In this document: positions 1 through 64,000 of the stretch, one piece after another
How the letters are laid out: each line of letters opens with the position of its first letter
Numbering within the stretch: the stretch's first letter is position 1
From: a bacterium
Lineage (GTDB): Bacteria; Patescibacteriota; Minisyncoccia; Phycocordibacterales; Phycocordibacteraceae
Assembly (NCBI GenBank): GCA_023269085.1
Contig: JAHFML010000002.1
Coordinates: forward strand, 65,266-129,265
DNA: 64,000 bases
Direction of reading: 5' to 3'
Position numbers and translations under genes: made by a program
The notes under the pieces: model-generated
Told to the model about the DNA's origin: nothing
Databases searched by the model: none
The model's input: the letters and a program-made list of their open reading frames with translations, nothing else

Positions 1-396
1 GCGCACCACGGGCTCTTCGCGGTAGAGGTCGCGGGTGAGCGCGACGAGCGCGCGGATGACGACCGCGTCGGCGATAGCACGGTCGCTCCCCATCGCGTGG
101 AATTGTATCGTCGCCTTCTTCTGCGCTGGCCGTCCGGGAGCGATGTTGGTGTGCCAGACAAAGAGCGGTTGGCGCGGCGAGGGTAACTGCTCGAAGTCGC
201 GGCACTGCCGGAGGAAGCTCGCGACCGAGAGCGCCGCCGGGTCGAGCACGAGCCCTTCAGGTAGATCAGGGCGGGCGACCTTCGCGCCGCCGCGCCGCCG
301 CGCCGTGAGCTCGGTAAGCGGGGTGAAGCCGTAATATTGGCCGATGGCGCGTGCCTTGGTGAGAAGCTCTTCGGCTGGGATCGTGTCGCGCGTCAT
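1..396 (-). CDS. hisS: Histidyl-tRNA synthetase-like class II aaRS, N-terminal part (partial; continues past left edge)
   Basis: Manual minus-strand translation: MTRDTIPAEELL...AIGQYYGFTPL...LVLDPAAL...PLFVWHTNIAPGRPAQKKATIQFHAMG, resembling the HisRS N-terminus and motif 2 region (E. coli ...YGY...RYRQFHQLG). ATG at 396-394 overlaps the lepB TGA (ATGA). Not in ORF track because it runs off the edge. Confidence 0.5.
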   Translation of the reverse strand, partial: MTRDTIPAEELLTKARAIGQYYGFTPLTELTARRRGGAKVARPDLPEGLVLDPAALSVASFLRQCRDFEQLPSPRQPLFVWHTNIAPGRPAQKKATIQFHAMGSDRAIADAVVIRALVALTRDLYREEPVVR

Positions 397-989
397 GAGG
401 CGGGTGAGGTGGTCGCCGTTGTTGTCGCTTCTCGTGCCATTGAATAAGTTGCCGCACCAGGGAAGAAGCCCATGAGCGAGACCGGCAAGAGGCGCAGGTC
501 GACGCGGCCGACGATGTCCCCGCGCGGCAAGACGCCCCAGATGCGGCTGTCAGAGCTGTTCGGCCTATTGTCGCCCATGACGAAATATTCGTCCGCGTTC
601 AGCGAGACGCTCTTCGTATACGTTGCGTCTTCGTTCACGATATACGGCTCGGCGAGCGTGAGGCTCTTGCCCGCGACGGTGGTGATAGTCACGAGGCCAT
701 GATTGATAGCGACCGTCTCGCCCGGGAGGCCGATGATGCGCTTGATGTAGAAGATAGAAGGGTTGCCGGGGTAACGGAAGACGATGACTTCGCCGCGTGC
801 GGGTGCCGCGAAGTTGTAGCGGAGCTCGTCGACGATGAGATAGTCGAGATTTTCGAAGGTTGGATGCATCGATTCGCCATCAACGACGAAGGGCGACACG
901 ACGAACAAGCGAATCGGTATAACGACGATGACAATGAGGAAGGCGAGGGTGAAAAGATCCTTCAGTAGACCCTTTCCAGTATCTTGCAT
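393..989 (-). CDS. lepB: Signal peptidase I
   Basis: N-terminal TM, catalytic Ser box GESMHPT, GDNRPNSSDSR box; 198 aa. Confidence 0.8.
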   Translation of the reverse strand: MQDTGKGLLKDLFTLAFLIVIVVIPIRLFVVSPFVVDGESMHPTFENLDYLIVDELRYNFAAPARGEVIVFRYPGNPSIFYIKRIIGLPGETVAINHGLVTITTVAGKSLTLAEPYIVNEDATYTKSVSLNADEYFVMGDNRPNSSDSRIWGVLPRGDIVGRVDLRLLPVSLMGFFPGAATYSMAREATTTATTSPAS

Positions 990-1054
990 GCGTGCATTGT
1001 ACGCGTGTTAAAAATTGCACGCAAGTTTTTCAGCAAATGTGCTACCATGCGCGC

Positions 1055-1651
1055 ATGGCACTCGTCATTGTTGGGCTCGGGAATCCGGGGAAAGAGTACG
1101 AGAAGACGCGGCACAACGCGGGGCGAAGCGTCGTCGAGCTCGTCGCGAAGGCAGAAGCATTTGATGATTTCGTTTTTAATAAAATGAGCAATGCGCTCGT
1201 CGCGAAGGGCGCGGTCGCGGGGGAGAAGGCGACGCTCGTTTTGCCAGAGACGATGATGAATTTGTCGGGCAAGGCGGTGCTGGCGTTCGTGAAGACGCCG
1301 AAGGCCGCAGAGAAGCTGCTCGTCGTCCACGACGACCTCGATTTGCCGCTCGGCACGATCAAGATGGTTTTCGGGCGCGGGAGCGGCGGGCACAAGGGCG
1401 TCGAGAGCATTATGCGCGCGGTGAAGACCAAAGAGTTTGCACGCCTGCGTGTCGGCGTCGCACCAGCGGGGAAGAAGAATCAAGCGAAAAAATTAAAGGA
1501 TGAAGAAAAAGTCATCAAGTTCGTGATAGGGAAGTGGAAGCCCGCTGAAGAAGCCGAGGTGAAAAAAGTTTTGAAAAAAGCGGCCGAAGCCGTGCGCCTC
1601 TTCGCCGCCGACGGCATCGAGGCGGCGATGCTGTTTGCGAATACGAGGTAA
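1055..1651 (+). CDS. pth: Peptidyl-tRNA hydrolase with Lys-rich C-terminal tail
   Basis: MALVIVGLGNPGKEYEKTRHNAG matches the Pth N-terminal signature; start moved to internal ATG 1055 (ORF track starts at 992). Confidence 0.85.
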   Translation: MALVIVGLGNPGKEYEKTRHNAGRSVVELVAKAEAFDDFVFNKMSNALVAKGAVAGEKATLVLPETMMNLSGKAVLAFVKTPKAAEKLLVVHDDLDLPLGTIKMVFGRGSGGHKGVESIMRAVKTKEFARLRVGVAPAGKKNQAKKLKDEEKVIKFVIGKWKPAEEAEVKKVLKKAAEAVRLFAADGIEAAMLFANTR

Positions 1652-1674
1652 GTATCGAAGTCTGACTTCGATAC
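1652..1674. repeat. REP family D palindrome GTATCGAAGTCTGACTTCGATAC (copy 1)
   Basis: 23-nt palindrome immediately 3' of RAYT gene 1681..2391; near-identical copies at 2412-2434 and 3054-3076. Confidence 0.8.
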
Positions 1675-1680
1675 TTCGTG

Positions 1681-2391
1681 TCACCAAGGTTCGAGGGCTA
1701 CAGATGTTAATGACTCGTCATCGGCGTGATATTCGAGATGGCTGGCAAGCAGATCGCGCGCCTCATCCTTGAATGTTTGTACGTCTGGATAAAGCGCACG
1801 TAAGGGCTCGTGTTCGATAATCGGCGATTCTACAATCGAGAGAAACGCGGGGAGGCTGGAGAATTCATACGTGGTCGCCCAATTCCACGCATCATCAAAT
1901 TGTTCGGACGACCGCTTTAATCCGCCCGGGTATAATTCAAGCACGTTCTTGACCTGAATATAGAACGCGAGGTATCTAAGATGCGCATCTTCGGATACGG
2001 TACGACTTCGGTACGCGCCTTGGAACAGACTCCCACGCTCATCATATTTCGCGTTGAAGTGCGCAGTCATGCTTCCGAACACACGCTGCAGAAATTTCGT
2101 CGTTCCGTCTTCACGTATTTCTTCGATAAGGAGATGCACATGGTTGGGCATGAGTGTCCAAGCAAGAATATGAACAAGCGGTTCAGGTTCCGGCCACCAT
2201 TCCGGCCGGAAGAAATCATCGTGTCCCTCGACACTTTTCTTCCAGTTATCGTCATGAAAAGTGTCGTTCATGTAGAACAACAACTTTTGGAAGCGGCGTT
2301 GATCGGAGGCATCACGCGTGATATCCATACCGCGCACCCCACGCTTGGTCACATGCATAATCGAACCGATCCCATACGGCTCTACTCTCAT
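1681..2391 (-). CDS. IS200/IS605-family Y1 (HuH) transposase, REP-associated tyrosine transposase (RAYT)-like
   Basis: LMPNHVHLLIEE (HuH motif), GSLFQGAYRSR, LRYLAFYI tyrosine helix; flanked on both sides by REP-D palindromes. Confidence 0.75.
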   Translation of the reverse strand: MRVEPYGIGSIMHVTKRGVRGMDITRDASDQRRFQKLLFYMNDTFHDDNWKKSVEGHDDFFRPEWWPEPEPLVHILAWTLMPNHVHLLIEEIREDGTTKFLQRVFGSMTAHFNAKYDERGSLFQGAYRSRTVSEDAHLRYLAFYIQVKNVLELYPGGLKRSSEQFDDAWNWATTYEFSSLPAFLSIVESPIIEHEPLRALYPDVQTFKDEARDLLASHLEYHADDESLTSVALEPW

Positions 2392-2407
2392 ACAGTCAAT
2401 TGTAGCA

Positions 2408-2438
2408 CGTAGTATCGAAGTCAGACTTCGATACTACG
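2408..2438. repeat. REP family D palindrome (copy 2, extended 31-nt palindrome cgtaGTATCGAAGTCAGACTTCGATACtacg)
   Basis: Seen directly; lies between the RAYT start and the 3' end of hydrolase gene 2421..3023. Confidence 0.8.
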
Positions 2439-3023
2439 GATATCGGCGATAAGCTCGGGAAAGGTCTCTTGGTTGAAGTGTTGGCGATCTTCGAATACGC
2501 GAGCGGTCGCGTTCGGCAGGGCGGCTTGATATTTTTGTAGTTCAGAAAATGGCACGACAGGATCATCTTTGCTGTGGTAGAGGAATACATGTCCGCTTTG
2601 TTGTTCGAAGAGTGCGAGCGAAGAAGGGGCAGCGAATTCACTCGTCATGTCTTCCATATCAGTCGAGTACGCGCCGGCGACGATGAAGGTCGCTCTGATG
2701 CGTTTCGATACCTGTTCCTCCGAGAGATAGCGAACAAGGAAGCTGGCGCCGAGCGAATGACCGACGAGAATAAGATTGTCGTCGAGAAGCGGGAGAATCT
2801 TCTTGAAGAGGAGCGCCCATTCGGCATACTGCGCGTCTGAAGCATTCGGCATACGCGGAGCGAGCACATCGTATTCTGTGCCAAGCGTTTCTTGGAGTCG
2901 AGCCTTCCAGTCTGAGTGGAATCGATAACGATCAAGATCAATCTTTCGATTCTGTAAATCAGAGAGATATGCTTCGTGGGTCAGGAATGTGTTTCCGCCA
3001 TGAATGACTACGATTTGTTGCAT
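2421..3023 (-). CDS. Alpha/beta-hydrolase fold serine hydrolase (RBBP9/YdeN-like)
   Basis: GHSLG nucleophile elbow; 200 aa; MQQIVVIHGG N-terminus typical of this small esterase family. Confidence 0.65.
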   Translation of the reverse strand: MQQIVVIHGGNTFLTHEAYLSDLQNRKIDLDRYRFHSDWKARLQETLGTEYDVLAPRMPNASDAQYAEWALLFKKILPLLDDNLILVGHSLGASFLVRYLSEEQVSKRIRATFIVAGAYSTDMEDMTSEFAAPSSLALFEQQSGHVFLYHSKDDPVVPFSELQKYQAALPNATARVFEDRQHFNQETFPELIADIRSIEV

Positions 3024-3053
3024 GAGGTGAGTATAGCAGATTATTTCTTACAA

Positions 3054-3076
3054 GTATCGAAGTCAGACTTCGTTAC
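3054..3076. repeat. REP family D palindrome (copy 3, one mismatch)
   Basis: GTATCGAAGTCAGACTTCGTTAC between the hydrolase start and rpsA stop. Confidence 0.75.
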
Positions 3077-4197
3077 TTCTTCTTCCCCGCGAAGGTGAGC
3101 GTCATGCGCTGATCCTTCGGCTCGAAGAGCGTGATGGTGAAGGGATACGTCCGGCCGAGCTCAAGCGTCTCGCGGAGCTCGACAGGCGAGGCGAATTCGC
3201 TCACGTGCACGAGACCTGCGACGCCCTCTTCTATCGAGGCGAGCGCGCCGTGCTTGTTGTACTTGATCACGACGCCCGGCACCTCCTTGCCCTTGCTGTA
3301 GCGGGCGGCGGCAGTGTGCCACGGATTCTCCTTGAGTGCTTTGACCGAGAGCGAGACCTTGCCCTCCTTGATCTCGATAATCTTTACGCGCAACTTGTCG
3401 CCAACCTTGACGAGCGCATGCGGATCTTCGACGAGACCCCAGTCGAGCTCGCTGATGTGTACGAGGCCTTCGAGCCCGGGCTCGAGCTTCACGAAGACGC
3501 CGAAGTCGACGATACCCGTCACCTCACCGGTCGCTGCATCGCCGATCTGATACTTGTCGATGAGCGACGCCTTTTCGCCCGTGTCGTCGCCCATACGCTC
3601 GGAGAAGATGAGCTTACTCTCCTTTGCGTCGGCAGTGATGATGCGCACCGAGAGCGGATGGCCGATGAGTTGCATGAGCTCGCCCAAAATCTTGTCCTTA
3701 TCGCCCTCGGGCACGCGCGGGTAATGTTCGCTCGCGAGCTGGGAGGCAGGGAGGAAGCCCTGTATGCCTTGCCAAGAGAGGATGAGGCCGCCCTTGTTGG
3801 CCTCTTCGACCATGAGCGAATACGGCGTCTGCGCGACGATAGCCTGCTCGGCCTCGCCCCAGAGTGCCGCTTGGCGCGCCTCCTTGAGCGAGAGCTCGAT
3901 ATAGCCGTCGCGACCCGCGGGGTCGACGACTTTCGCGCTTATCGTGTCGCCCGGGTTCGCCTTGCGGAGCACATCGGCGGCGTTCAGATATTCGCGGCCA
4001 TAGATGAGCCCAGAGCCAAAGGGTGGCAGGTCGACATACACGCGCCCGCGGCTGATAGCGATGATAGTACCCTCGACGAGATCGCCCTCCTTGGGCGGCA
4101 TCGGGATGGCGTCGAGCAGGTCGGCCATAGGGTGACCTTCTGCCAAGTGGATAGTGACGACTGGAGCCGCAACCTTCTTTTCCTTCTCTTCTGACAT
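3073..4197 (-). CDS. rpsA: 30S ribosomal protein S1 (short, 4 S1 domains)
   Basis: Repeated S1 domain signatures (GxV..I...GxFV.L..g..GLxHISE); 374 aa. Confidence 0.85.
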   Translation of the reverse strand: MSEEKEKKVAAPVVTIHLAEGHPMADLLDAIPMPPKEGDLVEGTIIAISRGRVYVDLPPFGSGLIYGREYLNAADVLRKANPGDTISAKVVDPAGRDGYIELSLKEARQAALWGEAEQAIVAQTPYSLMVEEANKGGLILSWQGIQGFLPASQLASEHYPRVPEGDKDKILGELMQLIGHPLSVRIITADAKESKLIFSERMGDDTGEKASLIDKYQIGDAATGEVTGIVDFGVFVKLEPGLEGLVHISELDWGLVEDPHALVKVGDKLRVKIIEIKEGKVSLSVKALKENPWHTAAARYSKGKEVPGVVIKYNKHGALASIEEGVAGLVHVSEFASPVELRETLELGRTYPFTITLFEPKDQRMTLTFAGKKK

Positions 4198-4234
4198 ATA
4201 TATAAGCGGCGCGGATTTTCCGAGGCGGTTCTGT

Positions 4235-4251
4235 CCAAGGTCGAACCTTGG
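4235..4251. repeat. REP family A palindrome CCAAGGTCGAACCTTGG (singlet)
   Basis: Seen directly in the intergenic region upstream of rpsA; same core as copies at 8059, 8473, 8979, 9175, 31258, 32574, 37918, 58067, 62193. Confidence 0.85.
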
Positions 4252-4550
4252 AATGCAGGGTTAGCCGACTCCTACTTCTTCGCACGCGATGAGGGGAGTG
4301 TAGCACAGAGCGTATAAAAGCTAAAGGACCTTCTTGACGAAGGTCCAGTCCTATAGAGCCGGTTGTTGGTCAGGTCGCCGCCGCGCCCAGGGTGGTCAGG
4401 CTGGCCATAGTCGGAGGCCCCGTGAGGCCGAAGCTAGAAGTGCGCATGTCGTTCTCCTTGAACGATTGAGGGCGGGTTTGCAGACGCGCCTACCAAACAA
4501 AAACAATCGGAAAGAGCGTCTGCAGGGACTATAGCAGAACGGGTGAGAAA

Positions 4551-5210
4551 ATGGTAGACTATTCCCATATGGTCATCACGCATCACGGCGGGCAGTGCTT
4601 CAAGGTGACGCTCGGCGACCTCACGCTCGTCTTCGATCCCATCGCGAAGGGCGGCACGCTCCCGCCCGTGCGCTTCGGCGCGGACATCGCACTCGTCTCG
4701 CGCGATCACCCTGACATGAACGGCGTCGCTGAAGTCGCGTATGGCGACAAAGTGCCCTTCGCCATAACCGGCCCCGGCGAATACGAGAAGCAAGGCGTCG
4801 TTATCCAAGGCTTCTTGTCGCACAGCAAATACGGGCTCGCGAAGGGGCAGGAGCAGGCCGTCAACACCATATATAGTGTCGAGCTCGAGGACATGACGCT
4901 CGTGCATCTCGGCGCGCTCGCAGAGCCGGAGCTCTCGAAGGAGGCGCGCGAAGGGCTCGGCGAGATCGATGTACTCTTCGTGCCAGTCGGCGGTGATGGT
5001 GTCCTCACACCGGCGCAGGCGCACGAGCTCGCCGTCTCGCTCGAGCCGAAGATAATCATCCCGATGCATTGGGACGGTCTTGGCGCGCCGCAGTCGCTCG
5101 ACATGTTCTTGAAAGAAGCGGGGAACGGGAGCGAGCGCGTCGATAAGTTGACCCTGAAGAAAAAGGATCTTATCGGCCGCGATGGGAGTATACTGGTGGT
5201 AACCCAATAA
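4551..5210 (+). CDS. Metallo-beta-lactamase-fold metal-dependent hydrolase (UPF0173-like)
   Basis: MBL-fold motifs HxHxDH-like (ITHHGGQCF), 219 aa, typical small MBL hydrolase architecture. Confidence 0.6.
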   Translation: MVDYSHMVITHHGGQCFKVTLGDLTLVFDPIAKGGTLPPVRFGADIALVSRDHPDMNGVAEVAYGDKVPFAITGPGEYEKQGVVIQGFLSHSKYGLAKGQEQAVNTIYSVELEDMTLVHLGALAEPELSKEAREGLGEIDVLFVPVGGDGVLTPAQAHELAVSLEPKIIIPMHWDGLGAPQSLDMFLKEAGNGSERVDKLTLKKKDLIGRDGSILVVTQ

Positions 5211-5214
5211 TTTT

Positions 5215-5556
5215 ATGAAAACAATCTTCCAACACATTGATACAGTCCGCGAGAAGCCGCATCACGTACGCAAGCAGATTGCCTTCGGTCTTGCCGGCGG
5301 TATCACCACTATCATCGCGCTCGTGTGGCTCACCGCGAGTGCGGCGACCGGCACCTTCGCTATCAAGACACCGACATTCCCCGGTGCAGAGGCGCAGCCA
5401 GCTGTCATAACGACGACGCCTGAGGGTAACCCGAATCTCGCTGGCGCCGCCGCCGCGACCGACAAGAAATCCCCGATACACATCGAGATCGTCAATACCG
5501 CGACAACAACGCCCGTTGACCCGAGGGGCGCCGAGCAGACCGTTCTCCCATTCTAG
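5215..5556 (+). CDS. Hypothetical membrane-anchored protein (N-terminal TM, Thr/Pro-rich tail)
   Basis: ORF with one hydrophobic helix LAGGITTIIALVWL; no recognizable domain. Confidence 0.4.
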   Translation: MKTIFQHIDTVREKPHHVRKQIAFGLAGGITTIIALVWLTASAATGTFAIKTPTFPGAEAQPAVITTTPEGNPNLAGAAAATDKKSPIHIEIVNTATTTPVDPRGAEQTVLPF

Positions 5557-5574
5557 TTTCGAGAGATATTCATC

Positions 5575-8052
5575 ATGGCACGTGGGAAGGAAGATATGAA
5601 TAAAGACGCACCGACGCCAGTCGTGGTGAACATCATCGACCAGCCGATTGTTGCCGAGATGCGCACCTCGTATATCGACTATGCCATGTCGGTCATCACG
5701 AACCGCGCCCTGCCCGACGTGCGCGATGGATTGAAGCCGGTGCATCGCCGCATCCTCTACGCGATGAAGGAGCTCGGCCTCATGCCAGGAGCGAAGTTTA
5801 GGAAGAGCGCGCTCGTGGTCGGCGACGTGCTCGGTAAGTATCACCCGCACGGCGACATCGCCGTCTACGACTCGATGACGAAGATGGCGCAGGAGTTCTC
5901 GCATCGTTACCCGCTCGTTCTCGGTCAAGGCAACTTCGGATCTATCGACGGCGACTCACCGGCCGCGATGCGCTACACCGAGGCCAAACTCTCGCGCGTT
6001 GCCGAGGCCTTGCTCGCCGACCTCGACAAAGAGACTGTCGCCTGGAACCCGAACTATGACGCGACGCGCGACGAGCCCTCGGTGCTCCCCTCGGCGCTCC
6101 CGAACTTGCTCTTGAACGGGACACTCGGCATTGCGGTCGGCATGGCGACCAATATCCCGCCGCACAACCTGCGCGAGGTCGTCGCCGCGACGGTGCATCT
6201 CATCGAGAATCCAGACGCGACGACCGAGGATCTGCTCCAATTCGTCAAGGGCCCCGACTTCCCGCTCGGGGGTGTCGCCTTCAATCAGGCCGACATCCGC
6301 CATGCATATAGCTCGGGCAAGGGGCCGGTGGTCGTGCGCGGCGAGGCCGAGATAGTCGATGACGGCAAGAAGGACACGAAGATCATCATCACCTCGATCC
6401 CGTACCGCGTGAACAAGAGCGACATGATAGCGCGCATCGCCGATCTCGTACAGGAGAAGAAGATCGAGGGCATCCGCGACTTGCGCGACGAGTCGACAAG
6501 CGACATCCGCGTCGTCGTCGAGCTGAAGGGCACGGCGCATCCGCAGGCCGTTTTGAATGCGCTCTACAAGCACACCGAGCTTGAGAGCACCTTCCACTAC
6601 AACATGCTCGCGCTTGTCGAGGGCGTCCCCGAGATGCTCTCGCTCCAAGGGATGCTCACGCATTTCGTCGCGCATCGGCAGGAGGTGGTGAAGCGCCGCA
6701 CCGAGTTCGACTTGCGCCAAGCCGAGGCGCGCGAGCACATCCTCCTCGGCCTCTGCAAGGCGCTCGATCATATCGACGAAGTCATCGCGATAATCAAGAA
6801 GTCGGCTGATGTCCCGACGGCGAGCCAAGCGCTCCAGAAGAAATTCGGTTTTTCAATACTCCAAGCCGCCGCTATCCTCGAGATGCGTCTCTCCAAGCTC
6901 GCTGGCCTCGAACGCAAGAAGCTTGAGGACGAGCTCACCGAAGTGCAGGCTTTGATAAAGAAACTGAAAGAGATTCTCTCATCGGCGAAGAATATTCTCG
7001 CGGTGGTGAAGAGCGAGCTCGAGGAGTTGGCGCAGAAGTATGGCGACGATCGGCGCACGCGCATCGTGAAGGGCGGCGTGCAGAATATCTCGGTCGAGGA
7101 TCTCGTCCCCGACGAAGACTCGATGCTCCTTCTCACCCAAGGCGGCTATGTGAAGCGCACCAACCCTGACGAATACAAGAGCCAGAAGCGCGGTGGCGTG
7201 GGCGTCGTCGACATTGCGACCAAGGAGGAGGACGCGGTCACGCACTTCCTCGTTACGTCGGCGCACAGCGACCTACTCTTCTTCACCGACTTCGGCAAGG
7301 CGTATCAGATAAAAATGTATGAATTGCCCGAGGGGCGCCGTGCGACCAAGGGCAAGAGCATCATGAACTTCCTCTCGCTCGCGGGTGAAGAGAAGGTGAC
7401 CTCTATTCTGCCGGTTCCCAAAGGAGCCGCACTCGATGCGACGACGGTCGTCTTCGTGACCGAGCAGGGTGTGGTCAAGCGCGTCGCGGCCAAGGCCTTC
7501 GCGGATGTCCGCCGCTCGGGCATCATCGCAATAAATCTGAAGGACGGCGACAAGCTTGTGTCGGCCCATCGCGCGAATGAGGGCGACACGGTCTCGATAG
7601 TCACGGCGAAAGGGCAGTCGATCCGCTTCGACGTCGAGGAGACGCGCGAGATGGGTCGCACCGCGGGCGGGGTCAAGGGCATGAGCGTCAAGAAGGGCGA
7701 CCGCGTCGTCTCGGCCGAGGTTGTCCCTGCCGAGAAGGCGAAGGGCGCGTCACTCCTTGTCATTATGAGTAAGGGTTACGGCAAGCGCACGAAGATGAGC
7801 GAATATAAGGTACAAGGCCGCGGCGGCTCCGGTATCAAGACCGCCGATGTCACGCCGAAGACAGGCGAGATCATCGGCGCGAAGGTGGTCACGACAGACC
7901 TCGACGACGAAGAGATCGTCGTCATCTCGAAGAAGGGGCAGGTTATCCGCACGGGCGTCGCGACCATTTCGCTCCTCTCGCGCGCGACGCAGGGCGTCCG
8001 CATCATGCGCCTCTATGAGGGCGACAGTATCGCCTCCCTCGCCGCGCTGTAA
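5575..8052 (+). CDS. gyrA: DNA gyrase subunit A
   Basis: [20 protein letters not shown], active-site MRYTEAKL, C-terminal beta-pinwheel repeats; 825 aa. Confidence 0.95.
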
Positions 8053-8058
8053 TTTTGT

Positions 8059-8075
8059 CCAAGGTTCGACCTTGG
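8059..8075. repeat. REP family A palindrome CCAAGGTTCGACCTTGG (with conserved 5' flank TTTTGTCCAAGG)
   Basis: Seen directly, just after the gyrA stop. Confidence 0.85.
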
Positions 8076-8088
8076 AGTCGGGCGCATT

Positions 8089-8409
8089 GTGTGGTATCGT
8101 GCTCCTCGTTCTAACAACCCGAGGAGTTCTTTCATGAGACTTGGATATTTAATCATTTCCCCGAACGGATGTTCTTGTAACGTTCTTACGGAAGCGCCAG
8201 AAGGTGTCACGGTTGATTTGGAAGGTGGGAAGTGGAGATACGAATACGCTCACCACAAACAGGACGAGTTAATCGGCCATGGGTGCTATTTCGACAGGAC
8301 ATGGTCAGGCATGCTCATTGGTGTTTATGACCTCGACAATACTAAGCAGATCAACTCGATGGTTCGTGATGCCGTTGAGGCGCACAATGACCGTTCGGAT
8401 GCCGATTGA
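8089..8409 (+). CDS. Hypothetical small protein between two REP-A copies
   Basis: ORF only; Cys/His containing; no recognizable domain; may start at internal Met. Confidence 0.3.
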   Translation: MWYRAPRSNNPRSSFMRLGYLIISPNGCSCNVLTEAPEGVTVDLEGGKWRYEYAHHKQDELIGHGCYFDRTWSGMLIGVYDLDNTKQINSMVRDAVEAHNDRSDAD

Positions 8410-8472
8410 TGTTGGTTTGACACCCGTTTTTATTCTGCGCGCACCTCTGGTGCGCGCGGTTTTCGTTTTTGT

Positions 8473-8489
8473 CCAAGGTTCGACCTTGG
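8473..8489. repeat. REP family A palindrome (same 24-nt TTTTGTCCAAGGTTCGACCTTGGA as copy at 8054)
   Basis: Seen directly, adjacent to RAYT gene end at 8491. Confidence 0.85.
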
Positions 8490-8490
8490 A

Positions 8491-9150
8491 TTAATCAGGG
8501 GCGTAGGTAAGCCACTCGGTGACGAGCTCTTTAAACTCCATGCCAGAATCGAAATATCCAGGCAAGGCATTGGCGGTGAGGATGATATTCTCGGCACGCG
8601 TCTCGCCGAGATAATCGCGATAGCTTGATGGCGCGTATTGCGCGAGATATCGTTCTGCGGCCGCGCGGTCTCTGATCCCCGTCTCTTTCCATTTCTGTTC
8701 GATAATCTTCACTGGGTTGAGATGAATATACGAAACGAGATAGCGCAAATAACGGTCATCCGCGACATGAGTTGCCTTGAACTTCCCTTGGAAGAGGGAG
8801 CCGTTCCGGTCGTTCTTCTTATTGAAATACATCGTATAACCGGTAGTGAGCTTCTGCATGAACTTGCTGATGCCGCCTTCTTGAAGCTCGCGCACGAGGA
8901 GATGGAAATGGTTTGGCATAAGGCAGTACGCAGCAATCTCGACGAGCGGTTCTCCTTCTCGTTTTCCCACCAACTCGTCCAAGGTTCGACCTTGGAGTTT
9001 TAGAACGACAGGAGTGCTTTGGTTCGCAAAATAGAGAAGAGCAAGGAAGCGACGGTAGTCACTTTTGTCTAAGAAGACTTTCCGTTTCTCGGTGCCGCGA
9101 TTGTAAATGTGGTAGTACTCTTCTGGCGCGAATGCGAATGTTCGTTGCAT
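8491..9150 (-). CDS. IS200/IS605-family Y1 transposase, RAYT-like (second paralog), carrying an in-frame REP-A copy
   Basis: YCLMPNHFHLLVRE HuH motif, GSLFQGKFKAT, LRYLVSYI; REP-A at 8979-8995 lies inside the ORF and encodes ...KLQGRTLDEL... Confidence 0.8.
   Translation of the reverse strand: MQRTFAFAPEEYYHIYNRGTEKRKVFLDKSDYRRFLALLYFANQSTPVVLKLQGRTLDELVGKREGEPLVEIAAYCLMPNHFHLLVRELQEGGISKFMQKLTTGYTMYFNKKNDRNGSLFQGKFKATHVADDRYLRYLVSYIHLNPVKIIEQKWKETGIRDRAAAERYLAQYAPSSYRDYLGETRAENIILTANALPGYFDSGMEFKELVTEWLTYAPD
8979..8995. repeat. REP family A palindrome inside RAYT coding sequence
   Basis: CCAAGGTTCGACCTTGG within ORF 8491..9150, frame preserved. Confidence 0.8.
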
Positions 9151-9174
9151 AACACTCGAAGTGTAGCATTATTT

Positions 9175-9191
9175 CCAAGGTCGAACCTTGG
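9175..9191. repeat. REP family A palindrome (opposite orientation, CCAAGGTCGAACCTTGG)
   Basis: Seen directly just upstream of the RAYT start. Confidence 0.85.
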
Positions 9192-9253
9192 AAAACTTGC
9201 GAGAGGTGTTGATTGCGCGCGACCGAAGGTCGCGCGCATGGTATTTTATACCC

Positions 9254-9790
9254 ATGAGCGTCTCATTCAGTATCCCGCACGAGAATGTCCTGCGGCTCGG
9301 TCTCCACGAGGGCATGAAGGTCGGCGACTTCGGCGCGGGCTCTGGGCATTATGCCCGCGCCGCGGCCGCCATCGTTGGCTCGAGCGGGAAGGTCTATGCG
9401 ATTGATGTGCAAGAGGACATTCTCAAACACCTGAAGCTCAACACGCACGAGCACCACCAACGCACAATCGAAACAGTCTGGGGCGATATCGAGAAGCCGG
9501 GCGGCACTAACCTCCGCCCAGTGCTCCTCGACGCGGCTATCCTCGCGAACACCTTTTTCCAAGTCGAGAATCGGTTTGGCCTCCTCGCGGAGCTGAAGCG
9601 CGTCCTAAAGCCGGGTGGCAAGCTCATGCTCATCGACTGGGCGGGGAGCTATGGCGGCATGGGCCCCGCGCCCGAGCAGGTCGTGAGCGAGCATGAAGCA
9701 GAAAGTTTTTTTATCAGCGGTGGCTTCTATAAGGCCAGCTCCTTCCGCGCCGGACCGCATCATTACGGCATTATCTTCACCGCGCCATAG
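9254..9790 (+). CDS. Class I SAM-dependent methyltransferase
   Basis: Motif I VGDFGAGSGHYA, motif post-I VYAIDV; start moved to ATG 9254 because the upstream ORF part overlaps the REP. Confidence 0.7.
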   Translation: MSVSFSIPHENVLRLGLHEGMKVGDFGAGSGHYARAAAAIVGSSGKVYAIDVQEDILKHLKLNTHEHHQRTIETVWGDIEKPGGTNLRPVLLDAAILANTFFQVENRFGLLAELKRVLKPGGKLMLIDWAGSYGGMGPAPEQVVSEHEAESFFISGGFYKASSFRAGPHHYGIIFTAP

Positions 9791-9791
9791 T

Positions 9792-11099
9792 ATGAAAATC
9801 TCTCTCTTCCAAGGCATCTTGCTCGCGGTCTTCAGCTTCGCGGCGCTTATCGGTATCTTCGTCTTCGCGACGCACACGAGCAATTCTTCAAACACTTCTA
9901 CGGCTGTCGGCACTGTTGTCATCTGGGGCACGCTCCCGAAGGCAGGTCTGCAACAGGCGCTCACGATGCTCGCGCAGACAGACACCACGCTCAGCGGGAT
10001 CTCGTATGTGCAGAAGGATCAAAACGAATTCGCGACGGACCTTGCCGGGGCGATAGCGACTGGCGCCGCACCAGACTTAGTGCTCGCTTCGCAAGAAGAG
10101 TTGCAGTCGCTCACGAAACTTCTCACGCCGATACCTTCAGCGACGCTCTCGGCGGCAACCTTCACCTCGGCATTCATCGGCGAGAGCCGGCTCCTCCAGG
10201 TGCCCGACGGGTCAGGCTACTGGGGCCTCCCGTTCTTGGTTGATCCGCTCGTCCTCTTCTCGAACAGCTCAATCCTCGCGAGCAATGGCATCGCCGCACC
10301 TCCTGCGACATGGGAATCTCTCACGGGGCTCGTGCCAGTCGTAGCGAATCTCACGCCAACCAAGCAGATTACACGCGGTCTCATCGCGCTCGGCACCTAT
10401 GACAATGTCCGCGACGCGCGCGGCATCCTCTCGTCGCTCTTTATGCAAGTCGGTGTGCCGATCTCTACCTATCGCAATGGTGTCTTGGGAGTCGACTTGA
10501 GCGGGAGCCATTCGTCTGGCGTTGGCGCCGGACAGGCCGCGCTCGACTTCTATGCACAATTCGCCGATCCGTCGAAGCTCTCCTACACCTGGAACGCCTC
10601 GTTGCCCGATTCCCAGAAAGCATTTATCGCCGGCAATCTCGCGCTGTATCTCGGCTACGCTTCTGAAGCGCGTTTCCTGCGCGCCGCGAACCCGAACCTC
10701 GACTTCCGCGTGACTGCTCTGCCACAGCCCGCCACTGCCGCCGACAAGAGCACCTACGGGCTCCTCTACGCGCTCATGATCCCGCGCGGCGCGAAGAATG
10801 CATCGGGCGCCTTCGCCGCCGCGTCGCTCTTCACCAATAACGCCGGGCAAGCCGCCTTCGCGAATGCTACCGGCCTCGCGCCCGTCACGATCTCCAGACT
10901 CGCGACGACACCCGACGACCCTGTCGCGGCAGTCGCTGCCGCTGAGGCGTTGTACGCGAAGGGTTGGTTGTCCCCAGCGCCCGCCGATACGGACGCCATC
11001 TTTTCGAGTATGATTACCAGCGTGATCAGCGGCCGTCTCAACACTCTGACCGCGCTTACCACCGGGGCGAGCGCCCTCTCTATCCTCTTACAAAAATAA
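9792..11099 (+). CDS. Membrane-anchored extracellular solute-binding-protein-like protein (SBP family 1-like fold suspected)
   Basis: N-terminal TM ISLFQGILLAVFSFAALIGIFVF followed by ~400 aa Ala/Ser/Thr-rich periplasmic-like domain with MalE-like spacing; start moved to ATG 9792 (ORF track 9693 overlaps MTase). Confidence 0.45.
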   Translation: MKISLFQGILLAVFSFAALIGIFVFATHTSNSSNTSTAVGTVVIWGTLPKAGLQQALTMLAQTDTTLSGISYVQKDQNEFATDLAGAIATGAAPDLVLASQEELQSLTKLLTPIPSATLSAATFTSAFIGESRLLQVPDGSGYWGLPFLVDPLVLFSNSSILASNGIAAPPATWESLTGLVPVVANLTPTKQITRGLIALGTYDNVRDARGILSSLFMQVGVPISTYRNGVLGVDLSGSHSSGVGAGQAALDFYAQFADPSKLSYTWNASLPDSQKAFIAGNLALYLGYASEARFLRAANPNLDFRVTALPQPATAADKSTYGLLYALMIPRGAKNASGAFAAASLFTNNAGQAAFANATGLAPVTISRLATTPDDPVAAVAAAEALYAKGWLSPAPADTDAIFSSMITSVISGRLNTLTALTTGASALSILLQK

Positions 11100-11100
11100 T

Positions 11101-11526
11101 ATGCGTACTTTCATCATCGCTTCGCTCGCCGTTCTACTTTTAGAAGTTGCTATCCCTATGGGAGTCTTCGCCGCGACTGCGGGTGTAAATGATCCGACTT
11201 CTAGTGGTGGAAGTGGAAGTGCGGGAACAAATGTTGCCCCAACCAGCAACTCCGCCGTCCAGCTCGTGAATCCGCTCAAGGGCGGCGCAACGCTCTCATC
11301 GTTCTTGAGCGATATCTTAAAGTTCGTCATCCAGATCGGCACCATCGCTATCATCCTCATGCTCGTCTTCGTCGGGTATACGTTCGTCGCCGCACAGGGC
11401 GCTCCCGCGAAGATCGAAGAGGCGAAGAAGATGCTTCTCTGGACCATCATTGGCGCGCTCGTCCTTCTCGGCGCACAGGCTATCTCCGCGGCTATACAAG
11501 CAACGGTGGGCGCACTTGGCGGCTGA
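11101..11526 (+). CDS. VirB2/TrbC-type pilin-like protein (T4SS pilin family, paralog 1)
   Basis: Signal peptide ...GVFA/A, then TM1 IGTIAIILMLVFVGYTFVAAQGAP, charged loop AKIEEAKKM, TM2 LLWTIIGALVLLGAQAI; architecture of VirB2/TrbC-like pilins. Confidence 0.6.
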   Translation: MRTFIIASLAVLLLEVAIPMGVFAATAGVNDPTSSGGSGSAGTNVAPTSNSAVQLVNPLKGGATLSSFLSDILKFVIQIGTIAIILMLVFVGYTFVAAQGAPAKIEEAKKMLLWTIIGALVLLGAQAISAAIQATVGALGG

Positions 11527-11527
11527 T

Positions 11528-11797
11528 ATGACTTTCGCCCAATTCGTCGGAGATGGTTCGACCGGTGTTATAGGCATCTTCAATACGGTCGTCATCCCGC
11601 TCCTCTTCTCGCTCGTATTCCTCGTCTTCGTATGGGGCGTCGTGTCCTACTTCTTCATCCATGGCGACGAAGAGACGAAGCGCGGCGAAGGGCGCAAGTT
11701 CATGCTCTGGGGCGTTATCGGCGTCGCGGTGCTCCTCTCGACATGGGGCTTCGTCAATCTTATCCTGGCTACTCTCGGTCTCGCGCCTGGCGCGTAA
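11528..11797 (+). CDS. VirB2/TrbC-type pilin-like protein (paralog 2)
   Basis: VIPLLFSLVFLVFVWGVVSYFFIHGDEETKRGEGRKFMLWGVIGVAVLLSTWGFVNL; TGAtATG coupling to upstream gene; start at ATG 11528. Confidence 0.6.
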   Translation: MTFAQFVGDGSTGVIGIFNTVVIPLLFSLVFLVFVWGVVSYFFIHGDEETKRGEGRKFMLWGVIGVAVLLSTWGFVNLILATLGLAPGA

Positions 11798-11815
11798 TGC
11801 TATACTGAAAGTTAT

Positions 11816-12247
11816 ATGACACCTACTCTTCTCGCTCAAGCAACCAATGTCCCCGGACCGTATGTCCAGTCGGTTAATAGTCAAGTGAATTACGGCATTA
11901 GTAACGGCGTTGGGAGCTATGGAAGCGGTATCGGTTATATTCCAAATATAGGCTCCTACGGGAGCGGCATCACCGGTATCGCAGGGACTATCCTCTATCT
12001 CATCAACTCAGTGCTCGTACCGCTCATCTTCGCGGTCTCATTTATCGTATTCCTCTATGGCGTGGCGAGCACCTACATCTTCTCTCACGGCGAGCCGGCA
12101 GAGGTAGAGAAGGGGCATAAGGTTATCCTCTGGGGTCTCATCGGCTTCGTCGCGATGGTCTCGCTCTGGGGCTTGGTCAATGTCGTGGCGAATACCTTCG
12201 GCTTGAACGGCATGATCTCCCCCGGGCGTTTGCCGACATCTTATTAG
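11816..12247 (+). CDS. VirB2/TrbC-type pilin-like protein (paralog 3, Gly/Ser/Tyr-rich N-terminal region)
   Basis: LVPLIFAVSFIVFLYGVASTYIFSHGEPAEVEKGHKVILWGLIGFVAMVSLWGLVNVV. Confidence 0.6.
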   Translation: MTPTLLAQATNVPGPYVQSVNSQVNYGISNGVGSYGSGIGYIPNIGSYGSGITGIAGTILYLINSVLVPLIFAVSFIVFLYGVASTYIFSHGEPAEVEKGHKVILWGLIGFVAMVSLWGLVNVVANTFGLNGMISPGRLPTSY

Positions 12248-12264
12248 CATAATCAATTCTCCCT

Positions 12265-12567
12265 ATGCCCGGCTCCGTCAATGTCTCACTCGTCCAAGGA
12301 TACTCGAACAGCATCCTCACGGTCATCAATCAGAGTCTCGTGCCGGTGCTCTTCGCCATCGCCTTCATCATGTTCCTCTGGGGCGTGTACAAATATTTCA
12401 TCATCGGCGCGACTGAAGATAAGAAGCGCGAAGAAGGGAGACATTTCGTCCTTTGGAGCATCATCGGCTTCGCGGTTATTCTCTCGGTATGGGGACTCGT
12501 CGCCGTCGTGACGAGCACATTCAACTTGCCTGCCGGCGCTACGCCTCCTAGTTACCCGAAGCTCTAA
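12265..12567 (+). CDS. VirB2/TrbC-type pilin-like protein (paralog 4)
   Basis: LVPVLFAIAFIMFLWGVYKYFIIGATEDKKREEGRHFVLWSIIGFAVILSVWGLVAVV. Confidence 0.6.
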   Translation: MPGSVNVSLVQGYSNSILTVINQSLVPVLFAIAFIMFLWGVYKYFIIGATEDKKREEGRHFVLWSIIGFAVILSVWGLVAVVTSTFNLPAGATPPSYPKL

Positions 12568-12655
12568 CTATCCACCTATCCACACCCCTTCGCGAAGTGC
12601 GTTGACCCGGTGCTATGAAAAGGTACAATAACCTCATTACTCGTTCATCTATCTT

Positions 12656-13036
12656 ATGAAAAAAGCTCTTGCCATCACATCCGTCTCGCTTGCCACTCTC
12701 GCTCTACCGATTGTCTCTTCTGCCGCCACAACGATCACCGACCTGAACGGTGTCGGTAACTTCATCATCAATACTATCAATGGTCTTATCGTTCCTGTCC
12801 TCTTCGCGATTGCCTTCATCGTCTTCGTCTATGGCGCCTTCGAGACCTTCATCATCGGCGCGAACAAGGAGGAGGTGAAGGATAAAGGGAAAAACCTCAT
12901 GCTCTGGGGCCTCATCGGCTTCTTCGTCATGGTCTCGGTCTGGGGCCTCGTGAACATCCTCACGAGCACGGTCAGCTTCGGCAACAACGGCGGTATCAGC
13001 AATCCGCCCAAGGCCGGCGTGAATATCGGCAACTAA
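12656..13036 (+). CDS. VirB2/TrbC-type pilin-like protein (paralog 5, with cleavable signal peptide)
   Basis: Signal peptide MKKALAITSVSLATLALPIVSSAA; IVPVLFAIAFIVFVYGAFETFIIGANKEEVKDKGKNLMLWGLIGFFVMVSVWGLVNIL. Confidence 0.6.
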   Translation: MKKALAITSVSLATLALPIVSSAATTITDLNGVGNFIINTINGLIVPVLFAIAFIVFVYGAFETFIIGANKEEVKDKGKNLMLWGLIGFFVMVSVWGLVNILTSTVSFGNNGGISNPPKAGVNIGN

Positions 13037-13043
13037 CACAAGG

Positions 13044-13316
13044 ATGGCCGCTCTTAGCAAGTTCCTCGGCCTAGTCGTCGTGCAGATAATCAATCCGATT
13101 ATCCTCTTGCTCGCGGGCGCGGCGTTCGTCCTCTTCGTCTGGGGCGGCTTCCAATTCGTCCTCCATGCGGGCGACGACACGAAGCGGGCAGAGGGACGGC
13201 AAGCTATCCTCTGGGGCCTCGTCGGGCTCGTGATTATCTTCGGCGCCTATAGCATCATCAATCTCGCTCTGGGCGCGTTCAACATAGCGCCAATTCATAA
13301 GATATCGGGTTCATAA
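13044..13316 (+). CDS. VirB2/TrbC-type pilin-like protein (paralog 6, shortest)
   Basis: ILLLAGAAFVLFVWGGFQFVLHAGDDTKRAEGRQAILWGLVGLVIIFGAYSIINL. Confidence 0.55.
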   Translation: MAALSKFLGLVVVQIINPIILLLAGAAFVLFVWGGFQFVLHAGDDTKRAEGRQAILWGLVGLVIIFGAYSIINLALGAFNIAPIHKISGS

Positions 13317-13334
13317 AGCAAGAATAGAAAAAAG

Positions 13335-13360
13335 CCGCGACTTGCGTCGCGGCCTTTGTG
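13335..13360. terminator. Bidirectional rho-independent terminator (GCCGCGAC-ttgc-GTCGCGGC flanked by A-run on one side, T-run on the other)
   Basis: aaaaaaGCCGCGACttgcGTCGCGGCctttgt; closes the pilin array (+) and gene 13371..14036 (-). Confidence 0.75.
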
Positions 13361-13370
13361 CCGAATGATG

Positions 13371-14036
13371 CTACTCCGGTAAGATGCCTGTTGTCGGACA
13401 TGAGCTCATAAAGCGATAGCTCAATCTAGCAATGTCTTTTTTTGCTTTGAACTGCCAGAAAGTGCCACTGCCATTGGACCAGCGCTTGAACTCAACCCCC
13501 TCATCGGGGGTGAAGCACAGTTGTTTGCCGTAGGAGCTGGGTCCGGCCGTTGCGCCAGAGAGTGCGCGTGTCCATGTGGTGTTGATAAGACAATGTTTCG
13601 TCTCATCACCACGCGGATCAGCACAGGTCACGTCAGGGGCTGAACCGTTGACAACCAGAGTCGATACCGGTCCGGCTACCCAGATCGCGATCACGAGGAT
13701 CGCCACCCAGGAGAACGCGGTCTCTGTCTTGGCCTTCGCGAAGTGCACGAGGGCCCAGATGATGAGACCAGCCGAGACGATCACGACAGCCCAATTTTCC
13801 CGGGCCAACGTGCTCGTCTGAGTTACGGTCGGGTTGGTGCTGTAGAGCCACCAGAGGATTGCGACACCGGCGATGACACCAACCCATGTCCAGAACACCT
13901 TCTTCTTATCCGAAGGCCCCTGTATCTGGGTTGCCATACCGCCGACCGCGACGGCAATCTTCTTAGCGTGCTCCCAATACACGATGAGCAGAAGGCCGGC
14001 CATGACAAGCAATGCGCCGATTATTTTTCCGGTCAT
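13371..14036 (-). CDS. Hypothetical polytopic membrane protein (4 TM) with Cys-containing C-terminal extracytoplasmic domain
   Basis: Four hydrophobic helices then ...DVTCADPRGDETKHCLINTTW...QLCFTPDEG...; ATGA overlap with upstream SPFH gene. Confidence 0.5.
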   Translation of the reverse strand: MTGKIIGALLVMAGLLLIVYWEHAKKIAVAVGGMATQIQGPSDKKKVFWTWVGVIAGVAILWWLYSTNPTVTQTSTLARENWAVVIVSAGLIIWALVHFAKAKTETAFSWVAILVIAIWVAGPVSTLVVNGSAPDVTCADPRGDETKHCLINTTWTRALSGATAGPSSYGKQLCFTPDEGVEFKRWSNGSGTFWQFKAKKDIARLSYRFMSSCPTTGILPE

Positions 14037-15124
14037 GATTTATCTCCTTTGGGTTGCAATACGGTTTGAGCGGCTTTCACCACCCCCATGAGGTCTGTCA
14101 TACCACCTCCAGCACCGACAACGACCGTGTTGGCGTTGATGAGCGATTTGGCAGTCTCAGAAGCGAGAACGGCCTCACCGCTAACGCCGAGAGCGTCGAG
14201 CATCTTCTTGCGTCCCTCGGCTTCAGCCATAAGCTTAGCCCGGGTTGCCGAAGCGACACCTTCGCCAGCCTTGATAGCCTTGGTCTTGTCTGCTTCGGCG
14301 GTGATCACCTCTTGTTCTGCGGTTGCCCGCGCGACAGGGATACCAGCAAGGGCATTACTGACCGCAAGAGAAACATCAGGAGAAATAAGACGAACCGACT
14401 CGATCGTGATGCCAAGATGGTTAAGACGATCTCGCATTTTCTTACGAAGAGCATCGTTAGTCTCGGGGAGTTTCTTGATGAAGCCTGCCGGAGTAGTGCC
14501 GGACGCAACCTCGGCGATAATAATCTCGCCGATGTCGCGGACCTGCTTCTCGACCTGCTTTTCGTCCCCGAAGTTCGCCACGAAGTTGAATATGTCGGTG
14601 ATGGCATATTGAACGACGAAGCTCACGATGAGGGTCATCTGTGCATCAAGAATGCCAGTCTCTCCCTTTGTAGGGTCGGGGTCGGGTGCGCGTGTTACGA
14701 CACGAATCGGCCGCACCATGTCCTTGTCGGTGAGCGGTTCGTTGTCGTGTCCGCGGAAGACCTTTTCAGGTTCGCCCGGGCACTGGAACTCCTGTACCAG
14801 TCGTGATTTCGATTTGATTTGCATCAGACCGAACGGCAGGAAGTGAGGACCAGAACCGAGCTTGCTGAGAGCTCTGCCATAACAATACGCACCAGCAATT
14901 GCATCTGCCGAAGCGGTCTTGAATGACAGGATGCTGTAGAAGAGCGCGAGCTCAAAGAAGGTCAAACCACCGTTGAACTCGATCTCGCCGAACTTGAGCG
15001 ACCGGTTTTGGGTAATCCACGCGAGGATAAGCAACGCGCCGATAATCGCAATCCCGGCAAACAACAACTTCTTGTACAACTCATGATCTCCCAACACAGG
15101 TGCTGGACCTTGGTTTTCAGCCAT
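14033..15124 (-). CDS. SPFH/band-7 (flotillin/YqiK-like) membrane protein
   Basis: N-terminal TM, SPFH core with Ala/Glu-rich coiled region ...AEADKTKAIKAGEGVASATRAKLMAEAEGRKKML... Confidence 0.7.
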   Translation of the reverse strand: MAENQGPAPVLGDHELYKKLLFAGIAIIGALLILAWITQNRSLKFGEIEFNGGLTFFELALFYSILSFKTASADAIAGAYCYGRALSKLGSGPHFLPFGLMQIKSKSRLVQEFQCPGEPEKVFRGHDNEPLTDKDMVRPIRVVTRAPDPDPTKGETGILDAQMTLIVSFVVQYAITDIFNFVANFGDEKQVEKQVRDIGEIIIAEVASGTTPAGFIKKLPETNDALRKKMRDRLNHLGITIESVRLISPDVSLAVSNALAGIPVARATAEQEVITAEADKTKAIKAGEGVASATRAKLMAEAEGRKKMLDALGVSGEAVLASETAKSLINANTVVVGAGGGMTDLMGVVKAAQTVLQPKGDKS

Positions 15125-15217
15125 GATGTTCTCCTAGAACAATTGAATTTCGGAGTAGCGGAAAGAGCTACTTTCTGATGTGGATAATACACGAAACGGA
15201 TATAAAGTCAAGTGCGG

Positions 15218-15299
15218 TGCTGGGGAGAGGACTTGAACCTCCATGGGTTGCCCCGCGAGCTCCTAAGGCTCGTGCGTCTACCAATTTCGCCACCCCAGC
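15218..15299 (-). tRNA. tRNA-Leu (anticodon TAG), class II with long variable arm
   Basis: Manual fold: acceptor GCTGGGG/CCCCAGC, D-arm GGCGAAATTGGTAGACGC, anticodon loop CUUAGGA, variable arm CGGGGCAACCCATG, T-arm GAGGTTCAAGTCCTC. Confidence 0.85.
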
Positions 15300-15363
15300 A
15301 GGTGTGCATCAAGGCACTTCCACAGAATACTATGTTCTGCTATATTTTGCTTACGCGCCAGAT

Positions 15364-15436
15364 GCGCCCATAGCTCAGTTGGTAGAGCAGCTCCCTCTTA
15401 AGGAGACGGTCCAAGGTTCGAATCCTTGTGGGCGCA
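15364..15436 (+). tRNA. tRNA-Lys (anticodon CTT)
   Basis: Acceptor GCGCCCA/TGGGCGC, D-arm GCTCAGTTGGTAGAGC, anticodon loop CUCUUAA, T-arm CAAGGTTCGAATCCTTG. Confidence 0.85.
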
Positions 15437-15448
15437 CAAAAGTTTTAG

Positions 15449-15536
15449 TGCCGAGGGCGGGAATCGAACCCGCACGAGCCTATTAGAGCTCACGACATTT
15501 TAAGTGTCGAGTGTCTACCAATTTCACCACCTCGGC
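15449..15536 (-). tRNA. tRNA-Leu (anticodon TAA), class II
   Basis: Acceptor GCCGAGG/CCTCGGC, anticodon stem-loop CGACA-CUUAAAA-UGUCG, long variable arm, T-arm GGGTTCGATTCCCGC. Confidence 0.85.
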
Positions 15537-16026
15537 GCACACCCTTATTTCTACCACGATGTGTAGGCTTCAGGCTATGGCAATTTGGGCAGAGAATGCG
15601 AAGATTCTCGAGTCGGTTATCTGAATGATCCCCATTGATATGATCGATCTCTATGGGAACACGTCCATCCTCACTCTGTTCTGCCCAGCCACACTCCTCA
15701 CATTTTGGTTTTTTCAGACCAGCCTTGAATAGCCGCTTCTTTAGTTGATGAATTGAGAAGTGACTATTTGAAATGAGGATTTCTTCAAGCGTGAGAGAAG
15801 GTTTCTTCAGAACGTTCTTGCCCTTACTCCAGCCTTTCCCCAAGAAATGATTAGTGTCGATGCCGTATTCTTCGGCGTATTTTTCGAAGTAACGATAATT
15901 TCCTCCTGCACCGCGCAAATTCATTTTTCCCAGAGCCTCTCGCACACTTTGAGATGAAGCAATTGTCTTTCGCAAGGAGGCTTCTTCCCAGTGGTTCTTG
16001 ATGGCTCTCATGCACACAGTATACAC
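15490..16026 (-). CDS. HNH endonuclease (homing-endonuclease-like); 3' end overlaps tRNA-Leu(TAA)
   Basis: HNH motif EIDHINGDHSDNRLENLRILCPNCH; C-terminal ~15 codons run into the tRNA gene on the same strand, so the true C-terminus is uncertain. Confidence 0.55.
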   Translation of the reverse strand: MYTVCMRAIKNHWEEASLRKTIASSQSVREALGKMNLRGAGGNYRYFEKYAEEYGIDTNHFLGKGWSKGKNVLKKPSLTLEEILISNSHFSIHQLKKRLFKAGLKKPKCEECGWAEQSEDGRVPIEIDHINGDHSDNRLENLRILCPNCHSLKPTHRGRNKGVRRGGEIGRHSTLKMS

Positions 16027-16058
16027 CCTGTGCGTCTACCATTCCGCCATCTCGGCAA

Positions 16059-16418
16059 TCAGTCTGGAAGCGCGACACCTGTCGCGCGGGCGAGTGTCGC
16101 TATCTGTCGGTCGTGCCGGACTAAGTGCGCGCTACCCGCGCCGTTCTCCGTCCACAAGTCATGCATCCCGCCGACAATGCCGTCGAGCTTATTTTCCATC
16201 CGGCCGATGACCATCGCCATCGCGCCTATTTCTTCATGCACTTCGCCTAGCTCGACCTTTACATCGGCAATCGCTTCTTTGAGATCAACTTTTGTAGCGT
16301 ACTTCTTAAATTCCCTTTTTATGTAATCTTTTGTAGGGTACTTCTTCAATTCGTTCCTCAAGTCATCCTTCGTCGCAAAGGTGTCTTTGAGCTTTTCGAT
16401 ATCCGCATTGGTAATCAT
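16059..16418 (-). CDS. Hypothetical small protein with tandem KKYPTKDYIKREFKKYATKVDLKE-type repeats
   Basis: ORF plus ~39-bp DNA tandem repeat at ~16288-16353; no recognizable domain. Confidence 0.3.
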   Translation of the reverse strand: MITNADIEKLKDTFATKDDLRNELKKYPTKDYIKREFKKYATKVDLKEAIADVKVELGEVHEEIGAMAMVIGRMENKLDGIVGGMHDLWTENGAGSAHLVRHDRQIATLARATGVALPD

Positions 16419-16445
16419 GGTGATGGTATATTACCATGGAGCGAT

Positions 16446-16517
16446 GGCCAGGTGGTGAAGTGGTAACACAGCGGTCTGCAAAACCGCGATGCGCGGGTTC
16501 GATTCCCGCCCTGGCCT
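16446..16517 (+). tRNA. tRNA-Cys (anticodon GCA)
   Basis: Acceptor GGCCAGG/CCTGGCC, anticodon stem-loop GCGGT-CUGCAAA-ACCGC, T-arm GCGGGTTCGATTCCCGC, discriminator T. Confidence 0.85.
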
Positions 16518-16519
16518 CA
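16500..16519. repeat. Direct repeat copy 1 (3' end of tRNA-Cys, CGATTCCCGCCCTGGCCTCA)
   Basis: Identical 20-mer recurs at 16640-16659. Confidence 0.85.
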
Positions 16520-16639
16520 AGAGCAATGCGCTAGCATTACTCGGCGGGAATCGAATGCCGGAGCGATGTTCAGTCAGCAGACTGAACCGCGAGGCGGGGT
16601 CGCGACCGAGCCGAGTGACGACGAGGCGAGAGTTGTGAC

Positions 16640-16659
16640 CGATTCCCGCCCTGGCCTCA
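16640..16659. repeat. Direct repeat copy 2 (displaced duplicate of tRNA-Cys 3' end; att-like)
   Basis: CGATTCCCGCCCTGGCCTCA 120 bp downstream of the intact tRNA; an inverted partial copy CGGCGGGAATCGAA lies in between (16545-16558). Confidence 0.8.
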
Positions 16660-16971
16660 CTATTCAGGCGCGCCGGTGTGCTCGCGGTTGTCGAGAAGGA
16701 AGTTGATGCGCGGAAGCGGGTGAAGCCGCGCGTGCGCCTTCAGGTGGTCAGAGAACGCTTCGCGCTGACGGTTGAGGAATGAGAGCGCCGAGTGCGCCAT
16801 CTCTTCGGGGAAGATGCTGACGAAGACGCGCACCTGTGCGCCGTGCTCTGCCGCCTCGGCGCGGACGACGGTAATGAGCGAGCCTGGGCCTGCCTCGCGC
16901 GCGATGAATTGCGCCGCCTCTTGAGCGATGACGCCGAGCACGCGGCCGGTACGTTCGCGCTTCGTTATCAT
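16660..16971 (-). CDS. rbfA: Ribosome-binding factor A
   Basis: 103 aa, RbfA-like KH fold sequence (RV..I..E....I...); immediately downstream of infB with 4-nt overlap, the conserved infB-rbfA arrangement. Confidence 0.75.
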   Translation of the reverse strand: MITKRERTGRVLGVIAQEAAQFIAREAGPGSLITVVRAEAAEHGAQVRVFVSIFPEEMAHSALSFLNRQREAFSDHLKAHARLHPLPRINFLLDNREHTGAPE

Positions 16972-18437
16972 ACGGTGGCAAGCGCGAAGGCGACGATCTC
17001 GTCAGCGTAGACGAGCGGCTCGCGGGTCTCGACCTCGATGCCGAAGTCGCCCTCGACCTTTATTTCGCTCACGTCGGCGCGCGCCTGCTGGAGATTGCCG
17101 ATGCTCCCGCGCGCGACCTCGGTGTCGCCGCGCATAATCTTGACGCGGGCGCCTCTCGCGAGCACGCCCGAGATATGGCGCGCGCCGACGACCTGCTTCT
17201 TTGCGGCCGAAGAGAATGGCTTCAAGACCTTCGCTCGCCCTTGCTCCTGCTCGACTTCGATAGAAGGTACGCGCGCTTTGAGTAGTTTCGTCACCTGCTC
17301 GGAGAGTTCATAGATAATCGAGAAGGAGAGGACAGTCACCGCATCGCGCTCGGAGAGCTCGCGGGCTATCGCGTCGGTGCCGGTGTTGAAGGCGATAATC
17401 GTCGCGCCCGAGGCATGGGCAATCTTCACATCATTTTCTGAGACACTCCCGACGCTCGAGGCGACGATGCGGATCGCGGCGCGGTCGACATGGATCTTCG
17501 CAATCTCGTGAACAATCGCGTCGATCGAGCCGGCGACATCGGTCTTCACGACGAGAGGGAGCTCGGTTATTCCCTCGGCGGCCCGTTCGTGTTCAGGAGT
17601 GACGGCTGTTGCGGTTGCGTTGGCTGCGGCTCGCGCTTCAGCCTCTTTTTTATTCTTCGCGATAGTGAAGAGGGAACCGGCGGTCGGCAATTTATTAAAG
17701 CCTGAGATGCGCGCGGGCTCTGAAGGGCCGACGGTCTCGACCCGGGCGCCCGTGAAGTCCTCAATGAAGCGGATCGGCGCGAAGGCGTCGCCCGCGACCA
17801 CGAAGCCGTCTTTGGTCAGGGTGCCGTCCTTGACGATGAGGGTGGCCGAGGCACCGCGCTTCGGGTCTTGCGTCGCTTCGAGGACGAACCCTTCGGCTGA
17901 AGCATCAGGATCAGCGGTGAGCTCGGCGAGATCGGCCGAGAGCAAGACGAGGTCGAGCAAGTCGGGGATGCCCGCGCCGCTCTTCGATGAGATAGGCGAG
18001 TAGGCGATATCGCCGCCGAGCCCTTCGAGGTAGATCTCGTGCTCGACGAGCGAGAGCTTGGTGCGTTCGATATCGGCGTTGTTCTTGTCGATCTTGGTAA
18101 TCGCGACCACGAAGGGGATGCCCGCTTCGCGAATGGCGGCGAGCGCGTCGAGGGTCTGCGGCATGACGCCCTCATCGGCTGCGACGACGAGGATGGCGAT
18201 ATCGGCCGCCGCCGCACCGCGCGCGCGGAGCGCCTTGAAGGCTTCGTGCCCGGGCGTATCGAGGAAGGTGACCGGCCTATCGGCATGATGCGCGATATAG
18301 GCGGCGACATGCTGGGTGATGCCGCCCGCTTCGCCTGCGACGATATTGGCCTTCCGGATGTAGTCCAGGAGGGAGGATTTACCGTGATCGATGTGGCCCA
18401 TCACCGCGATGACGGGCGGTCGTGCTACTCGTGCCAT
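16968..18437 (-). CDS. infB: Translation initiation factor IF-2 (short form beginning at the G domain)
   Basis: G1 [15 protein letters not shown]3 [13 protein letters not shown]-terminal beta-barrel domains; only 489 aa. Confidence 0.9.
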
Positions 18438-18516
18438 AATGCTCCCATTTCATCACAAAAATTGGAAAATTACAATCGGCACGCTCGATGAGCGATGAGT
18501 CGTGTAGAATAGGGAG

Positions 18517-19680
18517 ATGCCATGGCACAAGAAGCGCGTGTATCTCGATGTCGCCGCTGGGGTGGTGGGGAATTCGTCGTCGCCGCACGAGGAGGGCCGA
18601 GCCACGAAGGCAGTGCTTGAAGAGGCGCGACGTGATATCGCACGTCTCGTCGAGGTGCAGGCCGATGATGTCATCTTCACGAGTGGCGCGACGGAGAGTA
18701 ATGCAATCGCTATTCTCGGGATCCCGCGCGCGCTTCGCGCGCGCGGGGCGAGCAACATACACGCGCTCTACCTCTCGACCGCGCACGCCTCGATTGTCGA
18801 GAATATGAAAGTGCTCGAGAGTGAGGGTGTCGCTATTGAGGCGTTGCCTATTCGCGAGTCTCGCGTCGACACCGAGGCGCTTCGTGCGATGCTACGACCC
18901 GAGACGGTGCTGGTCGCGATGGAAGCCGTCTGCGGCGAGACGGGCGTGGTATGGAATACGCGTGCGGTTGCCGAGGTTCTTCAAAAGTACAAAATTGGAC
19001 ATGATATGTCCGATTTGGGTGGACACCTAGTGTCCACCCGTCTGCGGGTGTTTTTGCATGTCGACGCGAGTCAGGCGTCATTGACCGAGAAGATTTCGCG
19101 CGAGCACTTCGGCGCGGACACGCTCACGCTCGACGGCGCGAAGGTCGGGCCGCGTGGTATCGGCCTACTCGTCGCGCATCGGACGATACCGATGGCGCCA
19201 CTCTACGCGGGTGGCGGGCAGGAGCGGGGAGTGCGGCCGGGGAGCGAGGCGCCGGAGCTCGCGCGGGAGTTCGCGGCGGCGCTTCACGCCGCCACAGATG
19301 GTGCTCCTGCATTTCGCGCCGCCGCAGAGCGGCGGCGCGTCGAGCTTGTGACGAATCTCACCGCTATTCCAGGTTTGGTTATCAATGAGGGCCGTACGCA
19401 AGCGCCGAACATCCTCAACCTCTCGCTCCTCGGCCGCGATACGGATTATCTCGTCGCGCTTCTCGACGAGGCCGGCTTCGCGCTCGCGACGCGGAGCGCC
19501 TGTGAGACCGACAGCATGACCGGCTCGCGCGCGGTTGAGGCGCTCATGGGCGACGCCGCGCGCGCTCGCGCGACCCTACGCGTCTCGTGGGGGAGCGCGA
19601 CGCGTCCGCGCGACCTCACGGATTTTGCAAAGGCACTTTCGCGTGCGGTCGCATTCATTGACAGCGCCAACAAGAGGTAG
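18517..19680 (+). CDS. Cysteine desulfurase / class V aminotransferase (IscS/NifS-like) with in-frame palindrome insertions
   Basis: PLP fold-type I signatures (SGATESNAIA..., HVDASQA); two palindromes at 18997-19039 encode ...KIGHDMSDLGGHLVSTRL... in frame. Confidence 0.7.
   Translation: MPWHKKRVYLDVAAGVVGNSSSPHEEGRATKAVLEEARRDIARLVEVQADDVIFTSGATESNAIAILGIPRALRARGASNIHALYLSTAHASIVENMKVLESEGVAIEALPIRESRVDTEALRAMLRPETVLVAMEAVCGETGVVWNTRAVAEVLQKYKIGHDMSDLGGHLVSTRLRVFLHVDASQASLTEKISREHFGADTLTLDGAKVGPRGIGLLVAHRTIPMAPLYAGGGQERGVRPGSEAPELAREFAAALHAATDGAPAFRAAAERRRVELVTNLTAIPGLVINEGRTQAPNILNLSLLGRDTDYLVALLDEAGFALATRSACETDSMTGSRAVEALMGDAARARATLRVSWGSATRPRDLTDFAKALSRAVAFIDSANKR
18997..19011. repeat. 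Palindrome family C unit GGACATGATATGTCC
   Basis: Identical 15-mer at 61014-61028 (inside tgt). Confidence 0.8.
19017..19039. repeat. Palindrome family B unit GGGTGGACACCTAGTGTCCACCC
   Basis: Same core at 60303-60335 (tgt) and twice at 62541-62597 (uvrB). Confidence 0.85.
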
Positions 19681-19693
19681 CATTATACTAGAT

Positions 19694-20464
19694 ATGAATA
19701 TCGAAGAACTCTCAAAATCTCAGCTCATACTTCTCACCATCCTCGTGAACTTCGTCACGAGTGTTGCGACGGGTATCCTCACGGTCTCGCTCCTCGACCA
19801 TGCGCCGGCTCTGGTGACGCAGACGGTGAATAGAGTCGTTGAGCACACGATAGAGACCGTCTCACAGGTCGCACCGACGATCATCTCGTCGCCGGCACCA
19901 TCCAACCAAGATCTTGTGACCGCCGCGCTTGGTGTCGACGCGACACGGGTGGTCGCTATCTATTCTGCGACGGCGGGCACATCGACTCCGGCGATTGCCG
20001 TGGGCACCTTCATCCCGAAGTCGCGCATCGTCGTGACGGCCGCACAAGACGATCTCCCGAAGGAGGCGCATATCAAGTTCACGAGCGGCGTCACGCTCGC
20101 TGCCTCACTCTCGCGTCTCGGCAAAGGCATCGCCATCTACGGATTCTCGAATAATGCCAACCTGCCCAAAATGACCTCACCAGCTTTGGTCGCGTCAAGC
20201 GACTTGAAGCTCGGTCAGACTGCGCTCGCCATTGGCGCTGATGGTTCGGCCTCGACCGGCATCGTCTCGCGCACGAGCGAGAAGAGCGTCTCCACGACAC
20301 TTCCGAATGTCGGCGCGGGGAGCGCCGCCGTCGACCTCTCCGGTAATCTGATCGGCATCGCCGCCGGAGGCGAGACATCGGGACTCCTCATCAGCACCAA
20401 CATCATCACGGCGCTACTCACCGCGACTTCGACCGCGACCTCGACCGCCGCGAAGGCACCATAA
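19694..20464 (+). CDS. Hypothetical membrane-anchored Ala/Ser/Thr-rich protein (weak trypsin-like serine protease resemblance)
   Basis: N-terminal [23 protein letters not shown]; ...[18 protein letters not shown]... weakly resembles the S1 protease substrate-binding region; start moved to ATG 19694. Confidence 0.35.
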
Positions 20465-20468
20465 CGCT

Positions 20469-23168
20469 ATGCCTCCCTTCAACCACTTCACGACGAAAGC
20501 GAAGGAGGCGGTGCGCCGCGCGCACGAGCTCGCTATCGAGCGCGGACAGAACCATGTTTCGCCGCTCCACATGCTCGCCGCGCTCGTCTTGCAGGAGGAG
20601 TCGCTCGTCTTCTCGATGCTCGATCGCATGGAGATTGACACGACCTTGCTCGCCGATGCGGTCATCGAGCACCTCGAGACGCCCGAGAACTCCTCGGTGC
20701 TCTCGCCCTCCTACCAGATCTACCTCACGCCCGAGCTGACCCAAGCGCTCGAAGCGTCGGGTAAGATCGCCGCGCGCTTGAATGACACCTTCGTCGGGAC
20801 AGAGCACCTCTTCCTCGCGGTGCTCGAACATCCGGGACCGACGAGCGACATCTTCACGCAGTTCGCTATTCGCGAGGACACGGCGCTCGCGGTCTTGAAG
20901 GAGCTCAAGAATTCTAAAGACGGCGGGCGCGACGCCGAGCCGAAACGTTTCCGCGCGCTCGCGAAGTATGCGCGTAATCTCACCAAGCAGGCGGCCGAGA
21001 ACAAGCTCGATCCCGTCATCGGTCGTGATACGGAGATCAATCGCATTATTCAGATCCTCTCGCGCCGCACCAAGAACAACCCGATCCTCATCGGCGAAGC
21101 GGGCGTGGGCAAGACTGCCATTGCCGAAGGTCTCGCGCTCCGCATGGCGCAGGGCGACATGCCCGAGTCCTTGCGCGGCAAGGAGCTCCTCTCGCTCGAT
21201 CTCGGCCTCATGATCGCGGGGACGAAGTATCGCGGCGAGTTCGAAGAGCGCATGAAGAACGTGATGAAGGAAGTCGAGCGATCCGAGGGCAAGGTTATTC
21301 TCTTCGTCGACGAGCTCCACACGCTCGTGGGCGCTGGGAGCGCCGAGGGCTCGCTTGATGCGTCGAATATGCTGAAGCCCGCGCTCTCTCGCGGCGAGAT
21401 CCGCGTCATCGGCGCAACGACGACGAAGGAGTATCAGAAATATATCGAGAAGGACGCCGCACTCACGCGCCGCTTCCAGTCTGTTTTCGTACAAGAGCCG
21501 TCGATTGAAGATGGTATCGCTATCTTGCGCGGCCTGCGCGACAAGTATGAGCTCTTCCACGGGGTGCGGGTGACCGACGACGCTATTGTTGCGGCGGTTG
21601 AGCTATCATCGCGCTACATCAGCGATCGTTTCTTGCCCGACAAAGCGATCGATCTCATCGACGAAGCGGCGTCGGGCCTGCGTATCGCACTCGAGAACAA
21701 GCCGCCCTTGCTCGAAGAGACTGATCGGAAGGTTCGTCGGCTTGAGATCGAGCGCCAAGCATTGCAAAAAGACTTGGAAGGTGATCATGCCAAAGAGATT
21801 AAAGAACGCATCGCGATCATCGAGGCGAGCATCGCCGATTTGAAGGAGAAGACGCGCGAGCTCGAGCTCAAGTGGACGAACGAGAAGGAAGTCTTGCAGG
21901 GCATCCGCGCCGCGAAGACCGAGCTTGAGAAATTGAAGATCCAAGCTGACGCCGCTGAAGCCGCCGCTGACCTCGGCACCGTCGCCGAGATCCGCTATGG
22001 CAAGATCCCGCATATACAGAAGGATCTTGAGATAAAGCTCAAGCGCTTGAAGACGCTTCAGAAGTCGCGCCGCGTCTTGAACGAGGAGGTCACCGAGCAG
22101 GACATTGCGGCAGTCGTCTCGCGCTGGACCGGCATACCAGTCGCCCGGATGCTTGAAGAGGAGGCGGCGAAGCTCACCCGCATGGAGGAGGCTTTGAAGG
22201 GGAGCATCATCGGCCAAGACGTCGCGGTGAAGAAGGTGACCGATGCCGTGAAGCGATCGCGCGTTGGCATCAGCGACCCGAACCGCCCTATCGGCTCGTT
22301 CCTCTTCCTCGGGCCCACCGGCGTCGGCAAGACCGAACTCAGCAAGAAGCTCGCGGAGTTTATGTTCAACGATACTGAAGCGCTCGTCCGCATCGACATG
22401 AGCGAATTTATGGAGAAGCACTCGGTCGCGAAGCTTATCGGTGCGCCGCCGGGCTATGTCGGCTATGAGGAGGCGGGTACCTTGACCGAGCGCATCCGTC
22501 ATCGCCCGTATGCGGTGGTGCTCTTCGACGAGATAGAGAAGGCGCATCCGGAAGTCTTCAACATTCTGCTCCAAGTGCTCGACTCAGGGCACCTGACCGA
22601 CGGCAAAGGGCGCAAGGTCAACTTCAAGAACACTATTGTGGTGCTCACGAGCAACATCGGCGGCGAATTCATCGATAAGCTCGCGCATATCGGCTTCGGC
22701 ACCGCTCTCGCGACCGAGACGACTCGCTTTGAAGACACGAAGGAGAAGGTGATGGACGCGCTCCGCGAACACTTCCGGCCCGAGTTCCTCAATCGTCTCG
22801 ATGACATCATCATCTTCGACCCGCTCGCGAAGGAGGCGCTCGCGCGCATCGTCGACACGCAGGTCGCTGAGGTGGTCGCGCGTCTCGCGCACAAGCGGCT
22901 CGCGCTCACGATAGCGCCCGAGGTCCACGCGTGGCTCGCCGAGAAGGGCTACAATCCCGAGTACGGCGCACGGCCGCTCCGCCGCGCTATCCAAGACACT
23001 ATCCTCACGCCGCTCGCGACCTTGATGCTCGCACAGGGCATGCTCGAAGACGGCACCGTCTCGATCTCGATTAAAAATAATCAGCCGCACTTCGAGGTGA
23101 AGAAGAGCGCGCCGCGCACGCGCCGCGTAAGTGCGGTTCGCTCCGACCGAAGCGTCGGAGTTGCTTGA
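20469..23168 (+). CDS. clpB: ATP-dependent chaperone ClpB
   Basis: Clp N-domain repeats, Walker [11 protein letters not shown] and [10 protein letters not shown], long middle coiled coil ([18 protein letters not shown]...) diagnostic of ClpB vs ClpA. Confidence 0.9.
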
Positions 23169-23195
23169 GTACCGCGGGTCTGCTATATTTCTCGC

Positions 23196-23351
23196 ATGTC
23201 CCAAATTCGCCTTATCAAGCTCAAGTCGACGAAGTCGCCGCATGTCATCTGGACGCGCAAGAACAAGAAGACTGTCGAGCGCAAGATCGAGCTCACGAAG
23301 TTCGACCCGACGCTCCGCAAGCGCGTCACCTTCAAAGAGGCGAAGAAATAA
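23196..23351 (+). CDS. rpmG: 50S ribosomal protein L33
   Basis: Manual translation MSQIRLIKLKSTKSPHVIWTRKNKKTVERKIELTKFDPTLRKRVTFKEAKK, matching L33 (...[21 protein letters not shown]); too short for the ORF track. Confidence 0.8.
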   Translation: MSQIRLIKLKSTKSPHVIWTRKNKKTVERKIELTKFDPTLRKRVTFKEAKK

Positions 23352-23457
23352 TTTTTTGTGCTATTCTCAGCACAAGGGCCTATATCGAAACGCCGATATA
23401 TGCCCTCATTCGGCGAACAAGAATAATTGCAGACAATCATTCTTGTTGCCTCATTTC

Positions 23458-23528
23458 GGGCCTATAGTTTAGGGGTAGAACGGCGGTCTCCAAAACCGCT
23501 AGCCCAGGTTCGATTCCTGGTGGGCCCG
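23458..23528 (+). tRNA. tRNA-Trp (anticodon CCA)
   Basis: Acceptor GGGCCTA/TGGGCCC, anticodon loop CUCCAAA, T-arm CCAGGTTCGATTCCTGG; canonical position after rpmG. Confidence 0.9.
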
Positions 23529-23598
23529 CTAAAAAATTTGGGAAAAGAAGATTGGGGAAAAGCACGCGGCGCAGAGCGGCGCACGGTATACTGTTGCT

Positions 23599-24630
23599 AT
23601 GCATCGTCGTCTAGCTCTTCTCGCGCTCCTGCTTCTTGTGGGCTCTTTTGCTTTGCCGCACCTCGTGTACGCGGAAACGATACCGTTCTTCGGGCCAATT
23701 ATTCCCGATGCAAACAACCAATGCGCCGCCGGCTGGGGTATGCTTATCGTCGTCATAAACAACATTATCGAATTTGGGCTCACGATATTCATTATCTTCG
23801 TCATGCCGATTATGATTGCGTATTCCGGTTTTCTTTTCGTATGGAATCCGGTCAACTCGGGCGGGATCGCACAGGCGAAGAGCATCCTCACGAACTCTAT
23901 CGTCGGCCTCGTCATCGCGCTCGCGGCGTGGATGGTCGTCGACGCAGTCATGGCGGCACTCTACAACCCGAACGCGACGAGTACGACCAAAAATTGGGTC
24001 GACCTCATCACGCTCGGCGGCGCGCCGGACTGCATTATCCAGACTAGTGCACTCAATTCACTCGATCAGTCGAATCTGCAAGGAGGATCTGAAGTGACGG
24101 GCGTGAGTGCCGATGGCGGGAAGTTCCTCACCCTCCCGACGAACGGCGCGTGCACGGCTGATAATCTCAAGACTGCGGCACAGCAGGCGAACGTCTCTCT
24201 GACCCAAGCGCAGGCCGAAACGCTCTCCTGTCTCGCCGTGGCCGAGAGCACGTGCGGCACCAACACGAGTGTCGCAAGGCAGGCTAACGGCAAGCCAACA
24301 ACGGCAAATGGCATGTTCCAGATTATTCTCGGTCTTAATGACACCTGTCATAATCTAAACATTCCCGCATGCACGGCCGCGGCGCAAGCGGCGGGATACA
24401 AAAGCATAACCGGCAATCTCAACTGCTCGACAGCGTTCAGCGATGGTCTACCAAAAGCGAACATGCCGAATCTCGCCGCGGCATGCAAAGTGGCAGCAGC
24501 AGATCTCCCCTGCAATACTGCCGCCGCCGCATGTCTCATAAAAACAGGCGGTGGCAGTTATGGTGCGTGGACAGCCGATCCGCGAAGTGCAACACAGAAA
24601 AACTGCGTCACACGATATGCCGGAAAATAA
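23599..24630 (+). CDS. Fusion protein: VirB2/TrbC-type pilin-like N-terminus + C-terminal lytic transglycosylase (SLT/VirB1-like) domain, Cys-rich
   Basis: Signal peptide, two hydrophobic segments (GMLIVVINNIIEFGLTIFIIFVMPIMIAY; ILTNSIVGLVIALAAWMVVDAV), then SLT signature ...AVAESTCGTN...GKPTTANGMFQI... (E-S...G[LM][MF]Q) and ~14 Cys. Confidence 0.55.
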   Translation: MHRRLALLALLLLVGSFALPHLVYAETIPFFGPIIPDANNQCAAGWGMLIVVINNIIEFGLTIFIIFVMPIMIAYSGFLFVWNPVNSGGIAQAKSILTNSIVGLVIALAAWMVVDAVMAALYNPNATSTTKNWVDLITLGGAPDCIIQTSALNSLDQSNLQGGSEVTGVSADGGKFLTLPTNGACTADNLKTAAQQANVSLTQAQAETLSCLAVAESTCGTNTSVARQANGKPTTANGMFQIILGLNDTCHNLNIPACTAAAQAAGYKSITGNLNCSTAFSDGLPKANMPNLAAACKVAAADLPCNTAAAACLIKTGGGSYGAWTADPRSATQKNCVTRYAGK

Positions 24631-25261
24631 ACGACTCAATCTGAAGGGCTATCTCGTCATCAGTGCGGTGATTGTTCTCACGGTTGGTGTTGGTGTCCTT
24701 GTCTTCGTTGGCGCGACGAGCAATACCTCAACGACAGTTCCCACCGCGACCGGATTGCCGGTGGCAGGGCAGACACAACCGACGACTTCAGGATCACATG
24801 CTCAATCGGTGGCTCAAGGCTCGTTCGCCCCTGCGGCGGGAGGACAGACACAATCGGTATTGACGCTCGTTTCGCGCGCTGGCGGCACGATTGTAACTAA
24901 AGATTTCTTGCACAATGGCGAGACGGTTGCGGACGTGGTAAATCCAGGAACGTATGTGCTCGCGGGGAGTCTCGGCTATTGCACCGCGAGCGGTGTGTGC
25001 GGCGCGAATGCGTCAACGACTGATTTTTCGATTTCCTATGCGACGAGTACGCAATTCTTCAACATTATCCTTCTCGCCGAGCCGGTCGGCCTTGTGCGTT
25101 CCGCCGCCGAACGTTTTTTCCTTGCGCGTCTCGGCATTGGCGAACAAGCCGCTTGTGCGCTGAACTATTTTGTCGGTACACCCTACTGGGTCAACGAGTC
25201 GTACGATAACAAAAACCTCGGCTTCAGCTTCTGCCACGGTGCGACGGCTCTGCCGAAATAA
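24617..25261 (+). CDS. Hypothetical membrane-anchored secreted protein
   Basis: TM LVISAVIVLTVGVGVLVFV then Thr/Gly-rich and Cys-containing domain; start moved to ATG 24617. Confidence 0.4.
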   Translation: MPENKRLNLKGYLVISAVIVLTVGVGVLVFVGATSNTSTTVPTATGLPVAGQTQPTTSGSHAQSVAQGSFAPAAGGQTQSVLTLVSRAGGTIVTKDFLHNGETVADVVNPGTYVLAGSLGYCTASGVCGANASTTDFSISYATSTQFFNIILLAEPVGLVRSAAERFFLARLGIGEQAACALNYFVGTPYWVNESYDNKNLGFSFCHGATALPK

Positions 25262-26186
25262 ACTTGGACATCGGATGTCCAAGTTTGCGCAACCACGCCT
25301 TCTGGCGGCGAGCGTAGTGCCAGAGTCGGGCCGAGAGAATTGGGAGAAGGGAAGCTTCGTCGCGCTCATTGCGGAGGTACCCGCCAATGATGCGATACTC
25401 GAGCCCGAGCTCGGCGAGCCGCGCGTCGCCGACCTGCTCGCGGACGCGAGCGACCTCGTCGATAAGGCCGCGATCGAGCGCGCTCGCGAGCCGTGCGTCG
25501 ATGCGCGCGCGGAGCTCTTCTCGCGGCGGATCAATCACGATCCACTTCGAGCGATAGCGAGATCCCGAGTCTGTCGAGGGACGATTGCGGCGCGGGACAG
25601 AGCCAAGCGCGTCGATTATCTCGAGAGCGCGGATGAGTCGACGACGGTTGAGCGGGTCGAGCTCGGCGGCGCGACGTGCGTCGGCACGCTGCACCCGCGC
25701 ATACAGCTCTTCGGTCGGGAGCTGTTCGAGCTCGGCGCGAAGGCTCGGATTCGCGTCGACGCTGGCGGGGAGCCCGTGCAGAAGCGCATCAAAATAAAAA
25801 TGCGTCCCGCCCGCGAGGATCGGCAATTTGCCGCGGCTCGTTATCTCTTTGATAAGTCGCGTCGCGTCCTGCACGAAGTCGCCCGCAGAATAGGCATCGC
25901 TCGCGTCACGAATGTCGATAAGGTGGTGTTGCACCCCCTGCATCTCTTCGAGCGTAATCTTCTCGGTGCCGATATCGAGGCCGCGATATACCTGCCGCGA
26001 GTCGACCGAGATTATCTCGCCACCTCGCGCGAGCGCCTCCTGCACCGCGCGCGATGACTTGCCTGAAGCGGTCGGGCCCGCTATGCAGAGGATCCGTTCG
26101 CCAGCAGACTGGCTCAGGACGTCGCTTCGCTCCGTTTGTGCTGTCATTGGGGGCGATGGTATCATATATTGCATACGATTACTCAT
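25224..26186 (-). CDS. miaA: tRNA dimethylallyltransferase
   Basis: P-loop GPTASGKS, DSRQVYRGLDIGT, GGTHFYF; C-terminal tail carries a palindrome. Confidence 0.85.
   Translation of the reverse strand: MSNRMQYMIPSPPMTAQTERSDVLSQSAGERILCIAGPTASGKSSRAVQEALARGGEIISVDSRQVYRGLDIGTEKITLEEMQGVQHHLIDIRDASDAYSAGDFVQDATRLIKEITSRGKLPILAGGTHFYFDALLHGLPASVDANPSLRAELEQLPTEELYARVQRADARRAAELDPLNRRRLIRALEIIDALGSVPRRNRPSTDSGSRYRSKWIVIDPPREELRARIDARLASALDRGLIDEVARVREQVGDARLAELGLEYRIIGGYLRNERDEASLLPILSARLWHYARRQKAWLRKLGHPMSKFISAEPSHRGRS
25260..25286. repeat. Palindrome family C-related 27-nt perfect palindrome AAACTTGGACATCGGATGTCCAAGTTT
   Basis: Sits exactly at convergent gene ends: overlaps TAA of 24617..25261 and the last codons of miaA (encodes ...LGHPMSKF...). 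Confidence 0.8.
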
Positions 26187-26200
26187 CTAACCCTATAACT

Positions 26201-26860
26201 ATGAAAGAAACAAAAAGCAACTACTGTGAATACTGCGGCGAATTCCACGACGCGGTGCACGACCACTTCTCGCTCGTGAAGGTCGGCGAGCCGGTGCCCG
26301 ACTTCGAGTTCGAAGTCTTCCATAACGACGCAGTCAAGACGATGAGCCTCTCACAGCTCCGCGGCAAGTGGGCGATACTCGTCTTCTATCCGGCGGACTT
26401 CACCTTCGTTTGCCCGACGGAGCTCGAGGAGCTCGCACGGCTCTATCCGAAGTTCCAGTCGCTAAACGCCGAGATTATCTCGGTCTCTTCAGACACCGTC
26501 TTCACGCACAAGGCGTGGCACGACACCTCGGTAGGTATCAAAGAGATTCAGTATCCGATGGCGGCTGACCCGTCGGGCAAAATGGCTGACGCCTTCGGCG
26601 TGCTTATCGAGGGCGACGGGCCCGAGCTCACGCCGAACGAAGGGCTCGCCCAGCGCGGCACCTTCATTATCGACCCGGCCGGCACGCTTCGCTCGATGGA
26701 GATTACTGACGGCTCGATAGGGCGCAAGGGCGCCGAGACGCTTCGCAAGCTCCAAGCCGCGCAGTTCGTCGATACACACAAAGGCCTCGTCTGTCCTGCT
26801 TCATGGGAGCCGGGCGACGACACTCTCGAGCCCGGCCTCGATCTGGTAGGGAAGTTGTAA
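26201..26860 (+). CDS. Peroxiredoxin (AhpC/TSA family, 2-Cys type) with N-terminal Cys/His-rich extension
   Basis: FTFVCPTE peroxidatic Cys motif, resolving Cys near the C-terminus (GLVCPASW); start moved to ATG 26201. Confidence 0.85.
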   Translation: MKETKSNYCEYCGEFHDAVHDHFSLVKVGEPVPDFEFEVFHNDAVKTMSLSQLRGKWAILVFYPADFTFVCPTELEELARLYPKFQSLNAEIISVSSDTVFTHKAWHDTSVGIKEIQYPMAADPSGKMADAFGVLIEGDGPELTPNEGLAQRGTFIIDPAGTLRSMEITDGSIGRKGAETLRKLQAAQFVDTHKGLVCPASWEPGDDTLEPGLDLVGKL

Positions 26861-26883
26861 TTGAGAGGTAAATAAAAAGATTG

Positions 26884-26912
26884 AACGGCGCGACTGGGAA
26901 GTCGCGCCGTTG
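26884..26912. terminator. Bidirectional terminator hairpin AACGGCGCGAC-tgggaa-GTCGCGCCGTT
   Basis: Between convergent peroxiredoxin (+) and ORF 26916..27230 (-); T-rich run on the minus-strand side. Confidence 0.65.
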
Positions 26913-26915
26913 TCT

Positions 26916-27230
26916 TCAGTCGCAGGAGTATCCCTCTGGGGCATACACTTGCTCGCGGTCTGTTTCGCCGTTCGGGCCGCAAATCCATCCCCATGCAATG
27001 AACGAATGTTTGTCGGGATCTCTCCCATACCATCCTGCGGTGTGTCCAGTGGAACATCCGCACTCCATGTAGCTTAAATATCCACGGGGGTAGAATGTGA
27101 TATCGGTCCAGTTATTTCTCCAGGCAACAGTAACCGTTTGGGGCGCAGTTCGTAGGAAATGGGAAATTCGCTGAGTCAATTCCCATTTTTCATCAGTTTT
27201 CCTTTCGATAAGTTTCCATTTGTCGCACAT
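26916..27230 (-). CDS. Hypothetical small Cys/Trp-rich protein
   Basis: ORF only; 104 aa; no recognizable domain. Confidence 0.35.
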   Translation of the reverse strand: MCDKWKLIERKTDEKWELTQRISHFLRTAPQTVTVAWRNNWTDITFYPRGYLSYMECGCSTGHTAGWYGRDPDKHSFIAWGWICGPNGETDREQVYAPEGYSCD

Positions 27231-27313
27231 GTCAATTCCTTCTGCCGGTTGTTATTCCAGAGATAACCTTACCTATGTTTAGACAGATTTGCAAATGACT
27301 TTTAAATTTCGAG

Positions 27314-27394
27314 TGCCGGGAGAGAGACTCGAACTCTCACGCCTTGCGACAATGGGTTTTGAATCCATCGCGTCTACCATTCCGCCATCCCGGC
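27314..27394 (-). tRNA. tRNA-Leu (anticodon CAA), class II
   Basis: Acceptor GCCGGGA/TCCCGGC, D-arm GCGGAATGGTAGACGC, anticodon loop UUCAAAA (as in E. coli tRNA-Leu CAA), long variable arm, T-arm GAGTTCGAGTCTCTC. Confidence 0.8.
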
Positions 27395-27452
27395 AAGTTG
27401 CGCACACGCCTCCGCACTGGTATGCACGATACCATATGCTACACTATTTTTC

Positions 27453-28490
27453 ATGAACGATGATGCGCGCTATATACCGACCAAATATGATTCGGTCTTC
27501 TGGATCGATGTTGACCGCATCGTGCCGAACCCGTATCAGCCGCGCCGCGCCTTCAGCGAAGAGGGGTTGAAGTCGCTCGCCGAGAGCATCCGGCAGTATG
27601 GCATCCTCCAGCCGCTCGTCGTCTCGCGCATCGACGTCGAGAAGGCCGACGGCGGCCTCGAGAGTCAGTATGAGCTCGTCGCAGGCGAGCGCCGCCTCCG
27701 CGCCTCCAAGCTCGCAGGGCTAAAGCAGGTGCCGGTGGTTATCCGCCAGGGCGACAGCAACTTGACCAAGCTTGAGCTCGCTATCATCGAGAACCTCCAG
27801 CGCGAAGACCTAAACGCTATCGATCGCGCGAAGGCGCTCCAGAAGCTTATCGACGAATTCGGCCTCACGCACAGCGAGACGGCGGCCAAGATCGGCAAGA
27901 GCCGCGAATATGTATCCAATTCGCTCCGCCTGCTCGGCCTCCCCGAGCACATGCAGGACGCTATCGTCGCGAAGGAGATCACCGAGGGCCACGCGCGCCC
28001 GCTCATGGCGCTCAACGAGCGGCCCGAGGAGCGCGAGACCTTGTTCAGAGAGATCGTCCTCAAGCGCATGTCGGTGCGCGCCGCAGAGCGCATCGCGCGT
28101 TCGATCGCGCAGGAGCGGGTGCGCACCTATCACCGGAAGACGCCCGAGATGGTCGAGCTCGAGAAGTCGCTCACCGAGACCTTGGGCACGCGCGTCATCA
28201 TCGAGACCAACGCCGAGGGCGGCCGCCTGCTCATCGACTTCTTCTCTCCCGACGACCTGCAGGTGCTCGTCGACACACTCGCCGCCAAGCAGGCCGAAGC
28301 GGCACAGGCCGCGCTCATCGAAACGGCGCCGAAGCCTCTGATGGTCTCGTATCTGACCTTCCCGAACACGACGCCGATTGAGGACGCGCTCACGCTCACT
28401 GTCGCCATGCCCGACCCTATCATCCCCGCCGCGCCCGAAGAGCCGAACGAAGAGGACGACCTCTACTCGATTAGCGGCTTCTCGGTGTAA
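27453..28490 (+). CDS. parB: ParB/Spo0J-family partition protein with long C-terminal extension
   Basis: ParB box GERRLRA, LAIIENLQREDL, HTH region; 345 aa. Confidence 0.8.
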   Translation: MNDDARYIPTKYDSVFWIDVDRIVPNPYQPRRAFSEEGLKSLAESIRQYGILQPLVVSRIDVEKADGGLESQYELVAGERRLRASKLAGLKQVPVVIRQGDSNLTKLELAIIENLQREDLNAIDRAKALQKLIDEFGLTHSETAAKIGKSREYVSNSLRLLGLPEHMQDAIVAKEITEGHARPLMALNERPEERETLFREIVLKRMSVRAAERIARSIAQERVRTYHRKTPEMVELEKSLTETLGTRVIIETNAEGGRLLIDFFSPDDLQVLVDTLAAKQAEAAQAALIETAPKPLMVSYLTFPNTTPIEDALTLTVAMPDPIIPAAPEEPNEEDDLYSISGFSV

Positions 28491-28570
28491 GTCAAGTTTT
28501 GTTTGTCAAAAAGAAAGTGGTAGTCTAGCGACAGAGTAGTACCTTTCAACTTTCCTAAAGAGGTGCGCAC

Positions 28571-29125
28571 ATGAGCAAGAAATACGCGAGCCTCGAAGAG
28601 AGGCTAGATGCATGGAGTGTAGAAAGGGACAACGGTTTTTGTTCTCCATGCAGAATCTGGATGGGATACGCTCAAAATGGCGCTCCGATGCCGAGAGGGA
28701 AAGAGGGCGGGTATCCAAGAATCAACATGCGGTACAGGGCTTCTGGAGAGGAAAAAGCGAAGTCACGCAAGTATCCCGCATATTGGGTCAGACGAGTTCT
28801 TTATGAAATATCAAAAATTGTTCCAGATTTTGATTCCAATAACCCGCAACATATGGAATCGTTCTGGGATCTCCTGTACGCTTATCGGTCGCTCGGCTTG
28901 ACCATCGAGCATGTTTGCAAGCACACTCTCTGTATAAACCCATTGCATTTAGATTGGGTGCCAATGGCTGAAAATAATGGCAGGAAGAGATGGTCAGAGG
29001 TGCGCAGGAGGAGCAGGATAGAGTCGAATCATAATGGCGTTGGTAGACACGCCGCTCTTATTCGAAACTCCGCGGGAGTGAAGGAATTTATCGAAAAAAT
29101 AAAGAAGAGCCGGCATTTAAAATAA
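28571..29125 (+). CDS. HNH endonuclease (HNH_3-type, homing-endonuclease-like) in a low-GC islet
   Basis: LTIEHVCKHTLCINPLHLDWVPMAEN; strong SD AAAGAGGTG 8 nt upstream; local GC clearly below genome average. Confidence 0.6.
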   Translation: MSKKYASLEERLDAWSVERDNGFCSPCRIWMGYAQNGAPMPRGKEGGYPRINMRYRASGEEKAKSRKYPAYWVRRVLYEISKIVPDFDSNNPQHMESFWDLLYAYRSLGLTIEHVCKHTLCINPLHLDWVPMAENNGRKRWSEVRRRSRIESNHNGVGRHAALIRNSAGVKEFIEKIKKSRHLK

Positions 29126-29152
29126 AGTCTGGTCCTCTGCAAATCTTCTAAC

Positions 29153-29183
29153 CCCGCGCCGAAGGCGCGGGTGTTTTTGTTTA
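29153..29183 (+). terminator. Rho-independent terminator CCCGCGCC-gaag-GCGCGGG + TGTTTTTGTTT
   Basis: Seen directly after the HNH gene stop. Confidence 0.75.
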
Positions 29184-30776
29184 CTCTCGTGCGTGCTTGC
29201 GCGCGCGGTGCGGGCGCGTGGCTTGCGGCTCGGTGAGGCCGAGCGCGCTTCGGATATGCCGCCGTGCGAGGGAGGTCTTCACAATCTCGAGCCATTTCGC
29301 CGAGGGGTGCGCCGAATCGCGACGGATGATCTCGACAATATCGCCGTTGTTGAGCGGCGTGTCGAATGAGACGAGCTTGCCGTTCACCTTCGCGCCTTGC
29401 AGATGGTCGCCTAGGTCGCTGTGGATAGCGTAGGCGAAGTCGATCGGCGTCGAGGTGGCGGGGAGGTCGATGACGTCGCCTTGCGGCGTGAAGACGAACA
29501 CGCGATACGAGAAGAAGTCTCCCTTGAGCCCGTCGACGAACTCTCCGGACTCGGCATCGGCATGCGCCGAAGCGAGCTCCGCGAGCCAGGGCGGGATCTT
29601 CGCGTCTGTCTTTTTCGCTGCGGCATCATTCGAGATGCGCGTCAGCGAGGGGACGAGCGAACGCCAAGAAAACGAGAGCGAGGAGAAACGGCTCTTCTGC
29701 GCGCCCTCCGAGAGCTTCTCTATTTCTTTACCCAATTCCTTATACGAAATATGCGACGCGATGCCGAACATCGCGTGCCGATGCATCTCATCAGTGCGGA
29801 TCTGAATCTCAACAATGCCGGCCTCGGGCGTGACGACGGTCGTGTGGAGTGACTGATAGCCGTTCGGCTTCGGGAAAGCGATATAGTCTTTGAAGCGGCC
29901 CGGCAGAGGCTTATAGAGCGCGTGCACAAGACCGAGCGTGGTGTAGCAGTCCTCGATAGTCGGCACGACGATGCGGAGTGCGGCGATGTCGTGGATGCTG
30001 TTGATGTCATCACTCTTGCGGACTAGCTTCTGATGCAGGCTCCAGAGCCCTTTCATGCGAATGTCGGTGTGGAATCCTTTCACGCCCTTCTGTGCGAGCT
30101 CTGACGCGAGCTTCTTCCGCACCTTGGCGAGCCCCTCCTCGGTCTCGAGGTTCTTCAACTTGAGCATCTCGGCGACATGCTGGGCCGCGTCGGGGTCGAC
30201 GAAAGGGAAGGCGAGATCCTCAAGCGCGCTCCGCATCTTGCCCATGCCGAGGCGATCGGCGATCGGCGCGTAGATTTCCAAAGTCTCGAGCGCAATGCGA
30301 CGCTGCTTGTGCGGCGGCACATGCGCGAGGGTCTGCATATTGTGGTAGCGATCGGCGAGCTTCACGATGAGGACACGGATGTCGCTCGAAGTCGCGACGA
30401 GGAGCCGGCGCAGGCTCTCGGCGTGGCGCTCGGCGCCGCGATATTTGTGCGTGCCGAGCTTCGTCACGCCATCGACGATGAAGAGAAGCTCATCGCCGAA
30501 TTCTTTTTCTATCTCTTCGCGTGAGACCATCGCATCTTCGACGACATCGTGCAAGAGACCGGCGGCGATAGTGATCGCGTCCATGCCGTACTCAGCGAGG
30601 ATCTTCGCGGTCGCAGCCGGATGGATGAAGTAGGGCTCGCCCGAGTAGCGCACTTGGCCGGCGTGCGCCTTCTCCGAGAGCGCGTAGGCCTTCTCGACGA
30701 GCGCGATATCATCGCTCGTCGGATTCGTCATCGTCGCGACAATCTCCTTGGCGGTATGCATAAGGACACTATACAC
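29181..30776 (-). CDS. rel: Bifunctional (p)ppGpp synthetase/hydrolase RelA/SpoT family
   Basis: HD hydrolase motif HDVVED, RelA/SpoT synthetase domain, TGS domain (GDVIDLPATSTPIDFAYAIHSDLG). Confidence 0.9.
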   Translation of the reverse strand: MYSVLMHTAKEIVATMTNPTSDDIALVEKAYALSEKAHAGQVRYSGEPYFIHPAATAKILAEYGMDAITIAAGLLHDVVEDAMVSREEIEKEFGDELLFIVDGVTKLGTHKYRGAERHAESLRRLLVATSSDIRVLIVKLADRYHNMQTLAHVPPHKQRRIALETLEIYAPIADRLGMGKMRSALEDLAFPFVDPDAAQHVAEMLKLKNLETEEGLAKVRKKLASELAQKGVKGFHTDIRMKGLWSLHQKLVRKSDDINSIHDIAALRIVVPTIEDCYTTLGLVHALYKPLPGRFKDYIAFPKPNGYQSLHTTVVTPEAGIVEIQIRTDEMHRHAMFGIASHISYKELGKEIEKLSEGAQKSRFSSLSFSWRSLVPSLTRISNDAAAKKTDAKIPPWLAELASAHADAESGEFVDGLKGDFFSYRVFVFTPQGDVIDLPATSTPIDFAYAIHSDLGDHLQGAKVNGKLVSFDTPLNNGDIVEIIRRDSAHPSAKWLEIVKTSLARRHIRSALGLTEPQATRPHRARKHARE

Positions 30777-30779
30777 CGA

Positions 30780-33206
30780 TTATTTCAAATATTCAGCCGC
30801 TTCAGCGGGAGTGAACGAAGTGGGCGAGACAGACTCGGGGAGATAGATGCGACGGAGACCTTTCTTCAAAAAGAGACCCTGCTTTGATTTGTAGAGCACG
30901 ATAGTCTTGCCGGTCTTGGGGTGCTTACCGATCTCTTGTACGATCTCGACGCCGCGCGGCGGCTGCTTCGGCGCGGCAAGGAGCGCGAGCGCCGTGTCGA
31001 GCGTGACCGTGTAGGGGTCGCCGATCGCGGGCTTGAGCGAGCGGAATTCGCCATCGCTCCCGACGTAGGGGCCGAAGCGGCCGGTCGAAGCGAAAACGGT
31101 TTTGCCGGTGCTTGGGTGCATCCCGAGCTCGCGCGGGAGCGAGAGATAGTGGAGCGCGTCGGCGAGGGTCACCTGCGAGAGGTCGGTGCCGGCGGGGATG
31201 CTCGCGCGCTTGGCGGCAACCTTCGGGCGACCCTTTGCGCGCTTCTTCGGTTTCTTCGATTCAAGGTTCGACCTTGAATCCGAATCCTTAAGGTCGGACC
31301 TTGGTTCGGGTTCGGGCAACGCCATCTCGACATATGGCCCGAAGCGACCCGTCTTGATATAAATAGGCGCGCCAGTCGTCGGGTCATTGCCAATGGGCTC
31401 GTCACCTTTGAGCTCGACGCCCTCTTCGGTGCGCGCACCGAGACAGTCGGGATACTTCTTACAGCTCATGAAGATGCCGCCGCGACCGAGCTTCAGCTCC
31501 ATCGGGCTCCCGCAGAGAGGGCAAGTGAATTCGGGCGACACTTCGCCGAGCGAGGTCGCCTTCGGGAGCTTATCTTTTTCCTTCACCTGTCTCTCAAAGG
31601 GGCCGTAAAATTCGGAGAGCGTCTCCTTGTAGCCGCGCTCGCCGCGCGCGATCTCGTCGAGCTCGTCCTCCATCGTTGCGGTGAAGGAGTCGCTGATGTA
31701 GGTCGCGAAGTTTTCTTCGAGCCAGCCCGAGACGACCATACCGGTCGCCGTCGGCTTCAAGGTGCGGCCGGTCTTCTCGACGTATTCGCGGTCCGAGAGC
31801 GTCTTCATCGTTGAGGCATAGGTCGAGGGGCGGCCGATGCCGCGCTTCTCGAGCTCCTTGATGAGGCCGGCCTCGGTGTAGCGGTTCGGCGGTTCGGTCT
31901 GCTTCTCCTCCTCGCCGAGCGAGAGGAGCGTGAGCGGGTCGCCCTTCGCCACGCGGGGTAATTCGACATCCTCACCCTTCGCTTTCGTGTCGAGTGCGAG
32001 CCAGCCCGGGAAGAGTGTCCGCGAGCCGGTCGCCGCGAAGAGCGGAATGTCGGCATCGGCCTTCGCCGAAATATTCGTTCGCATGATTTTCGCGCTTGCC
32101 ATCTGCGAGGCGAGCGTGCGAACACGGATGAGCTCGTAGAGCGCGTGTTCGTCGGGCGTCGCGCCGGCATGTCCGCATGCGGCATCGGTGGGGCGGATTG
32201 CTTCGTGCGCCTCCTGCGCGTTCTTGCTCGTCGTCTTGTAGGCGCGCGTCTGGGCATACTCTTTACCGAATTCTTGCTCGATGACCGTTATCATTTTCGC
32301 GACGGCTTCGGCACCGAGATTGACCGAGTCGGTGCGCATGTAGGTGATGTGGCCGGCTTCATAGAGCTTCTGTGCGGCCCGCATCGCGCGCGAGGGCGCG
32401 AAGCCGAGACGCGTCGACGCGACCTGTTGGAGCGTCGAGGTGGTGAAGGGCGGACGCGGGGATCGCTCCTCCGCCTTTTCTATAATGTCAGCGACCTGCC
32501 AAGCGGCGGCGCGACCGAGCCTCACGATGCGCCCTGCTTCTTCGCGCGTCGCGGGCTCCTCGACGCAGGTAGTCATCAAGGTCGAACCTTGAACTTCAAG
32601 GTTCGACCTTGATGACGAGAAGGAGGCACGGAGGACGAAATAGGTGACGGGCACGAACGCTTTGATCTCGCGCTCGCGTTCGGCGAGGATCCGGAGCGCG
32701 GGCGATTGCACGCGGCCGGCCGAGAGCCCGTAACGAACTTTCTTCCAGATGAGTCCCGAGAGATCATAGCCGACGATGCGGTCGAGCACGCGCCGCGCCT
32801 CTTGCGCCTGCCGCAAATCTTCGTCGATAGTGCGCGGGTGGGCAAGCGCCTCTTCGATAGCGGCCTTGGTAATCTCGTGGAAGGCGACGCGCTTGGGCTT
32901 CTTCAGCTTCGCCACCTCCTTGATATGCCAGGCGATAGCTTCGCCCTCGCGGTCGGGGTCGGTCGCGAGATACACCTCGTCGGCCTTGGCGGCTGCGGCC
33001 CGTATCTTCTCGATGATCTCCTGCTTCTCGGGCGGGATGATGTAGTGCGGCACGAAGCCGCCCTCGATATCGACCGCATCGATATTGCTCTTGGGCAAAT
33101 CGCGCACATGCCCGACCGAGGCCAAGACCGTGTAGCCTTTCCCGAGGTAGGTGCCGATAGTGCGCGCCTTGGTGGGCGACTCAACGATGAGAAGACGGTT
33201 CGTCAT
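30780..33206 (-). CDS. topA: DNA topoisomerase I, carrying two in-frame REP-A doublet insertions
   Basis: Toprim N-terminus MTNRLLIVESPTKARTI, catalytic domain, C-terminal zinc ribbons (CPLCGSPM...); insertions encode ...SSSRSNLEVQGSTLMTT... and ...RSDLKDSDSRSNLES... Confidence 0.9.
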   Translation of the reverse strand: MTNRLLIVESPTKARTIGTYLGKGYTVLASVGHVRDLPKSNIDAVDIEGGFVPHYIIPPEKQEIIEKIRAAAAKADEVYLATDPDREGEAIAWHIKEVAKLKKPKRVAFHEITKAAIEEALAHPRTIDEDLRQAQEARRVLDRIVGYDLSGLIWKKVRYGLSAGRVQSPALRILAEREREIKAFVPVTYFVLRASFSSSRSNLEVQGSTLMTTCVEEPATREEAGRIVRLGRAAAWQVADIIEKAEERSPRPPFTTSTLQQVASTRLGFAPSRAMRAAQKLYEAGHITYMRTDSVNLGAEAVAKMITVIEQEFGKEYAQTRAYKTTSKNAQEAHEAIRPTDAACGHAGATPDEHALYELIRVRTLASQMASAKIMRTNISAKADADIPLFAATGSRTLFPGWLALDTKAKGEDVELPRVAKGDPLTLLSLGEEEKQTEPPNRYTEAGLIKELEKRGIGRPSTYASTMKTLSDREYVEKTGRTLKPTATGMVVSGWLEENFATYISDSFTATMEDELDEIARGERGYKETLSEFYGPFERQVKEKDKLPKATSLGEVSPEFTCPLCGSPMELKLGRGGIFMSCKKYPDCLGARTEEGVELKGDEPIGNDPTTGAPIYIKTGRFGPYVEMALPEPEPRSDLKDSDSRSNLESKKPKKRAKGRPKVAAKRASIPAGTDLSQVTLADALHYLSLPRELGMHPSTGKTVFASTGRFGPYVGSDGEFRSLKPAIGDPYTVTLDTALALLAAPKQPPRGVEIVQEIGKHPKTGKTIVLYKSKQGLFLKKGLRRIYLPESVSPTSFTPAEAAEYLK
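31258..31304. repeat. REP family A doublet inside topA (GATTCAAGGTTCGACCTTGAATC ... AAGGTCGGACCTTGG)
   Basis: Two inverted REP units ~10 bp apart; reading frame of topA preserved. Confidence 0.85.
32574..32614. repeat. REP family A doublet inside topA: 41-nt perfect palindrome CATCAAGGTCGAACCTTGAAcTTCAAGGTTCGACCTTGATG
   Basis: Seen directly; frame preserved. Confidence 0.9.
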
Positions 33207-33267
33207 TTATTCACTCATAACGCGCTTACCTATATATGGTCAAGTGCGGCTGTGCAAAAATAGCGAA

Positions 33268-34125
33268 TCACGCCCGGTGCCACGCACCGAATTCTTCACG
33301 GATGAGGCCGCGGATCTCGAGCGAGACGAGGGCGGTGAGAATGTCGCCCGCGCCGGCGGAGCCGGCGCGGAGTATCTCGTCCCGCGTCTTCGGCTCGTCA
33401 AGCGCTTGCCAGATAGAGAGCTCGGTCTCTTCGAGATCAGCTGGCGATACGCTGTGCGAAGAAGTCTCGCGAGGGGCGATCTTGAGCGCTTCGAGAATGT
33501 GAAGCGGCTCGGTCACGAGTGTCGCGCCGAGGCGGATGAAAAGATGCGGGCCGAAGGCGTGGCTGTCACCGATGCGATGCGGGATGCAGAGGAGCTCGCG
33601 ATTGTAGTCGGCCGCGAGGCGTGCGGTGATAAGCGTGCCCGACTTCTCTCCCGCCTCGATGACCAGCACCGCGTCCGCGAGGCCGACCATGAGGCGATTC
33701 CGCTCGGGGAAGAAGTGAATACGCGAGGCGGTATCGGGCGGATACTCAGAGAGAAGGCCACCACCTTTTTCTAAAATTTCTTTAGCAAAGGCGCGATTAC
33801 TCCTCGGATACAAGACGCTCTCACCGAGACCCGAACCCGGGACCGCGAGGGTGTGGAGGCCGACCGCGAGCGCGGCTTTGTGCGCACAGGTATCGACACC
33901 GAGCGCGAGGCCCGAGACGATAGAGACAGGATAGCCAGCGAGCCCACTCACGAGCCTCTGACACGCCTCTTCGCCGTAGCGCGTCATCGCGCGGCTCCCG
34001 ACAACGGTGAGAAAGCGCGTACCCGCGGGCGGGAGCGTGCCCTCGAGCCAGAGCTTTTTCGGCTGCTGCGGTATCTCGCGCAACTGGGAGGGCCACTCTT
34101 CGCTCGCGAGCTCGCGGATAGTCAT
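33268..34125 (-). CDS. dprA: DNA-processing protein DprA (Smf)
   Basis: Rossmann-like DprA core LTVVGSRAMTRYGEEA...SGLALGVDTCAHKAAL... Confidence 0.8.
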   Translation of the reverse strand: MTIRELASEEWPSQLREIPQQPKKLWLEGTLPPAGTRFLTVVGSRAMTRYGEEACQRLVSGLAGYPVSIVSGLALGVDTCAHKAALAVGLHTLAVPGSGLGESVLYPRSNRAFAKEILEKGGGLLSEYPPDTASRIHFFPERNRLMVGLADAVLVIEAGEKSGTLITARLAADYNRELLCIPHRIGDSHAFGPHLFIRLGATLVTEPLHILEALKIAPRETSSHSVSPADLEETELSIWQALDEPKTRDEILRAGSAGAGDILTALVSLEIRGLIREEFGAWHRA

Positions 34126-34180
34126 CTTGCCAGTATACCCGACGATTTCCCGAAGTCGCGGTTATGGTGTATAGTCGCGG

Positions 34181-34588
34181 GTGGAAGTTTCCCAGTCACT
34201 CGAGGAGATAAAGATGCCCCCCACCGTGTATCTGTTTCTGATTGACAAGAATTACAACGAGCTGCTCGGCATCGAACAGCACCTCATCTTCGGCATGTCG
34301 GTTTCGGCATTCATGGCAGTAGATGTTGATGCCGCCCGTGGGTCGATCTGTCGATATCATGGCGAGAAGCCGAGCGTCATCGCGCTTGGTCCGTCGCTTC
34401 GGTTTGACGCCGAGGGTCACTATGTCAGCGAAAATCAAGTCAACGACTTTCGCGCCGAACTCGACCAGATGGGTATCTCGCACAATCATCTGGTTTTGCT
34501 GGATCCTGGGGTCTCGGTCGAGCGGCTTCGCGCCGCTATCGAGCCGGTCATCAACAAGATGTCGGTTGAGGTCGCATCTTGTCTATGA
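34181..34588 (+). CDS. Hypothetical protein
   Basis: ORF followed by a strong terminator; no recognizable domain. Confidence 0.4.
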   Translation: MEVSQSLEEIKMPPTVYLFLIDKNYNELLGIEQHLIFGMSVSAFMAVDVDAARGSICRYHGEKPSVIALGPSLRFDAEGHYVSENQVNDFRAELDQMGISHNHLVLLDPGVSVERLRAAIEPVINKMSVEVASCL

Positions 34589-34590
34589 CC

Positions 34591-34622
34591 CAACGCCGCC
34601 CAAAGGCGGCGTTGCTTTTGTC
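34591..34622 (+). terminator. Rho-independent terminator CAACGCCGCC-caaa-GGCGGCGTTG + CTTTTGTCC
   Basis: Seen directly 3 nt after the stop of 34181..34588. Confidence 0.8.
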
Positions 34623-34691
34623 CGGGTCTATGGTATCTTTCAATGCGGGAATGTTCCCACTTTTTGTTTGGAGAAAAAAGTGCATCATAAA

Positions 34692-35012
34692 ATGCTCGAA
34701 AAAAAGGTGGTGGTTATGGACGATGCTCGTCCGGGACTCGAACACGAGTTGCTTCGTTGCATGAGTGGGTTCTCGATTGTGCAACTCGGTACTCCTCGGG
34801 CCGGTTGCCGCGCTATCCAGAACGCCAATGGTTCGATCGGGAACATGATCGTCGCCGTCGGTGACATGAGTGGTGTGGGAGAGGCTGATAAAGCGGCGCT
34901 CTTGCAAAACTTGTGGCTCAAGTTGGGCGTCGAGCCGACGAAGGTCATCGACTTCAACTCAAAAATTTCGCCGATGCATCTTGCTGCGCTCATTGAGCTT
35001 TGCGCCGCGTGA
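34692..35012 (+). CDS. Hypothetical small protein (possibly receiver-like; weak)
   Basis: MLEKKVVVMDDARPG... start reminiscent of response-regulator receivers, but conserved Asp/Thr/Lys positions not verifiable by eye; start moved to ATG 34692. Confidence 0.35.
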   Translation: MLEKKVVVMDDARPGLEHELLRCMSGFSIVQLGTPRAGCRAIQNANGSIGNMIVAVGDMSGVGEADKAALLQNLWLKLGVEPTKVIDFNSKISPMHLAALIELCAA

Positions 35013-35024
35013 TCCACCATAACC

Positions 35025-35055
35025 CGCCGCCCTTCCGAGGGCGGCGAATCTTTTA
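35025..35055 (+). terminator. Terminator-like hairpin CGCCGCCC-ttccga-GGGCGGCG + AATCTTTTA
   Basis: Seen directly after stop of 34692..35012. Confidence 0.6.
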
Positions 35056-35063
35056 TGCTATAA
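35055..35063 (+). promoter_or_regulatory. Extended -10 promoter element TGcTATAAT upstream of serS
   Basis: TATAAT at 35058-35063 with TG at -15/-14, 12 nt upstream of serS ATG 35075. Confidence 0.5.
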
Positions 35064-35074
35064 TCTCTCGCATC

Positions 35075-36340
35075 ATGCTGGACATAAAATTCATTCGCGA
35101 AAACGCCGATATTATCAAAGCCGGTGCCGCCAAGAAGCGCATCCTGGTCGACCTCGACGCGCTCATTCGGGTCGATGACGAACGCAAGCGCCTCCGCGCC
35201 GAGCTCGACAGCAAGCGCGCCGAACAGAACCGCCGCAGCAACGAGATTCAGCGCGCGGTGGGCGACGAGCGCACTCAGCTCATCGAGGCGATGCAACAGC
35301 TGAAGAGCGGCATGACCGAGCAGGAGGAGACGTTGAAGACGGTGATGGTCGAATGGCAGAAGCTCATGCTCACCGTGCCGAACATCCCCGACATGTCGGT
35401 GCCCGAGGGGGAGAGTGATGCCGATAATCTCGAAGTCAAGAAGTGGGGCACGCCGACCACCTTCGACTTCACACCGAAGGGGCACGTCGAGCTCATGACC
35501 GCGCTTGGCATGGCAGACTTCGAGCGTGGCGCTAAGGTCGCAGGCTTCCGCGGCTATTTCCTCAAGGGCGATGGCGTCTTGCTCGCGAACGCTATCTGGC
35601 AATTGGCTATCAAACATTTCGGCGCGAAGGGCATGGAGCTTATGAGTGTCCCGTCCTTGGTGCGGCGCGAAGCATTCCTCGGTACGGGCTACTTGCCGCA
35701 AGGCGAAGATGATCTCTACAAGACGCAGGACGGCGACTTCCTCGCCGGCACTGCCGAAGTCGCGACGATGGCCTATCACATGGACGAGGTGCTCAATCTC
35801 GAGAAGCTACCGATACGGTATCTCTCCTTCTCGCCCTGCTTCCGCCGCGAGGCGGGCGCGCATGGCAAAGATGTCCGCGGCCTCATCCGCGTGCACGAAT
35901 TTTTCAAATGGGAGCAGGTTGTCCTCTGTAAGGCGGAGCATGGCGAGTCGGTGCGCCTGCATGAGTGGTTGAATCGCAATACCGAGGAGTTCATCGAGCT
36001 CTTGAACATCCCGTATCACACCGTCGCTAACTGTGGCGGCGATCTAGGGTTAGGCCAGGTCAAGAAGTATGACGTCGAGCTCTGGGTCCCAGGTGAAGAG
36101 ACGTATCGTGAGATCAGCTCCGCTTCTTACTTCCACGACTTCCAGACGCGTCGTCTCAACATCCGCTATCGTGATGACGAGGGGATTCTCCGCTTCCCGC
36201 ACTCGCTCAACTCGACGGCGATCCCGACGCCGCGCATCCTTGTCTCTATCATAGAGAATTATCAGCAGGCCGACGGCACGATCAAGGTCCCGGACGCGCT
36301 CGTTCCGTATGTCGGGAAGAACATTCTCGGCGCGAAGTAG
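35075..36340 (+). CDS. serS: Seryl-tRNA synthetase
   Basis: N-terminal coiled-coil arm, class II motifs (FRREAGAHGKDVRGLIRVHEF, GGDLGLGQVKKYDVELW); start moved to ATG 35075. Confidence 0.9.
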   Translation: MLDIKFIRENADIIKAGAAKKRILVDLDALIRVDDERKRLRAELDSKRAEQNRRSNEIQRAVGDERTQLIEAMQQLKSGMTEQEETLKTVMVEWQKLMLTVPNIPDMSVPEGESDADNLEVKKWGTPTTFDFTPKGHVELMTALGMADFERGAKVAGFRGYFLKGDGVLLANAIWQLAIKHFGAKGMELMSVPSLVRREAFLGTGYLPQGEDDLYKTQDGDFLAGTAEVATMAYHMDEVLNLEKLPIRYLSFSPCFRREAGAHGKDVRGLIRVHEFFKWEQVVLCKAEHGESVRLHEWLNRNTEEFIELLNIPYHTVANCGGDLGLGQVKKYDVELWVPGEETYREISSASYFHDFQTRRLNIRYRDDEGILRFPHSLNSTAIPTPRILVSIIENYQQADGTIKVPDALVPYVGKNILGAK

Positions 36341-37148
36341 CGATCGCCTCGCCGAACGGCGACGTCACGGGCGCCAACGTGCGCTCGTCGCGCTTGGTAT
36401 CCTACTCGGCATCTTGGCAGTGGCGGTGGTGTACGGTCTCTGGCAGAAGCCGGTGCGCATCTCGCACGTGACGATCTATGGCGCCGACCCCGTGCCTGCC
36501 GGCAGGCAGGAATCGCTCGCATCAGTCGCAAGCGCGGCGATGCAGGGCGCGTATCTCGGCATCATTCCGCGCGACTCGACCTTCTTCTATCCCGCGAGTG
36601 CCATCCGTGCCGACATACTCGCCACGGACTCTGATATCGCGGCAGTGTCACTCTTCCGCGAGGGGTTCACGGGCCTCTCAGTCAAGGTGAGCGGCCGGGT
36701 GCCGATTGCGCGATGGTGCGGCAGGATATTTGCGACTTCAACTCCCGTAGAAGAGTCGAATTGTTATTTCTTCGATGCGAACAGCCTCTTGTACGCGACT
36801 TCGAGTGACGCAGTGCCGGTGAATTCTTTTGCCGTGTACACACCCATCGCGACCGCGACGCAGCCGCTCGGTGCGACACTTCCGCACAACGACGCACTCC
36901 CCGCGGCCTTTGACTTCGCCCGGCAACTCACGGCACTTGGCTCGCCCGTCAAGCAAATCATCTTTCGTGATACCGAGGTTGACGACTATCTTGCGAGCGG
37001 CACGCGCGTCACCTATCTCCTTGGAGATGAACGAGATACGTATACGGCGCTCGTCTCGGCACGCGCGAGCCTCAATCTCGTCGATGGCTCGCTCGACTAT
37101 GTCGACCTGCGCTTCAGCGGCAAGGTGTATTTGAAAAAGAAAGAGTGA
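36309..37148 (+). CDS. ftsQ: FtsQ/DivIB-like cell division protein (TM + POTRA-like domain)
   Basis: Arg-rich N-terminus, TM LVALGILLGILAVAVVYGL, then VRISHVTIYGADPV POTRA-like start; overlaps serS 3' end so true start may be downstream. Confidence 0.45.
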   Translation: MSGRTFSARSSDRLAERRRHGRQRALVALGILLGILAVAVVYGLWQKPVRISHVTIYGADPVPAGRQESLASVASAAMQGAYLGIIPRDSTFFYPASAIRADILATDSDIAAVSLFREGFTGLSVKVSGRVPIARWCGRIFATSTPVEESNCYFFDANSLLYATSSDAVPVNSFAVYTPIATATQPLGATLPHNDALPAAFDFARQLTALGSPVKQIIFRDTEVDDYLASGTRVTYLLGDERDTYTALVSARASLNLVDGSLDYVDLRFSGKVYLKKKE

Positions 37149-37160
37149 TAGGGTGAACGC

Positions 37161-38186
37161 ATGTCATTCTGGCAGAAACTCCCGAAACCTTTTTTCGTCA
37201 TGGCGCCGATGGCAGATGTCACCGATGCCGCCTTCCGCGCGCTTATCGCGAGCCGCGCTGCGCCCGACGTTTTCTGGACCGAGTTCGTCTCGGCCGACGG
37301 GCTCTATCACACCCGCGAGATCGCACGGATGCCGGACAATGAGAACCCACTCATGCGCGACCTTTTGAAGAGCAGTGCGGAGCGGCCGATAGTCGCGCAG
37401 ATATTTTCAAACAAGCCGGAGATGATCGCGTATGCGACGCGCGTGGTTGCTGACCTTGGCTTCGACGGCGTCGATCTCAACATGGGCTGCCCTGATAGAG
37501 CGATAGAGCGGCAGGGGAGCGGTGCCGCGATGCTGAAGTCGCCGGAGGTAGCCCGCGCGGTAATCCGCGCGGCGAAGGGTGCGAGTAGCTTGCCCGTCAC
37601 GGTCAAGACGCGTGTCGGGTATAATCGCGAATCGCTCGATGAGTGGCTGCCCGTCTTGCTCGAAGAAGCGCCGGCCGCTATCACGCTGCACCTGCGCACA
37701 CGCAAAGAGTTGTCGCTCGTACCCGCGCAGTGGGAGCTCATGAAGAGGGCGGTCGCTCTTCGCGATAGCCTCAATCCTGACGTACTCCTTATCGGTAACG
37801 GCGATGTGACGAGTGTTGAGCAGGGTAAGCGGCTTGTCGATGAGACCGGTTGCGATGGCGTCATGATCGGCCGCGGCATGTTCGGCAATCCGTGGGTCTT
37901 TGAGGGATTGACGCGCACACCAAGGTCGGACCTTCGGTCCGAATTCTCAAGGTCCGACCTTGGTGTGCGCGAACATGGGCTCTCCGAAAAGCTCGAAGCT
38001 TTAGTTGAGCTCGCGCATAACTTCGAGAAGCTCTTGCCGCCCAAAAATTTCTCCATACTCAAGAAGCACATCAAAGCCTTTGCCACGGGCTTCGACGGCG
38101 CTGCCGATCTCCGCGCGCGCCTTATGCTCGCCGACTCTGCTACTGAGCTCGAAGGGATTGTTGCAGAATACGTAGATGGAGCGTAA
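37161..38186 (+). CDS. tRNA-dihydrouridine synthase (DusB-like) with an in-frame REP-A doublet insertion
   Basis: FFVMAPMADVTDAAFR, LNMGCP, TIM-barrel FMN motifs; insertion encodes ...LTRTPRSDLRSEFSRSDLGVRE... Confidence 0.85.
   Translation: MSFWQKLPKPFFVMAPMADVTDAAFRALIASRAAPDVFWTEFVSADGLYHTREIARMPDNENPLMRDLLKSSAERPIVAQIFSNKPEMIAYATRVVADLGFDGVDLNMGCPDRAIERQGSGAAMLKSPEVARAVIRAAKGASSLPVTVKTRVGYNRESLDEWLPVLLEEAPAAITLHLRTRKELSLVPAQWELMKRAVALRDSLNPDVLLIGNGDVTSVEQGKRLVDETGCDGVMIGRGMFGNPWVFEGLTRTPRSDLRSEFSRSDLGVREHGLSEKLEALVELAHNFEKLLPPKNFSILKKHIKAFATGFDGAADLRARLMLADSATELEGIVAEYVDGA
37918..37965. repeat. REP family A doublet inside dus gene: 48-nt hairpin CACCAAGGTCGGACCTT-cggtccgaattctc-AAGGTCCGACCTTGGTG
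   Basis: Seen directly; loop contains GAATTC as in the uvrB copy. Confidence 0.9.
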
Positions 38187-38207
38187 GCTCGGCGCAGGTA
38201 GTTCTTA

Positions 38208-38495
38208 ATGGAGGCGATCATGGGAGAATTCTTTTTTGTTCCCAAAATGCAATTCGAGCCGCTTGATGGAGTTTTTGTCGACAAACAAAACAAGATAGTC
38301 AAGAGATGTGAGCAAATGCTGGTTGCACTTGAGACGCAAGTGATGTGGCTCCAAAGATGTCTCGACGAAGACTGCGAGCATATCGTTGTCGATGAAGAAG
38401 ACATGCCGCAGTATCGCATGTTGCTTCGGCAAATCGAGGAGGTCAAGAAGGAGCTGTATGCCGCGCGGATGATGAAGCGCCGCGTGAGTAGCTAG
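38208..38495 (+). CDS. Hypothetical small acidic protein (low-GC)
   Basis: ORF only, 95 aa, lower GC than surroundings. Confidence 0.35.
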   Translation: MEAIMGEFFFVPKMQFEPLDGVFVDKQNKIVKRCEQMLVALETQVMWLQRCLDEDCEHIVVDEEDMPQYRMLLRQIEEVKKELYAARMMKRRVSS

Positions 38496-38544
38496 GCCGG
38501 TTGGTGATACCAACCGGCCGCTCTTTTGCTATACTCTACCTATC

Positions 38545-39576
38545 ATGGCTCACCAGTCGCTCTATCGCACGCATCGCCCAGCAACCTTTGCCGAGGTCGT
38601 GGGTCAAGAGCAGGTGACGCATCCGCTCGAGGAGGCGGTGAAGGCCGGGAAGATCGGCCACGCGTATCTCTTCGCCGGCAGTCGCGGTTTGGGCAAGACC
38701 AGCGTGGCGCGCATCTTCGCCGCCGCTATCGGCTGTGGCGAGCGCGATCTCTACGAGGTCGATGCCGCGAGCAACAACAGCGTCGAGGACATCCGTGCGC
38801 TCAGCGAGGGCGTCTACACTTTGCCTTTCGCGTCGCCGTATAAGGTCTACCTGCTCGATGAGGTGCACATGCTGAGCAAGGGCGCGTGGAATGCTTTTTT
38901 AAAAACGCTTGAGGAGCCGCCCGCGCATGCGGTCTTTATCCTCGCGACGACCGAGCTCGAGAAGGTTCCCGAGACCGTGCAGTCGCGCTGCCAGATTTTC
39001 GAATTCAAGAAGCCGACGCGCAAGGTGCTCGCCGAGATGACGGCGAAGGTCGCAAAGAAGGAGGGCTACACGCTCGAGAGCGACGCCGCCGAGCTCGTCG
39101 CGCTCTTGGCCGATGGCTCGTACCGCGATGCGCTCTCTATCTTGCAAAAGGTCGTTACGGGAACAGAAGAAAAAACCGTTTCGCGCCCGAGGGTCGAAGA
39201 GGTGACTGGCGCACCGCGGCAGAGCCAGGTGCAGGCGCTTGTCGCCGCGCTCGCCTCTGGCTCGCGCGCCACCGCACTTGTCGCTATCGAAGAAACCGCG
39301 CGCTCGGGCACCGACATGAAGCTCTACCTTGAGCTCGTGCTCTCGGCGTTGCGCTCAATACTGCTCATTCGCTATGCGCCCGACCTGCGCGCATCAATCA
39401 TGGCCGAGCTCGGTGCGGACGAATTCTCCGCCCTCGAAGAGATTGTAGGACTTACGAAGTCCCACATAACGCATGCGACACTTCTCGCCTTCCTCACCGC
39501 CGCCGATCGCATCCGCTATGCGCCCATCCCTGCGCTCCCGCTCGAGCTCGCGGTCTTGGAGCTCTTCCCCGAATGA
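38545..39576 (+). CDS. dnaX: DNA polymerase III subunit gamma/tau (short form)
   Basis: Walker A GSRGLGKTS, DEVHMLS, SKGAWNAFLKTLEEPP, sensor SRCQ; 343 aa. Confidence 0.85.
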   Translation: MAHQSLYRTHRPATFAEVVGQEQVTHPLEEAVKAGKIGHAYLFAGSRGLGKTSVARIFAAAIGCGERDLYEVDAASNNSVEDIRALSEGVYTLPFASPYKVYLLDEVHMLSKGAWNAFLKTLEEPPAHAVFILATTELEKVPETVQSRCQIFEFKKPTRKVLAEMTAKVAKKEGYTLESDAAELVALLADGSYRDALSILQKVVTGTEEKTVSRPRVEEVTGAPRQSQVQALVAALASGSRATALVAIEETARSGTDMKLYLELVLSALRSILLIRYAPDLRASIMAELGADEFSALEEIVGLTKSHITHATLLAFLTAADRIRYAPIPALPLELAVLELFPE

Positions 39577-40271
39577 ACGGCGACTCATTCCGTATCGCGC
39601 TCGCGGGAGTCGCGCTCGTCGTCGCGGCGGGCGGCGTGTATCTCAAATATGAAGACATGAAGCCCTGCGTGCATCCGCTGCCCTACGCTATCGGGGCGGT
39701 CGATGCGCGCTTTGACACGACCGCGGCGACAGTCGAGCGAGAAGCCCTCGCTGCCGCGACAATCTGGAACACGGCAGAGGGGAAGCCACTCCTCGCCTAT
39801 GACACTCACGCCGCGCTCAAGATCAATCTCATCTACGACGAACGCGAGGCGAGCGCCAAGCAGGGAGAAGACATCGCGCGCGCTCAAGCCGCGCTCGAGA
39901 GCGAGCGAGCGATGATAGAGGCAGAGCGCACAGCAGGCAATGTGTCCCCGAACACCTTCAACGCGCAGGTCGCGAGCTATAACGCGAGCATCGCCTCGCT
40001 GAACGCGCGCGTGAGCGACTACAACAAGAGCGCCGGTCACGACTTCAAAGAAGGCGAGTATATCCAAGACGCGTCGGGCAAGCGCATCAACGTCTACGAA
40101 TTCATCGGCACCAATCAGCTCGAACGCGTCCTCGCGCACGAGCTCGGTCACGCCCTCGGCCTCGATCACAACAGCGACCCCGCCTCGATCATGTACGCCG
40201 AGAACGAGAGCGGCAACCTCGTCCCCACTACTGCCGACCTCGCCGCGCTCCGCGCCCTCTGCGGGTCGTAA
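39573..40271 (+). CDS. Membrane-anchored zinc metalloprotease, matrixin (M10)-like
   Basis: HELGHALGLDHNSDPASIMY = HExxHxxGxxH + Met-turn; N-terminal TM; ATGA overlap with dnaX. Confidence 0.7.
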   Translation: MNGDSFRIALAGVALVVAAGGVYLKYEDMKPCVHPLPYAIGAVDARFDTTAATVEREALAAATIWNTAEGKPLLAYDTHAALKINLIYDEREASAKQGEDIARAQAALESERAMIEAERTAGNVSPNTFNAQVASYNASIASLNARVSDYNKSAGHDFKEGEYIQDASGKRINVYEFIGTNQLERVLAHELGHALGLDHNSDPASIMYAENESGNLVPTTADLAALRALCGS

Positions 40272-40339
40272 TCTGGAGATATCAACATACGAACAAATAG
40301 ATGTAGGCTATAGATTTCATGTCGTGCTAGTATAGTTTT

Positions 40340-41041
40340 GTGTTAGCTTTACCGAAAGAAAAAGCGCGTGCCGTACAGCTTCGCAAACAAGGTAAAACCT
40401 ATGGAGAAATTGCAAAGCAAATTCTGGTTTCTAAATCAACGCTTTCTCTTTGGTTGCGAGATGTTGAAGTGTCAGCAGAGTTTCTCTCTCGTATCCGACA
40501 AAAGAAATTAGATGCGGTCAAGAAGGGTTGGGAGGCGCGCAGGAAGGAGCGTATCGATCGAACGAAGCAGATTACTGATGCGGCACGAGAAGAAGTCTCG
40601 AAATTTTATAAACAGCCACTCTGGCTCGTTGGCGTAACTCTTTACTGGGCTGAAGGACATAAAGAAAAATCTTGGCGTCCGGGGGCACTCGTGACTTTCA
40701 CCAACATGGACGAAAATACGATAATTATCTTCAGAAATTGGTGTCGTAAATATATGGATGTCTCGGACGGTGATTTTGTTTACAGCCTCTATGTTCATGC
40801 TACTCACGAAATGCGGACGTTAGAAATAAAACAATGGTGGGCACGCAAACTCTCAATAAACCCTGATAGCATCGCCGTTTATTACAAGAAACATACAACA
40901 AAACACGTGCGTCATAATGACGACGATAACTATCATGGGGTTTGTCGTGTTCGTGTGAGGAAGAGTGTGGATATGAATCGGAGAATTGCTAGTTGGACAT
41001 CCGAAATGGTACGTTCACTGGAGGACAAAAATAAGCTATGA
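40340..41041 (+). CDS. Hypothetical HTH-domain protein (low-GC islet; possible homing-endonuclease-like)
   Basis: N-terminal HTH (TYGEIAKQILVSKSTLSLWLRD); ...LWLVGVTLYWAEGHK... faintly LAGLIDADG-like; clearly lower GC. Confidence 0.4.
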   Translation: MLALPKEKARAVQLRKQGKTYGEIAKQILVSKSTLSLWLRDVEVSAEFLSRIRQKKLDAVKKGWEARRKERIDRTKQITDAAREEVSKFYKQPLWLVGVTLYWAEGHKEKSWRPGALVTFTNMDENTIIIFRNWCRKYMDVSDGDFVYSLYVHATHEMRTLEIKQWWARKLSINPDSIAVYYKKHTTKHVRHNDDDNYHGVCRVRVRKSVDMNRRIASWTSEMVRSLEDKNKL

Positions 41042-41063
41042 TAGAGCCACTCGTGCTCACCGC

Positions 41064-41134
41064 TGGGGGATCGTCTAATGGTAGGACGACGGGTTTTGGT
41101 CCCGTTAATTTAGGTCCGAGTCCTAATCCCCCAG
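41064..41134 (+). tRNA. tRNA-Gln-like (anticodon TTG), atypical
   Basis: Manual fold: acceptor TGGGGGA/TCCCCCA with G73 (U1:A72/G73 as in E. coli tRNA-Gln), 3-bp D-stem, anticodon loop UUUUGGU, T-arm TTAGG-TCCGAGT-CCTAA; an alternative 8-9 bp acceptor register exists. Confidence 0.55.
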
Positions 41135-41260
41135 CAGTGTGCAGGAGACTCTAGGATCGTTCCCTAGCTCCCCAGCAAAGTCGTGCGAGGTTATCTCGCA
41201 CAAGACGCGTCAAATGGATGAGTTACTCAGAATATTGATATATGAGTTAGAATAAGCCCA

Positions 41261-42229
41261 ATGGAACAATTTTCTCATGCGCAAAAAGAATCTGGAATAA
41301 ACCGAGTTGTCGGATTCGATGCAGGACAGGAGAAAAAATTCTTACAGTATTTCAAAGATAAGTTTGAAACCAGATCTCCTGATTCAGGAGATAAAGAAAA
41401 AACATCCGAACAAGTGGCGCTGATTGACCGCACCAATAAGGAGATGCGAGATTTCTTGGCACGGTACAATATCAATGCCGTTGAGATCCCGGCGGATAAT
41501 GTTCATATACTCGATCGGTCGAAACTTACGCAAGAAGAACTTCGAGAGATTCAAAAAAGATTTGGCACTGAGAGTGGATTCTACTCAGCCTTTAAGCAAG
41601 GCGTCGCGATTATGAAAGATTACGATGTAAGCAAATTGTCGTTTCTGCAAACTCTTGTCCACGAGTCGCTCCATCTTCAGGGATTTTATTCGTATCAAAA
41701 GAGTTCTCGAGAGACTGCCGATTTTAGCGTGAAAAACGAAGATAACTCGGCAAGTTTGAACATCCGACGATCAGGATTCTCTATCGGCACAAAAGATGGT
41801 AAAAGACGGCTCTTCCATGAGATTAATGAATCTATTATCACGGAGCTACAAATTCGATTCGAGAACGCATACCTCGCGCAGTGGCCAGAGCTGAAAGAAG
41901 AATTAAAAGCTCGCGATGCCTGTATCGAACGAGTCGCAAAACGAGACAACGCACCAATAGAAGAAATACGGAAGGTTGTAGCGAGTTTCTCTGGATACGC
42001 ATGGGTAACCTATCCCTATAACGACGAGCGCCAGGAGTTTAATTCTCTGGTCGATGAGTTGTATACGAGAAACCAATCAGATTTTGAATCGCGAGAAGAT
42101 GTCTTTAATTTATTTGTTGAAGCAACAATGAATGGTCGTCTTCTCCCTGTCGCACGACTCATTGAGAAGACATTCGGTAAGGGAACATTTAGGACAATTG
42201 GTGTGAACAGTGCGAATAAGCACGACTAG
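41261..42229 (+). CDS. Hypothetical protein (low-GC islet; contains HESLH motif)
   Basis: ORF 322 aa; LVHESLHLQG could be an HExxH zinc site but no further support. Confidence 0.4.
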   Translation: MEQFSHAQKESGINRVVGFDAGQEKKFLQYFKDKFETRSPDSGDKEKTSEQVALIDRTNKEMRDFLARYNINAVEIPADNVHILDRSKLTQEELREIQKRFGTESGFYSAFKQGVAIMKDYDVSKLSFLQTLVHESLHLQGFYSYQKSSRETADFSVKNEDNSASLNIRRSGFSIGTKDGKRRLFHEINESIITELQIRFENAYLAQWPELKEELKARDACIERVAKRDNAPIEEIRKVVASFSGYAWVTYPYNDERQEFNSLVDELYTRNQSDFESREDVFNLFVEATMNGRLLPVARLIEKTFGKGTFRTIGVNSANKHD

Positions 42230-42327
42230 ACAATTCGATCGAACCTGAAGATAAGACCGTTTTCCACAGGTGGGAGGAAAAATGCGTACGGTACACTATG
42301 TTTATTGTTAGCTAGTAATTTTAACCT

Positions 42328-42963
42328 ATGACCAATAGTATTGACGCGCTCGAGTGGCGCTATGCGACGAAGGCGTATGATACGGAGAAGAAGCTCTCGG
42401 CAGAGCAGATTGACACGATGCTCGAGGCCGCGCGCCTTGCTCCTTCTTCGTATGGCCTCCAGCCGTGGAAGTTTATCGTCGTGAATAATCCGGAGATGCG
42501 CGCGAAGCTGCGCGAGGCTGGCTACGGACAGTCGCCCATCACGGATGCGTCGCACTTCATCGTCATCGCGGTACCTTCGGTCATCGACGATACGCTCATC
42601 GACGCGTATCTGCAGTCGGTCGCTCACACACGCGGCGTCTCGCTTGAGAGCCTCGCGGGCTATCGCGCGATGAACAAGGGCGCGCTCGAGAATAAGACAC
42701 CGGCAGAGCGCATCGAGTGGGCTGCGCGACAAGCGTATCTCGCGCTCGGCGTCCTGCTCACGACCGCCGCAGTCGAGAGGATCGACGCGACGCCGATGGA
42801 AGGCTTTGATCCGAAGAAGTTCGATGAGATTCTCGGCTTGGTCGCGCTCGGTCTCGAGTCGAAAGTCGCGCTCGCGCTCGGCTTCCGCTCGAGCGAGGAC
42901 GCGATGGCAGGCGCGATAAAAGTCCGCTTCCCGAAGAGCGAGGTCGTGGTAGAGGTAAACTAG
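42328..42963 (+). CDS. NAD(P)H nitroreductase family protein
   Basis: WRYATKAYD...LEAARLAPSSYGLQPWKFIVV nitroreductase signature. Confidence 0.85.
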   Translation: MTNSIDALEWRYATKAYDTEKKLSAEQIDTMLEAARLAPSSYGLQPWKFIVVNNPEMRAKLREAGYGQSPITDASHFIVIAVPSVIDDTLIDAYLQSVAHTRGVSLESLAGYRAMNKGALENKTPAERIEWAARQAYLALGVLLTTAAVERIDATPMEGFDPKKFDEILGLVALGLESKVALALGFRSSEDAMAGAIKVRFPKSEVVVEVN

Positions 42964-42966
42964 TCA

Positions 42967-43224
42967 GTGTACTTTGTCTATATTCTCGAGTGTGCCGACG
43001 GGTCGCTCTATACCGGCGTGACCACCGATGTCGCGCGTCGCTTTGCCGAGCACGCGGCGGGCACGGGCGCACGCTACACTCGCGCACACGGGGCAGAGCG
43101 CATCGTCTACACCGAAGCCTGCGCCGATCGCGGCGCGGCACAGAAGCGCGAAGCCGCGATCAAACGCCTCTCGCGAGGAGAGAAGCTCGAGCTGATGAGG
43201 TTAGACCGCACGCACGCACATTAA
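42967..43224 (+). CDS. GIY-YIG nuclease family protein (UPF0213-like); GTG start
   Basis: YFVYILECADGSLYTGVTTDVARRFAEH GIY-YIG core. Confidence 0.75.
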   Translation: MYFVYILECADGSLYTGVTTDVARRFAEHAAGTGARYTRAHGAERIVYTEACADRGAAQKREAAIKRLSRGEKLELMRLDRTHAH

Positions 43225-43328
43225 TAATTGTATCCACAACGCACACATTGCTTTTTCTTAGGTGTCAGCGTACAATAAAAACACATTCGGGATTTTCCCG
43301 CGGCCCCGCCAGCAATGGAGGGGAATAT

Positions 43329-43718
43329 TTATTTCAGATAGAGAGAATGGAAACCGTCCTTGACGCGAGAAAAATCAGTATCATCTAGCGTGCCGAGTTT
43401 TGAGGACAAACGACGATAATCAATCGCTCGCGCTTGATGTAAACAAGCGGCCATGTCGCGTTCGTGCTGTCGGAATTTCACATACCAACTGCCTTCTCGC
43501 ACTTGAGTTGTCGTCGGGATGACAAAATAGAAACCGTGCGACAGCTTTTTCAAAATGATAACAGGGCGAGAAAATAACTTACTTTTCCCATTGACCTCAG
43601 AGCCGACATTTTCACCGAGACTTGCCCACCAAATATCTCCTTGCGATACTAGTGGCGGCTTGTGCTCGATAGCATGCAATCGTCCTTTGAGCCCTATCCA
43701 CTCGAGGAATTTTTTCAT
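43329..43718 (-). CDS. PemK/MazF-family toxin-like protein (no adjacent antitoxin ORF seen)
   Basis: QGDIWWASLGENVGSEVNGKSKLFSRPVIIL resembles the MazF/PemK N-terminal core; 3' region AT-rich. Confidence 0.55.
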   Translation of the reverse strand: MKKFLEWIGLKGRLHAIEHKPPLVSQGDIWWASLGENVGSEVNGKSKLFSRPVIILKKLSHGFYFVIPTTTQVREGSWYVKFRQHERDMAACLHQARAIDYRRLSSKLGTLDDTDFSRVKDGFHSLYLK

Positions 43719-43820
43719 AGCGTATGTAGTGTAGCACCAACTATGCTTGCGATTCGCAAGAGCCTCGACAAGGTCGTCACCCGCGACAAAGATCGGTTTA
43801 CGAAAGCGTAGCTTCTAGAA

Positions 43821-45065
43821 CTATTTGATGCCACGCGCCGCGAGTGCAGTTGTGATGCGTTCAACGCCGAGCACGAAGGCCGCTTCGCGCAAAGAAGTTC
43901 GTTTCTCTTTTGCGGTAGTCCAGATGGCATGGAATGCGTTTGCCATGAGCGGGTGAAGTCGTTCGAAGACCTCTTCTTTTGTCCAGTAGAATTGTTGACG
44001 ATTTTGCACCCACTCGAAGTAAGAGGTTGCGACGCCGCCGGCGTTCGCGAGCACATCGGGGATGACGGTTATACCGCGCTCTTCAAAAATCGCGTCTCCT
44101 TCGGGGGAGGTTGGTCCGTTTGCGAGCTCGAGAATAATAGAAGCCTTAACCTTCGGCGCGGTCGTCGCGGTCAATTGATTGTCGAGTGCCGCGGGAATGA
44201 GAATGTCGCAATCAGCGGCGAGAAGCTCTTCGTTGGTCACGGTGCGGGCACCAGGTGAGGCGAGCGTGCCATGCTCCTGCTTTGAGCGATGTATCGCGAT
44301 CGGGTCGAGGCCGTTAGGGTCGAGGAGGGCGTTTTTACTGTCAGAGAGTCCGACGATGCGGTAGCCGAGTTCGTGGAGGATGCTTGCCGCATGGTAGCCC
44401 GCGTTCCCGAATCCTTGCACGACGACGCGGAGTTTCTCTCGATCAAGCCCGCGCATCGTTACGAGTTCTTCGAGGACGTACACGCCGCCCTGTGCAGTGG
44501 ATGTATCGCGCCCGAGGCTTCCGCCAAGCGCAATTGGTTTGCCGGTAATCATGCCAGGCTCGCTCTCGCCGACCATCTTTTCATGTTCGTCGAGCATATA
44601 GCCCATGATCTGCGGCGTCGTATAGACATCAGGTGCCGGAATATCTTTATTAATGCCGAAGGTGCCGTTCATTTCACGAATAAAGGTACGCGAAATGCGC
44701 TCAATTTCTGCCGTACTGTATTGTTTCGGGTCAAATTGGATACCGCCCTTGCCACCGCCGAAGGGTACATTGACGACTGCGCACTTGATAGCCATGGCGG
44801 CAGCGAGTGCCTTCACCTCGTCGAGATCAGCGCCAGGATGAAAACGAATGCCGCCTTTGTAAGGTCCGCGAGCATTATTGAATTGAACGCGATAAGCGCG
44901 GAGCGTCTCCTTACGCCCGTCGTCTCGCACGATGGATAATTCTTTTTCGATGACGGCATTTGGCGTCTCGAGCGCGGTGCGTTGCTCCGGCGTGAGGTCG
45001 AGCGACTCCGCAGTACGAGCGAGACGTTCCAGATAAAAAGCGAACGGTTTATTTTCTTGGTGCAT
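43821..45065 (-). CDS. gdhA: Glutamate dehydrogenase
   Basis: PFGGGKGG, Lys-containing catalytic region, Rossmann NAD(P) domain GFGNAG. Confidence 0.9.
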   Translation of the reverse strand: MHQENKPFAFYLERLARTAESLDLTPEQRTALETPNAVIEKELSIVRDDGRKETLRAYRVQFNNARGPYKGGIRFHPGADLDEVKALAAAMAIKCAVVNVPFGGGKGGIQFDPKQYSTAEIERISRTFIREMNGTFGINKDIPAPDVYTTPQIMGYMLDEHEKMVGESEPGMITGKPIALGGSLGRDTSTAQGGVYVLEELVTMRGLDREKLRVVVQGFGNAGYHAASILHELGYRIVGLSDSKNALLDPNGLDPIAIHRSKQEHGTLASPGARTVTNEELLAADCDILIPAALDNQLTATTAPKVKASIILELANGPTSPEGDAIFEERGITVIPDVLANAGGVATSYFEWVQNRQQFYWTKEEVFERLHPLMANAFHAIWTTAKEKRTSLREAAFVLGVERITTALAARGIK

Positions 45066-45101
45066 ATGTGAGTAGTATACGGCACAAGTTGCAAGCTTGT
45101 T

Positions 45102-46523
45102 TCAGAGCGTCTGCACCATCATCGTGTTGGTGCCGCCCACCTTCCCGAATGGGATGCCGGCCGCGATCACGACGTGATCGCCCTTGGTCGCGAGCTTCTG
45201 GCGGAGCATCGCGCGCTTGCTCTCGGCGACGACGTCGAGCAGGTCGGCAAAGGGTTTCGCGATGAGCGGGTGGCAGGCGAAGGAGAGCGCGAGCTTGCGT
45301 GCGGTCGCCGCGTGCGGCGTGAAGACGATGATCGGCCGCGTCGGGCGACAGCGCGAGATCATCCGTGCGGTGAAGCCGCTCTCAGAGAGAGCGACGATAG
45401 CCTTCGCGCTCGTCGCGTGCATCGCGTCGACCACGGCGCGGCCGACGGCGTTGACCATCTCGGTCTCGTCGTTCGCGCGCGTTCTGAAAATATCATGATA
45501 CGAGCTGTGGTTCTCGGTCTTGTGCGCGATGCGCGTCATCATCGCGACGGCTTCGACGGGGTAGTCGCCCATCGCGCTCTCTTGCGAGAGCATAATAGCG
45601 TCGGTGCCGTCGAGGATAGCGTTCGCGACATCAGCTACCTCGGCGCGCGTCGGCACCGGGCTCGTAATCATACTCTCGAGCATTTGGGTCGCGGTGATGA
45701 CCGGCTTGCCCGCATCGGTGCACTTCCGGATGATCTGCTTCTGGATAAGCGGCACATTCTCGGGTGAGACTTCGACCGCCATGTCGCCGCGTGCGACCAT
45801 CACGCCATCGGCGGCCGCGACGATAGCGTCGATGTCGCTGACCGCCTCGACCGTCTCGATCTTCGCGATGATAGCGGGCATAACCTTCGGCGCGTGCTTC
45901 AGGATAAGCGCGCGGAGCTTCTTCACGTCAGCCGCCGAACGGACGAAGGAGAGCGCGACGAAGTCGACGCCCTGCGCGAGCCCGAAGGCGAGATCGGTCT
46001 TGTCCTTCGCGGTTATGGCGCTCACTTTATGAAAGGCACCCGGGATGTTCACGCCGCGGCGGCCCTTAATAGTGCCGCCGATGACGACGCGCGTGATGAC
46101 GTCGCGGCCGGTGATAGCGACGACCTCGAGCTGGCGGCGGCCGTCGTCGAGGAGGATGGTGTCGCCTTTCTTCACCTCGTTCGCGAGATAGGGGTAATTG
46201 ATATATACGCGTCCGACCGAGCCAGCGATTTTCTCTGGCGTGAGACAGAATCGCGCGCCCGGTACGAGCGTGATGCTCCCCTCGGCGAAGTCGCCGATGC
46301 GTATCTTCGGTCCCGAAAGGTCCTGCAGAATGGCAATCGGCTCACCAACCTTCAGAGCCGCCGCTCGGATGTTCGCGATCGCGCTCGCGTGGTCGGCGTG
46401 CGCGCCGTGCGAGAAGTTGAGTCGCGCGACATTCATGCCGGCGTGGATAAGCTCGACGAGCCGCTTCTCTTCGCATGAGGAGGGGCCGATGGTCGCGACG
46501 ATCTTGGTTCGTTTGAATTTCAT
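45102..46523 (-). CDS. pyk: Pyruvate kinase
   Basis: RTKIVATIGPSS, NFSHG, MVARGDMAVE. Confidence 0.9.
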   Translation of the reverse strand: MKFKRTKIVATIGPSSCEEKRLVELIHAGMNVARLNFSHGAHADHASAIANIRAAALKVGEPIAILQDLSGPKIRIGDFAEGSITLVPGARFCLTPEKIAGSVGRVYINYPYLANEVKKGDTILLDDGRRQLEVVAITGRDVITRVVIGGTIKGRRGVNIPGAFHKVSAITAKDKTDLAFGLAQGVDFVALSFVRSAADVKKLRALILKHAPKVMPAIIAKIETVEAVSDIDAIVAAADGVMVARGDMAVEVSPENVPLIQKQIIRKCTDAGKPVITATQMLESMITSPVPTRAEVADVANAILDGTDAIMLSQESAMGDYPVEAVAMMTRIAHKTENHSSYHDIFRTRANDETEMVNAVGRAVVDAMHATSAKAIVALSESGFTARMISRCRPTRPIIVFTPHAATARKLALSFACHPLIAKPFADLLDVVAESKRAMLRQKLATKGDHVVIAAGIPFGKVGGTNTMMVQTL

Positions 46524-46593
46524 ACGGAATATGTTGGATTAGGTACTGCGCCAGTATAGTGCTTCTGGCTTACTTCGGCTAGAATGTCGGGTA

Positions 46594-47664
46594 ATGGTAG
46601 CGAAGAAACATATCGCCCTCGCCTCGATCGCGTCCTTGGCGATCTTCTGCGCCGTGAGCGCGCTCGATCTCGCGGTGGTCGAGTATCGTTCGGCCGCTGC
46701 CGATGCGCCCGAGCGCTTCATCCCGCTCCCGACACTGAACAAAGCCGACTATGACACGCGCCTGCTCGCGCTCGCGCATCTGCCGCCGCTCGCAACCACA
46801 ACCGCGACCTCAACGACTTCGACCAGCTCACCGCAAGCTCCAAGACTTTGGCCGGTCAAAGCCGTCTACCCGAATGCCGACGCCATTCTGCCCTTCAAGC
46901 GCATCGTCGCTTACTACGGCAACTTCTACTCCAAGCAGATGGGCGTGCTCGGCGAATATCCTGACACTCAGGTGCTCGCGATGCTCGCGAGCACGACAGC
47001 GCTCTGGGCTGCTGCCGACCCCGCGACGCCCACGCTTCCGGCCATTCAATACATCGCCACGGTCGCACAGGGGACAGCGGGTAAAGAAGGGAAGTATATC
47101 TTGCGCATGCCCGATAGTCAGATCGACCACGCGCTTGCGCTCGCCGAGGCCGCGCACGGCGTCCTCATTCTCGATGTGCAGGTGGCGCAGAGTACCTTGC
47201 AACATGAGTTGCCACAGCTCGAGAAGTATCTCGCCTTGCCGCAAGTGCATCTTGCCATCGACCCGGAGTTCTCGATGAAGCGGGGCGACGCGCCGGGCAG
47301 GGTCATCGGCACCTTCGATGCGGCCGACATCAATTATGCGGCCGAGTATCTCGCAAGCCTCGTGACGAAGCACCATCTGCCGCCGAAGATGCTCATCGTG
47401 CATCGCTTCACGCACGACATGGTGACGAATTATAAGAAGATAGCGCCCTTGCCAGAAGTCGAAATAGTGATGGACATGGACGGCTGGGGCTCGCAGGCGA
47501 AAAAGAAGGGAACCTACAATCACGTCATCGCGCCGGAGCCGGTGCAATTCACCGGCATCAAGCTCTTCTATAAGGCCGACTTGAAGCCGCCCTCAACCGG
47601 GCTTCTCACCACGACCGAAGTCTTGAATCTCACCCCCGCACCGATTTATATTCAGTATCAATAA
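46594..47664 (+). CDS. Hypothetical membrane-anchored protein (possible glycoside-hydrolase-like TIM barrel)
   Basis: N-terminal TM; no firm motif; guess from secondary-structure-like alternation only. Confidence 0.4.
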   Translation: MVAKKHIALASIASLAIFCAVSALDLAVVEYRSAAADAPERFIPLPTLNKADYDTRLLALAHLPPLATTTATSTTSTSSPQAPRLWPVKAVYPNADAILPFKRIVAYYGNFYSKQMGVLGEYPDTQVLAMLASTTALWAAADPATPTLPAIQYIATVAQGTAGKEGKYILRMPDSQIDHALALAEAAHGVLILDVQVAQSTLQHELPQLEKYLALPQVHLAIDPEFSMKRGDAPGRVIGTFDAADINYAAEYLASLVTKHHLPPKMLIVHRFTHDMVTNYKKIAPLPEVEIVMDMDGWGSQAKKKGTYNHVIAPEPVQFTGIKLFYKADLKPPSTGLLTTTEVLNLTPAPIYIQYQ

Positions 47665-47731
47665 CCAAAAACTTGCTTTCTCGGCGGGTGATGCTAGAAT
47701 AGCAAAGGAACAACTTGATAGGAGCGTTCTT

Positions 47732-48202
47732 TTGAGAAAATTCATAGCCAGCATTTCGTTGATAAGTACTGCTGCTTTTACGCTCGCCATCATCTTGCAA
47801 ATCGTATTGAACGACAGCAAGGTGGGACAGAGTACGGAAGCAAGAACAGCAATACATTTCAATGAACTCGCGTCGGTTCCGGTGACCGATATTCTTTTGC
47901 CGAAGCCGACATCATCGCGGGTCGTTGTTGCCTCGTGGTATGGCGAAGCCTTCCAAGGTAAGCCGATGGCGAATGGCGAGCCGTTCGACATGGACGAGCT
48001 CACCATCGCACATAAGACCTTGCCACTTGGAACACGGGTTCGTATCGAGAATCCGGAGAACGGGAGGGAAGTCATCGCGATTGTCACCGACCGCGGGCCG
48101 TATATCGACGGGCGGGAGATCGACTTGTCGAGACGATGCGCGAAGATGCTCGGCCTCTTGCGGCGGGGAACAGGCCTCGTCGAATTTGAGGTTTTGGCGT
48201 AA
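47732..48202 (+). CDS. RlpA-like double-psi beta-barrel (DPBB) lytic transglycosylase-like lipoprotein
   Basis: ASWYGEAFQGKPMANGEPFDMDELTIAHKTLPLGTRVRIEN...IVTDRGPY RlpA signature. Confidence 0.75.
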   Translation: MRKFIASISLISTAAFTLAIILQIVLNDSKVGQSTEARTAIHFNELASVPVTDILLPKPTSSRVVVASWYGEAFQGKPMANGEPFDMDELTIAHKTLPLGTRVRIENPENGREVIAIVTDRGPYIDGREIDLSRRCAKMLGLLRRGTGLVEFEVLA

Positions 48203-48237
48203 CAACAACGGTGCAACACCTGGTGTTGCACAAAACC

Positions 48238-48266
48238 ACGGGCGGCCTCACGGCCGCCCGTTTTCC
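48238..48266 (+). terminator. Rho-independent terminator CGGGCGGCC-tcac-GGCCGCCCG + TTTTCC
   Basis: Seen directly after the rlpA-like gene. Confidence 0.85.
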
Positions 48267-48313
48267 ATATTCGATACTTGTGCGCTTCGCGAGTGTGCTA
48301 TCATACGGCGCAT

Positions 48314-49042
48314 ATGGAAAATAATAATGAAATGAGCAACAAGTTCTTCTTGCCGGGTGCGGTCGTGGTCGCGGGGCTCCTTATCGCCGGAGCGGTGGTC
48401 TGGAGCAACGCGCATCCGACGGCGGCGACTTCTGGCGGTCAGCCCGCCGCGCCGAAGGTGAATATCAAAGATATCAAGATGGACGGCGACCCATTCATCG
48501 GCAAGGCTGATGCGCCGGTCACCATCGCCTTCTGGAGCGACTTCCAGTGTCCGTACTGCAAGGCGGCAGAGGTTGGCGGCGTCCCGCAGATCAATCTCGC
48601 GGCCGCATTCCCCGATGTCGTGAAGAATTATGTCGACACTGGCAAGGCGAAGGTCGTCTTCATGGACTTCATCTTCCTCGGTAACGACTCCATCGCGGCA
48701 GGCCTCTACAATCGCGCCGTGTGGAAGCTCTATCCGGATCAGTACTTCGCATGGCGCACCGCGATGTACACCGCACAAGACGAGGAGGGCGATAAGGGCT
48801 TCGGTAATGCCGCCTCGATCGACAAGCTCGACGCTACGATCGCTGGTCTTGATGCCGCGAAGATCGCAGAGGACGTGAAGGCGAACACGACCGTCTACCA
48901 GGCCATGCTCGACGCCGACAAGGCCGAAGCCTCGAAGCTCGGCATCAATGCGACGCCATCGTTCGTCATCGGCACCAAGCTTCTCCAAGGCGCATATCCC
49001 TTTGACGCTTTCAAGGCGGCGATTGATCCGCTCCTGAAGTAG
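48314..49042 (+). CDS. DsbA-family thiol:disulfide oxidoreductase (membrane-anchored)
   Basis: Thioredoxin-fold active site FQCPYCK; N-terminal TM; start moved to ATG 48314 (ORF track TTG 48278). Confidence 0.75.
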   Translation: MENNNEMSNKFFLPGAVVVAGLLIAGAVVWSNAHPTAATSGGQPAAPKVNIKDIKMDGDPFIGKADAPVTIAFWSDFQCPYCKAAEVGGVPQINLAAAFPDVVKNYVDTGKAKVVFMDFIFLGNDSIAAGLYNRAVWKLYPDQYFAWRTAMYTAQDEEGDKGFGNAASIDKLDATIAGLDAAKIAEDVKANTTVYQAMLDADKAEASKLGINATPSFVIGTKLLQGAYPFDAFKAAIDPLLK

Positions 49043-49044
49043 CT

Positions 49045-49755
49045 GTGGCCGTCATCTTCTTCTCGCTTGCGGCTTTCGTCGCCACCTTCGTCGGCGGCTC
49101 GACCGCGCTTCATTTCCGCGACAAGCTTCACCTTATCCTCGGCTTCTCGGCGGGCGCAGTCGCAGGCGTCGCACTCTTCGACCTGCTCCCCGAGGCGATA
49201 ACCCTCGGGACGAGCTATCACAGCGCAGAGACCGTCGCGCTTTTCGTAGCGTTCGGTCTCTTCGGGTATCTCGTCCTCGACCGACTGGTCCTCCTCCATA
49301 CGCACGAAGAAGATGATCCGTCTGCACGCAAAGGTGCGTTCGGCGCGCTCACGCTCGCGGCGCACAGCTTCGTCGACGGCGTGGCGATCGGCATCGGCTT
49401 TCAAGCGTCGAGCGCTATCGGTCTCGTGGTCGCGGTGGCGGTCCTGACTCACGATTTCTCCGACGGCATCAACACGGTAAATTTCGTCTTGCGCAACAAT
49501 GGTCGCCCGGGTCAGGCTCTGCGCTGGCTCATCATCGACGCGAGCGCGCCCGTGCTCGGCGCCGCATCGACGCTCCTCTTTGTCATCCCGCCATCAGCCA
49601 TCGGCCTCGTGCTCGCCGTCTTCGTCGGGACATTCCTCTATCTCTCAGCGAGCGACCTTATCCCCGAGAGCCATCACCGGCATCCGCGCGCCTTGACGAC
49701 GGTTATGACGATCCTTGGTGCGCTCGTGCTCTATGCCATCACCAGGGTGGTATAA
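49045..49755 (+). CDS. ZIP-family divalent metal transporter
   Basis: HSFVDGVAIGIGF and HDFSDGINT metal-binding TM motifs typical of ZupT/ZIP. Confidence 0.75.
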   Translation: MAVIFFSLAAFVATFVGGSTALHFRDKLHLILGFSAGAVAGVALFDLLPEAITLGTSYHSAETVALFVAFGLFGYLVLDRLVLLHTHEEDDPSARKGAFGALTLAAHSFVDGVAIGIGFQASSAIGLVVAVAVLTHDFSDGINTVNFVLRNNGRPGQALRWLIIDASAPVLGAASTLLFVIPPSAIGLVLAVFVGTFLYLSASDLIPESHHRHPRALTTVMTILGALVLYAITRVV

Positions 49756-49756
49756 T
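49748..49756 (+). promoter_or_regulatory. Extended -10 promoter element TGgTATAAT upstream of holin-like gene
   Basis: TATAAT at 49751-49756, TG at -15/-14; 9 nt upstream of ATG 49766. Confidence 0.5.
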
Positions 49757-49765
49757 TTCAATCGT

Positions 49766-50101
49766 ATGAAATTACTTTTCAAATGGTTCATCGCGACGGT
49801 CGCTATCGGCATCGCCGCCCACATCGTCCCGGGCGTCAGCGTTACGCCGACCAGCGCTCTGATCGCGGCCGTCGTCCTTGGCGCGCTCAATCTCTTCATC
49901 CGACCGATTCTCCTCATTCTCACGCTTCCGATTACCATCATCACGCTCGGACTCTTTTCGCTTGTCGTGAACGCGCTTCTTGTCCTCCTTGTCGCGCTCG
50001 TCGTGCCGGGCTTCTCGGTCGCGGGGTTCTGGCCTGCGCTCCTCTTCGCGTTCGTCCTCGCTCTCGTCAATTGGGTCTTCCACTTCTGGACGCATAGTTA
50101 G
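49766..50101 (+). CDS. Phage-holin-family-4-like (DUF360) small membrane protein
   Basis: FIATVAIGIAAHIVPGVSV...LGALNLFIRPILLILTLPITIITLGLFSLVVNALLVLLVALVVPGF matches the 4-TM holin/DUF360 pattern; start ATG 49766. Confidence 0.6.
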   Translation: MKLLFKWFIATVAIGIAAHIVPGVSVTPTSALIAAVVLGALNLFIRPILLILTLPITIITLGLFSLVVNALLVLLVALVVPGFSVAGFWPALLFAFVLALVNWVFHFWTHS

Positions 50102-50118
50102 GACATCCAGTGTCCTAA
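50098..50118. repeat. Palindrome TTAGGACA-tccag-TGTCCTAA (family C-related GGACA/TGTCC core)
   Basis: Seen directly, overlapping the holin-like stop codon. Confidence 0.7.
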
Positions 50119-50130
50119 TTTTTCTAACAT

Positions 50131-50340
50131 ATGATTGACCAAGAACTCGCCGCAAAGCTTGATGAGATAGGCGCAAAAGCCGAGAAGGCGTATCAGGCCG
50201 CCGAGAAGGTGCGCAAGTATCTCTTCTGGACCGGCGTCGTCACCGCCGCGCTTGTCGTCATACCCGCTATCGGCCTCGCCTTCGCCGTCCCCCAATTCAT
50301 CGACACCTACACGACAACCTTAGGGGGTCTTGGGTATTAG
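50131..50340 (+). CDS. Hypothetical small membrane protein
   Basis: 69 aa, amphipathic N-terminus then TM LFWTGVVTAALVVIPAIGLAFAV. Confidence 0.45.
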   Translation: MIDQELAAKLDEIGAKAEKAYQAAEKVRKYLFWTGVVTAALVVIPAIGLAFAVPQFIDTYTTTLGGLGY

Positions 50341-50414
50341 CGCTCCTGTGTATAACGTCGTGGATATTTCTGACGTGAGATATACTGTAAATATTAATTA
50401 AGCTATTTGAACCT

Positions 50415-50771
50415 ATGCCCCCAACATACACAGAAGAGCAGGTGTTCCCCGTTGATCAGTCAGAGCAGAAGCACCATCATCTGAAATGGCTTCTTGTTGT
50501 CCTTGCTCTTGTCATCGTAGGTTCTGTTTGTTGGTACTTCTTTGTCTATATTCGCTCAACGCCACCAACCGCAACACCCACCGCGGTCTCGACAAAGCCG
50601 ACAGAGGCAGAGATCCAGGCCGCTCTCACCAAGCTCGCTGGTACCTCAACACCGAAAGTGTCGCCGGTCGCGATCCGCAAACAGCTCGACGCACTCGCGA
50701 AGAAGGGTTCTGACACGAAACAGCCTACCGAGGCAGAGATTCAGGCCGCACTCTCGGCGCAGACCAAATAA
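50415..50771 (+). CDS. Hypothetical membrane-anchored protein with PTEAEIQAAL repeat
   Basis: TM LKWLLVVLALVIVGSVCWYFFVYI; duplicated KPTEAEIQAALTK / QPTEAEIQAALSA motif. Confidence 0.45.
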   Translation: MPPTYTEEQVFPVDQSEQKHHHLKWLLVVLALVIVGSVCWYFFVYIRSTPPTATPTAVSTKPTEAEIQAALTKLAGTSTPKVSPVAIRKQLDALAKKGSDTKQPTEAEIQAALSAQTK

Positions 50772-50784
50772 CTAGTTATTTTCT

Positions 50785-51267
50785 ATGACCTACAAAACAA
50801 CACTCCTAGGAATAGCTCTCGCGGTCTTTATCATTGTTGGTTTCAACCATCCGTCTGTTAAGGCCGCTCAGACCGGCTGGCTCTGGGGCGGCACGCCCTC
50901 TGCAGACGGAGCGTACCAAGGCATCGGCTGGATTGATGCGAGCGGTGTCACCGTCCCCACAACCGACGCTGATCTCTCCGGCTACGCCTGGACCCCCTAC
51001 TACGGCTGGCTCTCCTTCACCGCCTCCGACCTCGCTGGCTGTCCTGATGGCAACTGCCACGCCTATCGTCAAGGCTCTGCTATCAAAGGCTGGGCCAAGT
51101 TCCTCGCTCTCGGCACCAACGGTACTGCGACCAACGGCTGGGTCTCCCTCTCGGGTACTGGTTACGGTATCGGCTCTGCCGCTCCCTATGCCTGGTCAGA
51201 CGATCTTGGGTGGATCGATATCGCGGGGCTCATGAATGTGCCGACGGTGAATATTCAGTTCCAGTAA
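50785..51267 (+). CDS. Hypothetical secreted protein with six GW[ILF] repeats
   Basis: Signal peptide; GWLWGG, GIGWIDASG, YYGWLSF, KGWAKFL, NGWVSLSG, LGWIDIAG recurring. Confidence 0.5.
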   Translation: MTYKTTLLGIALAVFIIVGFNHPSVKAAQTGWLWGGTPSADGAYQGIGWIDASGVTVPTTDADLSGYAWTPYYGWLSFTASDLAGCPDGNCHAYRQGSAIKGWAKFLALGTNGTATNGWVSLSGTGYGIGSAAPYAWSDDLGWIDIAGLMNVPTVNIQFQ

Positions 51268-51302
51268 CATTAACATTCGTCGCCAATAAATAACCCATAC
51301 CC

Positions 51303-52166
51303 ATGAAAGAACTAACTCGTTCAACGCTCGTCACCATCGTCGCCTCATCGCTCTCCCTCCTCGCCTTCTACGCGATCAACGCTTCTGCACAATCAGCCTG
51401 GACTCCAGCTCCAGCTAACGCTCCCTCAGGCAACGTGGCAGGCCCCCTCACCACGGGCGCAACCGGTCAGAGCAAAGCCGGCAACCTTATGCTCAACACC
51501 GACGGCACCCTCGCCAACGGCCTCATCGTCGCGAATGGGAATGTGGGGATTGGGACAATAACTCCCACAGCAAAGGTGCATATCGATGCGAGTGCTGCCA
51601 ATACCACTGCATTGGAACTCGATACCTACGGAAGCAGCTCGTCCTCCGCGAACAGCATCCTGTTTAAAAATACGAACCAACCCGGTTTCTCGTGGCAAAT
51701 GGAGAATGCCTGGGATGGATCCTTCCGTATCGGAAGATCGGGAGATTCAGCTGCGGGTACATACCCGTTTTTTGTCCAGAAAAACGGAAACATCGCTGTC
51801 GGGGCAGCCAGTGCGAATAATTCCAAAGGAACCGGTGGCTACCTTGACGCCAAAGACGTCTACCTCCGTGACGCCGGGAAGTGGGCGAGTCAGCTTGGGG
51901 GTACTGGGAGTGCCAAAATACTACTGAAAAGTGAGTATATCGCTATATTTAGCGGGCATAGTACAGAACAGACACCGAATGGTTTTAAGCTCTGGATTGA
52001 CGCTAGCGGTAATGTGTTTATGCGGAACCCGAGTAAGGGTAATGTCATAAATCTGGGGGGACTTGGTACTTTTCAGGATCTTTCAAAGCCCTATATGCTG
52101 AGTAGTGTATATGTCAATATATATGGAGCAGGTTGGGGTGGCGAATATGCTGCTTGGGTCAACTGA
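51303..52166 (+). CDS. Hypothetical secreted beta-rich protein (tail-fibre/adhesin-like Gly/Asn-rich)
   Basis: Signal peptide ...AINASA/QSA; NGNVGIGTITPTAKVHI-type motif common in fibre-like proteins; 3' part lower GC. Confidence 0.45.
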   Translation: MKELTRSTLVTIVASSLSLLAFYAINASAQSAWTPAPANAPSGNVAGPLTTGATGQSKAGNLMLNTDGTLANGLIVANGNVGIGTITPTAKVHIDASAANTTALELDTYGSSSSSANSILFKNTNQPGFSWQMENAWDGSFRIGRSGDSAAGTYPFFVQKNGNIAVGAASANNSKGTGGYLDAKDVYLRDAGKWASQLGGTGSAKILLKSEYIAIFSGHSTEQTPNGFKLWIDASGNVFMRNPSKGNVINLGGLGTFQDLSKPYMLSSVYVNIYGAGWGGEYAAWVN

Positions 52167-52236
52167 TTTTTCAGCTCTACCTGGTTTGCACAACGCAGAT
52201 GACTTCTGCAGAAGTGCATCATGCTACAATGCGCGT

Positions 52237-52569
52237 ATGAAAGAGGTGAAAAAATCAACAGGAAACGAACCGACCATCACTGATGTGATGGCATCTTTAC
52301 AAGATCTAACGGAAGCAGTGCAGTCTGGCTTTGCAAAGCATGAAGCAAGGTTTGATCGTCACGAAAAGATTCTTGCGGCTTTGCACGAAGGGCAAAATAA
52401 TCTCACCGAGCGCGTCGGGGACATGGATCGACGACTCATCGCTACGCAGAGTCGCGTTGAAGATATCGCGGATATGTTCGAGAGCACGACCGATGTCGTC
52501 GATGAGAGCCGCGACCAGATTTTCGATCACGAGATTCGCCTCAAGCGGCTTGAGGAAGTAGCTGTGTAG
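52237..52569 (+). CDS. Hypothetical coiled-coil protein
   Basis: 110 aa, heptad-like Glu/Arg/Leu pattern; start moved to ATG 52237. Confidence 0.4.
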   Translation: MKEVKKSTGNEPTITDVMASLQDLTEAVQSGFAKHEARFDRHEKILAALHEGQNNLTERVGDMDRRLIATQSRVEDIADMFESTTDVVDESRDQIFDHEIRLKRLEEVAV

Positions 52570-52571
52570 CT

Positions 52572-55328
52572 ATGGAGAATCTGCCGCGGCTATCGACGCC
52601 TGAAGATGAACTCGCGTATCTGCGAGCGAAGGTCGCCGAGCAGGAGGCGGCGCTCACGCAAGCGGGGGGCGCGCCCGAGCGCGCGCAGATTATTAGCGAG
52701 CACGTGAGCGCGCATCACGCCGCGCCGCGCGAGATACTCGCGCCCGAATATCAGATGAGCGCGGCGACCGCGACGAGCGAAGCCGAGGCAATCCTAGCCG
52801 AGCTCGATCTCGGCGGGAGCGAGGCGGCGGTGCGGAGCCTCGAGAAGACGATGGACGAAAAGGGCATCAAGAACGCACTCGCTATCCTCGAGCGAACCGG
52901 CGATCCGCATCTCGCCGACGACTTTCATCGCTTCCTGGTGCGCTATATCGCCGCCGGCCTGCCAGTCTTGGGTGCTGACGAGAAGGCGCCGCGCTGGCGC
53001 GCACTCCACATGACGCTTTATGAAATCGCGCTCCAGGGGCCAAAGGCGGGCGAGGACGCACGCAAGCCCTTGAAGGAGCTTATCTCGAGCATGGAACAGC
53101 TCTATGCCGGCATGCTCTCGGTCGAGACGGCGACGTCGGGCGAGCCGCAGTACATCGCGCTCGAGCTCGCGGTGCCGGCTGATAGCCCTGAGCTCCAGTT
53201 CTATGCCGCCGTGCCGAACAGTAAGCGCAATCTCTTTGAGAAGCAGCTCCTCGCCATCTTCCCCGATGCGCACCTTGTCCCGCAGATGGCCGACTATAAC
53301 ATCTTCGCCGAGGGCGGGACGGCGCTTGTCTCAGTTGCGAAGCAGGCCGAGCGCCCTGCACTCCCGCTGAAGGACTACAGCGACTTCGACTATGACCCGA
53401 TAAATACGGTGATGAACGCTTTTGCGAAGATTGAGCATAAAGGCGAAGGCGCGGCGCTCCAGATTATCATCGAGCCAAGGGGCGAGCAGTATGTGAAGCA
53501 CTATCGCAAGATCTTGCAGGCCTTGCGCAAGGGTGTGCGCAAGGGTGAAGCATTCGGCATTGCAGAGACCGCCGTCGGCGAAGTCTTCCAAGACCTCGGT
53601 AAAAAACTCTTCTCGGATAGTTCAAAAGATAAAGAGAAGGAGAAGGAGGCCGAGGCGCGCGGTGCCGAAGCGAACAAGTCGACTATCGAACAAGTCGAGA
53701 AGAAGATCGCCGCTCCTGTCGTCGCGGCGACCATCCGCCTCGCCGCCTCCTCGCGCAATGCAAATGTCGCGAGTCAAGTGCTCGGCGATCTCGAGGCGTC
53801 GTTCAACCAATTTTCAAATACGCAGGGGAATCGCCTTGAGTTCACCCGCACTGATGCAAAGCATAGCGCGCGCGAGCTTGAAGATTTCTCCTTTCGTTTG
53901 CCCGCAGACAAAACGCTCCCGCTCTCGCTTCGTGAGCTCACGACGCTCTACCACTTCCCGCCGTCCGGCATTATGAGCTCGCCCCATTTGAAGCAGTCGC
54001 GCTTCACCCACGCACCCGCGCCGCTCGCGCTCCCCGCGGCGGGGAATCTTCTCGGTATCAATTCGTATCGCGGCGCGACTACCGAGATCCGCCTCGCGCC
54101 TGAAGACCGTCTCCGCCATCTCTACATCATCGGCCAGACCGGCACCGGTAAGACCGGTCTCATGAAGAGCATGATTATTCAAGATATTAAGAATGGCGAG
54201 GGTTGCTGCTATATCGACCCGCACGGCTCCGACATCCTTGATGTGCTCGCGGCCGTCCCGCCCGAGCGGTATAAGGATGTGATTTATTTCGACCCGGCCG
54301 ATCTCTCGCGCCCCTTCGGGCTCAACTTCCTCGAGTACGACTTCTCGCGCCCCGAGCAGAAGACCTTCATCGTGAACGAGCTCCTCATGATATTCCGTCG
54401 GCTCTATGGCGACGTGCCCGAGAGCATGGGCCCCGCATTCGAACAATACTTCCGCAATGCGACGCAGCTCGTGATGGAGGATCCCTCGAGCGGCTCGACG
54501 ATGATGGATATCGCGCGCGTCTTCACCGATAGCGAGTTCCGCAAGCAGAAGCTCGCCAAGAGCATGAACCCTATCATCAACCAGTTCTGGCAGGAGATAG
54601 CGACCAAGGCCGGTGGCGACGCGTCGCTCGAGAACATCGTCCCCTATATCACCAACAAGTTCGACGACTTCACTGCGAACGACTTCATCCGCCCGATCGT
54701 CGGCCAGCAAGAATCCTCCTTCAAGTTCCGCGAGGTGATGGACTCGAAGAAGATACTGCTCGTCAATCTCTCGAAGGGGCGTTTGGGCGAGCGGAACGCG
54801 AACCTGCTCGGTCTTGTCATCGTAGGCAAGCTCTTCATGGCGGCCTTGTCGCGCGCCGATAACCCTCGCGCCGCCTTCGCGCCCTTCTATCTCTACATCG
54901 ACGAATTCCAAAATGTCACCACCGACTCTATCCCCGGCATTCTCTCGGAGGCGCGCAAGTATAAGCTCTCCCTCGCGATGGCGCACCAATTTTTGAATCA
55001 GATAGAAGAGAAGACGCGCAGCGCGGTCTTCGGCAACGTCGGCAACATGGCGATATTCCGCGTCGGCGAGGAGGACGCGGAGTTCTTCGCGAAGCAATTC
55101 GCGCCGGTCTTCGAGCCGCTCGACTTCGTAAATATCGAGAATAGAAATGCCTATGTGAAGATTCTCACGGGCGGCGTGCCGCAGAAGCCCTTCGACATGA
55201 AGACGCCCGACCTGCCGCAGGGGAGCCCCGAGCAGGTTGATGATCTCATCCACCTCTCCAGCCTGACCTATGGCCGCGACCGTGCTACTATTGAGACCAT
55301 GATTCGCGAACGATATTTATCTCACTAA
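52572..55328 (+). CDS. Large P-loop NTPase of the FtsK/HerA/VirD4-TrwB (T4SS coupling/VirB4-like) type
   Basis: Walker A HLYIIGQTGTGKTGLM (cf. TrwB GATGTGKS), Walker B FYLYIDEFQN, LAMAHQ; ~470-aa soluble N-terminal domain without TM; 918 aa. Confidence 0.65.
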   Translation: MENLPRLSTPEDELAYLRAKVAEQEAALTQAGGAPERAQIISEHVSAHHAAPREILAPEYQMSAATATSEAEAILAELDLGGSEAAVRSLEKTMDEKGIKNALAILERTGDPHLADDFHRFLVRYIAAGLPVLGADEKAPRWRALHMTLYEIALQGPKAGEDARKPLKELISSMEQLYAGMLSVETATSGEPQYIALELAVPADSPELQFYAAVPNSKRNLFEKQLLAIFPDAHLVPQMADYNIFAEGGTALVSVAKQAERPALPLKDYSDFDYDPINTVMNAFAKIEHKGEGAALQIIIEPRGEQYVKHYRKILQALRKGVRKGEAFGIAETAVGEVFQDLGKKLFSDSSKDKEKEKEAEARGAEANKSTIEQVEKKIAAPVVAATIRLAASSRNANVASQVLGDLEASFNQFSNTQGNRLEFTRTDAKHSARELEDFSFRLPADKTLPLSLRELTTLYHFPPSGIMSSPHLKQSRFTHAPAPLALPAAGNLLGINSYRGATTEIRLAPEDRLRHLYIIGQTGTGKTGLMKSMIIQDIKNGEGCCYIDPHGSDILDVLAAVPPERYKDVIYFDPADLSRPFGLNFLEYDFSRPEQKTFIVNELLMIFRRLYGDVPESMGPAFEQYFRNATQLVMEDPSSGSTMMDIARVFTDSEFRKQKLAKSMNPIINQFWQEIATKAGGDASLENIVPYITNKFDDFTANDFIRPIVGQQESSFKFREVMDSKKILLVNLSKGRLGERNANLLGLVIVGKLFMAALSRADNPRAAFAPFYLYIDEFQNVTTDSIPGILSEARKYKLSLAMAHQFLNQIEEKTRSAVFGNVGNMAIFRVGEEDAEFFAKQFAPVFEPLDFVNIENRNAYVKILTGGVPQKPFDMKTPDLPQGSPEQVDDLIHLSSLTYGRDRATIETMIRERYLSH

Positions 55329-55331
55329 AAT

Positions 55332-57209
55332 ATGCCTGAAAAACCGCCAAGAACAAAGACGCCAATCGAAGAAACGATTGCACAAGTTGAAGAAGAGAAC
55401 GAAGTTATGTTTCCTCCGGCAGAAGGCGTACCGACACGGGCAGAGAGTCAAGCGGCGCTTATCGAAGCTGTGAATAAATTCCCGAAGGCAGAAGTGTCGA
55501 CGGAAACGGCCACACCGAAAGTGGAGAAGCCAGAGAGCGTGTTCGACACCGAGCGCATGAAGGAGTACATGAGTCAGCGCAATGGCGCACTGGATCAGAA
55601 AGCAGAGAAGCTCGGGATCGGAGGATTCGTGCGCTCGATCGGAGAGAAATACAATAAAATAAATTGGAAATATAAGCTCCTCGCGGGTATCGGTCTTGGC
55701 GTTACAACCGCGGTAACGGCATTCCCTGCGGCTATTACCGCGTGTGCCGTCGGACTTATAGCCGCGCAACGCGCTCTTGGTGCGACGGGCATGTTCGTAA
55801 AGTTTGAGAAGAATCTTAAGGATATCGACAAAGGGGAAGCAGAAGGATTCTTCAAAGGCCGTCTGCTCGGAAAAGAAGGTTGGTATCAAAAGGCGATTAA
55901 AAATATGGAGTTGTCAGAAGAAGGGCAGCGCAACATGGCTATTGGCATGACGCTTGCCTATACTGTTGGCATGAGTGCTGCGATTGGCGGGGCGGTCGAG
56001 TACGCACGAGATCACGGTTGGGTAGAGTGGATCAGCAATCATTTGCCGTCAATGGATGCTCACGCTGCCGGAACGTCTGCGGCTCCGGCTACCGCACCAG
56101 CACCAGAGGCCGCCACACCGGCACCAGAAGCGGCAGTATCAGCACCAGAAGTGAAAGTCGAGATGCCGAGTGTCGCGGCGTCGGCAAGACACGGATATGA
56201 GTACATGATGAAGCGGATGTGGGAGGACTTGCATGACCCCGCGAAGCACTTTGTCGCGCCGAAGGACATCAATCCTGACAGTGATCTCGCCAAGCTTCTC
56301 GCCGCGAAGCCAGAAGAGATAGACGGCCTCGTGCACCGAATTGCGGCAGACTCGCACCATCACTTCTTCCACGCGAACGGCGAGAATGTCCTCATTGATC
56401 CGAAGGCGCATATGACGTTCGGTGATCATGGAGAGTTGCATCTCGCGACCGAGAAGTATGACTACACCTTCGCGCCTGACCATGCACCGACGACGCCCGC
56501 GTATCATCCTCATGTTGCCGCCGCACCGGCACCAGAGAATGTACAGTCGGTCGTCTTCACTCACGAGACGCCGCCACCGACGACCTATGAAGAGGCGTAT
56601 AACAACGCAATCGATAATGCACCGCATCTACCCCACGTGTCAGCCGAGCAGGTGCAAGGGTCGGCGTCTGCCTACGACCCCAAAGCTCCCGATGCGTGGA
56701 TGCACATCAATGATCCCGGCAAAGGCATGGACCCGTTCCGGGTAGAAGACTATCCAGCGAATCATGTGCCCGGAGCCGGCGCGCATCCGGTCGAGGTTGC
56801 GCATGCACCCACGCCGCATCTCTCAGAACATATTGCTGTGAACGGCTCGGGCGTCGAGATCAATATCAGTGAGCCGCATATCTACGCGAGCCACGCGGCT
56901 GGAAGTGTTGCTCCTGTTCCGGGTCAAGGCATTGATGTGATGAACATGCCGACAGCACAACCAGAGCGTCTCTTCGTCTACGGCGGTGATCCGGCAGGGC
57001 GCGCCGAGACGATTGCTCAATATCTCTCACAGCATCACGACAAGATTGTATACGCGGCAGACTCTAATAACGAGCACCGCATTCCTTGGCATTGGGCCGA
57101 TGGAAAAGTCGTGCCAGGGACGCCGGTGCGCACGAGCGGCTTCCTCGGTTTCTTCGCATCCTTTATGAAGGCACCAACTCCTGACGAACTCGGGAAACTT
57201 ATAAAATAA
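55332..57209 (+). CDS. Hypothetical large membrane protein (2-3 TM, long Ala/Pro/His-rich C-terminal domain)
   Basis: TM helices around ...LLAGIGLGVTTAVTAFPAAITACAVGLIAA... and ...MAIGMTLAYTVGMSAAIGGAV...; no known domain. Confidence 0.5.
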   Translation: MPEKPPRTKTPIEETIAQVEEENEVMFPPAEGVPTRAESQAALIEAVNKFPKAEVSTETATPKVEKPESVFDTERMKEYMSQRNGALDQKAEKLGIGGFVRSIGEKYNKINWKYKLLAGIGLGVTTAVTAFPAAITACAVGLIAAQRALGATGMFVKFEKNLKDIDKGEAEGFFKGRLLGKEGWYQKAIKNMELSEEGQRNMAIGMTLAYTVGMSAAIGGAVEYARDHGWVEWISNHLPSMDAHAAGTSAAPATAPAPEAATPAPEAAVSAPEVKVEMPSVAASARHGYEYMMKRMWEDLHDPAKHFVAPKDINPDSDLAKLLAAKPEEIDGLVHRIAADSHHHFFHANGENVLIDPKAHMTFGDHGELHLATEKYDYTFAPDHAPTTPAYHPHVAAAPAPENVQSVVFTHETPPPTTYEEAYNNAIDNAPHLPHVSAEQVQGSASAYDPKAPDAWMHINDPGKGMDPFRVEDYPANHVPGAGAHPVEVAHAPTPHLSEHIAVNGSGVEINISEPHIYASHAAGSVAPVPGQGIDVMNMPTAQPERLFVYGGDPAGRAETIAQYLSQHHDKIVYAADSNNEHRIPWHWADGKVVPGTPVRTSGFLGFFASFMKAPTPDELGKLIK

Positions 57210-57214
57210 ATGCT

Positions 57215-57529
57215 ATGATAAACCCTATGCAAGACGAAATAACCGCGCGCATTGCCGCCGATCTCGGCATTAGCTCGCTCCCGATAGAAGATCAGAAGTC
57301 GCTTATCACGCAGTTCGGCGAGGTGGCGCTCAAGTCAGCGACCATTGCCGTCGCCGAGAAGCTTGGGGAGGAGAAGCGCGACGAGTTCATCAAGCTTGCC
57401 GAGGCGGGCGACGCCGCCGCGCTCAAGACCTTCCTCGATGCTGAGGTGCCCGAGCATGAGGAGCTCGTCAAGGCGGCTATCGCCGACGAGATTAAGCGCT
57501 TCAAAGATTTTCAATCTGCTAACGCCTAA
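57215..57529 (+). CDS. Hypothetical small acidic helical protein
   Basis: 104 aa, Ala/Glu/Lys-rich. Confidence 0.4.
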   Translation: MINPMQDEITARIAADLGISSLPIEDQKSLITQFGEVALKSATIAVAEKLGEEKRDEFIKLAEAGDAAALKTFLDAEVPEHEELVKAAIADEIKRFKDFQSANA

Positions 57530-57554
57530 CGCCTAATTCCTAACCACCTAGCTT

Positions 57555-58070
57555 ATGAATCCGATCCAGACTGGTATCGCTACCGCCCTCGCGCTCGTCG
57601 TTGTCGCCGTTTTCTTCTTCTTCCCGAGCTTGCTCCCCTTTGGCCAATCGGCACCGACAGAGCCAGCACAGGTGAGCGTCGCCGCTACCACTAATCAACA
57701 ACTAGCTTCAACCACTATGCCAACAGAAAATGTTACCGATCTCCAGATAACCGACGAGACCATCGGCACTGGCGCCGTCGCCGCCGCGGGCGACACCGTT
57801 ACGGTCAACTATGTCGGTGCGCTCACGAACGGTACCGTCTTTGACGCTTCGGCGAATCACGGCTCGACCGGCTTCACCTTCCCGCTTGGGGCAGGGCAGG
57901 TTATCAAGGGTTGGGACATGGGCGTCGCAGGGATGAAGGAGGGTGGCAAGCGCAAGCTCGTCATCCCGGCCTCGCTTGCCTATGGCGACCGCGCGGTAGG
58001 GAATGTCATCCCGGCAAGTGCGACGCTCATCTTCGAGGTCGAGCTCGTGAAGGTGCAGAAAGGGAAGTAA
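57555..58070 (+). CDS. FKBP-type peptidyl-prolyl cis-trans isomerase (membrane-anchored/secreted)
   Basis: GDTVTVNYVGALTNGTVFDAS...FTFPLGAGQVIKGWDMGVAGMKEGGKRKLVIPASLAYG FKBP signature. Confidence 0.9.
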   Translation: MNPIQTGIATALALVVVAVFFFFPSLLPFGQSAPTEPAQVSVAATTNQQLASTTMPTENVTDLQITDETIGTGAVAAAGDTVTVNYVGALTNGTVFDASANHGSTGFTFPLGAGQVIKGWDMGVAGMKEGGKRKLVIPASLAYGDRAVGNVIPASATLIFEVELVKVQKGK

Positions 58071-58119
58071 CCAAGGTTCGACCTTAAGAAATTTGGGCCA
58101 AAGGTCGAACCTTGGTTAC
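58067..58119. repeat. REP family A doublet forming a 19-bp-stem hairpin GTAACCAAGGTTCGACCTT-loop-AAGGTCGAACCTTGGTTAC
   Basis: Starts inside the FKBP stop codon; a second GC hairpin terminator follows. Confidence 0.9.
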
Positions 58120-58132
58120 GGGATGAAAAGTT

Positions 58133-58164
58133 AATGGGCGCGAACCTTGCGGTTCGCGCCCATT
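58133..58164. terminator. Terminator hairpin AATGGGCGCGAACC-ttgc-GGTTCGCGCCCATT between convergent genes
   Basis: Seen directly between FKBP (+) and lipoprotein gene (-). Confidence 0.6.
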
Positions 58165-58170
58165 TGTCGA

Positions 58171-58701
58171 TCAGTATGGGCTCTTGTTGAGCACACGTAC
58201 TGTGTAGACGGGGAAGAGATCCATGATCTCCCGCCCGCAATTCTCGAAGGTGTACGTCTGCCCTCCGAGGGTAATAATGCCGTTCGCGATACCGGCGGTA
58301 CCGGTTGCCCGACCACCGTAAAGCGCGTACTGGTTCGAGTCGACACCACGGAAAGCGTGTGATGCCCACCCCATACCAGCGTAGCCTGCGGCAAAGTACA
58401 GCGCACCATTAGACAAGACGGCCACCAAGTTGTGCGGCCGCGCGGTCTTGGTGTAGATGCGACACGCCCTTTCGGCCTCGGCGACGGCGGTGAGCTGTTT
58501 ATCGCTCACCTCACCCTTGACGATGTAGTTCATCGCCAAATGGTCGCGGTCGAGCAGCCAGTCAGGTGCTTGCTGGTTGTGGGCGACAATCGTCGCCTTT
58601 TCACCCCCAGGCATGGTGACCGGGATCCGGACCACATCGCCCGGGCCCGCGCAGGCTGCGAGCAAGATTGCCGCAATCGCGGCGAGAAGCAGTTTGAGCA
58701 T
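58171..58701 (-). CDS. Hypothetical lipoprotein
   Basis: Lipobox-type signal MLKLLLAAIAAILLAAC/AGPGD; start moved to internal ATG (58701); no domain. Confidence 0.5.
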   Translation of the reverse strand: MLKLLLAAIAAILLAACAGPGDVVRIPVTMPGGEKATIVAHNQQAPDWLLDRDHLAMNYIVKGEVSDKQLTAVAEAERACRIYTKTARPHNLVAVLSNGALYFAAGYAGMGWASHAFRGVDSNQYALYGGRATGTAGIANGIITLGGQTYTFENCGREIMDLFPVYTVRVLNKSPY

Positions 58702-58837
58702 GGTTGCTCTCCTCTTGAAGAAACTACGGGAACAGCTCGACGAGCCGTTTACCCTCTGATGAGCAGAATACACGACTATTCATGTTTGTCAACTTTTTCA
58801 CTCCCTTTTTGCGCGCCTATGAATCGTATCATTTCGG

Positions 58838-58846
58838 TGCTATAAT
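58838..58846 (+). promoter_or_regulatory. Extended -10 promoter element TGcTATAAT upstream of Fic-family gene
   Basis: TATAAT 58841-58846 with TG at -15/-14; 24 nt upstream of ATG 58870. Confidence 0.5.
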
Positions 58847-58869
58847 CGGCTCATAGTGATACGAAAGCC

Positions 58870-59922
58870 ATGATGATTTCTGCACGAGAACAAAAAATAC
58901 TCGCCTTGCTTGGTAGCCGCGACTCGGCGCAGTCTTCGGCTATACGCGATGCGCTCGTCGCGCGGGGTGATGACGCGTCGCTTGTTACGGTCAAGCGGGC
59001 GCTCTCTGCCATGGTCGCGCGCGGTCTGCTCGTCGCGACCGGCTCAGGCCGATCCTCGGCGTATCAGATCGCTAGCGTCGGCCGCATCTTCGCCAGTATC
59101 GATGCTCGCGCTTATTGTGCGATTGATCCTGATCGCCGGGCCGGTTTGCAGGGATATAATCGTGCGCTCTTCGCCCTGATGCCCGAGGATCTTTTTTCTG
59201 ACAAGGAGCAAGCGTCGTTCGCGCTCGCGACGACAGAATATGCGCGCCGATCTCTGAATGTGCCGAGAGCGATAGCGAAGAAGGAGCTCGAACGGCTCGT
59301 GGTCGAACTCTCATGGAAGTCGTCAAAGATAGAAGGCAACACCTATACGCTTCTCGACACGGAGCGCCTCATCCTCGAGAACAAAGAAGCGGTCGGACAT
59401 TCTCGGAGCGAGGCCCAGATGATACTCAATCACAAAGACGCTTTCGCTTTCGTGCGGGAGAATGCACCCTCCTTCCTCTCGGTGTCGCGGGCGCGTATCG
59501 AAGATCTGCACGCGATCTTGATACGAGACTTAGGCGTGGGGACTGGCCTGCGCACGCGCGCGGTCGGGATCACGGGGTCGGTCTATCAGCCGCTCGATAA
59601 TCAGCATCAGATCCGCGAAGGGTTTGACGCGCTCATAGCCGCCATCGGTCGCGCGCATACGCCGTATGATAAGGCGCTTCTCGCCATACTGGGCATAAGC
59701 TATCTCCAGCCGTTTGAAGACGGCAACAAGCGCACAGCGCGCCTCCTCGCTGACGCGCTTCTGCTCGCGCACGGGTGCGCGCCGCTCTCGTATAGGAGCG
59801 TCGAAGAAGAAGAGTATCGCGAAGCCCTGCTGGTATTCTACGAGATGAATTCGATTGCCCCGTTCAAGAAGATATTTATCGAGCAGTACGATTTCGCAGC
59901 GCGTAATTATACGGTCGCATGA
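58870..59922 (+). CDS. Fic/Doc-family protein with N-terminal winged-HTH; motif variant QPFEDGNKRTAR
   Basis: Fic core ...YLQPFEDGNKRTARLLADALL...; the canonical catalytic His of HPFx[DE]GN[GK]R is Gln here. Confidence 0.7.
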   Translation: MMISAREQKILALLGSRDSAQSSAIRDALVARGDDASLVTVKRALSAMVARGLLVATGSGRSSAYQIASVGRIFASIDARAYCAIDPDRRAGLQGYNRALFALMPEDLFSDKEQASFALATTEYARRSLNVPRAIAKKELERLVVELSWKSSKIEGNTYTLLDTERLILENKEAVGHSRSEAQMILNHKDAFAFVRENAPSFLSVSRARIEDLHAILIRDLGVGTGLRTRAVGITGSVYQPLDNQHQIREGFDALIAAIGRAHTPYDKALLAILGISYLQPFEDGNKRTARLLADALLLAHGCAPLSYRSVEEEEYREALLVFYEMNSIAPFKKIFIEQYDFAARNYTVA

Positions 59923-61214
59923 GCGCGATGAAATTTGAGATAGAGAAGCGCGCGGCCGGCTCTACCGGCCGCGCGGGGCTCATCACGACGCCGCACGGCG
60001 TCATCCGTACGCCTGCCTTCTCGCCGGTCGGGACCAAGGCGAGTGTGAAGGGCATCTTCCCGAGTCAGCTGAAGGCGCTCGGTGCCGAAGTCGTCCTCGC
60101 GAACACCTATCATCTCTATCTCCAGCCCGGCGAGAAGGTGGTCGAGCAGGCGGGCGGCCTCGCGAAGTTCATGGGCTGGGAGGGCTCGTCCCGCGGATCT
60201 TCAGCGGGATGGGGGCCGACCATCACCGACTCGGGCGGCTTCCAAGTCTTCTCGCTCGGCGCGGCCTTTGGTAAAACTATTTCCAAATTCACTCGCGAGG
60301 ATCCCGTGGGTGGACACCTAGTGTCCACCCACGGGCTGGCGCATTTCGATCCTGATGTGGCGAGTCAGCACGGTCAGCTCGCTATCATCGACGACGAGGG
60401 CGTCACCTTCACCTCACACCTCGACGGCTCCTTGCATCGCTTCACGCCCGAGCGCTCGGTCGAGATCCAGCACGCGCTCGGCGCAGACATCTTCTTCGCT
60501 TTCGACGAGTGTACTTCGCCCTCTGAGCCCTATGAATATCAGCGCGAAGCGATGGAGCGCACGCACCGCTGGGCCGAGCGCAGCTTGCAGGCGCATCGGC
60601 AAAATCTTGCGGCAAGAGAGAAACAAGCGCTCTTCGGCATCGTGCAGGGCGGCCGGCACGAAGACTTGCGGCGCGAGTCGGCGCGCGCTATCGCCGCCAT
60701 GGGCTTCGACGGCATCGGTATCGGCGGGTCATTCAGTAAAGAGGACATGCGCGGCGCCCTTGGCGCCGCGGTGGGCGAGCTCCCCGAAGAGCTCCCGCGT
60801 CACTTCCTCGGTATCGGCGAGCCGGGCGATATTCTCGAGGGCATTGCGGGCGGGATGGACCTCTTCGACTGCGTCGCCGCAACGCGCATCGGCCGCCACG
60901 GCTCGATCTATACCCGTCGCGGCATCATCCACCTGACCGGCGAGCGATACAAAGACGACTTCTCGCTGCTCGATCCCGAAATGTCGGACATATCATGTCC
61001 AACATCTGATGTTGGACATGATATGTCCGACATTTTCACGCGCGCGTATGTCGCGCACCTCATCCGCTCTAAAGAGATGCTCGGCTCGACGATCTGCTCG
61101 ATGCACAATCTCGGCTTCATCCTCAACCTCGTCGCGGGAGCGCGCCAAGCTATCCTCGACGGTCGCTTCGATTCCTACCGCGCCGACTTCGTGCGAGACT
61201 ATTACCATGGCTAA
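59919..61214 (+). CDS. tgt: Queuine tRNA-ribosyltransferase with two in-frame palindrome insertions
   Basis: VLANTYHLYLQPGE, FAFDEC (catalytic Asp), zinc site near FDCVAATRIGRHG; insertions encode ...EDPVGGHLVSTHGLAHF... and ...EMSDISCPTSDVGHDMSDIF... Confidence 0.9.
   Translation: MSAMKFEIEKRAAGSTGRAGLITTPHGVIRTPAFSPVGTKASVKGIFPSQLKALGAEVVLANTYHLYLQPGEKVVEQAGGLAKFMGWEGSSRGSSAGWGPTITDSGGFQVFSLGAAFGKTISKFTREDPVGGHLVSTHGLAHFDPDVASQHGQLAIIDDEGVTFTSHLDGSLHRFTPERSVEIQHALGADIFFAFDECTSPSEPYEYQREAMERTHRWAERSLQAHRQNLAAREKQALFGIVQGGRHEDLRRESARAIAAMGFDGIGIGGSFSKEDMRGALGAAVGELPEELPRHFLGIGEPGDILEGIAGGMDLFDCVAATRIGRHGSIYTRRGIIHLTGERYKDDFSLLDPEMSDISCPTSDVGHDMSDIFTRAYVAHLIRSKEMLGSTICSMHNLGFILNLVAGARQAILDGRFDSYRADFVRDYYHG
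60303..60335. repeat. Palindrome family B: 33-nt CCCGTGGGTGGACACCTAGTGTCCACCCACGGG inside tgt
   Basis: Seen directly; frame preserved. Confidence 0.9.
60979..61035. repeat. Palindrome family C: 57-nt perfect palindrome (AAATGTCGGACATATCATGTCCAACATC t GATGTTGGACATGATATGTCCGACATTT) inside tgt
   Basis: Checked base by base: left arm is the exact reverse complement of the right arm; contains the GGACATGATATGTCC unit shared with 18997-19011. Confidence 0.9.
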
Positions 61215-63321
61215 CTTCAAACTCCACACTCCCTACCAGCCGGCAGGCGACCAGCCGGCGGCTATCGCGGCGCTCGAGAGCGGACTCGAGGCGGGCATGC
61301 GCCATCAGACGCTCTTTGGCGTGACGGGCTCGGGCAAGACCTTCACCATCGCGAACGTCATCGCAGCGCATGACAAGCCGACCCTCGTCCTCGCACACAA
61401 CAAGACCCTCGCGGCCCAGCTCGCGCAAGAGTATCGCGAATTCTTTCCCGAGAACGCCGTCCACTATTTTGTCTCTTACTACGACTACTATCAGCCCGAG
61501 GCCTATATCGCGCACTCCGACACCTACATCGAGAAGGAAGCAATGATAAACGCCGAGATTGATCGCCTCCGCCACGCGGCAACGCAAGCGCTTCTCACGC
61601 GCAAGGACGTCATCATCGTCGCGTCGGTCTCGGCGATCTACGGGCTTGGCTCGCCGGCAGAATATGAGAAGGTGCACGTGAAGATTGAGAAGGGCGCCGC
61701 GGAGGATCGCGCGGCGCTGATCCGCAAGCTCGTGGGTATCCACTTCGAACGCACGCCTGCCGACTTGAACCCTGGTCAGGTGCGCGCTATCGGGAACTCG
61801 CTCGAGCTGATGCCGGTCAACGAGCGCGTTATCTATCGCGTCGCTTTCGAGGGCGACACGATTGTGCGCATTGATCAGCTCGACCCGATCTCGCGCGCAC
61901 TTGTCGCGTCGCCCTCGTCTATTTTCATATTTCCCGCGAAGCACTTCATCACGAGCGAAGCAGAGCGGGTACGCGCGATCGAGGACATCAAGCTCGAACT
62001 CGATGGGCAATTGGCGAAGTTCAAGAGGGAAGCGAAGCCGCTTGAAGCCGAACGCTTGAAACGCCGCACCTTGAGCGACCTCGCGCTCATCCGCGAGATG
62101 GGTTATACCAACGGTATCGAAAATTATTCGCGCCACTTCGACGGTCGCAAGAGCGGCGAGCCGCCCTTCACGCTTCTTTCATACTTCCCACACCGGAATC
62201 AAGGTCGAACCTTACATACGAATTCTCAAGGTTCGACCTTGATTCCGGATTTCCTTACCATCATCGACGAGTCTCACGTGACGGTCCCGCAGCTCGGCGG
62301 CATGTACGCGGGCGATCGCTCACGCAAGGACGTGCTCGTCGAATACGGCTTCAGGCTCCCTTCGGCGCGCGACAATCGGCCGCTCAACTTCGAAGAGTTC
62401 GAAGAGCGTGTTGGGCAGGTTATCTATACGAGCGCAACGCCGGGCCCCTATGAGCGCGCACATGCTGAGCAGGTAGTCGAGCAAGTCATCCGCCCGACGG
62501 GCCTCATCGACCCGGAGCTCGTCATCCGCCCGGTGTCTGGGGAGGCGGGTGGACACCTAGTGTCCACCCATTTAGACACTAGGTGTCCACCCGCCTCCTA
62601 TCGCGGGCAGGTGGCGAACTTTATCAGTGAAGCCGAGGTCGTCATCAAGCGCGGCGGCCGCGCGCTCGCAACCACGCTCACCAAGCAGATGGCCGAAGAC
62701 CTCTCCTCATTCTTGCGCGAGAAAGGTATAAAAGCCGAGTATCTCCACTCTGACGTGAAGACGATCGACCGCATCGACATCCTCACCAAGTTCCGCAAGG
62801 GCGAGTTCGATATTCTCGTCGGCGTCAACCTGCTTCGCGAAGGACTCGACTTGCCCGAGGTCGAGCTCGTCGGCATCCTCGACGCGGACAAAGAAGGCTT
62901 CTTGCGCAGTGAGACCTCGCTCATCCAGACTATCGGCCGTGCCGCGCGCAACGTGCTCGGCCGCGTGATTCTCTATGCCGACGTGATGACCAAGTCGCTC
63001 GAGAAGGCTATTGGCGAGACCAATCGCCGCCGCGCGCTCCAAGTGGCCTACAACGAGAAGCACAGCATCACGCCGAAGACGATTCACAAAGAGATTCGCG
63101 ACATCGCTGCGAGCATGCGGAGCGACCACCAGAAGACGATTGACGAACTTCTGGTGCTCGACACGCTCGCGTACAAGGATGATCCGAAGGCTTTTGTCGC
63201 GCGTAAGCGAGAGGAGATGGCCGAAGCGGTCGAGAAGCTCGACTTCGAAACCGCCGCGCTTATTCGCGACGAGCTCTTCAAGCTTGAGGACGGCGGGTCG
63301 AAAGGGAAGAAGAAACGGTAA
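61207..63321 (+). CDS. uvrB: Excinuclease ABC subunit B with two in-frame palindrome insertions
   Basis: Walker A GVTGSGKTFT, helicase motifs, C-terminal UvrB/UvrC-interaction helix (LIRDELFKLE); start moved to ATG 61207; insertions encode ...HRNQGRTLHTNSQGSTLIPD... and ...GEAGGHLVSTHLDTRCPPASYRG... Confidence 0.9.
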   Translation: MANFKLHTPYQPAGDQPAAIAALESGLEAGMRHQTLFGVTGSGKTFTIANVIAAHDKPTLVLAHNKTLAAQLAQEYREFFPENAVHYFVSYYDYYQPEAYIAHSDTYIEKEAMINAEIDRLRHAATQALLTRKDVIIVASVSAIYGLGSPAEYEKVHVKIEKGAAEDRAALIRKLVGIHFERTPADLNPGQVRAIGNSLELMPVNERVIYRVAFEGDTIVRIDQLDPISRALVASPSSIFIFPAKHFITSEAERVRAIEDIKLELDGQLAKFKREAKPLEAERLKRRTLSDLALIREMGYTNGIENYSRHFDGRKSGEPPFTLLSYFPHRNQGRTLHTNSQGSTLIPDFLTIIDESHVTVPQLGGMYAGDRSRKDVLVEYGFRLPSARDNRPLNFEEFEERVGQVIYTSATPGPYERAHAEQVVEQVIRPTGLIDPELVIRPVSGEAGGHLVSTHLDTRCPPASYRGQVANFISEAEVVIKRGGRALATTLTKQMAEDLSSFLREKGIKAEYLHSDVKTIDRIDILTKFRKGEFDILVGVNLLREGLDLPEVELVGILDADKEGFLRSETSLIQTIGRAARNVLGRVILYADVMTKSLEKAIGETNRRRALQVAYNEKHSITPKTIHKEIRDIAASMRSDHQKTIDELLVLDTLAYKDDPKAFVARKREEMAEAVEKLDFETAALIRDELFKLEDGGSKGKKKR
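62193..62248. repeat. REP family A doublet inside uvrB: 21-bp-stem hairpin CCGGAATCAAGGTCGAACCTT-acatacgaattctc-AAGGTTCGACCTTGATTCCGG
   Basis: Seen directly. Confidence 0.9.
62541..62597. repeat. Palindrome family B composite (two GGTGGACAC/GTGTCCACC units, outer arms GGAGGCGGG/CCCGCCTCC) inside uvrB
   Basis: GGAGGCGGGTGGACACCTAGTGTCCACCCatttaGACACTAGGTGTCCACCCGCCTCC. Confidence 0.85.
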
Positions 63322-63388
63322 TTTCTTATCCACATCGCACCGATTGTGCGAAGCACAGCTGTTATTTTACGGTGATATACTTGCAGAT

Positions 63389-64000
63389 ATGCATACACAA
63401 GTAACAAAGCACATCTCGTTCCTCGCCGTTTTAGTCTTTGTATTTCTTATCCACTCCACAGTCGCTTCAGCGGCGACGATAACCTGCCCTGGTAGGCCGG
63501 ACGTAACACTTACATGGTCGTCGACCAACCCTAGTTTGTGCACGGGTGGTTTTACTGGTGATTGGAGCGGTGTTGCCGCGTGCAGTTTTACCCCAAACGC
63601 AGGTGGTAGTAAATCAATCGCCAATGGGAACTCGTGTGTGGTGACCTACAACTGCATAAAGACTGGCGGCCAGGTGCTCACTTCACAACAAGACACACTC
63701 GTTTATGATCCAACGAAGACGTGGAACGGAACTTCCTGCGTAGCTCCCGCAGTGCCATCGCTCGATGTCCCGTCTGGTGTGATTGTTCCGGCACAGTCGG
63801 TCACTTTTTTCTGGAGCTGTCCGACAGGATCGACGTCGTCAGAAGGAGTCGGATTCTCAACAGGAGGTGCTCTCTCGGGTAATGTAACATTCACAGGCCC
63901 GAATCAAACGTCTAGTTATCAATTGAAGTGTTTGGCAGGCGTAACGGAGACCTTTTCTCCGATTAAGACATTGACAGTGACACAACCGACAGTTTCGATT
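63389..64000 (+). CDS. Secreted Cys-rich protein with repeated Ig-like/fibre-like segments (partial; continues past right edge)
   Basis: Manual translation from ATG 63389: MHTQVTKHISFLAVLVFVFLIHSTVASAATITCPGRPDVTLTWSSTNPSLCTGG...; signal peptide, >10 Cys, open to the window end; lower GC. Confidence 0.5.
   Translation, partial: MHTQVTKHISFLAVLVFVFLIHSTVASAATITCPGRPDVTLTWSSTNPSLCTGGFTGDWSGVAACSFTPNAGGSKSIANGNSCVVTYNCIKTGGQVLTSQQDTLVYDPTKTWNGTSCVAPAVPSLDVPSGVIVPAQSVTFFWSCPTGSTSSEGVGFSTGGALSGNVTFTGPNQTSSYQLKCLAGVTETFSPIKTLTVTQPTVSI

Follow-up and report, generated by a model that had tools for sequence, protein, structure and literature searches.

The DNA analysed here, called the window below, is a 64,000-nucleotide stretch of a bacterial genome (GCA_023269085.1 JAHFML010000002.1:65266-129265). 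The host was judged from 80 IF-2-anchored loci of relatives to be a Paceibacteria/Kaiserbacteria-like member of Patescibacteria (CPR). As listed in Table 1, an intact tRNA-Cys gene lies between a region with tRNA-Leu(UAA) and an HNH endonuclease gene on one side and the rbfA gene on the other. Its Rfam score compares with a gathering score of 29, and ARAGORN reads its anticodon as GCA. The T-loop (T54-T60) occupies 16498-16504, and the discriminator U73 is residue 16517. A 20-mer, CGATTCCCGCCCTGGCCTCA, whose first copy ends two bases beyond the discriminator, occurs exactly twice on the plus strand of the window (D1 and D2), with exactly 120 nt (16520-16639) between the copies. None of 100 dinucleotide shuffles contained a match, the chance expectation being 0. 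The initial annotation had reported this exact repeat of the tRNA 3′ end and an inverted partial copy between the repeats, and both are present. The inverted copy, GGCGGGAATCGAA, is the reverse complement of T54-C66 of tRNA-Cys (100% complementary to 16498-16510) and is also complementary to 16640-16650 across 11 nt. A further copy of the 20-mer elsewhere, which the initial annotation had also considered, was not found in the 64-kb window even when three mismatches were allowed.

Table 1. Features at and around the tRNA-Cys locus of the window.
Feature	Position	Strand	Remarks or basis
tRNA-Leu(UAA), intact	15448-15536	minus	
HNH endonuclease gene	15490-16011	minus	Immediately 5′ of tRNA-Leu(UAA), overlapping its 5′ part
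Older tRNA-Leu(UAA) remnant, first 31 nt	16026-16056	minus	30/31 identical to L002
tRNA-Cys(GCA), intact	16446-16517 (end 16517/18)	plus	ARAGORN; Rfam RF00005, 68.6 bits, E 3.5e-14
Repeat copy 1 (D1), tRNA-Cys C56 to position 75	16500-16519	plus	Exact 20-mer
Variable linker	16520-16542	plus	Small hairpin AATGC-GCTA-GCATT at 16525-16538
Anti-T-arm (A′), 5′ strand of the closing helix P1	16543-16555	plus	Inverted repeats; consensus fold; MFE
Conserved three-way-junction core	16556-16639	plus	Covariance model; MFE; covariation
Repeat copy 2 (D2)	16640-16659	plus	Exact 20-mer; fold; empty-site comparison with L241
rbfA, context outside the element	16660-16971	minus	Pfam RBFA; with infB on the minus strand

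The ORFs between the repeats are 46-49 aa long. No promoter or terminator pattern was found in the linker, and a search for an intrinsic terminator of tRNA-Cys (a GC-rich hairpin followed by a T run) gave 0 terminator-like sites in 16300-16800. D2 adjoins the rbfA stop codon (16660-16662, minus strand). The RbfA of the window has 103 aa, compared with 104-113 aa for almost all of its nearest relatives; its C-terminus reads ...TGAPE*, where the L241 protein goes on as ...TGAPEPKPTEN* (L numbers label the loci compared), and the shortening relative to other relatives amounts to 6-10 residues. As the rbfA stop adjoins D2, the rearrangements at the tRNA have clipped the 3′ end of the gene. Farther away, at about 11158-13316, six tandem small genes with T4SS_pilin domains were seen in the gene calls of L001, a contig identical to the window over 12.3 kb.

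Do the neighbouring genes belong to the same mobile region, as the initial annotation thought possible for the HNH gene and the hypothetical gene? The HNH gene is fixed immediately 5′ of tRNA-Leu(UAA), with the same overlap of its 5′ part, in nine relatives (L005, L007, L015, L024, L046, L057, L080, L239, and L240), with or without an insert at tRNA-Cys. Thus, it is part of a separate cassette at a different tRNA, and was rejected as a part or a nuclease of the element described below; its region looks like a homing cassette carrying its own tRNA copy. The 119-aa ORF, which does not belong to the element either, lacks an informative domain; homologues occur in L011, L013, L017, and L080. It holds a 39-nt tandem repeat (16278-16355, 77% identical), translated into a duplicated KEFKKYATK-like segment. 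Among the five neighbours searched (HNH, the 119-aa ORF, RbfA, IF-2, and Band_7), no integrase or recombinase was found, so the integrase sought in the initial annotation, or its remnant, is absent from the genes searched near the repeats.

The locus was compared with 80 IF-2-anchored loci of relatives taken from one-per-species genomes. In most relatives, the order of genes is infB-rbfA-tRNA-Cys-tRNA-Leu(UAA)-tRNA-Lys-tRNA-Leu(UAG). Apart from the identical protein cluster P0001 (2 contigs), no relative has an RbfA more than 76% identical to that of the window. L241 and L242 (RbfA 72% identical) share the arrangement of the window without the insert, as the initial annotation had anticipated for related genomes: an inverted tRNA-Cys gene, differing from that of the window by one T-loop base, adjoins the rbfA stop. 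The linker of the window is likewise missing at the empty site of L241. Thus, D2 stands where the original 3′ end of the tRNA gene was. Seven of the 11 closest IF-2 relatives, including L002-L004, L007, L008, and L010, have no insert at tRNA-Cys. Homologous inserts were found directly after tRNA-Cys in L005, L006, L011, and L239/L240 and after tRNA-Leu(UAA) in L009, and every insert closes with a repeat of the 3′ end of the tRNA it follows. L011 has a Cys insert of another subfamily than the window copy. In the Cys-Leu-Lys-Leu cluster, single tRNA genes flip orientation in place between related genomes (L002-L030, L241), apparently at the gene borders; the two halves of an acceptor stem are 7-nt inverted repeats of each other. 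An inversion of a tRNA-plus-element unit in the window was considered and found unneeded, the tRNA of L241/L242 being already inverted beside rbfA without an element.

By comparison of these inserts, 16520-16639 is one copy of a family of small non-coding insertion elements with a predicted RNA-like structure, which I named the Y element. Y elements are about 100-170 nt in size with a folded core of 60-90 nt, and consist, from 5′ to 3′, of a variable linker, an anti-T-arm, a three-way-junction core, and a tRNA repeat from C56 to the 3′ end. The core common to the inserts reads GCCGGAG-P2-CGAGGCGGGGUCG-P3-GUGAC. The window copy matches the family model (R1, below), lies 22 nt past tRNA-Cys, and has the anti-T-arm and a C56 repeat directly after GTGAC; its linker is unlike those of other copies. 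Only one of the seven tRNAs in the window carries a Y element. The initial annotation took the 120 bp for what was left of an element lost or reduced, but they form a complete member of this family. Its reading as an integration scar holds in three respects: the duplication, which starts in the T-loop, has the geometry expected when the 3′ part of a tRNA gene is the insertion site, the gene is left intact, and close relatives lack the insert. It fails in the decay it assumed. It had also reasoned that this reading would fall if the second copy were part of a conserved structured RNA present in all relatives. D2 does lie inside a structured, RNA-like element, but since that element is restricted to some relatives, the objection holds only by half.

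In the window copy, the closing helix P1 pairs 16543-16552 with 16641-16650 of D2. P2 (16557-16595) has a GCC/GGC base, a GGA/GA internal loop, and a hairpin (16568-16587) with an AGCA loop. After the junction J2/3 (GG, 16596-16597), P3 (16598-16640) pairs GGUCG with UGACC, including a conserved G.U pair, and has the apical sequence GAGUGACGACGA; the core ends in GUGAC, and C16640 of D2 closes P3. The rest of D2 (16651-16659) repeats the acceptor 3′ strand, the discriminator, and CA, and is unpaired within the element. Across subfamilies, one of the P2 and P3 apical loops is a GACG-type motif (GAGYGACGRCGA or a GCGAAGC mini-hairpin) and the other an AGCA/AGUA tetraloop. These motifs are exchanged between subfamilies (for example, in the window at 16613-16624 and in L006, L018, L022, L032, and L043), a swap that hints at a loop-loop or protein contact. 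Kissing of the CUGC loop of the linker hairpin with AGCAG loops was rejected as inconsistent across copies.

Is this fold real? The covariance model R1 was built from eight minimal copies of relatives, with the window copy left out. Their consensus fold, a three-way junction, has 27 pairs, of which 21 have changed in a compensatory way. The model recognises the window copy with 45.6 bits (E 1.5e-11), and with the filters off the window copy (E 5.3e-10) is the only significant match in the 64 kb. The model finds 40 further copies in the 80 IF-2-anchored loci. When public metagenomes were scanned with the core pattern, at least 120 loci matched, and 131 copies were found by the model in the first 100 of them. 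Altogether, 172 Y copies lie in about 1.4 Mb of related DNA, among the matches listed. In the alignment of the 131 metagenome copies, which was fitted to the model, 94.0% of the cells are paired versus 68.6% after shuffling, compensatory double changes occur at all 27 pairs, and the covariation score is 0.562 versus 0.157 for shuffled alignments (0 of 500 reach it) and 0.065-0.094 for slid partners. Since the metagenome pattern fixes 25 core bases and leaves the helices free, the conservation of the core sequence is overstated in this set, while the covariation of the helices is not.

The direction of folding was assessed from G.U pairs. The P3 G.U pair is kept in 122 of the 131 copies, and the counts of G.U versus A.C are 241 versus 44. 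Thus, the tRNA-sense strand is the folded strand. The RNA minimum free energy (MFE) structure of the window copy equals the family consensus fold (-63.5 kcal/mol, z -6.0). A less stable fold is obtained for the opposite strand (-50.8 kcal/mol, z -3.6), and P3 is lost when DNA folding parameters are used. A riboswitch on the opposite strand with a terminator-like hairpin was therefore rejected, as the G.U pairs favour the tRNA-sense strand and the elements are oriented like their tRNA, irrespective of the genes downstream. A search of 16519-16659 against Rfam 15 gave no match at E up to 1, and no family, including group I/II introns, tmRNA, YrlA, SRP, and 6S RNA, matches the element at gathering score in the loci of 12 relatives. 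The motifs of the hammerhead, HDV-like, and twister ribozymes, the purine-like three-way junction, and the K-turn did not fit by eye, and Rfam gave nothing for them. No description of the family was found in Rfam or by full-text literature search. The Y family is apparently a large, undescribed family in the ultra-small Patescibacteria/CPR.

Y copies are associated with tRNA genes. Of all copies, 122 (71% of 172) lie within 300 nt downstream of a tRNA gene on the same strand, against 3.9% expected from the tRNA density in the same DNA (P ~1e-130). The tRNAs concerned belong to 19 amino-acid families, including Tyr, Trp, Arg, Val, Ser, and Pro. In 59 copies, at least 8 nt straight after GUGAC exactly match the upstream tRNA, and in 46 of these clean-repeat copies C56 is the first repeated base, the boundary being GTT|CGA or GTT|CAA. 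The junction is ambiguous by one base, as the last C of GUGACC is C56; formally, Y is inserted between T55 and C56 (or C56 and R57), with an intact tRNA gene remaining upstream. Clean repeats are 18-22 nt long and mostly stop where the tRNA does, with CCA included if the gene encodes it; some reach into the host-specific trailer (38 nt in L136, 30 nt in L141, and 29 nt in L090). The same picture was obtained from the tRNA side: of the 481 tRNAs in the loci, 86 are followed at a distance by a second copy of their own 3′ end, 81 of these copies lie at 100-299 nt, and 66 are preceded by GTGAC or GTGGC. A mature tRNA as primer or source of the repeat, after the logic of the retroviral PBS, was rejected, as the repeats carry gene trailer and no added CCA.

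The anti-T-arm immediately precedes the core. Its sequence is the complement of the T-loop and the 3′ T-stem strand of the local tRNA, and in L098 it tracks even an unusual TGCAATT loop; with the repeat, it forms P1. P1 is specific to each copy: at least 9 uninterrupted pairs are formed in 22 of 126 copies, versus 2.4% when arm and repeat partners are swapped between copies. The complement of the acceptor 3′ strand is also present in L005/L006, L053, L057, and L099. The arms of L127 were at first sight those of a foreign tRNA; they are in fact diverged copies of the local tRNA-Gly, and no evidence for donor-derived arms was obtained. In the predicted MFE structure of a co-transcript of tRNA-Cys and the element (16446-16662), the tRNA gives up its own T-arm and acceptor pairing: its 5′ acceptor strand is bound by the distal repeat and its proximal T-arm by A′.

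Y elements are patchy and stack on each other. In other organisms, the cores nearest to that of the window follow tRNA-Asn, Val, Pro, Ile, Leu, and Arg. L132 has two copies with identical P3, one after tRNA-Leu(CAG) and one after tRNA-Leu(GAG), and each repeat matches its own acceptor strand. Tandem or nested arrays are common and were found in L127 (five copies after tRNA-Gly), L171, L239, L054, L044, and L022. Cores of other families (X and X′) are inserted at this T-loop position as well and are arranged serially with Y in L044, L022, L032, and L191. At least two or three such small families were seen, one of them reading CGAAAACC...GAGCGAAGCGAAA...GGTGTACTG; the sites are L044 7256-7375, L022 ~6925-7095 (minus strand), L032 ~11335-11460 (minus strand), L191 1556-1760, and L176 ~2390-2440. 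Each of these cores ends in its own copy of a tRNA 3′ end and is often in tandem with Y or nested in it. Among viral contigs, none has an exact match to the full pattern, and one, L206, has a good match to a looser one. L206 carries tandem Y copies at 2900-3319; the contig is classed as viral and may come from a phage or be CPR DNA that was misclassified. Among the genome fragments, no two near-identical copies were seen at separate sites of one genome. Since only genome fragments were compared, recent movement is inferred rather than observed.

What are Y elements? I consider it reasonably probable that they are non-autonomous insertion elements of patescibacterial tRNA genes, aimed at the T-loop and duplicating the 3′ end of the tRNA. 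Such an element would be mobilised in trans, and the selected unit would be the folded Y RNA, probably read through from the tRNA. Insertion would duplicate the target from C56 to the tRNA end (19-38 bp), which would let Y use any tRNA without destroying the gene. A possible route is RNA-templated and target-primed, with the anti-T-arm and the repeat helping to find T-loops. As to the marks of a target-primed element, the 3′ junction is precise and the linker is variable, but the duplication mostly runs to the tRNA end, with some longer cases. No transposase, reverse transcriptase, or integrase tied to the Y family was found, and no reverse transcriptase was seen near Y copies where the ORFs were inspected (L127, L184, and L191). 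The match of the anti-T-arm to each local tRNA (10-17 nt) is beyond simple target duplication, and it is likewise beyond a model in which the repeat is an att copy; correction of an imperfect palindrome during replication is one possibility for the origin of the matching arm. A function as a cellular RNA would account for the very high conservation of the core sequence just as well as a selfish element would.

More tentatively, Y may be a mobile element of a new class, a protein-less RNA module of about 100 nt that homes to the T-loop of any tRNA gene. The antisense anti-T-arm and the tRNA-derived 3′ tail would then guide an RNA-templated or otherwise guided insertion, and duplication of the tRNA 3′ end would keep an essential single-copy gene alive. 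Such a module would be SINE-like or guide-directed, with X and X′ using the same site.

It is less probable, though worth weighing, that Y is a miniature integrative element of the att type, in which the repeat is borne by the element and a recombinase acting in trans crosses over in the T-loop; the folded core and P1 would serve as attP, perhaps in a folded, single-stranded form like that of CTX phage or of integron attC. The repeat does start in the T-loop, reportedly a classical crossover position of tRNA-targeting integrases. It usually ends exactly at the tRNA 3′ end, and tandem units each with their own repeat resemble serial integration at one att site. However, one subfamily is found at many tRNAs, each repeat matching the acceptor strand of its own tRNA, where an element-borne copy that changed its target would yield hybrid, dead tRNAs; some repeats also contain host trailer. 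For these reasons, I favour target duplication over an element-borne att copy. The preference is held loosely, because a repeat end that usually equals the tRNA end fits the att model better. Compensatory helices and the conserved G.U pair also favour an RNA over binding sites for a protein on duplex DNA.

Large serine recombinases of about 600 aa are encoded in Patescibacteria (L184 7369-9162; L243-L246 from 10001 to ~11800), always convergent with tRNA-Val or tRNA-Gly and with the stop codon inside the tRNA 3′ end; the family is a marker of islands a few kb long. The island of L184, which is 5.4 kb in size and carries this recombinase, lies between tRNA-Val and a Y core plus repeat, which suits an att-type element. 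However, four other islands of the same recombinase family at tRNA 3′ ends have no internal Y core, the sole model match in their loci being truncated and lying beyond the island, at the distant end of L243, and no recombinase of the L184 family is encoded in the window. Thus, L184 looks like a secondary insertion, and the large serine recombinase was rejected as the mobiliser, only L184 being suggestive.

Could Y instead be a resident RNA module acting in cis on tRNA transcripts, without mobility? It would be either a mimic of the top half of tRNA or a folding or processing switch, in which the anti-T-arm pairs with the T-arm of the tRNA itself or with the repeat. I regard this as rather unlikely. 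The strong covariation and the conserved junction bases would suit it, as would the constant orientation, the closeness of the tRNAs, and the lack of a terminator between tRNA-Cys and the element in the window. The predicted co-transcript takes the alternative pairing described above, so a competing fold is thermodynamically plausible and a cis-acting role stays alive; the copies with an added complement of the acceptor 3′ strand would form a mimic of acceptor plus T-stem. However, a resident module is hard to reconcile with occupancy of one window tRNA in seven and a patchy presence in close relatives, with nested and tandem copies, with repeats that exceed the needs of P1 by reaching the acceptor strand and trailer, and with the terminator-like hairpin that lies between tRNA and core in many copies. 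A function in cis is also compatible with mobility and does not exclude it.

It is very improbable that the locus is what decay has left of a larger integrated element, perhaps one that included the HNH and 119-aa genes. The direct repeat of the tRNA 3′ end and the mobile-looking genes nearby invite this reading, but the interior scores highly as a full-length copy of a conserved family whose members have this size at more than 170 sites, the HNH gene is located beyond tRNA-Cys and not between the repeats, and keeps to tRNA-Leu(UAA) whether or not the Cys element is present, and the neighbouring genes searched hold no remnant of an integrase. A decayed tandem duplicate of tRNA-Cys (a pseudo-tRNA) or a chance repeat is hardly credible, since short collinear matches of the tRNA to the downstream segment (GGAGCGATG and AACCGCGA) are outweighed by a chance expectation of 0 for the 20-mer, by an interior homologous to elements beside Leu, Arg, Val, Ser, and other tRNAs and not to tRNA-Cys, by GGAGCGATG being part of the subfamily core consensus, and by the absence of a tRNA model match across 16520-16659.

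If Y elements are tRNA-targeting insertion elements, the tRNA genes of Patescibacteria, whose genomes are very small and whose tRNAs are mostly single-copy, host a widespread, unannotated class of tiny structured elements. The T-loop, the most conserved sequence in biology, would then be a landing pad without gene death. The system would offer a concrete case of target choice by base pairing in non-coding elements and of the origin of partial tRNA duplications, and may help explain the rearranged tRNA clusters in Patescibacteria genomes. The core of 60-90 nt is a well-supported candidate for a new structured RNA, in which self-cleavage, a protein partner, or tRNA mimicry could be sought. In annotation, Y repeats risk being mistaken for att sites of lost prophages or for pseudo-tRNAs.

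How does Y compare with known systems? The phage and island sites in tRNA genes (attL/attR of tyrosine integrases) share with it the interruption at the T-loop, a direct repeat of about 20 bp of the tRNA 3′ part, an upstream copy that keeps the gene functional, and serial insertions that stack at one tRNA. In contrast, the Y element of the window is 120 bp long with no genes and no integrase, its conserved folded core covaries, the T-arm recurs inside it in inverted form, tRNAs of 19 amino-acid families are used by a single family, and some repeats contain host trailer. Of the marks of an att scar, the repeat starting in the loop was found, whereas a recombinase or its remnant by the repeats and an unconstrained interior were not. 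MITEs and REPINs are, like Y, short, non-coding, multi-copy, hairpin-rich, patchy, and both tandem and nested. However, the arms of Y copy the local tRNA rather than being element-specific terminal inverted repeats, its duplication is long (19-38 bp) and anchored to one tRNA position, with repeats of 18-38 nt tied to the tRNA end, and its core, with its compensatory changes and the G.U pair that is kept, resembles a structured RNA; the shared terminal inverted repeats and fixed short duplication of a MITE are absent.

Group II introns, R2, and SINEs resemble Y in their structured RNA, in an internal complement to the upstream flank (cf. EBS/IBS), in a precise 3′ junction with a variable 5′ side, and in the co-transcription with a host RNA gene that is presumed for Y. 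Class C group II introns home to terminators, and the ribozyme helix of R2 is built partly from host rRNA sequence. Unlike group II introns, Y has no domain V/VI, reverse-transcriptase ORF, or Rfam intron match, and its exon-like flank is duplicated, whereas introns do not duplicate their flanks. No reverse transcriptase was linked to the Y family in the loci inspected, and bacterial SINE-like elements are not known. In CTX attP and integron attC, as in Y, two inverted segments anneal into a duplex mimicking the chromosomal target, and the order of target 3′ part, rest, inverted arm, core, and target 3′ part is obtainable by a one-strand exchange. In contrast, the stem of Y mimics a different tRNA at each site, its core sequence is conserved, DNA parameters miss its P3, and no link to Xer or IntI was found. 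Finally, in some Y copies an acceptor stem can stack on a helix like the T-stem, to which a foreign domain is attached, as in tRNA-like non-coding RNAs (tmRNA and YrlA/Y RNA), but Y is multi-copy, its stems copy the neighbouring tRNA, it has no Rfam match, and its foreign domain replaces the T-loop rather than the anticodon arm. Each known family compared thus fails in at least one defining feature when held against Y, and there is a substantial chance that Y is a tRNA-targeting insertion element of a new class.

Follow-up and report, generated by a model that had tools for sequence, protein, structure and literature searches.

A VirB2-like pilin module fused to a lysozyme-like domain in a fixed genomic slot of Kaiserbacteria/Paceibacterota, and its co-varying partner gene

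Background

What might a single protein do that joins a pilin-like membrane module to a putative wall-cutting domain, and why is it encoded among housekeeping genes, directly behind a tRNA gene? A large part of bacterial diversity belongs to the Patescibacteria (CPR), whose members brought into culture to date grow attached to other microbes. The type IV secretion system (T4SS) of Patescibacteria is essential in the one species tested, and its function has been described as completely unknown (PMC11665869; PMC12857230). The system is of the monoderm type with VirB2-like pilins; in a survey of 3,035 genomes most of those with VirB2-like pilins lack a recognisable VirB1, from which it was concluded that pili can apparently be built without a wall hydrolase (PMC12102498). 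No description of a pilin-hydrolase fusion was found in the literature on PF18896, SLT_3 or CPR pilin-hydrolase fusions. Here such a gene is analysed in a window of 64,000 nucleotides, i.e. the whole stretch of patescibacterial DNA under study, and in related genomes.

Results and discussion

Gene order of the slot

The slot and its boundaries comprise the following features (window positions, strand, description).

20469..23168, + strand: clpB (899 aa), upstream neighbour, listed for context (Pfam AAA_2 1.7e-68, ClpB_D2-small, Clp_N)
23196..23351, + strand: rpmG, ribosomal protein L33 (51 aa; Pfam PF00471 (Ribosomal_L33) 4e-10; TIGR01023 3e-12)
23458..23529, + strand: tRNA-Trp (CCA), directly 5' of the fusion gene (ARAGORN)
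23599..24630, + strand: pilin-module::lysozyme-like fusion gene, 343 aa plus stop (ORF; called on public contigs; 135 homologues; AF2 mean pLDDT 82)
23599..23673, + strand: signal peptide, aa 1-25, predicted cleavage after VYA (MHRR, hydrophobic run, VYA followed by ET)
23674..24048, + strand: VirB2-like T4SS pilin module, aa 26-150 (IPFFGPIIP, Cys42, helix 46-82, loop NPVNSGG, helix 87-122, Trp133, Cys145)
24049..24144, + strand: variable low-confidence linker, aa 151-182 (pLDDT 46-60; columns poorly conserved)
24145..24627, + strand: Cys-rich lysozyme-like domain, aa 183-343 (candidate catalytic Glu216, codon 24244-24246; GMFQI, aa 238-242)
24617..25261, + strand: partner gene of the A3 family, 214 aa, overlapping the fusion gene by 14 nt (N-terminal membrane anchor, Thr/Ser/Pro-rich linker, extracytoplasmic alpha/beta domain, 4 conserved Cys)
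25224..26186, - strand: miaA (tRNA isopentenyltransferase), convergent, fixed 3' boundary of the slot, listed for context (Pfam IPPT)

A preliminary description of this DNA placed rpmG and tRNA-Trp in canonical order with the fusion gene standing instead of secE-nusG, and called the location unusual. Both rpmG and tRNA-Trp are present as described. NusG, L11 and L1 have no match within the 64-kb window (tblastn, E. coli and B. subtilis queries), and NusG and L11 are likewise absent from 93 related loci (phmmer/tblastn, same query species). SecE also has no match in the window by tblastn, its query being too short and divergent to inform. Nor could a tiny secE fit in, since the gaps around tRNA-Trp measure 106 and 69 nt and the following gene overlaps the fusion gene; that following ORF (24617-25261) carries no Pfam family and was rejected as SecE, so that a small secE missed just downstream, for which the preliminary description had allowed, is not there.

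The absence of nusG and its companions from the window thus holds, while their displacement does not, because L33, tRNA-Trp and pilin gene form the standard layout of the clade. A pilin-module gene fills the slot between ClpB-L33-tRNA-Trp and miaA in all 80 species-representative genomes retrieved, and the order ClpB-L33-tRNA-Trp-pilin gene-miaA-Prx-ParB is nearly universal in these 80 Kaiserbacteria/Paceibacterota genomes. L33 is preceded by ClpB in 56 of the 60 relatives that have L33 within the fetched stretch, and MiaA lies 3' of the pilin gene in 74/80. The tRNA-Trp gene is found a median 150 nt 5' of the pilin gene (75 relatives); in 70 of these relatives it runs opposite to the pilin gene, in five it runs with it. 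Within 10 kb on each side, the fusion gene is accompanied by ClpB, L33, miaA, Prx, ParB, RelA and TopA, as are its counterparts in relatives. There is no sign of a secE-nusG replacement in this genome: the position is the clade's fixed slot for the gene, anything but an unusual one, and given the lineage-wide gene order the missing secE-nusG needs no special explanation. A promoter and terminator scan around the fusion gene gave nothing over background. An origin as a prophage endolysin or holin-endolysin fusion is ruled out by the housekeeping synteny across 80 species and by the lack of phage genes nearby.

Architecture of the fusion protein

The fusion protein has 135 homologues at E<=1e-3 (best non-identical 4.7e-184) and, at E<=1e-30, reaches 374 clusters defined at 50% identity; judged from sequence, the 343-aa ORF is a genuine gene and not a chance ORF. 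Its AF2 model reaches a mean pLDDT of 82, with values >90 in the C-terminal domain. The signal peptide and the two hydrophobic segments proposed earlier for this ORF are borne out by hydrophobicity and by the AF2 helices, while the count of about 14 cysteines has to be lowered to 12, two in the pilin module and ten in the lysozyme domain. Nor is the fusion as unusual as it was first taken to be: both Pfam domains concerned (PF18895, PF18896) are precomputed on some homologues (P0082, P0085), and several homologues are already named 'pilin' by NCBI. Neither the fusion protein nor its partner gave a useful NCBIfam match. No second copy of the pilin or lysozyme domain occurs in the window (tblastn), and most loci have only one such pilin-fusion gene per genome. 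The Pfam hits of the window protein itself fall under the curated thresholds, and the domain assignments given below therefore rest on the whole family.

The pilin module

The AF2 helices span residues 2-23, 46-82 and 87-122, and Kyte-Doolittle centres of the hydrophobic segments lie at 55-74 and 104-114. Together with an AxA-type site in the family consensus, which reads AHA before and xIPFFGPIIP after the predicted cleavage site, they outline a signal peptide and, behind it, a hydrophobic hairpin of two helices, as in VirB2-type pilins; in the window protein, cleavage is inferred to follow VYA. Against PF18895 (T4SS_pilin) this protein scores 16.2 bits (E 0.011, curated threshold 26.6), whereas 35 of 50 full-length homologues match the family (best 1.2e-12), and homologue P0038 (41% identity, 95% query coverage) has a precomputed PF18895 match. 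A type IV pilus (T4P) pilin, with its class III leader and lone N-terminal helix, is ruled out by the ordinary signal peptide and the two helices.

Near-invariant residues line both helices and also the flanking extracytoplasmic stretches (IPFFGPIIP, NN.I, AYSGFLFVVNP, GW.IVDA.MA.LYNP, W133, C42/C145), and the module keeps 55-60% identity in proteins with an entirely different C-terminal domain. With a mean pairwise distance of 0.43, against 0.60 for the lysozyme domain, the pilin module appears to be the more tightly constrained of the two.

VirB2/TrbC-type T4SS pilins (PF18895; Patescibacteria VirB2-like, PMC12102498) share with it the cleavable signal peptide, the two hydrophobic helices, the short loop and the lineage. 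However, their typical members are small, stand-alone and often arranged in tandem arrays near virB4, whereas the fusion protein bears an extension of about 190 residues (linker and enzyme) and is encoded in single copy in a housekeeping slot. A T4SS neighbourhood (virB4, virB6, virB3) is lacking around the fusion gene: a distance of 28 kb separates it from the window's only T4SS-like ATPase (TraG-D_C/DUF87, 52572-55328). Among solved structures this 918-aa ATPase has no relative by sequence.

The lysozyme-like domain

Residues 198-242 of the window protein match PF18896 (SLT_3) at 19.9 bits (E 0.001), under the curated threshold of 27; among homologues the family is matched by 15/50 (best 1.2e-8) and, in a second set, by 12/40. 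The earlier proposal of an SLT-type domain is supported at the level of the family and by the structure model, and falls short of the threshold for the window protein alone. Searched against PDB sequences, the family profile matches C-type lysozymes (E 5.9e-4), with CxxxxES aligned to the surroundings of the catalytic Glu35 and GxFQI to the DYGIFQI region, and a lysozyme fold is recognised. The window protein has AES (216-217) and GMFQI (238-242), i.e. both the E-S motif with a candidate catalytic Glu and the G-x-[FLM]-Q motif of SLT_3. Conservation of the presumed catalytic Glu, a point on which the preliminary description had staked its case, is confirmed by alignment: among 200 homologues E216 is kept in 189, S217 in 178, G238 in 197 and Q241 in 193, and E216 is invariant in an alignment of 50 sequences.

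Position 236, the equivalent of the second carboxylate (Asp52), is Ala in 174 and Ser in 23 of the 200 homologues and never acidic. The two-carboxylate arrangement of GH22 is therefore absent, only the Glu equivalent being present, and the Ala/Ser would place the domain nearer to lytic transglycosylases and goose-type lysozymes than to C-type lysozymes. From the latter (GH22; insect and mammalian; PDB 6ukc, 1ivm, 1gd6) it further differs by ten instead of eight cysteines, by extra C-terminal helices and by its bacterial source; in a mechanistic sense it is not GH22. The hallmarks of classical SLT/VirB1 proteins (PF01464 and AYNxG) are also missing from the window protein: PF01464 has no match on it and only weak matches (6e-4) in 2/50 homologues, and no AYNxG motif is visible after GMFQI.

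VirB1-type hydrolases, including the membrane-anchored TraG (pIP501) and PrgK (pCF10) (cited in PMC12102498), resemble the fusion protein in their lysozyme-superfamily domain with a single catalytic Glu in E-S plus GxxQ, and in being tethered outside the membrane for a presumed local opening of the wall. In contrast to these, the fusion protein has a pilin hairpin as anchor instead of a single N-terminal transmembrane helix, a Cys-rich SLT_3 domain instead of PF01464, no second domain of the CHAP or LytM kind, and a gene outside any T4SS cluster. The window also encodes a DsbA-like oxidoreductase (48278-49042, Thioredoxin_4 6e-25), a candidate source of the capacity to form disulfides.

Interchangeable hydrolases on one module

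In relatives the same module bears other wall hydrolases, i.e. SLT PF01464 (up to 4e-25), VanY (4e-13) and Lysozyme_like, and the C-terminal domains found in the slot across species are of the lysozyme type, the classical SLT type, VanY/LAS-like peptidases and unknown domains. Set against the flanking miaA, the domain class switches often, about 21 times, a rough figure read from a noisy MiaA NJ tree. Identities are discordant between the two halves: locus L003 shows 32% in the pilin module (pilN) but 58% in the lysozyme domain (lysC), and locus L007 60% in pilN but 36% in lysC. By sequence, then, a conserved pilin module appears to carry different wall hydrolases in different species, which is new here.

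The partner gene A3

The ORF overlapping the 3' end of the fusion gene encodes a protein whose N-terminus is basic and leads into a transmembrane segment, and whose globular part has four conserved Cys; this layout would put A3 and the enzyme into the same compartment. No known lysozyme inhibitor matches A3 in fold. Among 74 complete loci, 36 possess both the lysozyme domain and A3, 35 neither, two A3 only (one of these being a masked assembly gap) and one the lysozyme domain only (Fisher p=2.9e-17, a statistic that ignores phylogenetic non-independence). The distance matrices of lysC and A3 are correlated with r=0.79, compared with 0.35 for lysC and its own pilin module and 0.31 for lysC and MiaA; given MiaA and pilN, the partial r of lysC and A3 is 0.75 (permutation p about 5e-4). 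Mean distances amount to 0.60 for the lysozyme domain, 0.58 for A3 and 0.31 for MiaA. Co-evolution is much stronger between the lysozyme domain and A3 than between the lysozyme domain and the pilin module to which it is fused. Lysozyme domain and A3 appear to constitute a swappable cassette in a fixed genomic slot.

Only the lysozyme type has such a co-varying downstream gene. In SLT, VanY/LAS and unknown-type fusions no gene intervenes between the pilin gene and miaA; as the pilin gene abuts miaA, the slot offers these fusions no candidate for an immunity gene, which weakens a general inhibitor or immunity logic. Polymorphic toxin and effector-immunity cassettes are similar in their conserved N-terminal module, interchangeable C-terminal enzymes and a downstream gene that co-varies with one domain type. 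They differ in that here a single domain type has a partner, orphan cassettes and arrays are missing, and inhibition by the partner is putative and unaccompanied by a fold match to known inhibitors.

Proposed function and alternatives

The fusion protein is probably, though by no means certainly, a peptidoglycan glycosidase that is anchored in the membrane and lies outside the cytoplasm, with a pilin module of the VirB2 (type IV secretion) kind as its anchor and with a cognate partner. The pre-protein would be exported by Sec and lose its signal peptide after VYA. Its two long helices, judging from sequence and model, would insert as a hairpin in the VirB2/TrbC topology, with both ends outside and the NPVNSGG loop in the cytoplasm, and Cys42 and Cys145, which are invariant and both lie outside, probably fasten these ends together. 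Held by a flexible tether some 30 residues long, the disulfide-rich lysozyme-like domain would stay in the wall compartment, where it may cleave MurNAc-GlcNAc bonds, Glu216 acting as its only general acid. The strong conservation of the pilin module suggests more than a passive anchor; most likely it attaches the enzyme to the T4SS/pilus apparatus, or builds it in there, and so confines wall cutting to that place. A3, whose co-variation with the catalytic domain is observed, would be the membrane-anchored extracytoplasmic partner of this domain, most likely one that regulates or inhibits the enzyme and thereby shields the wall of the producing cell. Against such a glycosidase-pilin, a VirB2-type filament would have difficulty accommodating a globular extension of 190 residues on every subunit; moreover, the protein's own Pfam scores are under both gathering thresholds, and no T4SS genes stand beside the fusion gene. 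The VirB1-like role suggested at the outset, wall remodelling for filament assembly, is plausible, and the swappable hydrolase domain with its co-evolving partner points at least as strongly to an effector-like role.

In its explicit form, the latter would have the pilin module polymerise into, or cap, the T4SS pilus and show interchangeable hydrolase warheads to host or prey peptidoglycan, with A3 as immunity protein. A variable enzyme domain behind a conserved N-terminal module in one fixed slot, the frequent switching of domain class against miaA, the discordant identities of L003 and L007, and the fast, correlated evolution of lysozyme domain and A3 compared with MiaA would all fit this picture, and reviews report proposals that lytic transglycosylases of Patescibacteria compromise host envelopes (PMC11665869; PMC12857230). 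We nevertheless give it a modest chance: the other hydrolase fusions lack a candidate immunity gene in the slot, most loci contain a single gene without arrays of alternative warheads or orphan cassettes, the neighbourhood is a housekeeping one far from T4SS genes, and polymerisation of these pilins is an assumption. Alternatively, the protein might be a pro-protein, cut in the linker into a soluble secreted lysozyme and an ordinary mature pilin, so that the fusion would be a device for co-expression or co-export. RP4 TrbC, in fact, undergoes C-terminal trimming; the linker is disordered and poorly conserved (pLDDT about 46-60, with 149-157 and 159-164 <50), and the pilin module ends in a conserved block common to all fusions (LYNP...W133...C145). 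The linker has no visible conserved cleavage motif, though, and the slot no dedicated TraF-like protease gene, while short stand-alone versions of the pilin module are rare among the top matches, which mostly measure 290-360 aa; we consider such processing improbable.

Very improbable, finally, is a housekeeping autolysin on a plain membrane anchor, i.e. a hairpin that has lost its pilin role and an enzyme serving growth and division of the cell's own wall, unrelated to secretion or pili. The conserved place among ClpB, L33, miaA, Prx and ParB in every relative and the want of adjoining T4SS genes would suit it, as would the small number of other wall hydrolases in these genomes, an RlpA-like DPBB protein (47732-48202) being the only other one seen in the window. 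Yet a passive anchor needs no near-invariant residues along both helices and their extracytoplasmic flanks, and repeated switching between glycosidases and peptidases among close relatives is unexpected for a housekeeping enzyme.

Implications

The membrane-anchored glycosidase on a pilin module, which we favour, physically links a pilin and a predicted wall-cutting activity, and together with its partner the fusion offers a testable lead on how ultrasmall CPR/Patescibacteria breach cell walls. A bolder view, which we hold to be rather unlikely, would make the VirB2-like module a true pilus or stalk subunit of the Patescibacteria T4SS, a scaffold presenting lysozyme-like, SLT and LAS/VanY warheads to the host wall, with the lysozyme type guarded by a co-evolving membrane-anchored immunity protein of new fold. 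If this were true, a pilin-borne polymorphic effector system would provide epibionts with a mechanism for opening the host envelope. The conclusion of the 3,035-genome survey (PMC12102498) is to be qualified for a large Kaiserbacteria/Paceibacterota clade, in which the pilin module itself appears to carry the wall hydrolase.

Gene order and synteny of the locus

The 343-aa open reading frame is a real gene. An identical protein is already called on public contigs, homologues number 135 at E<=1e-3 (90% clusters), and a profile of 50 homologues recovers 3,226 clusters of 50% identity at E<=1e-10, 374 of them at E<=1e-30. Every homologue with a name is patescibacterial (Parcubacteria, Paceibacterota, Kaiserbacteria), and NCBI calls several of them "pilin". 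The fusion, called unusual in the preliminary description, is widespread.

Genes of the locus (window positions)
20469-23168, ClpB, upstream of rpmG
23196-23351 (+), rpmG, L33, 51 aa (Pfam 4e-10; TIGR01023 3e-12)
23458-23529 (+), tRNA-Trp(CCA)
23599-24630 (+), fusion gene, 343-aa ORF
24617-25261 (+), partner gene, 214-aa ORF, overlapping the stop region of the fusion gene by 14 nt

No Pfam family was found for the 214-aa ORF; it is followed by convergent miaA, peroxiredoxin, tRNA-Leu, ParB, RelA/SpoT, TopA and DprA. The order rpmG, tRNA-Trp is as first described. The fusion gene had further been read as standing in place of secE-nusG. NusG, L11 and L1 indeed have no tblastn match within the 64-kb window (for SecE the query, short and divergent, is uninformative), and there is no space for an overlooked secE. 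Replacement is nevertheless misleading, since the order is clade-wide. The neighbourhood is the same in five relatives at 38-59% identity, and 80 loci from species-representative genomes, scanned with the pilin-module alignment and annotated with HMMs, phmmer and ARAGORN, show a near-universal order of ClpB, L33, inserted genes (0 to about 5 kb), tRNA-Trp, pilin-module gene, miaA(-), Prx, tRNA-Leu and ParB. NusG or L11 is absent from every one of them. Lack of secE-nusG after rpmG-tRNA-Trp is thus fixed in this clade and no local anomaly, and the location, also considered unusual before, is ordinary for it.

In the related loci (L014-L093) tRNA-Trp keeps its place upstream of the pilin gene, at a median of 150 nt, but not its orientation: of 75 loci, 70 have it on the opposite strand and five on the same strand, so that the window shows the minority state. 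The rpmG/tRNA-Trp interval of relatives has taken up 0 to about 5 kb of unrelated genes. Together these changes mark a small rearrangement hotspot within otherwise rigid synteny.

Two neighbouring genes have no Pfam family on record. A conserved gene of ~250 aa (19694-20464) invariably separates ClpB from a cysteine desulfurase-like aminotransferase, both here and in relatives, and no family is recorded for it in any of them; extended to a 309-aa ORF from a TTG start at 19535 it matches Trypsin_2 weakly (E 0.0013), and its product may be a membrane-anchored serine protease. Between ParB and RelA/SpoT, a 184-aa ORF (28571-29125) carries Cys and His residues in an HNH-like arrangement (CKHTLCINPLHLDWV...N) and resembles a selfish endonuclease gene that has inserted here. 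In the related loci L002, L003 and L005 RelA follows ParB directly without this ORF, and RelA is also the next called gene in L007 (15-nt gap) and L011 (roughly 120-nt gap).

Domain architecture of the fusion protein

The signal-peptide-like segment, two long helices and lysozyme-like C-terminal domain are present as first described. Residues 1-25 resemble a Sec signal peptide (MHRR, hydrophobic run, VYA|E) and would be cleaved; the family consensus here is AHA followed by a near-invariant IPFFGPIIP. The AlphaFold model (mean pLDDT 82) places two long helices at 46-82 and 87-122, linked by NPVNSGG, followed by a low-confidence linker (~150-182); the C-terminal domain is compact, its pLDDT exceeding 90. 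Cysteines number 12, not ~14 as stated earlier. Cys42 and Cys145, on either side of the hairpin and extracytoplasmic, are invariant even where the C-terminal domain of relatives differs, and may form a disulfide stapling the hairpin. A DsbA-like oxidoreductase encoded in the window (48278-49042) makes disulfide formation plausible.

The product of 48278-49042, a DsbA-like thioredoxin (Thioredoxin_4, 6e-25), is anchored in the membrane and has a CPYC motif, in keeping with the numerous extracytoplasmic disulfides predicted for the fusion protein and its partner. Its gene adjoins 47732-48202, which encodes an RlpA-like protein (DPBB_1, "lytic transglycolase", 1.5e-18).

The window protein itself stays below threshold for T4SS_pilin PF18895 (16.2 bits, threshold 26.6) and SLT_3 PF18896 (19.9 bits, threshold 27). 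Among 50 full-length homologues, 35 match PF18895 (best 1.2e-12) and 15 match PF18896 (best 1.2e-8). Both domains are precomputed on some homologues (P0082, P0085). Judged by these profiles, the predicted assignments hold at family level. Against PDB sequences the family profile finds C-type lysozymes best (6ukc 5.9e-4, then mouse and human lysozyme), with C211-x4-E216-S217 opposite the Cys30...Glu35-Ser36 region and T-A236-x-G238-x-F-Q241-I opposite S-T-Asp52-Y-G-I-F-Q-I. The comparison of the lysozyme-like domain lists Bombyx lysozyme (7.5), the lytic transglycosylase Cj0843c (7.1), Bdellovibrio DslA (7.0), MltE (6.3), MltC (6.3), Slt70 (5.9) and goose-type lysozyme (5.8).

The proposed catalytic Glu is conserved: among 200 homologues with the lysozyme-like domain, E216 is found in 189, G238 in 197 and Q241 in 193, while the position equivalent to Asp52 is Ala (174) or Ser (23) and never acidic. 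Hence the domain is predicted to be a lysozyme-superfamily glycosidase with a single catalytic carboxylate, and such a single-Glu mechanism would cut the glycosidic bond. It resembles GH22 in sequence, yet would be mechanistically further from it than from lytic transglycosylases or goose-type enzymes.

Some family members (P0238, P0257, P0265, P0273; 540-724 aa) are extended at the N-terminus, before the pilin module and lysozyme domain, by a long stretch containing repeated segments of Ig-like appearance, and others have an "LVPC..C..C" type pilin N-terminus, so family architecture is more varied than that of the window protein.

Exchange of hydrolase domains and the partner gene

Matches covering just the first 40-70% of the query have a pilin module 55-65% identical and different C-terminal domains: classical SLT PF01464 (up to 4e-25), VanY (4e-13), Lysozyme_like, or some without a Pfam match, many of which show by eye an H..G..VD / HxH signature, LAS metallopeptidase-like. 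Non-lysozyme pilin-module genes among the 80 genomes include SLT (6), VanY (5) and Lysozyme_like (4), all in the identical slot.

Partner gene presence tracks the lysozyme-type domain in 74 complete loci (Fisher p=2.9e-17): 36 possess both, 35 neither, two the partner only and one the lysozyme domain only. On a rough MiaA tree the domain class changes ~21 times, and a single clade therefore does not account for the association. Of the two partner-only loci, one reflects a masked gap in the assembly and the second a tandem duplication on a complete Kaiserbacteria chromosome.

This duplication (L053:4438-7571, OY969413.1), one of just three exceptions to the joint occurrence of lysozyme domain and partner gene, comprises a pilin::LAS-like peptidase, a partner-family gene, a pilin::divergent lysozyme-like gene and a partner-family fragment, and looks like a recombination intermediate.

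Distance matrices from 21 loci (mirror-tree test) correlate at r 0.79 between lysozyme domain and partner (partial r 0.75 given MiaA and the pilin module, permutation p about 5e-4), at 0.35 between lysozyme domain and its own pilin module, and at 0.31 between lysozyme domain and MiaA, which supports a shared history of lysozyme domain and partner. Both are fast-evolving (mean distances 0.60 and 0.58; pilin module 0.43, MiaA 0.31). The same discordance is seen at single loci: L003 is 32% identical to the window in the pilin module and 58% in the lysozyme domain, L007 60% and 36%.

Possible function

Given the established domain architecture, topology, conserved catalytic motif, clade-wide synteny, hydrolase exchange, and partner co-occurrence and co-evolution, we consider it fairly probable that the protein is a pilin-anchored peptidoglycan glycosidase with a cognate partner. 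That the pilin module is so tightly conserved speaks for a role beyond anchoring; it may dock to a T4SS or pilus, and the partner may play a regulatory or inhibitory role. Swapping of hydrolase classes is compatible with a warhead directed at a host, the partner being an immunity protein, which we regard as rather unlikely. It is also compatible with a VirB1-like role, in which any bond-cutting enzyme suffices to make way for the apparatus through the wall of the producer itself. The preliminary observation is confirmed in part, and its interpretation partly supported.

VirB2-like pilins were reported in 1,948 patescibacterial assemblies, most without VirB1, in a T4SS survey that does not mention pilin-hydrolase fusions (PMC12102498); reviews stress that T4SS function in Patescibacteria is unknown and the pilins unique among monoderm systems (PMC12857230, PMC11665869). 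Our literature search found no description of the fusion or the partner family. PF18895 and PF18896 are consecutive accessions co-occurring on database proteins, so the fusion architecture is implicit in databases; the fusion is a widespread variant built from known parts and appears uncharacterised. The interesting element is the hydrolase-plus-partner cassette, which is open to direct testing.

Other features of the window

A 918-aa ATPase (TraG-D_C 4.5e-6, DUF87/HerA-type 8e-5; no sequence relative found among solved structures) is directly followed by a 625-aa Pro/Ala-rich membrane protein without Pfam family (52572-57209); both may belong to a T4SS, as coupling-protein- or VirB4-like components. 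Over 40001-42300, which includes tRNA-Gln (41064-41135) and a 322-aa ORF (41261-42229, no Pfam family), G+C falls to 0.46 from about 0.58 in the rest; this may mark a small island integrated beside the tRNA. A Fic/DOC-domain protein (58870-59922, 8.7e-13) with an N-terminal winged-helix-like region is encoded directly 5' of tRNA-guanine transglycosylase (59919-61214).

Follow-up and report, generated by a model that had tools for sequence, protein, structure and literature searches.

The DNA analysed here, referred to as the window, is a stretch of 64,000 nucleotides from a metagenome-assembled genome of the Patescibacteriota (Paceibacterota). Its minus strand contains an open ORF of 808 amino acids encoding DNA topoisomerase I (topA; 30780..33206), the product of which carries the Pfam domains Toprim, Topoisom_bac, Zn_ribbon_Top1, and Toprim_C_rpt, matches one database protein at 100%, and is approximately 80% identical to TopA of Paceibacterota/Kaiserbacteria. 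This gene hosts two doublets of a short palindromic repeat, designated REP-A, that had been noticed in an initial annotation of the sequence; both proved to be real and palindromic. The first (site 1; 32572..32616; cores 32578-32590 and 32598-32610) forms a perfect palindrome, its 22-nt arms enclosing a single central base (hairpins AAGGTCGAACCTT and AAGGTTCGACCTT; RNA fold of -37.4 kcal/mol, z -8.3) and encodes the peptide SSSRSNLEVQGSTLMT (aa 197-212). The second (site 2; 31258..31304) consists of a hairpin with a 10-bp stem (31258-31280) and a further core (31290-31302), folds into a weaker hairpin (-22.4 kcal/mol), and encodes PRSDLKDSDSRSNLES (aa 635-650). The 808-aa frame had been claimed to stay open through both palindromes, and the peptides quoted in support were indeed present in the ORF.

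In a moderate-quality AF2 model of TopA (mean pLDDT 71.9), site 1 forms the tip of a beta-hairpin (E188-198/E209-214; low pLDDT at residues 201-204), and site 2 lies in a disordered, Lys-rich linker (residues 633-661; pLDDT <50) that precedes the C-terminal repeats. Alignment to TopA of E. coli and M. smegmatis mapped the sites to domain D2 and the C-terminal linker, respectively. Both sites are accordingly placed at the protein surface, away from the catalytic core. Approximately 13 codons of site 1 are REP-derived, whereas the net gain amounts to only 7-8 codons, because about five ancestral loop codons are missing; these were lost in every filled allele. Site 2 sits in a hypervariable part of the protein, the linker itself varying strongly.

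The REP-A unit is a 13-nt hairpin (AAGGT-NNN-ACCTT, spelled TCCAAGGT-TCG-ACCTTGGA) that also forms inverted doublets. The 15-mer CAAGGTTCGACCTTG matched 16 times in the 64-kb window when up to two mismatches were allowed, versus 0.12 matches expected, and none of 100 shuffles reached this number; AAGGT-N3-ACCTT hairpins occurred 15 times. A 17-nt core had been proposed as common to the topA copies and those beside the transposase gene described below. This holds for the 15-mer core, which is all that the topA copies and the single copies have in common, but not for the exact 17-mer CCAAGGTTCGACCTTGG, which was restricted to five single copies (starting at 4235, 8059, 8473, 8979, and 9175). Five doublets with spacers of 7-15 nt were present in the window, four of which fold into one long hairpin (-32 to -50 kcal/mol, RNA fold). 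Doublets were located inside ORFs in four out of five cases and single copies in one out of five. The only intergenic doublet (58067..58119) is found just past the stop codon of an FKBP gene (57555-58070). Among the single hairpins, one (4234..4252) is located between two minus-strand genes, upstream of an S1-domain gene, and another (8058..8076) 6 nt past the stop codon of gyrA. Three of the five singles are preceded by GTCC, and the flanks of the doublets are variable. No GTAG or CGTC tag was seen adjoining the hairpins; one metagenome subfamily ends in ..ATAC/GTAC. A search of the REP-A elements against Rfam gave no match.

The three remaining single copies are associated with a minus-strand gene (8491..9150) coding for a RAYT-type Y1/HUH tyrosine transposase of 219 aa (Pfam PF01797, Y1_Tnp; E-value of 1.3e-10), which contains an HUH motif (NHFHLLV) and a Tyr motif (SYIHLNPVK). 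Its best NCBIfam match was REP_Tyr_transpos, at 50.5 bits and thus below the cut-off of 80. A PDB search at the default E-value gave no match; when extended to an E-value of 10, the sole match was the E. coli TnpA-REP (4er8; E-value of 0.28), over the HUH and Tyr motifs. One hairpin (9172..9194) is found 22 nt upstream of the start codon, a second (8472..8490) immediately past the stop codon, and a third (8978..8996) in frame within the ORF itself, where it encodes LQGRTLD (aa 52-58). This corroborates the proximity of the repeat core to a RAYT gene that had been pointed out before. Similarly, RAYT homologues were flanked by a REP-A hairpin in three independent metagenome loci (L165, L138, and L200); the homologue of L165 shares 45% identity and has a hairpin at the equivalent internal position. 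Since single copies flank a RAYT-type Y1/HUH gene, the REP-A doublets resemble REPINs, the presumed unit of mobilisation by RAYTs, and their layout agrees with the definition of a REPIN in PMC3337134, in which a short spacer separates two REPs of opposite orientation.

Host genes of REP-A doublets were not limited to topA. The tRNA-dihydrouridine synthase gene (dus; 37161-38186, plus strand) contains an in-frame doublet (37912..37971) with 23-nt arms, which encodes TRTPRSDLRSEFSRSDLGVRE and folds at -50.5 kcal/mol. One of its arms resembles host codons on one side (CGCACACC versus CGCAAGCC in an orthologue). The alignment with the Dus of T. maritima had pointed to the absence of a net insertion, a reading that was rejected, as close orthologues (57-75% identity) revealed an insert of 17 aa. 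In uvrB (61204-63321, plus strand), the doublet (62194..62247; -37.5 kcal/mol) is a self-contained 54-nt unit between YFPH and DFLTIIDESH, adding 18 aa just before the motif DESH; the UvrB of PDB entry 3uwx and that of metagenome locus L185 both displayed a clean gap of 18 aa at this position. No direct target-site duplication was found at the UvrB, Dus, and TopA junctions in comparison with empty orthologues. The reading frame runs uninterrupted through the element at both topA sites and in dus, uvrB, and the RAYT gene, in line with the likeness to Rickettsia palindromic elements that the initial annotation had drawn for topA. With Dus, UvrB, and the RAYT gene carrying REP-A in the same window, topA is not special as a host.

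Most of approximately 200 TopA orthologues did not contain a REP-A element, and it was absent from all distant ones. In the alignment of 118 orthologues, site 1 was empty in 93 and site 2 in 98, indicating that the extra residues are indeed absent from most relatives; site 2 was filled in 17, with the same frame every time. The reading of the element was constant at each site, namely RSNL..QGSTL at site 1 and RSDL..RS[DN]L at site 2. Even between TopA proteins of 97% identity, either site could be filled in one and empty in the other, and one TopA loop was filled by four different palindrome families, depending on the lineage. Two copies (L004 and L037) had decayed, with one broken stem each, and the element of P0003 possessed flanks that differ from those of the window copy but are again complementary. 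A clean pair of near-identical filled and empty alleles was not found at the DNA level, the closest pair having 88% nucleotide identity. Contig L001, with a different linker, was considered as an empty site 2 allele and rejected, because it is a mosaic, being 100% identical to the window from the site 1 side down to approximately position 32400 and about 75% identical below it. A neighbour-joining tree of 119 TopA sequences displayed a patchy distribution of the element, but it could not be used for counting gains, since it was weakly resolved and included chimeric contigs.

The REP-A family was abundant in metagenomes, with at least 120 stretches containing it. Among the matches listed, 65 out of 132 doublets were intragenic (long ORFs), and all 20 intragenic doublet hosts tested were real housekeeping genes; the hosts were diverse, encompassing aminoacyl-tRNA synthetases, GTPases, SMC, and a glycosyltransferase. 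Of the doublets flanked on either side by 80 or more open codons, 49 were traversed by a continuous frame versus at most 12 that were not, again among the matches listed. Such a ratio is consistent with selection to keep the frame intact, as had been supposed from topA alone. Most of the latter doublets (at most 12) look like ordinary gene junctions. Length modulo 3 could not discriminate, core lengths having been used in place of the uncertain insertion boundaries: among the matches listed, remainders 1/0/2 numbered 40/17/14 for intragenic doublets and 33/9/25 for the others. Across hosts, the element is read in all three frames (QGxTL, RSNL/RFDL, and KVEP), and therefore no particular peptide appears to be under selection. 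The window copies possess copy-specific complementary flanks. The idea that every doublet repeats the flank of its target site in inverted form was nevertheless rejected, as flank complementarity was absent in 35 of the 69 intragenic doublets among the matches listed, some of the extensions are subfamily arms (..AATAC, GATGTC), and the UvrB unit is self-contained.

REP-A, a repeat family that adjoins a RAYT gene, leaves the host frames intact, is absent from most orthologues, and occupies loops or linkers, is therefore probably a family of REPs and REPINs carried by a Patescibacteria genome, the RAYT-mobilised doublets of which persist in frame in tolerant segments. What moves is probably the inverted doublet of 40-60 nt, which the predicted RAYT would transfer in trans, on single-stranded DNA. 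Because the genome is tightly packed, most landing sites would be intragenic. Surviving copies preserve the frame, bring no in-frame stop codon, and lie in segments tolerant of extra residues, which in TopA are the beta-hairpin tip of domain D2 and the disordered linker. The elements would then most likely be translated as passenger loops of 13-18 residues and be nearly neutral for the host. Alternatively, the perfect and very stable hairpins of the window (-37 to -50 kcal/mol) may reflect recent activity, gene conversion, or structural selection.

Several other explanations deserve consideration. The doublets may have spread by replication errors, such as template switching at hairpins or gene conversion, overwriting host sequence without the involvement of RAYT. 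This would account for the net gain at site 1 of TopA being smaller than its REP-derived length, with ancestral codons lost in every filled allele, for complementary, copy-specific arms that are host-like on one side, as in Dus, and for palindrome families replacing one another at the same loop. It is unlikely, however, given the clean 54-nt unit between two conserved codons of UvrB, the RAYT gene flanked by the same REP both here and in other loci, and the absence of flank extension in half of the intragenic doublets among the matches listed. Somewhat less probable still is the maintenance of the palindromes for a nucleic-acid function, i.e. mRNA stability, translation speed, or DNA binding of gyrase or topoisomerase. 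The elements are patchily distributed among close relatives, their stems have decayed in L004 and L037, the host genes are very diverse, and half of the intragenic doublets among the matches listed lack flank complementarity, all of which argue against such a role, despite the perfection and stability of the hairpins, the complementary flanks that differ between copies (including those of P0003), and the occurrence of copies in topA, right after gyrA, and in uvrB. Binding of gyrase has been reported for E. coli REPs, as cited in PMC3733652, and would fit this role as well. A perfect duplex of 21-23 bp would, for its part, be a substrate for RNase III.

That selection acts on the amino-acid sequence of the inserted peptides, making them adaptive modules such as new interaction loops, is highly improbable. 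The single constant frame at each TopA site and the symmetric coding, which results in a beta-hairpin-like extension in the model, could be read in this way, but all three frames are used across hosts, four unrelated palindrome families occupy the same TopA loop, the insert is dispensable in most orthologues, and identity resides at the DNA level (15-nt exact core) and not at the peptide level. Palindromes can furthermore cause misassembly, and the identity of L001 drops abruptly within topA, from 100% to some 75%, as might be expected if the elements were assembly or sequencing artefacts and the true gene lacked them or was broken. Yet, site 1 is 100% identical in L001, an independent assembly from another sample, and homologous in-frame elements occur at both TopA sites in many unrelated assemblies, with dozens of such assemblies, from different projects and assemblers, carrying in-frame elements overall; an artefact is therefore practically excluded.

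Alongside RAYT-mobilised doublets in tolerant segments, a wider possibility, which is plausible but somewhat less likely to hold than to fail, is that in-frame palindromes are a pervasive and undescribed feature of the proteomes of Paceibacteria-type Patescibacteria. Unrelated REP families, namely REP-A, GGGTGGACAC.., GGACAT..ATGTCC, TCCGCC..GGCGGA, and GGAAGTCGAACTTCC, would then swap at a few loops, turn over between proteins of 97% identity, and grow into host codons by template switching. Such intrastrand growth of a palindrome may rewrite neighbouring amino acids. The loops concerned would be those of the essential proteins TopA, UvrB, TGT, LeuRS, and LepA, and a REP hairpin would be retained at one fixed position of the RAYT gene. 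In TGT, a 57-nt palindrome seemed to destroy the CxCxxC zinc motif, which was rejected, as the whole clade lacks this motif.

As regards known systems, REP-A shares with the REP/REPIN-RAYT systems (Nunvar et al., 2010, PMC2817692; Bertels & Rainey, 2011, PMC3116915 and PMC3337134) a short hairpin repeat, inverted doublets, and a Y1/HUH gene bracketed by the same repeat. It differs from them in that four of the five window doublets and about half of the metagenome ones are intragenic, those systems being predominantly extragenic, in its short units (40-60 nt) without GTAG or CGTC tag, in a RAYT only distantly related to the family and scoring under the NCBIfam cut-off, and in its Patescibacteria host; literature searches yielded no report of a RAYT or REPIN in Patescibacteria/CPR. 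A survey of GTAG/CGTC REPs found single and dimeric copies lying in frame within known genes and encoding 20-30 aa; intragenic dimers are listed for Opitutus, Thauera, Thioalkalivibrio, and further bacteria, the hosts often being replication and repair genes such as uvrA, uvrB, dnaE, and ligase, and some genes are hit twice (Di Nocera et al., 2013; PMC3733652). The statement in the initial annotation that such insertions are rarely reported outside Rickettsia was hence too strong. Similarly, topA (twice) and uvrB (twice) are hosts here, and uvrA, uvrC, polA, and ligA in relatives. Unlike those REPs, however, REP-A belongs to a different phylum, has another repeat sequence that lacks the defining tag, recurs with several other palindrome families at the same loops across lineages, and has one copy inside the RAYT gene itself. 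In-frame insertion of palindromes is thus already known, and the Patescibacteria example is new as far as the literature found indicates. The small non-autonomous repeats of Coxiella (QMITEs; PMC5896051, reviewed in PMC10969869) can extend or modify ORFs; REP-A is likewise small, non-autonomous, and able to change ORFs, but it lacks the IS-derived terminal inverted repeats and target-site duplications of MITEs. With the Rickettsia palindromic elements (RPEs; Ogata et al., 2000, 2002, as cited in PMC3733652), REP-A has in common the in-frame position of palindromes in essential genes, in surface segments, and in a small genome. RPEs are generally of greater length (RPE-1, about 100-150 bp) and are not known to have a cognate transposase. 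REP-A differs in its units of 40-60 nt and in adjoining a RAYT gene.

Patescibacteria genomes are tiny, gene-dense, and usually called streamlined. The tolerance of selfish palindromes in genes for a topoisomerase, excision repair, translation factors, and tRNA synthetases shows where such genomes still have room for mobile DNA. Loops of essential proteins that are structurally permissive are marked by the inserts, which also account for part of the unusual length differences between CPR orthologues. How RAYTs choose their targets is still unsettled, and the hot spots that recur, together with the REP within the RAYT gene, provide test cases for it. Annotation, alignment, and phylogenomics of these lineages call for caution, since inserts that share one DNA origin turn up at positions that are not homologous and in proteins that are unrelated.

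The palindromic segments of topA lie in a type IA topoisomerase gene (30780-33206, minus strand), whose product matches the Pfam families Toprim, Topoisom_bac, Zn_ribbon_Top1, and Toprim_C_rpt. Both are doublets of REP-A (AAGGT-N3-ACCTT), namely two inverted hairpins with a short spacer. Site 1 (32572-32616), a perfect palindrome, has arms of 22 nt around a single central base; it holds two 13-nt hairpins (AAGGTCGAACCTT and AAGGTTCGACCTT) and reads in the topA frame as SSSRSNLEVQGSTLMT (amino acids 197-212). Site 2 (31258-31304) consists of a hairpin with a 10-bp stem (31258-31280) followed by a second core (31290-31302), and reads as PRSDLKDSDSRSNLES (amino acids 635-650). The initial annotation interpreted these as palindromes inside topA that keep the frame open, which is correct, as the reading frame is open over 808 codons and spans both. 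It also assigned a 17-nt core to the topA copies; the exact 17-mer occurs in five single copies only, but the topA copies do share a 15-mer.

These copies belong to a repeat family. With up to two mismatches allowed, the window matches its 15-nt core CAAGGTTCGACCTTG 16 times, versus 0.12 expected, and none of 100 shuffles gave as many. The 15 hairpins comprise five singles and ten that are paired into five inverted doublets. Besides the two in topA, doublets are located in the genes coding for tRNA-dihydrouridine synthase (dus; 37912-37971) and UvrB (62194-62247), and just past the stop of an FKBP gene (58067-58119). The singles (8-bp stem, TCCAAGGT/ACCTTGGA) start at 4234, 8058, 8472, 8978, and 9172, and all but one of them are at or near an ORF at 8491-9150 (minus strand). 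One lies 22 nt upstream of the start of this ORF (9172), one directly past its stop (8472), one approximately 400 nt further downstream, just after gyrA (8058), and one within it, in frame, reading LQGRTLD (8978-8996). In Pfam, the product of this ORF hits Y1_Tnp (E 1.3e-10), and in NCBIfam it scores best against 'REP-associated tyrosine transposase' (RAYT), at 50.5 bits, which is below the curated cut-off of 80. The only solved structure matched at E up to 10 was TnpA-REP of E. coli (4er8; E 0.28), in an alignment that takes in the HUH motif (NHFHLL in the window, EHMHCI in 4er8) and the tyrosine motif (SYIHLNPVK and DYIYINPVK, respectively). Among the matches listed, RAYT homologues (32-56% identity) were found on about ten REP-A-bearing metagenome contigs, and those of contigs L165, L138, and L200 are likewise bracketed by REP-A hairpins. 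In the literature (PMC3337134), a pair of inverted REPs separated by a spacer is a REPIN, which a RAYT presumably mobilises; the arrangement in the window corresponds to such a REP/REPIN-RAYT system. The RAYT gene of L165 (approximately 4008; 45% identical) also carries an in-frame hairpin, reading SLKGGTLQ, at the same ORF position as KLQGRTLD in the window, which may be ancestral or may serve for self-recognition.

The window belongs to a Patescibacteria MAG (Paceibacterota/Kaiserbacteria-like). Comparison with orthologues, together with structural placement, indicates that both TopA segments are extra, at spots where added residues should be tolerated. Of 120 aligned orthologues (77-85% identity), the majority show the short loop F-KSKxGDIxT-TC at site 1, where the window reads F-SSSRSNLEVQGSTLMT-TC. 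Among the 118 sequences used for counting, site 1 is empty in 93, and contains a recognisable REP-A doublet in 11, a decayed REP-A in four, and some other insert in ten. A further set of 80 orthologues, taken from GTDB species representatives (at least 53% identity), has REP-A at site 1 only in L004 and L037, and all its distant members have the short loop. Site 2 is a lysine-rich linker, very variable in length and sequence, with REP-A recognisable in 17 of the 118, always reading RSDL..RS[DN]L. When TopA is aligned to solved TopA structures, site 1 falls in domain D2, and site 2 follows the zinc ribbon and precedes the C-terminal repeats. An AlphaFold2 model built from 65 sequences (mean pLDDT 71.9) predicts antiparallel strands at residues 188-198 and 209-214 with the site 1 insert at their tip (pLDDT below 50 at 201-204), and disorder at residues 633-661, around site 2. 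UvrB of the window has, relative to Bacillus UvrB (3uwx), a clean extra segment of 18 residues between YFP(D) and DFLIIVDESH, directly preceding helicase motif II; the CPR UvrB of L185 reads YFPK-DFLMVIDESH, uninterrupted by any insert. In the DNA of the window, the UvrB insert forms a self-contained unit of 54 nt (CGGAATC, hairpin, 14 nt, hairpin, GATTCCG). Dus orthologues (57-75% identity) read GNPWVFAG-RKPEDTP-LAEKL, and Dus of the window has 17 residues more.

A scan of JGI metagenome contigs, covering at least 120 stretches, brought the doublets, including those of the window, to at least 138 distinct ones, with spacers of 6-26 nt (modes 14, 11, and 15 nt). Among the matches listed, 65 of 132 metagenome doublets are crossed by a frame that stays open within them and over 40 codons or more on either side. 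The 20 host ORFs that were tested all proved to be well-known genes, encoding UvrA, UvrC, PolA, LigA, TopA, SMC, FtsK, LeuRS, CysRS (in two cases), EF-G, LepA, TypA, IF-2, NusA, TsaD, MnmA, a P-type ATPase, a PMT-family mannosyltransferase, and a glycosyltransferase. Where at least 80 codons were open on both sides on one strand, 49 doublets had a continuous frame versus 12 a broken one, among the matches listed; several of the 12 look like ordinary gene ends, since the stop of the upstream gene lies inside the first hairpin.

The reading with the best support is that of selfish REP/REPIN elements which the adjacent RAYT probably mobilises in a gene-dense genome. The RAYT would move REP-A units on single-stranded DNA, in a genome offering little intergenic space, and purifying selection would purge copies that break the frame, add a stop, or hit a structured core. 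Survivors would be in-frame copies at a few permissive loops or linkers, probably translated as passenger peptides and presumably nearly neutral. The repeat family, its association with the RAYT gene, the intact frames, the absence from most orthologues, and the structural placement are shown, and mobilisation by the RAYT, translation, and near-neutrality are inferred from them. A rival explanation is that the inserted peptide is adaptive; against it, REP-A is, across hosts, read in all three frames, as QGxTL, RSNL/RFDL, and KVEP (among the matches listed). Alternatively, the palindromes may be kept for a cis-acting RNA or DNA function. In RNA folding, four of the five window doublets form single long hairpins (-32 to -50 kcal/mol; z -6 to -10), the topA site 2 doublet being weaker (-22.4 kcal/mol; z -3.0). 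Spread by replication errors only and an artefact are the remaining rivals.

Certain features do not fit a simple insertion. At TopA site 1, approximately 13 codons are REP-derived for a net gain of seven (short variant) or eight (long variant), and the ancestral DGDIx codons are gone from every filled allele. In addition, the arms of several doublets run 6-10 nt past the conserved cores with copy-unique yet complementary sequence, as in TopA site 1 (GTCATC/GATGAC), Dus (CGCGCACACC/GGTGTGCGCG), and UvrB (CCGGAATC/GATTCCGG); in P0003, the flanks of the orthologous TopA element are different, yet again complementary (CGCCTTC/GAAGGCG). Of 69 intragenic doublets among the matches listed, 18 have extensions of 5 nt or more versus 0.07 expected, half have none, and some extensions are conserved subfamily arms. 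The copy-specific arms may reflect either REPIN variants with different arms or in-place extension by intrastrand template switching.

As verified in the DNA, the TopA site 1 loop contains three further palindrome families in other lineages, namely AACTTGGAAGTCGAACTTCCA/..TGGAAGTTCGACTTCCAAGTT in L202, TCCGCC-AAA-GGCGGA/TCCGCC-TCT-GGCGGA in L203, and GGACATCCGATGTCC/GGACATCGGATGTCC in L204, so that four families demonstrate at least four independent colonisations of one loop. Occupancy by several families likewise occurs at two TGT sites and at the second insert site of UvrB. TopA proteins 97% identical outside both sites still differ at each site in whether an insert is present: P0003 carries both inserts, P0005, P0006, and P0007 lack both, and P0009 and P0012 have opposite states. 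As P0003 and P0006 are 88% identical in nucleotides, the variation is one between species and not inside a single population; it could stem from repeated gain or from precise loss. REP-A doublets also occur at one shared position in LeuRS of L158, L191, L151, and L181 (FLEKVW[RK]L-QGRTL..QGSTL-MHQTIKKV), and at fixed positions in LepA (L090, L136, and L091) and TypA (L102 and L085) across metagenome contigs, which suggests additional hot spots akin to the TopA loop.

The first in-frame palindromes described in essential genes were those of Rickettsia (RPEs), according to work cited in PMC3733652. In their survey of GTAG- and CGTC-tagged REPs, Di Nocera et al. 2013 (PMC3733652) found intragenic singles and dimers in several species, coding for 20-30 amino acids, many of them in replication and repair genes (uvrA, uvrB, dnaE, ligase, and recBCD) and some genes holding two hits. 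The REP-A case is alike in character, down to the host genes, but differs in the phylum of its host, its repeat sequence (with no GTAG or CGTC tag), a high intragenic share, several families at recurrent hot spots, and a copy inside the RAYT gene. The topA finding is real and was read correctly at first, and the general phenomenon is already established. A literature search, incomplete in coverage, found no paper tying RAYTs, REPINs, or in-frame palindromes to Patescibacteria; the extent of in-frame palindromes in CPR genomes and their hot-spot behaviour would merit systematic study.

Other palindromes were present in the window. Hairpins of the GGACAT..ATGTCC type, also found at TopA site 1 of P0078/L204, lie at 25260-25286 and 50098-50118. 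A second family, GGGTGGACACCTAGTGTCCACCC (19017-19039, 60303-60335, and 62541-62598), sits in frame within the genes for a class-V aminotransferase (LGGHLVSTR) and TGT (PVGGHLVSTHG), and forms a doublet with 24-nt arms in UvrB (GEAGGHLVSTHLDTRCPPAS); the latter segment is missing from solved UvrB structures and from UvrB of L185, and UvrB of L173 has a REP-A-like element at this spot. A perfect 57-nt palindrome with 28-nt arms (60979-61035) is in frame in TGT (EMSDISCPTSDVGHDMSDIF), where Zymomonas TGT has a CxCxxC zinc motif; this motif is absent from all close TGT orthologues, several of which hold other 'PTSDVG'-type palindromes there. The three copies of a third family, AAGTATCGAAGTCTGACTTCGATACTT (1650-1676, 2408-2438, and 3052-3079), all lie in the short spacers that separate neighbouring genes. 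Four to five diverged direct repeats of approximately 98 nt, 307-451 nt apart (11684-13231), look like tandem small paralogous genes with a conserved hydrophobic segment. Lastly, contig L001 of a different sample matches the window at 100% identity for approximately 11 kb and then drops abruptly to approximately 75% in the middle of topA (approximately 32400), which reflects either recombination at this point or a chimera in the assembly.
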